The notes beneath the pieces are model-generated. The model did not search any database and had not been told where the DNA came from. It saw nothing but the letters and a program-made list of their open reading frames with translations. 23,550 bases of DNA, from the NCBI GenBank assembly GCA_037381445.1, contig JARRQT010000046.1, positions 1 to 23,550 of the forward strand, given 5' to 3'. Shown one piece after another: positions 1 through 23,550 of the stretch; within the stretch, counting starts at the first letter, position 1; each line of letters opens with the position of its first letter. Origin of the DNA: Calditrichia bacterium (GTDB lineage: Bacteria; Calditrichota; Calditrichia; RBG-13-44-9). The translations under genes and the position numbers were made by a program.

Positions 1-382
1 TGGATTTGATGCGAATTTTAAATGGCCATCCCCGGTTTCCTTTTGACTATTTAACCGACATCACCGCGGTGGATTATTTGAAACAGGATCGGGAACACGA
101 TTCGATCTGGTTTACCACCTCTACACATTTAAGCATAACCAGAGACTGCGGGTCAAGCTGAAGGTAAGCGAGGACGCGATGGAGATCGATTCCGTTTCCG
201 GAATCTGGAAGGCCGCCCTCTGGCTGGAGCGGGAAGTTTTTGAGATGTTCGGATTCAACTTTGCGGGCCATCCCGATCTGAGGCGTTTGTTGCTGCCGGA
301 TGTGTTCGACGGTTTCCCATTACGCAAGGATTATCCCCTGCGCGGACGCGGGGAGCGTGATGTCATCCTGGATTTAAAATAA
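1..382 (+). CDS. nuoC: NADH-quinone oxidoreductase subunit C, 5'-truncated by the window edge and frameshifted at ~95
   Basis: Frame from nt 3 reads FDYLTDITAVDYLKQDRE and stops at TGA 159-161. The frame from nt 98 reads RFDLVYHLYTFKHNQRLRVKLKV...WLEREVFEMFGFNFAGHPDLRRLLLPDVFDGFPLRKDYPL, the NuoC signature, and has an upstream stop at 44-46. Confidence 0.9.
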
Positions 383-389
383 AAGATGA

Positions 390-1595
390 GTGTTGAATAT
401 GCCTGATACCGTTCATGAATTAAAATCCGATCGTATGATTCTCAATATGGGGCCGCAGCATCCCGCCACCCACGGAACCCTGCGTCTGGTGCTGGAACTG
501 GATGGCGAGGTGATTTTGAAGGCCGAACCCCATATCGGCTACCTGCATTCCGGTTTTGAGAAACTGGGCGAATATAAAAATTACAATCAATGGATAACAC
601 TGTCCGACCGGATGAATTACCTCTCGCCGCTCTGCAATAACATTGGATTTGCCCAGGCGGTGGAACGCCTTATCGGAATCGAAATTCCGGAGCGGGCGAA
701 ATACATCCGTGTGATCATGGCGGAATTATCGCGGATCGCAGATCACCTGGTGTGGGTGGGAACCCATGCGCTGGATATCGGCGCCATGACCGCTTTCTTA
801 TACGGTTTTGAAGCCCGCGAATGGCTGTACGATCTTTTTGAGCATACCACCGGCGCCCGCTTGACCACCAGCTACACCCGGGTGGGCGGTTTGTTCCGCG
901 ATGTGCCCAATGATTTCGAAGAGATTGTGCAGGATTTTCTGAAGAAATTTCCCCGCGTGCTGGCACAGTTGAACGGCCTGCTCACCCGCAACCGCATCTG
1001 GGTAGACCGCACCCGTAAGATTGGCTACCTGAGCCGGGAAGATGCTATCAATTACGGCGTAACCGGTCCGGTCCTGCGCGGTTCAGGCATCTATTACGAT
1101 GTCTGGAAGAACTTCCCGTATCTTATCTATGACCGCCTCGATTTTGAAATTCCGATCTGCGATGACGGCGATGTGTATTCCCGTTATCTGGTTCGTATGG
1201 AAGAGATGAACCAGAGCGCTAAAATTGTTGAACAGTGCATGAATGATTTCCCGGACGGTCCGGTCAACATCACCGATGAAAAACTGAAGCTTCCCGAAAA
1301 GGAGAAGGTTTATGATACCATCGAAGGGCTGATCCATCACTTTAAAAATATTATGCCCGATCATGGATTTGAGGTGCCGGTGGGCGATATCTATGACAGC
1401 ACCGAAGCTCCCAACGGTGAACTCGGATTCTACCTGGTTTCCGACGGCACCAATAAACCGGTCCGCCTGAGAGTCCGGCCGCCGTCATTTGTCAATTTCT
1501 CTCCGTTTGATATTATGATTCGCGGAAATATGGTGAGTGACACGGTGGCGGTGCTGGGAAGTCTCAACATCATTGCCGGCGAACTGGACCGTTAA
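390..1595 (+). CDS. nuoD: NADH-quinone oxidoreductase subunit D (true start may be ATG 399)
   Basis: LNMGPQHPATHGTLRL, GYLHSGFEK, DRMNYLS, EAPNGELG and C-terminal GELDR motifs; no NiFe-binding CxxC pairs; position after nuoC. Confidence 0.97.
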   Translation: MLNMPDTVHELKSDRMILNMGPQHPATHGTLRLVLELDGEVILKAEPHIGYLHSGFEKLGEYKNYNQWITLSDRMNYLSPLCNNIGFAQAVERLIGIEIPERAKYIRVIMAELSRIADHLVWVGTHALDIGAMTAFLYGFEAREWLYDLFEHTTGARLTTSYTRVGGLFRDVPNDFEEIVQDFLKKFPRVLAQLNGLLTRNRIWVDRTRKIGYLSREDAINYGVTGPVLRGSGIYYDVWKNFPYLIYDRLDFEIPICDDGDVYSRYLVRMEEMNQSAKIVEQCMNDFPDGPVNITDEKLKLPEKEKVYDTIEGLIHHFKNIMPDHGFEVPVGDIYDSTEAPNGELGFYLVSDGTNKPVRLRVRPPSFVNFSPFDIMIRGNMVSDTVAVLGSLNIIAGELDR

Positions 1596-1640
1596 CGGCT
1601 GGTTGAGCGGCATTTTTTCTTTTTGATATAGATAATAAAG

Positions 1641-2135
1641 ATGACAATAGAAGGCGTTGAAATGGAAGTTAAGTTCTCTGAAGCGGCTTTAAAAGAATAT
1701 GATGCCATTGTAAAAAAATATCCTGAACGTCGCGGGGCGCTCCTGCCGGTGCTCCATCTCGCCCAGCGGGAATTCGGATGGATTTCCCGGGATGCCATGC
1801 GATATATTTCCGAACTGCTGGATATTCCCTTGACCAATGTTCTGGACACCGCCAGTTTTTATACCATGTTTAAACTGCAGCCCGCCGGCAAATACCATAT
1901 TCAGCTTTGCAGCACCCTGTCCTGCGCCCTGCGCGGTTCGCGTCAGATTTATGAACATGTGTCGCAGAAATACGGCATCGGCGATGGCGAAGTGACGCCG
2001 GACGGAAAATTTTCGCTGCTGAAAGTGGAATGTCTGGGCTCCTGCGGCACCGCGCCGGTTGTTCAGATCAACGATGATTATTATGAAGATATGACCATAG
2101 AAAAACTTGATAAAGTTCTGGATGGCTTGAAATAA
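1641..2135 (+). CDS. nuoE: NADH-quinone oxidoreductase subunit E (alternative start ATG 1662)
   Basis: ALLPVLHLAQREFGWI, ASFYTMF and [2Fe-2S] ligands CSTLSC...ECLGSC. Confidence 0.96.
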   Translation: MTIEGVEMEVKFSEAALKEYDAIVKKYPERRGALLPVLHLAQREFGWISRDAMRYISELLDIPLTNVLDTASFYTMFKLQPAGKYHIQLCSTLSCALRGSRQIYEHVSQKYGIGDGEVTPDGKFSLLKVECLGSCGTAPVVQINDDYYEDMTIEKLDKVLDGLK

Positions 2136-2152
2136 ATACAGGATGGCATTCG

Positions 2153-3427
2153 ATGTTTGAAAAAGTATTGACAAAAAACATAAAGATTCCTGAGTCCAGG
2201 AATATTGATTTCTACCTCAAACATGGCGGCTATAAGTCATTTCAAAAGGTTCTGAAGGAAATGGAGCCCGATACGGTCATTCAGGAAGTCAGGGATTCCA
2301 ATCTGAGAGGCCGGGGCGGCGCCGGATTCCCTGCCGGGGTAAAATGGGGATTCGTTCCCAAAAATAATGACAAGCCCCATTATCTGCTGTGCAATGCGGA
2401 CGAAAGCGAACCCGGCACATTCAAAGACCGGCTGCTAATGACCGGCGATCCGCATCTGGTGCTGGAAGGAATCATGATTGCCTCCTATGCCACACGCTCC
2501 GGCAAAGCCTACATCTATATCCGCGGCGAATTTGTTGAAGAAGCCTGTATTCTGGATGAGGCCATCGCCGAGGCGTATCAAAAGGGTTTCCTGGGAAAGA
2601 ATATCCAGGGAAGCGGCTACGATCTGGATATGTATGTTCACCGGGGCGCCGGTGCCTACATTTGCGGTGAGGAGACGGGCCTGATTGAGTCTTTGGAAGG
2701 AAAACGCGGCTGGCCGCGCATAAAACCGCCGTTTCCCGCCGTAGCGGGTGCCTGGCAGAGCCCCACAATTGTGAACAATGTGGAAACGCTGGCCTGCGTG
2801 CCGTCGATTATTGAAAAAGGCGCCGCCTGGTTCAAGGCCATCGGTCCGGAAAAAAGTCCCGGTCCAAAATTGTACTGTCTGAGCGGGCATGTGAAGAATC
2901 CCGGCGTCTATGAACTCCCCATGGGTCTGAATCTGAAGGATCTGATTTACGAATATGGCGGCGGCATGCTGAACGGGAACAAGCTGAAAGCTGTGATTCC
3001 CGGCGGTTCTTCGGTGCCGGTTCTGACCGCGGATGAAATTGACGTTGCCATGGATTTCGACAGCCTGGCCGGGATAGGCAGCATGCTGGGTTCCGCCGGC
3101 GCCATCGTTATGGATGACAGCACCTGCATGGTGGATGCGCTTCTCAATCTCATCCATTTCTACCGGCACGAATCCTGCGGACAGTGCACGCCCTGCCGGG
3201 AAGGAACGAACTGGGCGGAACGAATTCTCAGAAAAATTGAGCATGGAGAAGCCACGCTTAAGGATATCGATTTGCTGGAAGAAGTCGGCGCACATATTAA
3301 TTTCCGCACCATTTGTCCTCTGGGCGATGCGGCAGCCATGCCCATTGCCTCTTTCCTTCAAAAATTCAGGAAAGAATTTGAGGCCCACGTGGAGCAGGGA
3401 AAGTGCCCATTGAACAGTAATCTGTAA
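2153..3427 (+). CDS. nuoF: NADH-quinone oxidoreductase subunit F (FMN/NADH-binding)
   Basis: LRGRGGAGFP, NADESEPGTFKDR, GAGAYICGEETGLIESLEG and N3 ligands ESCGQCTPCREG...ICPLG. Confidence 0.98.
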   Translation: MFEKVLTKNIKIPESRNIDFYLKHGGYKSFQKVLKEMEPDTVIQEVRDSNLRGRGGAGFPAGVKWGFVPKNNDKPHYLLCNADESEPGTFKDRLLMTGDPHLVLEGIMIASYATRSGKAYIYIRGEFVEEACILDEAIAEAYQKGFLGKNIQGSGYDLDMYVHRGAGAYICGEETGLIESLEGKRGWPRIKPPFPAVAGAWQSPTIVNNVETLACVPSIIEKGAAWFKAIGPEKSPGPKLYCLSGHVKNPGVYELPMGLNLKDLIYEYGGGMLNGNKLKAVIPGGSSVPVLTADEIDVAMDFDSLAGIGSMLGSAGAIVMDDSTCMVDALLNLIHFYRHESCGQCTPCREGTNWAERILRKIEHGEATLKDIDLLEEVGAHINFRTICPLGDAAAMPIASFLQKFRKEFEAHVEQGKCPLNSNL

Positions 3428-3476
3428 TTATGTAAAAACATTTTGTTGGAAGATAAATCTGGTAGGGTAAATTATT

Positions 3477-5111
3477 ATGCCTCTCGTAAAAATAGATAAT
3501 CGGGAATTGGAAGTTGAAGCGGGAATAACTATTCTGGAAGCCGCAAAAAGGCTGGATATTGATATTCCGCATTATTGCTATCATAAGGCGCTGAAAATTG
3601 TGGCGAGCTGCCGCATGTGTCTGGTGAACGTCCAGGGATTTCCCAAACTGGTGCCGTCCTGTTCAACCACCATCATGTCGATGCCGGAAGAGCGGAAAAT
3701 TGACGGAAAATATGATATGGTGGTCTCCACCAATGACAAGGAAGTGAAGGATGCCCAGGAGTCCATCATGGAATTTCTGCTGCTCAACCATCCGACGGAC
3801 TGCCCGGAATGCGATCAGGCCGGGGAGTGTCTGCTGCAGGATTACAGTTATGAATACGGGAAAGGCTATTCAAGGTTTGAATTCGAGAAACGGGTGCCGC
3901 CGCGGAAGGATCTGGGTCCGGAAGTTCTCTTAATTGCCACCCGTTGTATTTTGTGCACCCGCTGCATCCGTTTTACCCAGGAAGTGACCGGAACCAATGA
4001 ACTGGTTATCAAGCAGCGAGGCTATAAAGCAGAAATCGATACTTTTCCGGGAGTATCGCTGAATAATAAAATGTCCATGAACGTGGTGGATGTCTGTCCG
4101 GTTGGCGCGTTGGTCAGCAAGGATTTCCTGCACAAACCTAGGAACTGGCGCTACGAGAAAATCAAAACGGTCTGCCCGGGATGTTCGGTGGGCTGCAACA
4201 TTCAGGTTGAAGCCTTCGCAGAAAACAATGAGATTTACCGCATCAAACCTATCTTTAATCCTGATGTGAATGAATGGTGGATGTGCGACGAAGGACGTCT
4301 TTTCTATCATGAGTTCCGCAAACTGCAGAGGATTGAATATCCCATGCTGCGCAGCGGCAGTGAACTGAAACAGGTGAACTGGCGCGAGGCCCTGAAGTCC
4401 TCGGTGGATGCGCTGCGAAAATTCAAACCGGAAGAGATTGCCGCCGTGGGCAGCGGATTCGCCAGCAACGAAGAGAATTTCATGTTGAAAAAAGTTTTCG
4501 CGGATGGCCTCGGAACGGCAAATGTGTCGTTGAATGATAAAATTCATAAGGAAGAAGATGCCGTATTCCCCAAGTTTGTCATCAAAGGCGAAAAAGTCCC
4601 CAATCTGCAGGGCGCCAAAGATATGCTGGGAGGGAAAACGGGTTTTTCCGAAATGCTGCGCAAAATTGAAGGCGGCCAAATAAAGGCGCTTTTCTATCTT
4701 GGCGGCGATCCGAGAATGAATCTTTCTGACAAAGACCTTGAAATTTTGGACAAACTGGAACTGCTGATTGTTCAGGATATCCGGTTCAATCCGCTGACTG
4801 ATCGCGCCCATATTGTGCTGGCAGGCGCCTCGGCATACGAGAAGAACGGCACCTTTACCAATTATCAGGGCCGCGTTCAGAGAATCCGTCCCGCAATAAT
4901 GCCGCCCGTTACCGCCATGACCGATTTTGAAATTCTACGGGAGATTGGCCAGATTCTGGGACTGGAAGTGCCCGTTCGCAGCAAACTCGCCTTCGATATG
5001 ATTGCCGGGCAGGTCAAAGATTATGCGGGAATCGATTATGAAGCGCTGAAGAACGGCGGTATCCGGAAGGGCGAGGGAGTGAAGCAGGCCGCTGCGGCAA
5101 GCGCGAAGTAA
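3477..5111 (+). CDS. nuoG: NADH-quinone oxidoreductase subunit G, short 544-aa form
   Basis: N1b CYH...SCRMC...SC, N5 HPTDCPECDQAGEC, N4 CILCTRC...CPVG and N7-type CPGCSVGC...WMCDEGR; shortened molybdopterin-like C-terminal region with EKNGTFTNYQGRVQ. Confidence 0.93.
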   Translation: MPLVKIDNRELEVEAGITILEAAKRLDIDIPHYCYHKALKIVASCRMCLVNVQGFPKLVPSCSTTIMSMPEERKIDGKYDMVVSTNDKEVKDAQESIMEFLLLNHPTDCPECDQAGECLLQDYSYEYGKGYSRFEFEKRVPPRKDLGPEVLLIATRCILCTRCIRFTQEVTGTNELVIKQRGYKAEIDTFPGVSLNNKMSMNVVDVCPVGALVSKDFLHKPRNWRYEKIKTVCPGCSVGCNIQVEAFAENNEIYRIKPIFNPDVNEWWMCDEGRLFYHEFRKLQRIEYPMLRSGSELKQVNWREALKSSVDALRKFKPEEIAAVGSGFASNEENFMLKKVFADGLGTANVSLNDKIHKEEDAVFPKFVIKGEKVPNLQGAKDMLGGKTGFSEMLRKIEGGQIKALFYLGGDPRMNLSDKDLEILDKLELLIVQDIRFNPLTDRAHIVLAGASAYEKNGTFTNYQGRVQRIRPAIMPPVTAMTDFEILREIGQILGLEVPVRSKLAFDMIAGQVKDYAGIDYEALKNGGIRKGEGVKQAAAASAK

Positions 5112-5180
5112 TTGCGGATTTCGCTGAATTGTTCGATGGTATTTTGCAAACAGATATTAAACTTTGACTGAAGTTACATT

Positions 5181-6245
5181 TTGGAGACAAGTTGGCTTAT
5201 GGATCCGACACTGCTTAACATTATCATCATTCTCATAAAAATTGCTGTTGTGCTGTTGGCAATAGTTGCCACGATTATGGTTCTGATCCTTGGGGAACGC
5301 CGGATTTCCGGTTTTATTCAGGACCGGCTTGGTCCTAACCGGGTGGGCCCGGGGGGGATTTTTCAGCCCATTGCCGACGGGTTGAAATTTTTCCTGAAGG
5401 AAGATATCATTCCTTCTCACGTGGAAAAAGCGCTGTACCTGCTGGCGCCGGCGGCTATTTTAACGCCGGCACTCATGACCTTTGCCGTTATCCCTTTCGG
5501 GGACCAATTTTCCACTTACCTTTTCGGCCATATGGAAACCATCAAATTCCAGATAGCCGATCTGAATGTCGGTATCCTTTATATATTTGCCATTGCCTCG
5601 CTGGGCGTGTATGGAATTGTGATCGGAGGATGGGCATCCAACAACAAATATTCCCTGATGGGCGGACTAAGGTCTTCTTCCCAGATGATCAGTTACGAAA
5701 TCCCCATGGGCCTCGCCATCGTCAGCATCCTGGTAATGACCGGCTCACTGAGGCTGCAGGACGTGGTGTATGATCAATATGCCATCTGGAATGTGTTCCG
5801 CCAGCCGCTGGCTTTCATCATTTTTCTGGTGGCCTCCTTTGCGGAGACCAACCGTCTGCCGTTCGATCTGCCCGAGGCGGAGCAGGAACTGGTTGGCGGC
5901 TATCATACCGAATACAGTTCAATGAAATTTGCTTCATTCTTCATCGCCGAGTATGCCAACCTGATTACCTCGTCGGCGCTTATCGTGACCCTGTTTTTCG
6001 GCGGCTGGCATGTGCCCTTCGGAATTCTGGAAGCACTGAACGTTTCGGTGGTCTGGGAACAGATACTTCAGATTCTCGCATTTGCCATCAAAACCGGCAT
6101 CATGCTGTTTGTTTATCTGTGGGTCCGCTGGACGCTGCCGCGCTTCCGCTATGACCAGCTAATGAATCTGGGCTGGAAAGCGCTGCTCCCGCTGGGACTT
6201 TTGAATATCGTGCTGACGGCTATCGGCGTTGCCATTTTTCAATGA
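5181..6245 (+). CDS. nuoH: NADH-quinone oxidoreductase subunit H (TTG 5181 or ATG 5199 start)
   Basis: ERRISGFIQDRLGPNRVG, QPIADGLK, ETNRLPFDLPEAEQELVGGYHTEYS, PRFRYDQLM. Confidence 0.98.
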   Translation: METSWLMDPTLLNIIIILIKIAVVLLAIVATIMVLILGERRISGFIQDRLGPNRVGPGGIFQPIADGLKFFLKEDIIPSHVEKALYLLAPAAILTPALMTFAVIPFGDQFSTYLFGHMETIKFQIADLNVGILYIFAIASLGVYGIVIGGWASNNKYSLMGGLRSSSQMISYEIPMGLAIVSILVMTGSLRLQDVVYDQYAIWNVFRQPLAFIIFLVASFAETNRLPFDLPEAEQELVGGYHTEYSSMKFASFFIAEYANLITSSALIVTLFFGGWHVPFGILEALNVSVVWEQILQILAFAIKTGIMLFVYLWVRWTLPRFRYDQLMNLGWKALLPLGLLNIVLTAIGVAIFQ

Positions 6246-6269
6246 AAATAACTTGAGGATATAATAGAA

Positions 6270-6779
6270 ATGATTCAGTTGATCTTATTTTCCATATTTG
6301 CCGGACTCGCCGTATTGGGTGGAATAATGGTGATTGCTCACCGGAACCCGATCTACAGTGCGCTTTTTCTTATTCTCACGTTATTTGCATTGGCCGGCGA
6401 ATATGTGTTGCTGCTCGCTCATTTTATTGCGGTCGTCCATGTGGCGGTGTACGCCGGGGCCATCATGGTGCTCTTCCTGTTTGTTATCATGCTTCTGAAT
6501 ATCCGAACCGAAACCCAGGCACCGGGTGCCTTTCGCTACATGATCTACATTGCCATTCCGCTGGCGGTACTGCTTTTCCTGGAATTGGGATATCTGGCAT
6601 TCCAGGGATTCAGCGAAGTAACTGTTAAGGCCAATACCTTCGGCACCGTGGAAAGTCTGGGGAATGCCCTGTTCAGCACCTATGTGCTTCCATTTGAAAT
6701 TACTTCCATTTTGCTGCTGGTGGCCATGCTGGGGGCGCTTTATCTCTCAAAACGAAAATTATCAGAAGTGAAAGAATAA
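6270..6779 (+). CDS. nuoJ: NADH-quinone oxidoreductase subunit J
   Basis: [43 protein letters not shown]; five hydrophobic segments. Confidence 0.96.
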
Positions 6780-6789
6780 AGGTGTATTC

Positions 6790-7098
6790 ATGCAAGGAAT
6801 TCCCATATCATATTTCTTAATACTGGGCGCAGTTCTCTTTTCACTGGGCGTGATTGGTGTGGTTACCAGACGAAATGCCATTATCATTTTCATGTCGGTG
6901 GAATTGATGCTGAACGCCGTGAATCTGACCTTCATTGCTTTTTCAAATTATCTGGGAAATATCGAGGGGCAGATGTTTGTTTTCCTGGTGATGGTGGTTG
7001 CTGCGGCCGAAGTCGCCGTGGGATTAGCGATCATCGTGGCGATCTATCGCCTGCGGGAAACGGTGCATGTGGATGAAATCCGGCTGCTCAAGTGGTAG
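6790..7098 (+). CDS. nuoK: NADH-quinone oxidoreductase subunit K
   Basis: [32 protein letters not shown]; 102 aa with three TM segments. Confidence 0.97.
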
Positions 7099-7206
7099 TA
7101 ACGAAATTTCAGTGCTGCGAATGATGAAGGCGGAGATTGCTGCCTTACATGCTTAATAAAAAAAGGTTGATCGACACACATTCCGGAAAAATACGGAGAT
7201 AAATAG

Positions 7207-9038
7207 ATGGAACGCTTTATCTGGTACATTCCCTTTCTTCCGCTGCTGGGTGCGGTAATAAATGGTGTCTTCGGGCGCTTGCTCAAAGAAAAAGCGGGGT
7301 GGGTTGCCAACGCGACAGTTCTCACCAGTTTTATTCTCTCGCTGTTTGCTTTTGCCCGCGTTTTGAACGGGCAGACTTTTAACGGGGACCTTTTCACATG
7401 GATTCAGGCCGGGAGTTTTAAGGCAACTTTTGGGGTCCTGATTGATCCGCTGTCCATTGTGATGATGCTGGTGGTCACAGGCGTTGGTTTCCTGATTCAC
7501 TTCTATTCAATTGGCTATATGCATGGGGATGAGGGAGTGGCGCGTTATTTCTCTTTCCTGAACCTGTTTATTTTTTTCATGCTCATGCTGGTGATGGGGA
7601 ATAACCTGCTGCTGCTCTACCTCGGCTGGGAAGGCGTTGGTTTGTGTTCTTATCTGCTGATCGGTTTCTGGTATGAAAAAGAATCCGCGGCCAGGGCGGG
7701 GATGAAAGCGTTTATCACCAACCGGGTCGGGGATTTCGGTTTTGCGATCGGGATCATGCTTATTTTTACTACCCTTGGGACAATCAGTTACACCGGGATT
7801 TTCTCCCAGACTGATAAACTGTTGAGTGCCGGTGTGCTGACCGCCGCTGCGCTGCTTCTCTTCCTGGGTGCGACCGGAAAATCCGCGCAGTTTCCCCTTT
7901 ACATCTGGCTCCCTGATGCCATGGAGGGTCCCTCGCCCGTCAGCGCGCTGATCCATGCTGCAACCATGGTGACGGCCGGGGTTTACATGGTGGCCCGCTT
8001 TAGTCCGATCTTCAGCCTTTCGTCCGCAGCCATGACTGTGGTAGTGGTTATCGGAACATTCACCGCAATTTTCGCGGCAACCATGGCCCTGGTCAATAAG
8101 GATATAAAGAGAGTACTGGCTTACAGCACCATCAGCCAGTTGGGGTAGCCTTTTTTAAGGCCCTTCTCTTTTTGGGAGCCGGTTCGGTAATGCATGCCCT
8201 GGCGAATGAAACCAATATTGATAAAATGGGCGGACTCTTTTCAAAGATCAAAATTACCGCGATCACATTTTTTATCGCGGGGCTGGCGATTGCCGGCGTG
8301 CCTCCTTTCAGCGGGTTCTTCTCCAAGGACGGCATTCTGGCCGGCGCGTTTGCCTACAGTCCCATTGTCTGGGCCTTTGGCGTTTTTGGCGCGTTCCTGA
8401 CAGCATTTTATATGTTCCGCCTCATCTTTATGACCTTCTTTGGCGAATCCCGGGTGGAACCCGAAGTCGCCCATCATATTCACGAATCACCGCGCGTTAT
8501 GACCGCTCCGCTGATGGTGCTTGCCCTGCTTGCTGTTATCGGGGGCTGGGTGGGAATCCCCGAGGGGCTGGGCGGTGGAAACCATTTCGAACATTTCCTG
8601 GCCCCGGTATTCCGGAGTGCCCATGAACATCTCCATATGGTCCATGTTTCTCATTCCATGGAATATCTGCTGATGACCGTTTCCATTGTGCTGGTATTCG
8701 CCGGGATTCTGCTCGCCTATCTGATGTATGTCAGCGGCAGCATCAGCCCGGTCAAAATGGCGGCGCGGGCCAAGGGATTCTATAAGGTGCTGTATAACAA
8801 ATATTATGTGGATGAAATATACAATGCCGTCATTTACCAGCCGATCATCCGGGGAAGCCGCTGGTTATGGGAGGTGTTCGATAGTAAGATTATTGACGGT
8901 ATTGCCAATCTGCTCGGCAAAATTGCGATTCTGATTGGCCTCATCGTGCGCCGGGTGCAGACCGGGTATGTACAGAATTATGCGGCATTTCTGGTGCTGG
9001 GCGCAATTATTATTCTGGGTTACTATTTGTTAAGCTAA
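7207..9038 (+). pseudogene. nuoL: NADH-quinone oxidoreductase subunit L, disrupted as sequenced (ORFs 7207-8148 and 8172-9038)
   Basis: The 5' part has GWEGVGLCSYLLIGFW, TNRVGD, GKSAQFPLYIWLPDAMEGP and ends AYSTISQLG-TAG. From 8148 another frame resumes at AFFKALLFLGAGSVMHAL, with FSGFFSKD and NKYYVDEIY. The ~21 residues normally between these motifs are absent. Identity is certain; whether the lesion is biological is not. Confidence 0.85.
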
Positions 9039-9063
9039 TATAAACGAAAGTTTTTGGAGAAGT

Positions 9064-10659
9064 TTGATGATGAATCTGGTGTCGTTACTCAACATAGTAA
9101 CATTTCTTCCGCTGCTGGGCGTGGTCATTCTGCTTATGATCCCAAGGACCGAGGAAAAGCTGGTCAAGAGCTGGGCGTTTCTGGTAAGTCTGATTACCTT
9201 TCTGCTTTCGCTGCCCCTATTCTATGGCTTCAAAGGCGGTGTGAGCACAATCCAGTTTGAGACCATTAAGCACTGGATCCCCACTATGGGCGCCTCCTAT
9301 CACGTGGGAGTGGATGGCATCAGCATTCTCATGTTCATGCTGACAACGTTTATCATGCCCATTGCTATCCTTGCTTCCTTCAGCGCTATCAATACCAGGG
9401 TAAAAGAGTATATGATCGCCATGTTATTCCTGGAAACCGGGATGATGGGCGTATTCATTTCTCTCGATCTCCTGCTGTTTTATGTTTTCTGGGAAGCCAT
9501 GCTGATCCCGATGTACCTGCTGATCGGAATATGGGGCGGACCGCGGCGGATTTATGCTGCCATAAAATTCGTGCTTTTCACTATGGTTGGTTCGGTGCTG
9601 ATGCTGGCCGCCATTCTCTACCTGTATTTTATGTATCACAATTACACTGGCGTTTATACTTTTAATTTGCTGAAAATCTATGAAATGAACATACCGTTTG
9701 ATCTGCAGATTTGGCTGTTTGCAGCGTTCGGGCTGGCGTTTGCCATTAAAGTGCCCATGTTCCCCCTGCATACCTGGCTGCCTGATGCACACGTGGAGGC
9801 GCCCACCGCCGGCTCCATTATTCTGGCAGGCATACTGCTGAAAATGGGAACGTATGGATTTCTGCGCTTCAACCTCCCGCTATTCCCCGGAGCGGCGGCA
9901 TATTTTACGCCCCTGTTTTTTATCCTCGCTACCATTGGAATCCTTTACGGCGCCTGGGTGGCGATGGTGCAGAAAGATGTCAAAAAGCTGGTCGCCTACT
10001 CATCGGTAGCCCATCTTGGATTTGTAATGCTGGGGATTTTTGCCCTGACGGTGCAGAGTGTGCAGGGCGGCATCATTCAAATGGTAAATCATGGCTTATC
10101 CACCGGGGCGCTTTTCCTTGCAGTGGGAATGATCTATGAGCGGCGCCATACCCGGAATATTGAAGATTTCGGCGGAGTGAGCAAGGTCATGCCGGTTTTC
10201 GCTGCGCTGTTTCTGATTGTCTGCCTGTCCTCCCTGGGTCTGCCAGGCACCAACGGCTTTATCGGTGAGTTCCTGATTCTGATCGGTACCTTCCAGGTGA
10301 CAAAAACTTTTGCCATCCTCGGGACGGCAGGGATTATTTTCGCCGCGGTTTATTTGCTGTGGATGTATCGCAGGGTGATGTTCGGTCCCATTACCCGGGA
10401 TGAAAACCGTAAGCTTGTGGACCTCAACGGGCGCGAGATCGGAACCCTTCTGGCGCTGATCTTCTTCATTCTCTGGATCGGTGTCTATCCAAAAACATTC
10501 ATGGACAAAACGGAAGCGACGGTTGTCAATCTGATTCAAAAGGTAAAAACCGGCCAAGTTGTTATGGAGCGCGAAAATAGGGCTCCCATATTCGGACAAT
10601 TTTTGAATATTTACAAGAACACCGCTCAGAAAAATTCACAGGAATTGTCCCAAAGATAA
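9064..10659 (+). CDS. nuoM: NADH-quinone oxidoreductase subunit M (likely start ATG 9067 or 9070)
   Basis: GVDGIS, FYVFWEAMLIPMY, IKVPMFPLHTWLPDAHVEAPTAGS, LLKMGTYG, GFIGEF; GGAG at 9056-9059. Confidence 0.97.
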   Translation: MMMNLVSLLNIVTFLPLLGVVILLMIPRTEEKLVKSWAFLVSLITFLLSLPLFYGFKGGVSTIQFETIKHWIPTMGASYHVGVDGISILMFMLTTFIMPIAILASFSAINTRVKEYMIAMLFLETGMMGVFISLDLLLFYVFWEAMLIPMYLLIGIWGGPRRIYAAIKFVLFTMVGSVLMLAAILYLYFMYHNYTGVYTFNLLKIYEMNIPFDLQIWLFAAFGLAFAIKVPMFPLHTWLPDAHVEAPTAGSIILAGILLKMGTYGFLRFNLPLFPGAAAYFTPLFFILATIGILYGAWVAMVQKDVKKLVAYSSVAHLGFVMLGIFALTVQSVQGGIIQMVNHGLSTGALFLAVGMIYERRHTRNIEDFGGVSKVMPVFAALFLIVCLSSLGLPGTNGFIGEFLILIGTFQVTKTFAILGTAGIIFAAVYLLWMYRRVMFGPITRDENRKLVDLNGREIGTLLALIFFILWIGVYPKTFMDKTEATVVNLIQKVKTGQVVMERENRAPIFGQFLNIYKNTAQKNSQELSQR

Positions 10660-10695
10660 TGAAGTTATAACGGTTTGATTGGAGGAATATAGTAG

Positions 10696-12123
10696 ATGTC
10701 TGTGAATCTTGGCAGTTCGGATTTTCTGGGAATACTCCCGCATATGATTCTGGCCGTTTTCGGTATTTACCTGATGGCCCAGGGAGTATTTACATCGAAC
10801 CGGAAAGTTATCGCATATTTAGGATTGGTCGGAATTGCGCTGGCGATCATCGGGAATTTCTTCCTGGTGGGCAAAGACTATACCGCATTCGGAGAAATGA
10901 TAAGAGTTGACCGTCTCTCGGTAATATTGAATTTCATTTTCCTGGTCACCGCCGGCTTAAGCCTTCTGATGGCCACCAGTTATTCCGAGCAGGTGAATGT
11001 GGAATTTATCGAATTTACTCCGCTGGTTCTCTTTTCCACGGTTGGAATGATGCTGATGGGAAGCGCCGGTCATCTGATGATAATCTTTCTGGGACTGGAA
11101 ACCATGTCCATTGCCCTGTATGTGATGGCGGGCTTTCGGCGTGACAACCGTTATTCCCTGGAGGCGGCTCTAAAATATTTTCTGCTGGGAGCGTTCGCTA
11201 CCGGTTTTCTCCTTTACGGCATTGCCCTCATCTATGGAGTAGTGGGCAGTACCGATCTGAATTCGGTCTCGGAATATTTTACCAAAAATTCTCTGTCCAC
11301 TAATCTTTTGGCAACTGTTGGACTGGGCTTGCTGATTGTCGGCTTCGGATTTAAAGTGGCGCTGGTGCCGTTCCATATGTGGACACCGGATGTGTATCAG
11401 GGAGCTCCCATGCCGGTTACCGCCTACATGGCGGTGGGCGCCAAGGCCGCCGGATTTGCGGCAATTCTCAGGGTCATTTTCCAGAGCGCTTTTTATGTTT
11501 CTTTCCAGTGGTCCCATGTTTTGTGGATACTCGCGATTCTTACCATGACGGTAGGGAATATCATCGCGCTGGTACAGACTGATATTAAAAGAATGCTGGC
11601 CTACTCCAGCATCGCCCATGCCGGCTATCTTCTGGTGGGTGTTGTTGCCGGGAATGACCTGACGACCCCCAGTGTCATTTTTTACCTCATCGCTTATCTT
11701 TTCATGAACATTGGTGCTTTTGCCGTGGCCGAACTCGTCAGCGGCAAAGATGAGCAGAAGACCAGTATCGAAAATTTCAAGGGGCTGGGCTACCGTCAGC
11801 CGCTGCTGGGCCTGGTGATGGGTATCTGCATGTTCAGTCTGGCCGGATTCCCACCCACAGCCGGTTTCATTGGGAAATTCTACCTGTTCAGCGCTGCCAT
11901 GCAATCCGGTTATGTCTGGCTGGTTATTGCAGGGGTGCTGAATTCATTTCTTTCTGTCTATTATTATCTGCGGGTGGTTGTCGCCATGTATATGCAGGAT
12001 TCCACGGAAGAAGCGCCCATGGCCCCGGTATTACCAGGTGTCGGTGTGGTTTTGCTTTTTACCGCGATTGGTGTTTTATACCTGGGCGTCTTTCCGGGAA
12101 GTCTGATGGGCATGTTATTTTAG
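10696..12123 (+). CDS. nuoN: NADH-quinone oxidoreductase subunit N
   Basis: LETMSI, EAALKYFLLG, FKVALVPFHMWTPDVYQGAP, KRMLAYSSIAHAGY, GFIGKFYLF; GGAGG RBS at 10681-10685. Confidence 0.97.
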   Translation: MSVNLGSSDFLGILPHMILAVFGIYLMAQGVFTSNRKVIAYLGLVGIALAIIGNFFLVGKDYTAFGEMIRVDRLSVILNFIFLVTAGLSLLMATSYSEQVNVEFIEFTPLVLFSTVGMMLMGSAGHLMIIFLGLETMSIALYVMAGFRRDNRYSLEAALKYFLLGAFATGFLLYGIALIYGVVGSTDLNSVSEYFTKNSLSTNLLATVGLGLLIVGFGFKVALVPFHMWTPDVYQGAPMPVTAYMAVGAKAAGFAAILRVIFQSAFYVSFQWSHVLWILAILTMTVGNIIALVQTDIKRMLAYSSIAHAGYLLVGVVAGNDLTTPSVIFYLIAYLFMNIGAFAVAELVSGKDEQKTSIENFKGLGYRQPLLGLVMGICMFSLAGFPPTAGFIGKFYLFSAAMQSGYVWLVIAGVLNSFLSVYYYLRVVVAMYMQDSTEEAPMAPVLPGVGVVLLFTAIGVLYLGVFPGSLMGMLF

Positions 12124-12149
12124 GAAAAAGAGAAAATGTAAGTTTTGCG

Positions 12150-12187
12150 GCCCGGGATCTGAGTCCGATTCCGGGCTTTTGTTTCTT
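12150..12187 (+). terminator. Intrinsic terminator of the nuo operon
   Basis: Stem GCCCGGGATC (12150-12159) / GATTCCGGGC (12167-12176) with one G-U pair and a 7-nt loop, followed by TTTTGTTTCTT, 26 nt after the nuoN stop. Confidence 0.85.
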
Positions 12188-12422
12188 AAATAGAGTCGAA
12201 AATTAAATTTCACTGCACGTGTTTTGAATCATTTTTCTGTCGGCAGAACGGATCTAAATTGGAAATGTTCATTGTGGCAATAGAATTCAGGCTTAACGTG
12301 CGATTTCGGGTATCTTAAATGGATCTGATTAAATGGTCAAGCATTTTGGAAATCTGTTATTAAATATCAATATTTAAAGAGCCTAATATTTGAATTATTT
12401 TAATTTTTACTTTAAATTTAGC

Positions 12423-12451
12423 TTGATTTAATTTGCTCAGCATGATAAATT
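12423..12451 (+). promoter_or_regulatory. Candidate sigma70-type promoter for the porV cluster
   Basis: TTGATT (12423-12428), 17-nt spacer, TAAATT (12446-12451) with extended -10 TG at 12443-12444, below a very AT-rich upstream tract. AT richness raises the chance of a random match. Confidence 0.55.
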
Positions 12452-12489
12452 CTTGCGAAGATTAAAATTTTTGAGGGTGCGTATCGAAA

Positions 12490-12630
12490 TTTGTTAAGGA
12501 TGAATAGGCAGCAGAATCAGTAAAAGTAAATTTTTGGTTGTTAATAACTGTTCCTTAACAAAGTCTGGTAGTGCGCCCAAACGATGGAGCCGAATGTCGC
12601 TTGGGTAAGTTTGAAACATTCGGTTTTTTT
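12490..12630 (+). promoter_or_regulatory. Putative structured 5' leader / attenuator upstream of porV
   Basis: Perfect 11-bp inverted repeat 12490-12500 / 12552-12562; overlapping stems 12575-12584/12597-12606 and 12588-12597/12616-12625; T7 run at 12624-12630; RBS GGAGG at 12640-12644. Confidence 0.45.
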
Positions 12631-12651
12631 ATTTAATCTGGAGGTTTAATA

Positions 12652-13758
12652 ATGAGAGCCTTTTTATCGCTTTTAATAGTGGTTATGTTTGTTCCGGCAT
12701 TGTTCATTGGCTTGCATGCCCAGGGCGAAGCCACTGTTCTGTTTTTGATGATAAACCCTGGGGCCCGTCAGGGAGGCATGGGGGAAGCTGGCGTTGCTTT
12801 GGCGAGCGATGCAAATGCCATTTACTGGAACCCGGCAGGACTTGCCTTCCAGTACAACGATCCCGAAGTGGATAAGAAGGGCGAAGCCACGCTGATGCAT
12901 GTGAACTGGCTGCCGCAGTTCAATCTGGGAGACATGTATTATGATTTTGCAGCGGGCCGTTATTATATCCCCGATGTGGGCACTGTTGGACTGGGTATTC
13001 AGTACATGAATTACGGAAAAAGTATCTACACGGATGAAACCGGTCCCGATCCCCTGGGCGAATTTAACAGCAGTGAGGCGGCTGTAACTGCCAGTTACGC
13101 CCTCAAGGTGAAAGAGAATGTGGGCGTTGGCGTGAACCTGAAATATATCTATTCACGTCTTTCCCCGAAGGAAGTGCAGGTTGGCGCTGAAAAAGGCCGT
13201 GGAATTGCTTCTTCTTTCGCCGTTGATATCGGCGCTTTGTATCATCCCGGTTTCGCCAAAAATTTAAGTTTGGGTGCAAATATCAGCAATATCGGCCCCA
13301 AGATTTCTTACGTGGATTATGCCCAGGCCGATCCGCTTCCCACCAATCTGCGCCTCGGTTTCGCTTACCACCTGTTCAAGAGCCAGTACAACACCCTCAC
13401 GCTGGTTTATGATACCAATCGTCTGCTGGTGCATCGCTATACCACGGAGGACAGCGTGAATGTAGTGGACGGTGTGTTCAAAGCCATGTTTTATTCCACC
13501 TGGAAAGGCGGCGGTTTTTCCGGTCAGTTGAAGAAATTCACCCATTCCCTGGGACTGGAATACTGGTATACGGACCTCATCGCGCTGCGCATGGGCTATT
13601 TCTATGAAGACCCCAGCGCCGGCGGCCGTAAATTCTGGACATTTGGCGGCGGACTTCGCTATTCAGTATTTGGATTTGATTTTAGTTATATCTATGCATC
13701 GGTGAATGATCACCCGCTTTCCGATACCATGCGCTTTTCGTTGGGCATCCAATTCTAG
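12652..13758 (+). CDS. porV: PorV/PorQ-family (FadL-like) outer-membrane beta-barrel, T9SS shuttle-like
   Basis: Signal peptide (GLHA|Q); FLMINPGARQGGMGEAGVALASDANAIYWNPAGLAF, NWLPQF, NIGPKISY...LPTNLRLG, LRMGYFYE and HPLSDTMRFSLGIQF, all PorV-typical, with terminal Phe. Confidence 0.85.
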   Translation: MRAFLSLLIVVMFVPALFIGLHAQGEATVLFLMINPGARQGGMGEAGVALASDANAIYWNPAGLAFQYNDPEVDKKGEATLMHVNWLPQFNLGDMYYDFAAGRYYIPDVGTVGLGIQYMNYGKSIYTDETGPDPLGEFNSSEAAVTASYALKVKENVGVGVNLKYIYSRLSPKEVQVGAEKGRGIASSFAVDIGALYHPGFAKNLSLGANISNIGPKISYVDYAQADPLPTNLRLGFAYHLFKSQYNTLTLVYDTNRLLVHRYTTEDSVNVVDGVFKAMFYSTWKGGGFSGQLKKFTHSLGLEYWYTDLIALRMGYFYEDPSAGGRKFWTFGGGLRYSVFGFDFSYIYASVNDHPLSDTMRFSLGIQF

Positions 13759-13773
13759 AAAAAACTTGAAAAT

Positions 13774-13814
13774 TTAAAAAACTCCTCGTTTTATGTGAGC
13801 GGGGAGTTTTTTAA
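13774..13814. terminator. Bidirectional-type intrinsic terminator after porV
   Basis: TTAAAAAACTCCTCGTT...AGCGGGGAGTTTTTTAA inverted repeat with G-U pairs, with A6 before and T6 after the GC core. Confidence 0.8.
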
Positions 13815-13847
13815 TCTGAAGCTCGGTAATACGAGGAATGGATTTCT

Positions 13848-16800
13848 GTGATGAAAATGAGATATTTTTTTGGGCTGTCTGCCTTTGCTTTCCTGCTGCT
13901 GTCACAAACCATATTTGCCGCTCCCGTTCAATCCGATACCATTCGTGTGCTGGGAATTCGGGTGGAATTCAAAGTTGACGATGCCAAAACTACCAGCGGC
14001 GACGGCAAATTCAATCTTTCGCAGCCCAGCGGACCTTATCAGATCGATCCGCCGCCCCACAACAGAAGCTATTTTCAGGATCATATGATCGCCCTCAGGA
14101 ATTATTTCCGGAAGGTGTCCGGGGGAAAACTGGTCATTGAAGGAGATGTTTATCCGGAACAGCAGGATGCAGCCTATCAGCTGCCCAATCAGATGACCTA
14201 TTACAATCCCAATACCACGCCCGATCAGATCAATACCGGTCTGGCCAATCTGATGCGGGATGCCTTTGGGAGCGCCGATGTGGACCCGGCGATCGATTTC
14301 AGCAAATATCAGAGCTTTGTGGTTTTTCATGCCGGGGTGGGAAAAGATGTGGAACTGGGAGCGGATGAAACGCCCCAGGACATCCCTTCTCTTTTTATCA
14401 CTCAAAAATTTCTGGATACCTATCTTAATCAGAAACCTATCCTGGTGGATGACGGAACGGTGCAGATTAAAAACGGCATGCTGATTCCGGAAACGGAAAC
14501 CCAGGAGGGTATCGAGCTTGGCCTGAACGGTATTTTTGCATCGAATTTCGGTTCGCAGCTGGGGTGGCCCGATTTGTTCAGTCCCGAAACCAGGCGTTCC
14601 GGGATCGGGCGTTTCGGCCTCATGGATGCCGGCCTGTTCAACGGCGATGGCCTGCTGCCTGCCGTCCCTTGCGCCTGGACCCGCACATATGCCGGATGGA
14701 GCGAACCGATCAATATCTATTATTCGCCGAATGATGAATTGCAGATACATCCCCCGCTGTCTCCCTCCCGGGAAAACCTCTACCGGGTGCCGATTAACGA
14801 AAAGGAATACTTTCTGGTGGAAAACCGTTACTCCGGCAAATATAAACTGGACAGTCTGCAGTATGAGCTGAGCCAGGGCCGCGACGTTTATCCCTCCATG
14901 AAGGAAGTCCTGCTGCTTCCTGAATTGGCGGACCAGGTTACCTTCAGCGACAGCACTGGCGTGCTGATCGATGTCAAAAATCCCGATCTCGGATTATCCG
15001 GAAACGGCTGTCTCATCTGGCATATCGACGAGAATGTGATTGAACAGAATCTGGCGACAAATACCATCAATGCTGATCCGGAGCACCGCGGGGTGGACCT
15101 GGATGAGGCTGATGGTTCGCAGGATATCGGCCAGGAATTTGATTTTCTGAGCGCCGGCGCTGGTTCGGAAAACGGATGGATTCTGGATATGTGGTACAAG
15201 GGGAACGATGCCCCGCTTTTTAAGAACAGGTTTTCTCCAAACAGCGTTCCCAATAGCCGCAGTTACTATAATCGGGCCAACAGCCATATCACCATTTCCG
15301 ATTTTTCGGCACCGGATTCAGTCATGAGTTTTCGGGTAAATTTTGATATTTACCAGCAGAATTTTCCTAGGGCAATAAATCCGCAGACCTATGGCCGGAT
15401 TACTTCGCTCAAAGTCAGTGATCTGGATTTTACGGGCGAAAATGATCTTATTCTGACCACAGACAGATCAAAAATCCTGGTGGTAAGCAAATCGGGGGAA
15501 TCGGTTTGGGGAAGCGACTCGCTGGAGATTGCCGAGCTGCCTGGAAAAATATTGCCGCCACCCGCTCTCTTTTCCGTTCCGACCGCCGCGGGGAATCAGG
15601 TAAAAGCACTTGTGGCGCTGACGACGGACGGCGGCGTTTTCGGCTTCAGGTTCACCGGCACAACATTTGATACTCTCTTTGACGCCTTCAAACTATCCAG
15701 TGCCATCACAACTTTTCCCACGGTTTTCTATGATGCTGATAGAATTCCCAATGTGGTTTGGGGAACTGAGGCTGGTCGGGTTTACCGGATGAATATCGCT
15801 GATGCGGATTCGCCGCCGGATACCAGCGCCTACGCGGTCGGAGAAGCGGTGAAGTTCCTGCATGTAAACGGGGATAATCAGATCATCGCGGTCACGGTAT
15901 CCGGCAAGGTATACCGGAATGATCAGTTGATCGGTCAGACCGGGCTGCCCTATTTTTCGCCGGTTGGGAATTCTGCGGCGGCCCTGACCAGAAACGGGGA
16001 ATTCCTGTCCCTGGAGCAGCCGGTCTCTCAGGGTGCGGAGAGCGGACTATTCCGTTTTGATTCACCTATGATTTCTTATCTGTTTGATGAGAATTCCGAA
16101 AATCCGGTTTACTTCGTGGCGGGAAATAATAATCTGTATTCTTTCAATTATAACTACACGCTTTCTGACAATTTTCCGGTTCCCATTTACAAGCCGGCCA
16201 GGAATATCAGTCTTGCCCTGTCGCCGCTGCTGGGCAAATTTTTTAATTCCGGTCAGGCGGAAGAATATGGAATCGTGGTGGCCGATCCGGCAGGGCTCAT
16301 AGATGGATTTGATCTGCAGGCCAAACAGTTGTCCGATTTTCCGCTGGCCCTGGGCGATTCCCTCACGGTAACCCCGGCCCTGCTGGATATCGACGGGGAT
16401 AAAGATGTTGAGATTGCCGCCGGTGACCGGAACGGGATTCTCTATATCTGGGACCTGGCTGCCCAATTTTATCCACAGGGCTGGAATCAGTTATATTCCG
16501 ATGAGAGCAACAGCAACCGGCCGCTGGCTCCCTCCGGAACCGTGCCGCCGGTTGAGCAAACCAAATACGCGCAGCTTTTGCCGAAAGAACGCGTTTACAA
16601 TTGGCCCAATCCCAATACCCGGGATTTTACTTTCATTCGCTACTATCTGACAGAGCAGGCGCAGGTGTCGATCAAGATTTATGATCTGGCAGGCGATCTG
16701 GTAAATGAGTTTCCGGGTTCGGGGGACGCACTGACGGCGAATGAAGTCCGCTGGAATCTGCAGGATGTGCAGAGCGGTGTTTATTTTGCCCGGGTCCATG

Positions 16801-16856
16801 CAAAAAGCAGCAGCAGGGACGAAACCCGGATAATAAAAATTGCGGTGGTAAAATAG
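13848..16856 (+). CDS. Secreted M6 (immune inhibitor A)-like metalloprotease homologue with degenerate zinc motif, FG-GAP-like repeats and T9SS type A-like C-terminal sorting domain
   Basis: Signal peptide; VLGIRVEF, NYFRKVSGG, VVFHAGVG, ASNFGSQLGWPDLF, FGLMDAG, EYFLVENR, GCLIWHIDE and GVDLDEADG are M6-type motifs; DLDFTGENDLI and DIDGDKDVEI repeats; C-terminal VYNWPNP...IKIYDLAG...SGVYFARV...KIAVVK. Confidence 0.8.
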   Translation: MMKMRYFFGLSAFAFLLLSQTIFAAPVQSDTIRVLGIRVEFKVDDAKTTSGDGKFNLSQPSGPYQIDPPPHNRSYFQDHMIALRNYFRKVSGGKLVIEGDVYPEQQDAAYQLPNQMTYYNPNTTPDQINTGLANLMRDAFGSADVDPAIDFSKYQSFVVFHAGVGKDVELGADETPQDIPSLFITQKFLDTYLNQKPILVDDGTVQIKNGMLIPETETQEGIELGLNGIFASNFGSQLGWPDLFSPETRRSGIGRFGLMDAGLFNGDGLLPAVPCAWTRTYAGWSEPINIYYSPNDELQIHPPLSPSRENLYRVPINEKEYFLVENRYSGKYKLDSLQYELSQGRDVYPSMKEVLLLPELADQVTFSDSTGVLIDVKNPDLGLSGNGCLIWHIDENVIEQNLATNTINADPEHRGVDLDEADGSQDIGQEFDFLSAGAGSENGWILDMWYKGNDAPLFKNRFSPNSVPNSRSYYNRANSHITISDFSAPDSVMSFRVNFDIYQQNFPRAINPQTYGRITSLKVSDLDFTGENDLILTTDRSKILVVSKSGESVWGSDSLEIAELPGKILPPPALFSVPTAAGNQVKALVALTTDGGVFGFRFTGTTFDTLFDAFKLSSAITTFPTVFYDADRIPNVVWGTEAGRVYRMNIADADSPPDTSAYAVGEAVKFLHVNGDNQIIAVTVSGKVYRNDQLIGQTGLPYFSPVGNSAAALTRNGEFLSLEQPVSQGAESGLFRFDSPMISYLFDENSENPVYFVAGNNNLYSFNYNYTLSDNFPVPIYKPARNISLALSPLLGKFFNSGQAEEYGIVVADPAGLIDGFDLQAKQLSDFPLALGDSLTVTPALLDIDGDKDVEIAAGDRNGILYIWDLAAQFYPQGWNQLYSDESNSNRPLAPSGTVPPVEQTKYAQLLPKERVYNWPNPNTRDFTFIRYYLTEQAQVSIKIYDLAGDLVNEFPGSGDALTANEVRWNLQDVQSGVYFARVHAKSSSRDETRIIKIAVVK

Positions 16857-16946
16857 AATAAGCGGCGGCTGGTCGATGCCCTGCTTTTTGAAGTCGCCGT
16901 TTAATAAATTGGATTTAAAAATCAGCTTCAGAAGTGTGAATATTTT

Positions 16947-19900
16947 ATGAGATTTTTTCTAATGTCAAAGAGATCGAATTCCGGTTATTTTTTGCCAATA
17001 AATAAACTGCTCTGGTCGTTCGCCTTCCTTTTTCTTCTTTTCGCCACTTCCCGGGCGCAGGACGGGTTTTACTATCACCCGGAACTGAATTGGCGCACCT
17101 TTGAGACGGAACATTTTATTATCGACTATCATGACGGCACGGAACGGACCGCCAATCTGGTTGCGAAAATCGCCGAGGAAGTCTATCCCCATGTCACCGG
17201 ATTATATCAGTACTGGCCGAAAAGCAAGACGGTTCTGGTCATTCGCGACACGGATGACTATTCCAACGGCGGTGCGTACTATTATCACAATAAAATTGAG
17301 ATCTGGGCGCCCAACATGGATTTCCTTCTGCGCGGCACCCACAACTGGCTGCGGGATGTGGTCACCCACGAGTTCACCCATATTATCTCATTACGCAAAT
17401 CTTTTAAATTCGGGCCTAATGTGCTGGCAGGCTGGTTTCAGGTTTTTGGATATGAAGGTGAACGGCGGAAGGATGTTGTTCGTGGTTTTCCCAATGTAAT
17501 GGTATCTTATCCCATTTCCGGCATTACGATTCCCGGATGGTTTGCCGAGGGCGTGGCCCAGTTCCAGTCGCCGGGCGGACGCTACGATTACCGTGATTCT
17601 CACCGGGAAATGGTTCTGAGAGACCGCGTGGTTAGCGGCAACCTGCTCGATCTGAAACAAATGGGCGTTTTTGGCAAGAACAGTGTCGGCAATGAATCGG
17701 TTTACAACCAGGGATTCGCTTTCGTCCGTTTTCTTTCCCGGACATTTGGCGACAGTGTGCTGCGGAATATTGCCCACCAGGCCTCATCACCGGTAACCAT
17801 CGATTTTGACAATGTGCTGAAAAATGTAACCGGCATTCCGGCTGACAGCATCTATGACATGTGGAAAGCCCATCTCCAAACCACTTACGGCCAGCGCCTA
17901 ACCACGGTGGAAGCGCATCTCAAGACCGGCGATCCTATTCAGGGCAACGGAGTCGGAAATGTTTTTCCGGTTTTCTCTCCGGACGGCAAAAAGGTCGCTT
18001 ATCTGGAAAGCATGTCCGATTACATGTCCGTGAATGCACTGGTCGTGGAGGACCTGGAAACCAGGGAGAAACTGAGAGTCGCAGGTCCGGTTTCTGGTTC
18101 CATTAGTTGGTCACCGGACGGCAGGTACCTGACCTATGCCAAGGTAAAGAATCTTGCTCCCAACCGGAACGGATTCAATGAGATCTTTGTGTATGATCTG
18201 AAAAGGCATCGGGAACTGCAATTGACGCGGCTGATGAGAGGCATCAATCCTGATTGGTCCCATGACGGCAAAAAACTTGTTTTTGTGGTGCAGAGTGACG
18301 GTGTCAATAATCTGGTGACGCTGACGCTGGACGAATTTGTGTGGATCAAGAAAAAGTCGCTGTGGCATACCCGCTATTACGATTTGGAGGGCCACCGAAT
18401 CGTAACACGCATCCCCGCCGAAAGAAGAAAAAATTGGCAGGAGTATTATCGTCCCCTGCAGTTCTGGGGGCAGGATCTGCAGCAGATCACATTTGAAAAG
18501 GGCGGACGTCAGTTCTTCCATCCCCGCTGGTCACCGGATGACAGCTACCTGATATTTGACACTTCCACCGAGAACTGCCGGGACATTGCCAGAATACCTT
18601 CCAGTGGGGGAGAACTTAAGTTTGTCCTCAATGAAAAATATGATGAAAGATATCCTTCTTTCGACCCGGCAACCGGAGAGCTCTATTTTGCCAGCGACCG
18701 CACCGGCATTTTCGATATCTATTCCTGCGATCTTAAAACCGGTGAAATTAAGCCGCATACCAATGTAGTGGGGGGCGCTTTCATGCCCACCGTGAACCGC
18801 AGGGGTGACCTTATTTACAGCCTTTACAAGGATCAGGGATATAAAATATACCGCATACGTAAAGTAAATGAACTCCCTCCGGCCTATCTGACTTACCAGG
18901 AAAATTATGAGTCACAGATACCGGTCATCCATGCCGATGACTCTCATTTTGCTTCCCGGCCTTCCAAACCTTACAAGAGAAGCTTCGGCCCCGTTTTCTT
19001 TATGCCACGCCTGCTGATCGATTACGGCACCATAAAACCGGGTTTCTATGTCGGTTCGGATGAGCTTCTGGACAAAATGACATTTTTTGGCGGCGGCGAC
19101 GTTAATAAGGATTTCGAGTATAATTTATTCGCGCTTTTCGAATTCCGGTTTATCCATCCCCTCATTTTCTTCAATTTCTATAATCAGTCCGCCAAAATTG
19201 AAGACCATTTGTCCGATCCCTTCTATGAAGCCCAGAGCAAATTCGATGTTAACTTCAACTTGATGGAAGCGGAGCTGGGGTTATCGCAAAGAATGTTTGA
19301 TTTTGTGGACACGAAATTGAATTTTATCTACCGCTTCTACCGCGCCAAAATCGGGACCTTCGCCTACCGGGAATTGTCCACGGGCCAGATGTATGTTTCT
19401 CCGCCCATTCGCTACACTTACCTCCGGGGATTTGCTACTTCCATTTCCCTGAAGAAAGATGAGGTGCTGCCGGAACGGGACAGCAATATCAATCCCCGGG
19501 TGGGTTACTATGCCTATTTCAAATACACCCATGAAAATGAAAATTTCCTGCGGGACTTCGCCACCGACCGGGCGGTGGGACTGGAAGAGTATGATGCTTA
19601 CCGCTACAACCAACTGGAACTGGATGTGGAAAAATATCTGCCGGTTCCCTACACCAAACATCATTCACTGAGTCTGCGGTTTCAGGGCGGGTACATCGAC
19701 CGGCGGGTGGATGATTTCTTTAATTTCTTTGCCGGCGGCCTCATTGGAATGAAAGGATATTCCTACTACAGCATTGAAGGCCGCAAAATGGCAATCGGCA
19801 CCGTAAACTACCGGATGCCGCTGGTGAGAAACCTGAATTTCCAGATTTTTAACTGGTATCTGGATAAAATATACCTGGGCGGTTTTTACCAGTACGGCAA

Positions 19901-20141
19901 CGCCTGGAACGCGGCCACGCCCACACTGAATAATTTCAAATCGGACATGGGAGTCCAACTGCGTCTGGAAACCTTTTCCTGGTATATGTTCCCCACCCGG
20001 ATATTCTTTGAAGCGGCCTATCCGTTGAACGAGCAGCTCAACCGGGGCATCACCTACAACCGGGAATGGAAGTTTTATGCGGGCGTTCTGTTTGATTTCG
20101 ATTTGAGATTTGATAAAGCAATGAGGAAAAAAAGATGGTGA
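16947..20141 (+). CDS. Fusion of gluzincin (MA-clan) peptidase domain, TolB-like (PD40) beta-propeller and Omp85/BamA-like beta-barrel
   Basis: Signal peptide (SRA|Q); HEFTH (17367-17381) plus PGWFAEG; repeats PVFSPDGKKVAY, ISWSPDGRYLTY, PDWSHDGKKLVF, PRWSPDDSYLIF, YFASDRTGIFDIY; C-terminal amphipathic strands with FFAGGLIGMKGY, YGNAW and KSDMGVQLRL. Confidence 0.75.
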   Translation: MRFFLMSKRSNSGYFLPINKLLWSFAFLFLLFATSRAQDGFYYHPELNWRTFETEHFIIDYHDGTERTANLVAKIAEEVYPHVTGLYQYWPKSKTVLVIRDTDDYSNGGAYYYHNKIEIWAPNMDFLLRGTHNWLRDVVTHEFTHIISLRKSFKFGPNVLAGWFQVFGYEGERRKDVVRGFPNVMVSYPISGITIPGWFAEGVAQFQSPGGRYDYRDSHREMVLRDRVVSGNLLDLKQMGVFGKNSVGNESVYNQGFAFVRFLSRTFGDSVLRNIAHQASSPVTIDFDNVLKNVTGIPADSIYDMWKAHLQTTYGQRLTTVEAHLKTGDPIQGNGVGNVFPVFSPDGKKVAYLESMSDYMSVNALVVEDLETREKLRVAGPVSGSISWSPDGRYLTYAKVKNLAPNRNGFNEIFVYDLKRHRELQLTRLMRGINPDWSHDGKKLVFVVQSDGVNNLVTLTLDEFVWIKKKSLWHTRYYDLEGHRIVTRIPAERRKNWQEYYRPLQFWGQDLQQITFEKGGRQFFHPRWSPDDSYLIFDTSTENCRDIARIPSSGGELKFVLNEKYDERYPSFDPATGELYFASDRTGIFDIYSCDLKTGEIKPHTNVVGGAFMPTVNRRGDLIYSLYKDQGYKIYRIRKVNELPPAYLTYQENYESQIPVIHADDSHFASRPSKPYKRSFGPVFFMPRLLIDYGTIKPGFYVGSDELLDKMTFFGGGDVNKDFEYNLFALFEFRFIHPLIFFNFYNQSAKIEDHLSDPFYEAQSKFDVNFNLMEAELGLSQRMFDFVDTKLNFIYRFYRAKIGTFAYRELSTGQMYVSPPIRYTYLRGFATSISLKKDEVLPERDSNINPRVGYYAYFKYTHENENFLRDFATDRAVGLEEYDAYRYNQLELDVEKYLPVPYTKHHSLSLRFQGGYIDRRVDDFFNFFAGGLIGMKGYSYYSIEGRKMAIGTVNYRMPLVRNLNFQIFNWYLDKIYLGGFYQYGNAWNAATPTLNNFKSDMGVQLRLETFSWYMFPTRIFFEAAYPLNEQLNRGITYNREWKFYAGVLFDFDLRFDKAMRKKRW

Positions 20142-21067
20142 ATTTGGTGAAGTATTCCTTTTTGGCGGTTCTGTTCGCCGGAGTGGCAGCGCAGGCGCAG
20201 ACAACCTTTCGCTGGAATAATGATGATCTGGTGGTGCAGCGCCTGGAATTGAGACAGAAAGCCGCAGCTCAGGCGAAGACGGATGACCCGTCCGTTCAGG
20301 ATTTCGATGAAGTTCACAAGTTGTCGGTGGGAAAATCGGTGCTTTTTTCTCTGGCGGTGCCGGGAGCGGGGCAGTTCTATTCCAAATCCTATGTTAAATC
20401 CGCCATTTTTCTGGCCGTCGAGGCGGGCGCCTGGGCGACCTACTTTGCTTACATGAAAAAAGGCGACAACAAAGATGCGGAGTTCAAACAGTATGCCGAT
20501 CAGCGCTGGAGCGAATACCGCTACTGGTCATATGTGAATTATAAAGCGGCCACTGAAATGGAAAATCCGCCAGAGCTGTATCCCTATGATGAAGTCGACG
20601 CGCCCAACGGCGGCAGGTGGTATCTGATTCCGGAGGATTATTATAACGCCCACAAGAGTGAAATTATCGGCACGCTGCGCGAGATTGAAGCGAGCGGGAA
20701 TGTTGGCTTCACTCACCGTTTGCCCACGACCAAAACGCAGCAGTATTATGAAATGATCGGCAAATATCCCCATCAGTTCGGTTCGTCCTGGGATGATGCC
20801 AGTTTCGACCGCGTTTACAGCGGTCCCGATCAGATTACGGCACATAATAATTACTACACTGACATGCGGGATCAGAGCAACCGCTTTTATGACATTGCCG
20901 GTTACGGAACTATGGTCGCTCTGGTCAATCATGTGATTTCTGCGATCGATGCCGGGTTCACCACCCGCCGCTACAACCGGAACCGTGTCCGGCTGGAAAT
21001 GAGCTACAATAACATGTATTATAAGAGCGAGTATGTAAATCTGCTGGGCGTGAATGTAAAATGGTAA
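20135..21067 (+). CDS. Exported/membrane protein of unknown function (DUF5683-like SLxxPGxGQxY motif)
   Basis: Signal peptide (AQA|Q); SVLFSLAVPGAGQFY, hydrophobic helix, NHVISAIDA and C-terminal LLGVNVKW; start overlaps the upstream stop (ATGGTGA). Confidence 0.7.
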   Translation: MVNLVKYSFLAVLFAGVAAQAQTTFRWNNDDLVVQRLELRQKAAAQAKTDDPSVQDFDEVHKLSVGKSVLFSLAVPGAGQFYSKSYVKSAIFLAVEAGAWATYFAYMKKGDNKDAEFKQYADQRWSEYRYWSYVNYKAATEMENPPELYPYDEVDAPNGGRWYLIPEDYYNAHKSEIIGTLREIEASGNVGFTHRLPTTKTQQYYEMIGKYPHQFGSSWDDASFDRVYSGPDQITAHNNYYTDMRDQSNRFYDIAGYGTMVALVNHVISAIDAGFTTRRYNRNRVRLEMSYNNMYYKSEYVNLLGVNVKW

Positions 21068-21226
21068 GCCGGCAGGAATAGTTGTTTTAATTCCTCCGCT
21101 GTGTGGGAACAGAAGCAGTTAAGCCGGGAATTCAGAATCACAAATTTAATCCTTGGCTATTTTCAGAAATTATAGTAGATTCAGCCTGTCAGTGCAAATC
21201 TATAAATTGTTTTAAAGGGATTTTAC

Positions 21227-21940
21227 ATGAATATCAAGAAATGTCACATTATTATAATTTTGCTCGTTGCATTTTCGTTATCTTCCGCACAAATGCTGCA
21301 GACACCCTCAACTAAATTTGCGCTGAAACAGAAAGACCAGGCATCGGGTGCAGAGCAGCCGGGATTCAAGGCAAAATACGTATTGCTTTCACTGATATTG
21401 CCTGGTGCGGGAGAATACTTTATGGGGCATCATACCATGGCGAAAATATTTGTCGGAGCCGAAGCGCTTCTCTGGGCAGGATACCTGGGTGCCCGCGCCT
21501 ATGCCAATGAGCTGGAGGGCAATTTCCAGGCCTTTGCCGCCGTGCATGCCGATGTGAATCCCCATGACAAGTCCGACCAGTACTGGATTGATATTGGGAG
21601 CGCCGAAAATATCTATGTCTACAATGAGCAGAAAAGAGTCGAACGTCAATTGAAGGCCACCTATCCCGAAACCGCCGCCAATTACTGGCAGTGGGATTCC
21701 CGGGCCAACCGCTCCGAGTATACGGATTTGCGAATTCAGCAGCATGACTGGAAGCGCCGCACTACATTTGTGATCAGCGGCATGATTCTCAACCGTCTGG
21801 TAAGCGCAATTGACGTGATCCGCATCATCAAAAAAGAGAAACGTGAATCCCAGTCCCGTATGTCCAGACTTTATTTTGATTACCGGAATAATCGTATTGA
21901 CGGTGAAGTTTACCGCTTGAATTTAAGTCTGAGGTGGTAG
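21227..21940 (+). CDS. Exported/membrane protein of unknown function, paralogue of 20135-21067
   Basis: Signal peptide (SSA|Q); LLSLILPGAGEYF, hydrophobic helix, NRLVSAIDV and C-terminal YRLNLSLRW. Confidence 0.7.
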   Translation: MNIKKCHIIIILLVAFSLSSAQMLQTPSTKFALKQKDQASGAEQPGFKAKYVLLSLILPGAGEYFMGHHTMAKIFVGAEALLWAGYLGARAYANELEGNFQAFAAVHADVNPHDKSDQYWIDIGSAENIYVYNEQKRVERQLKATYPETAANYWQWDSRANRSEYTDLRIQQHDWKRRTTFVISGMILNRLVSAIDVIRIIKKEKRESQSRMSRLYFDYRNNRIDGEVYRLNLSLRW

Positions 21941-21942
21941 AA

Positions 21943-22839
21943 ATGGAAGCATCAGGGGCGAAACAAAAAGTCCTGATAACAGGAGCTTCCGGATTTTTGG
22001 GCCGTTACCTGCTGAAAACCGCCCCCTACCATTACCAGGTAATCGCCCAGTACCGCAGCAAGCCGCCCAATGAATACGGACGGGATGTCAGATTCTTGTA
22101 TTTTGATTTTTTTGATGATGATTGGCGCGCTTTGGAAGGGATCCGGCCTGATATCATTATCCATACCGCGGCCATGGCTTCCATTGATGAATGCGAAGTC
22201 AAACCGGAAATCGCCTACCATTTTAATTTTGAAGTTACCCGCCGACTGGTAGATTATGCCGCGGAACAGAACATCAAATTCATTTTCATTTCGTCCGATG
22301 TCGTATTCGATGGCCAGAAGGGAGACTATTCGGAGACAGACGAGCCGAATCCTCTGAATGTTTACGCGCACTCGAAAGTGATTGCGGAAAATTATATTCT
22401 GGAAAACTATCCTTCCGCCGTTGTGGTCCGTCCATCCCTGTTTTACGGGTCTGCGCTGAACGGGCGGCCCTCTTTCACCGAGACCATGCTTCGCAGCCTG
22501 CATGCCGGGAAACAGGTTTTTGTTTTCACTGATCAGTTCCGCACCCCCATTCTGGTTAACAATCTGAGTCATGCCTTGTGGGAATTGGCCGAAACTGATT
22601 TCAGGGGGATCTTGCACCTGGGAGGCGGTTCGCCGAAAATTTCCCGGATGGAGATGGGGGAATTACTGTGCGAGATGTTCAAACTGGACCAGAATCTGCT
22701 GGTGCCGATGAAGTCGGAACAGGCGAATCTGGTGGCAAACCGGCCCCTGGACTGCTCGCTGGATACCTCCCTTTCCCGTTCTTTACTGAAAACCCGCTTT
22801 TGCGACTGCCGCAACGGCTTTAGTCTGGCCTACCGGTAA
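21943..22839 (+). CDS. RmlD/RfbD-like extended SDR (dTDP-4-dehydrorhamnose reductase family); GTG 21934 is the alternative start
   Basis: VLITGASGFLG, HTAAM...DECE, ISSDVVFDG, YAHSK (YxxxK), TDQFRTP and RPLDCSLD; GAGGTGG RBS at 21931-21937 fits ATG 21943. Confidence 0.85.
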   Translation: MEASGAKQKVLITGASGFLGRYLLKTAPYHYQVIAQYRSKPPNEYGRDVRFLYFDFFDDDWRALEGIRPDIIIHTAAMASIDECEVKPEIAYHFNFEVTRRLVDYAAEQNIKFIFISSDVVFDGQKGDYSETDEPNPLNVYAHSKVIAENYILENYPSAVVVRPSLFYGSALNGRPSFTETMLRSLHAGKQVFVFTDQFRTPILVNNLSHALWELAETDFRGILHLGGGSPKISRMEMGELLCEMFKLDQNLLVPMKSEQANLVANRPLDCSLDTSLSRSLLKTRFCDCRNGFSLAYR

Positions 22840-23158
22840 GGCCTTCCAGATTAAGAATTCTCACCAAAATCAAAATCAGTATCAAATCGGTTTGCTTTCT
22901 TAAAGGGAACGACCGCACGCAGGAAATTGAACAAATCTTTCAGATCATCGTTAAGAATGAAATGTTTTTTGAAAGAGGCATGCATTTTTTCGGGCGCGGA
23001 GAAGCTGGAATCGGGACTCTTCTTAAGCAGCGTTGAACGATCTATTGCTCTGAAAAACTGACCTATCTGCAGGAAAGAAGTACTCTCAGTCACAACTAAA
23101 TTTGAATGGTGAGATTATCTTTGAAATCATGATTTTTAAAACCACACAGGAGGCTCGA

Positions 23159-23550
23159 ATGTACAAGAATCTGTCATTTGCCGGAGTATTTGTTTTATTG
23201 TTTCTGTTTTCTTCTTTGAATGCCCAGAGTTTGCGGATTGGTCCTCAGATTGGATATCAGAAAGCTCAGGATGCGGATAAGGGACAAGTGATGTTTGGCC
23301 TGGCCGCCCGCCTAAAAGTATTGCCCATGCTGGGTGCGGAAGCTTCTATCAATTACCGGCAGGAAAAATACGGAGACGGGGAATTGACCATCCGCAGCTG
23401 GCCGGTTATGGTGAGCGGTTTGTATTATCCATTGCCCATTATCTACGGAATCGTTGGGTTCGGATGGTATAACACCACCTTTGATTTTTCTAGCCAACTG
23501 AATGATGCGGGATTCGCCGATGAGACAAAGCAGGAAGTCGGATGGCATTT
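23159..23550 (+). CDS. Small outer-membrane beta-barrel (OmpA/OmpW-like porin family) protein, 3'-truncated by the window edge
   Basis: Not in the ORF track because it has no stop. AGGAGG at 23148-23153, then MYKNLSFAGVFVLLFLFSSLNA|QSLRIGPQIGY...FGLAARLKVLPMLGAEASINY...IYGIVGFGWY...EVGWH with alternating amphipathic strands; open to the end. Confidence 0.75.
   Translation, partial: MYKNLSFAGVFVLLFLFSSLNAQSLRIGPQIGYQKAQDADKGQVMFGLAARLKVLPMLGAEASINYRQEKYGDGELTIRSWPVMVSGLYYPLPIIYGIVGFGWYNTTFDFSSQLNDAGFADETKQEVGWH

Follow-up and report, generated by a model that had tools for sequence, protein, structure and literature searches.

A conserved porV-linked operon from Calditrichota and related lineages as a candidate accessory module of the T9SS

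Nearly all that is known of T9SS mechanism comes from Bacteroidia, in which PorV and its cargo are pulled off the translocon by a proton motor. The closest described counterpart of the locus reported here is the T9SS porU–porV operon, with the attachment complex PorU/V/Q/Z of P. gingivalis and F. johnsoniae. Other described systems resemble it in single parts. The WD40-like Omp85 subfamily has been described by Heinz and Lithgow (2014; PMC4104836); the supplement of that paper gives aminopeptidase (1z5h) matches for such proteins (17 occurrences), and thus the aminopeptidase–WD40–Omp85 architecture is, by that supplement, already on record, while the passages of the main text examined mention no peptidase, function or gene context. 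In the Bacteroidota BAM, a FadL-family barrel holds surface proteins over the Omp85 barrel (PMC12611786, in part), and a DUF5683 protein is found in the vesicle proteome of P. gingivalis (PMC13744359, in part).

The window (the whole stretch of DNA analysed, 23,550 nucleotides) comes from the phylum Calditrichota. A preliminary description had read in it five co-oriented genes for exported proteins, and an ORF check of the window found all five, each in its place on the + strand, with intergenic gaps of 89, 90, -7 and 159 nt along the series. The negative gap is the overlap already described between the first small-protein gene and the stop of the Omp85 gene, which measures 7 nt (ATGGTGA). The five genes are called here porV, M6i, Omp85f, smA and smB, and the relevant features are:

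12149..12177, + strand: terminator-like hairpin 3' of the last nuo gene; 11 pairs, then a T run
12652..13758, + strand: porV, T9SS shuttle barrel, 368 aa (NF033710)
13848..16856, + strand: M6i, inactivated M6 homologue, 1002 aa; signal peptide, M6 domain (dead, by its motif), FG-GAP-type propeller region, type A CTD
14541..14573, + strand: degenerate zinc motif SNFGSQLGWPD of M6i, residues 232-242
16587..16853, + strand: type A CTD of M6i, a T9SS sorting domain
16947..20141, + strand: Omp85f, 1064 aa; signal peptide, gluzincin peptidase, TolB-like propeller, 16-stranded Omp85 barrel
17085..17915, + strand: gluzincin domain of Omp85f, about residues 47-323
17367-17381 and 17547-17549, + strand: gluzincin site of Omp85f, HEFTH and E201
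17931..18857, + strand: β-propeller of Omp85f, about residues 329-637; PD40 repeats
18996..20093, + strand: Omp85-type barrel of Omp85f, residues 684-1049
20135..21067, + strand: smA, DUF5683-related, 310 aa; start 7 nt inside the Omp85f gene
21227..21940, + strand: smB, shorter smA paralogue, 237 aa
21934..22839, + strand: RmlD-like SDR, frequent but inconstant downstream neighbour in Calditrichota

The hairpin and the AT-rich intergenic region between it and porV (GC 0.42 at 12001-13000) make it likely, on sequence grounds, that the module has its own promoter; by itself the hairpin is weak evidence, with 17 terminator-like sites found against 13.8 in shuffles. On the 3' side, the RmlD-like SDR follows the module in 26/40 Calditrichota loci (counted by eye), and its family is present in only 2/80 metagenome loci; rmlD was accordingly rejected as a core part.

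The PorV barrel was confirmed as a canonical PorV (NF033710, 271 bits, cut-off 250). The genome contains 24 PorV-family genes over the cut-off, among which that of the window scores best (334 bits, next 255), its nearest paralogue being 30% identical. The protein is presumably FadL-like, in line with a weak Toluene_X match. The second gene also proved to be what had been claimed, a CTD-bearing M6 homologue lacking its zinc ligands: M6i matches NF052323 over its full length, CTD included (622.3 bits, cut-off 600), and carries SNFGSQLGWPD where active M6 paralogues of the same genome have HEFGHxLGLPD. Compared with the active M6 motif HExxHxxGxxD, both His and the catalytic Glu are lost and the Asp is retained; HExxH is absent throughout 57/57 M6i sequences. 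Judged from these residues, M6i is catalytically dead. Its FG-GAP assignment derives from Pfam marks on relatives. The CTD is a conserved variant, distinct from the bulk cargo CTDs of the genome; the idea that it is specifically PorU-like was rejected (median 31 bits against PorU CTDs, vs 34 for bulk cargo CTDs), and so was M6i as a PorZ substitute, since its NF052228 match is restricted to the CTD and 30/35 genomes, including this one, encode a PorZ-like protein separately. No clear solved relative of M6i was retrieved by sequence search, and no second orthologue in the genome by profile search.

The gluzincin–propeller–Omp85 fusion was likewise upheld. Residues H141, E142, H145 and E201 are invariant in 89/89 aligned Omp85f orthologues, so that the gluzincin site (HExxH plus downstream Glu) is intact and activity is predicted. 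TolB is the top match of the propeller by both sequence and fold (the Omp85f fold search giving only propeller matches among those listed), the barrel scores 35.9 bits against PF01103 (cut-off 24), and the AlphaFold model (pLDDT 84) shows a propeller, a linker and then a barrel of 16 strands. Omp85 signature motifs seem to be partly retained: loop 6 reads MKGY in the window and LKGY or LRGY in relatives (reference motif VRGF/Y), and strand 13, which bears the signature (F/G)xDxG, reads YQYGNAW in the window and xDxGxAW in many relatives, the D replaced here by Q being kept in most of the non-Calditrichota sequences listed. Neither the AlphaFold model nor the domain search revealed a POTRA domain and, because of this and of the Q in strand 13, insertase activity of Omp85f is doubtful. 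As PlpD illustrates, an Omp85 that bears an enzyme can be no more than an anchored enzyme (PMC11116518, in part). A complex prediction of Omp85f 326-1052 with smA 56-310 scored 0.00 with controls not folded, and the result is no evidence either way. The genome encodes four other HExxH peptidase–propeller–barrel proteins, with about 22-25% identity to Omp85f over the main aligned stretch; because these are so distant and profile search found no second M6i or smA orthologue in the genome, linkage to the module appears specific to the Omp85f subfamily.

The two small proteins had been described as related and unknown, and only the first part stood entirely: smA and smB are paralogues (BLASTP E 2e-8; hhalign 99.85%), but DUF5683 (PF18935) is matched by 89/89 smA orthologues at E<=0.01 (best 2e-10), the smA of the window itself scoring 22.3 bits, below the cut-off of 26.7, and smB giving no match. 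The smA protein comprises a signal peptide, an SxxxPGxGQ motif, a long helical hairpin whose head (QQYYExIGKY) is conserved, and a C-terminal β-hairpin (predicted structure, pLDDT 89.8). This hairpin closes in a β-signal-like strand, whose alternating pattern is that of the last strand of PorV. The 'Trp-ended' label was dropped as incidental: W is the final residue in 48/97 smA and 8/58 smB orthologues, and the terminal residue is hydrophobic, rather than constantly W, in 96/97 and 57/58. Structural searches with smA returned nothing in Foldseek at E<=0.001, 0 matches of its sequence profile to the PDB, and generic helical hairpins with VIA (best Z 6.5); a likeness to GldM/PorM was dismissed (weak Foldseek matches, E>=0.2, TM<=0.16).

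The proposal that these genes belong together was followed across genomes, with loci located through their Omp85f or M6i gene; related loci are not independent. Matches came from 85 Calditrichota genomes, of which 40 loci on long contigs were selected; in these, the order porV–M6i–Omp85f–smA is intact in 40/40, and smB is present in 39/40, the 40th ending at a contig edge. M6i is near-universal in the phylum (53/53 good genomes). A contig scan with a single protein had given only 6 close loci; for other lineages, 80 loci were kept out of 521 confirmed in a metagenome set. There, M6i lies upstream of Omp85f in 74/80 (the remaining 6 without room), porV is present in 49/49 loci with room, and smA stands behind Omp85f in 62/65 with room, missing in 3/65. 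The last gene is less constant: smB is missing in 41/61 metagenome loci with room, occurring 3' of smA in Calditrichota and KSB1-like loci and being absent there in Ignavibacteria-like ones. The order is held at 36-41% Omp85f identity across lineages that branch deep among the relatives of Bacteroidetes. Since the flanking genes vary between lineages, it is the unit itself that is conserved.

The absence of an adjacent porU, correctly noticed at the window, had suggested a porU-less and non-Bacteroidota variant; the first notion is not supported, and the module is not strictly non-Bacteroidota. The gene lies outside the operon in all 46 Calditrichota loci, although all 35 Calditrichota genomes tested carry it elsewhere, the present one with C219 over the cut-off and a C-terminal part on C301. 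Outside Calditrichota, porU stands directly before porV in 32/44 metagenome loci with room (9/9 neighbours checked pass NF033707), and sprA is nearby downstream in 7 metagenome loci (2/2 checked pass TIGR04189), which confirms the T9SS link; named orthologues come from Ignavibacteria, Rhodothermales and a 'Bacteroidota bacterium'. Conserved order and linkage to porU and sprA therefore make this locus a conserved extension of the T9SS porU–porV operon and no porU-less oddity.

Taking gene context and sequence anatomy together, the module is likely an accessory to T9SS sorting in FCB lineages other than Bacteroidia, the well-studied group; the preliminary interpretation is in this respect partly supported. 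A more specific reading, to which we give an even chance, is that of a PorV-held non-catalytic surface adaptor combined with a barrel-anchored periplasmic peptidase for assembly and quality control. By its NF033710 membership, PorV would be the general shuttle taking CTD cargo out of SprA. M6i would leave through SprA and then stay at the cell surface by means of its specialised CTD, probably attached to this PorV; PorU and PorZ are retained on PorV and PorQ in a comparable way. At the surface, M6i would serve as a binding adaptor through the dead substrate cleft and the propeller. Omp85f would be an outer-membrane protein whose peptidase and propeller lie on the periplasmic side, a factor dedicated to assembly and quality control: its barrel may engage β-signal clients, smA and smB first, and its peptidase may trim or clear those that stall. 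The smA and smB proteins themselves would be outer-membrane proteins, with the C-terminal β-hairpin and the hydrophobic helices as anchor and the conserved head borne on a helical stalk. Counting against this reading are the detachment of porU in Calditrichota, the loci that lack smA or smB or have other genes inserted, and the want of any special likeness between the CTDs of M6i and PorU.

The cluster could instead hold envelope genes without a shared machine, porV and one ancient cargo being joined to an unrelated barrel-anchored peptidase and two unrelated membrane proteins by a common promoter and common expression needs. With 24 PorV-family genes, four further peptidase–propeller–barrel genes and a third DUF5683-like gene in the genome, each kind of part is common; moreover, lptF/lptG also adjoin the module in 17 loci, and other genes are inserted within it in some, including between M6i and Omp85f. 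We nonetheless regard such a grouping as rather improbable, given that the order persists at the identities quoted above while the flanks change, and that the Omp85f orthologues group as a subfamily well separated from the paralogues.

The T9SS complement of the phylum raises another explanation, in which the module replaces a missing motor and ring, freeing loaded PorV from SprA or stripping and destroying the cut CTD, with binding and proteolysis giving direction instead of proton-driven pulling. SprA/Sov is encoded in this genome (contig C78) and in 56/56 Calditrichota genomes, alongside the PorU sortase (35/35) and, by a home-made CTD profile, 130 C-terminal type A CTD matches in this genome. 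The search for sprA, porU and porKLMN genes suggested earlier thus recovered the first two, and none of GldK/L/M/N was detected in the genome (92% complete; search without positive control). In the phylum, GldN was found in 0/56 genomes (no control genome with motor genes, sensitivity unshown), GldM in 0/56 over the cut-off, with two partial matches and no positive control, and GldL in 0/35, likewise without positive control, so that divergent genes could escape. The energy-requiring step in F. johnsoniae is PorV–cargo release (PMC10994853, in part), and Ignavibacterium and Melioribacter are reported, in the portion of PMC11705866 available, with PorV, SprA and Plug only. Still, the module contains no inner-membrane energy coupler, a TonB/ExbBD-type motor encoded elsewhere would be a simpler substitute, and the motor searches carry the limits given; replacement of the motor is in our view unlikely. 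We hold equally little belief in its broadest form, by which the operon would supply what is missing from a motor-less T9SS of ancestral type, used across most FCB phyla, and be made of a dead-protease adaptor on PorV, a peptidase-gated Omp85 and a new outer-membrane protein class (smA and smB, helical stalk plus two-strand β anchor); together these would free cargo from SprA or remove the sorting domain once cut, a job taken over in Bacteroidia by the GldKLMN motor.

Capture and uptake of proteins or peptides, with M6i surfaced by PorV binding polypeptides uncut and passing them through the Omp85f barrel to the periplasmic gluzincin for cutting, would suit a dead protease cleft as substrate binder, an active-site-intact peptidase fused to a POTRA-less barrel as gated pore, and the peptide fermentation of Caldithrix (PMC5317091, in part), but we consider it just as unlikely, as the module is single-copy, near-universal and linked to porU and sprA, and no TonB-dependent or peptide-transport neighbour recurs among the recognisable ORF clusters (no family-library scan). 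Nutrient loci are seldom single-copy and near-universal.

The accessory-module reading bears on the T9SS at large. Calditrichota have a translocon, a shuttle and a sortase as well as some 130 cargo proteins, with motor and ring undetected (no positive control), and the genes that remain tied to porU–porV in these lineages are the first place to seek the working of such a system and the ancestral T9SS form. The operon also provides a first functional context for the orphan peptidase–WD40–Omp85, NF052323 and DUF5683-like families. The combination had been thought uncharacterised, and no description of porV–M6i–Omp85f–smA/smB was found in the literature within reach, most subscription papers lying outside it; its parts, on the other hand, are catalogued.

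Compared with the PorU/V/Q/Z systems, the window shares canonical PorV, a porU upstream in related loci, SprA, PorU and PorZ-like genes in the genome and a neighbouring gene whose product carries a specialised CTD. It differs by three or four added genes, not found described as T9SS parts, by the undetected GldK/L/M/N (no positive control), by the detached porU of Calditrichota, and by M6i, which is no replacement of the separately encoded PorZ. NF052323 (T9SS-dependent M6-like inactivated metalloprotease), to which M6i belongs, is an annotation family with no function or partner seen attached. The Bacteroidota BAM offers an architectural analogy only, an Omp85 barrel beside a FadL-family 14-stranded barrel (BamG) with a surface canopy; according to the parts of PMC12611786 available, its BamA has POTRA domains, BamD is present, and BamH and BamM belong to the lipoproteins rather than to CTD cargo, and no BAM chain was among the matches of the sequence and fold searches with module proteins. 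BamA/TamA insertases carry periplasmic POTRA domains, unlike Omp85f. With the WD40-like Omp85 proteins of PMC4104836, as far as seen there, Omp85f shares the N-terminal TolB-like propeller and the Omp85 barrel, but it belongs to a separate subfamily tied to the operon, with 22-25% identity to the four paralogues in the genome. Finally, smA orthologues share with DUF5683 the N-terminal SxxxPGxGQ-helix motif (89/89); in smA and smB a head domain comes in addition.

The ORF listing confirmed five open reading frames at the positions proposed in the preliminary description, all on the forward strand and in the order porV, M6i (a 1002-aa M6 homologue with a C-terminal sorting domain, CTD), Omp85f (a 1064-aa gluzincin–propeller–Omp85 fusion), smA and smB (two DUF5683-related paralogues of 310 and 237 aa). 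The closest named relatives of the window are Calditrichota, and the source genome (G000) comprises 5.1 Mb with a completeness of 92%. The unit is flanked by the following features:

window, ending at 12123: run of nuo genes, followed by a terminator-like hairpin and then an AT-rich gap
window, 23102-23550: ORF of an OmpA-like β-barrel, broken off by the contig end, match below cut-off

Since the nuo end, the hairpin and the gap precede it, porV is likely the first gene of the unit. The genes at 390-12123, in the first half of the window, we take from their translations to encode complex I; under the same presumed names, nuoI was not seen between nuoH and nuoJ in the window, and nuoL is split over two ORFs (7207-8148 and 8172-9038), probably by a frameshift. 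A second nuo-like cluster is situated on contig C31.

Within Calditrichota, the M6i model NF052323 matches 85 of the 86 genomes of the phylum, including 53/53 good ones. Among 40 of these 85 loci, fetched for their long contigs, porV, M6i, Omp85f and smA share one strand in every case, and smB follows in 39, the 40th stopping at the contig end; one gene is in pieces in 4/40. The co-occurrence proposed from a single contig is thus borne out in other genomes, the order being fixed in 40/40 Calditrichota loci and in metagenome loci. Loci in which one unit gene is split (L008, L016, L017, L033, L048, L060) reflect either sequencing error or a real break. In four Calditrichota genomes (G062:C61, G063:C12, G065:C1, G069:C10) porU lies ~13-17 kb upstream of the operon porV, perhaps a trace of an older porU–porV linkage; nuo-like genes are found upstream of porV in some such loci.

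Beyond the phylum, searching 1.84 billion representatives with a profile retrieved more distant Omp85f orthologues; the taxa, few being named among the 30 clusters looked up, are KSB1, Calditrichota, Latescibacterota, Gemmatimonadota, Rhodothermales and Marinimicrobia, with the Rhodothermales, Marinimicrobia and Latescibacterota placements referring to proteins alone and not to gene neighbourhoods. Atlas look-alikes of M6i and smA provide leads to Ignavibacteriota, Balneolota, Zixibacteria, WOR-3 and Cloacimonadota. An alignment of 59 Omp85f orthologues was also used as a query for metagenomes, and the best 80 of 521 stretches were compared. M6i is upstream of Omp85f in 74 of these best 80; five of the remaining six have <700 bases upstream, and in one the contig stops just past an inserted gene. 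Considering the loci with room among the best 80 of 521, porV is present in 49/49, smA in 62/65 and smB in 20/61, and porU stands immediately before porV in 32/44, its identity being supported by NF033707 in 9/9 checked upstream proteins. Furthermore, sprA occurs downstream in 7 of the best 80 (2/2 checked were confirmed). In those seven loci (L069, L071, L072, L078, L099, L110, L119) sprA is a few kb past smA, the two being separated by an lptF/lptG pair on the opposite strand; loci whose upstream DNA is included unite porU, porV, the module and sprA in a single neighbourhood. In 12 loci (e.g., L114:6849-7529), M6i and Omp85f are separated by an inserted ~220-aa gene whose weak match is FlgD-like.

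Among loci L047-L126, smB is missing in 27/28 porU-adjacent loci with room, and present in 10/10 without adjacent porU. In a quick tree of the loci listed, the porU-linked ones form one clade, L103 excepted, and those bearing smB surround a KSB1 protein as a grade; the pattern may be ancestry only, because it follows the tree. The named relatives of M6i from one porU-clade member are Ignavibacteria or “Bacteroidota bacterium.”

M6i exceeds the cut-off of NF052323, “T9SS-dependent M6-like inactivated metalloprotease” (T9SS, type IX secretion system). It aligns well with two active M6 paralogues from G000, but where they read HEFGHxLGLPD it has SNFGSQLGWPD; His/Glu at the first two zinc-motif positions occur in 0/43 Calditrichota M6i sequences, and HExxH anywhere in 0/57 (56 metagenome loci plus the window). 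Against a bulk-cargo CTD profile, median scores are 57 bits for M6i CTDs, 63 for PorU CTDs and 113 for the profile's own training set, and the M6i CTD is a conserved variant. The idea that it is specially PorU-like was rejected. Judging by the adjacent NCBIfam numbers NF052323-NF052325, curators seem to have paid attention to these T9SS variants.

Omp85f retains its zinc ligands and catalytic Glu in 89/89 orthologues. It exceeds the PF01103 cut-off, and its model (pLDDT 84, pTM 0.83) comprises a peptidase domain, propeller, linker and 16 barrel strands, lacking POTRA; loop-6 and strand-13 motifs appear recognisable though degenerate. Four further peptidase–propeller–barrel genes, each with HExxH, are found in G000:

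C55, 9226-12348: paralogous fusion
C208, 9505-12615: paralogous fusion
C31, 22756-25596: paralogous fusion
C186, 2-2854: paralogous fusion

These genes are an expanded, uncharacterised Omp85 class within one genome. WD40-like Omp85 proteins are defined in PMC4104836, whose supplement includes aminopeptidase matches for them, and PMC11116518 terms such subfamilies poorly characterised.

The smA model (pLDDT 90) shows a long hairpin of helices that has a head, and a β-hairpin at the C-terminus; fold searches and a sequence profile against the PDB returned no clear structural relative. The shorter smB is its paralogue. Their last strands, like that of PorV, have alternating hydrophobics, with W, F or L as final residue, and this is the pattern of an outer-membrane β-signal; helical segments are moderately hydrophobic only (mean window values near 1). 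One more relative was found in the genome:

C309, 914-1426: third DUF5683-like gene, 170 aa, no head domain, alternating last strand, final Phe

In the literature searched, DUF5683 is mentioned in 2 papers, one of which, PMC13744359, has such a protein as a table entry.

The window PorV exceeds the cut-off of the canonical model NF033710, and is the top scorer of 24 PorV-family genes over cut-off in the genome. A CTD-bearing gene directly adjoins 10 of the 24, suggesting many cargo-specific shuttles. The T9SS apparatus sought after the preliminary description was found in part: SprA and PorU (split over two contigs) are present, together with a PorZ-like gene and 130 CTD matches; the motor and ring components GldK/L/M/N were not detected. 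SprA is found in 56/56 Calditrichota genomes, PorU in 35/35 and a PorZ-like gene in 30/35 (1 over cut-off). Profile searches, run without positive control, gave GldN in 0/56, GldM over cut-off in 0/56 (two partial matches), GldL in 0/35, and no GldK in G000; as no control genome carries them, we call these genes “not detected” rather than “absent.” For Ignavibacterium and Melioribacter, a survey likewise lists only PorV, SprA and Plug (PMC11705866), other FCB phyla are considered possible T9SS holders (PMC11285876), and PorV–cargo release from SprA needs the motor in F. johnsoniae (PMC10994853). The word “secretion” is nowhere in a Caldithrix paper (PMC5317091).

The gene cluster is real, deeply conserved and tied to the T9SS core, and very probably belongs to a T9SS locus; the gene order, its linkage, a dead and an intact active site and the domain anatomy are observed. 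Interactions among its products are all inferred. M6i would be an adaptor held by PorV, and Omp85f a peptidase anchored by its barrel and acting in assembly and quality control for smA/smB and the sorting step, a reading to which we give even chances. Points against it are that Omp85f lacks POTRA, that 3 loci have lost smA and a whole clade smB, that genes are inserted in the unit, that porU is detached in Calditrichota and that G000 has four more fusions of the same architecture. A conserved gene cluster with no machine in common is unlikely; capture and uptake of peptides, which would employ the live peptidase site, is improbable. Substitution of the module for the undetected motor is similarly doubtful.

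The operon was not found described in the literature searched, most subscription papers lying outside that search; its parts are individually catalogued, yet uncharacterised. With its putative function and interactions, the module offers concrete candidates for the organisation of a T9SS without detectable motor. Among known systems it resembles, by analogy only, the complex of PMC12611786, in which an Omp85 protein is joined by a barrel of FadL type and by a canopy on the surface.
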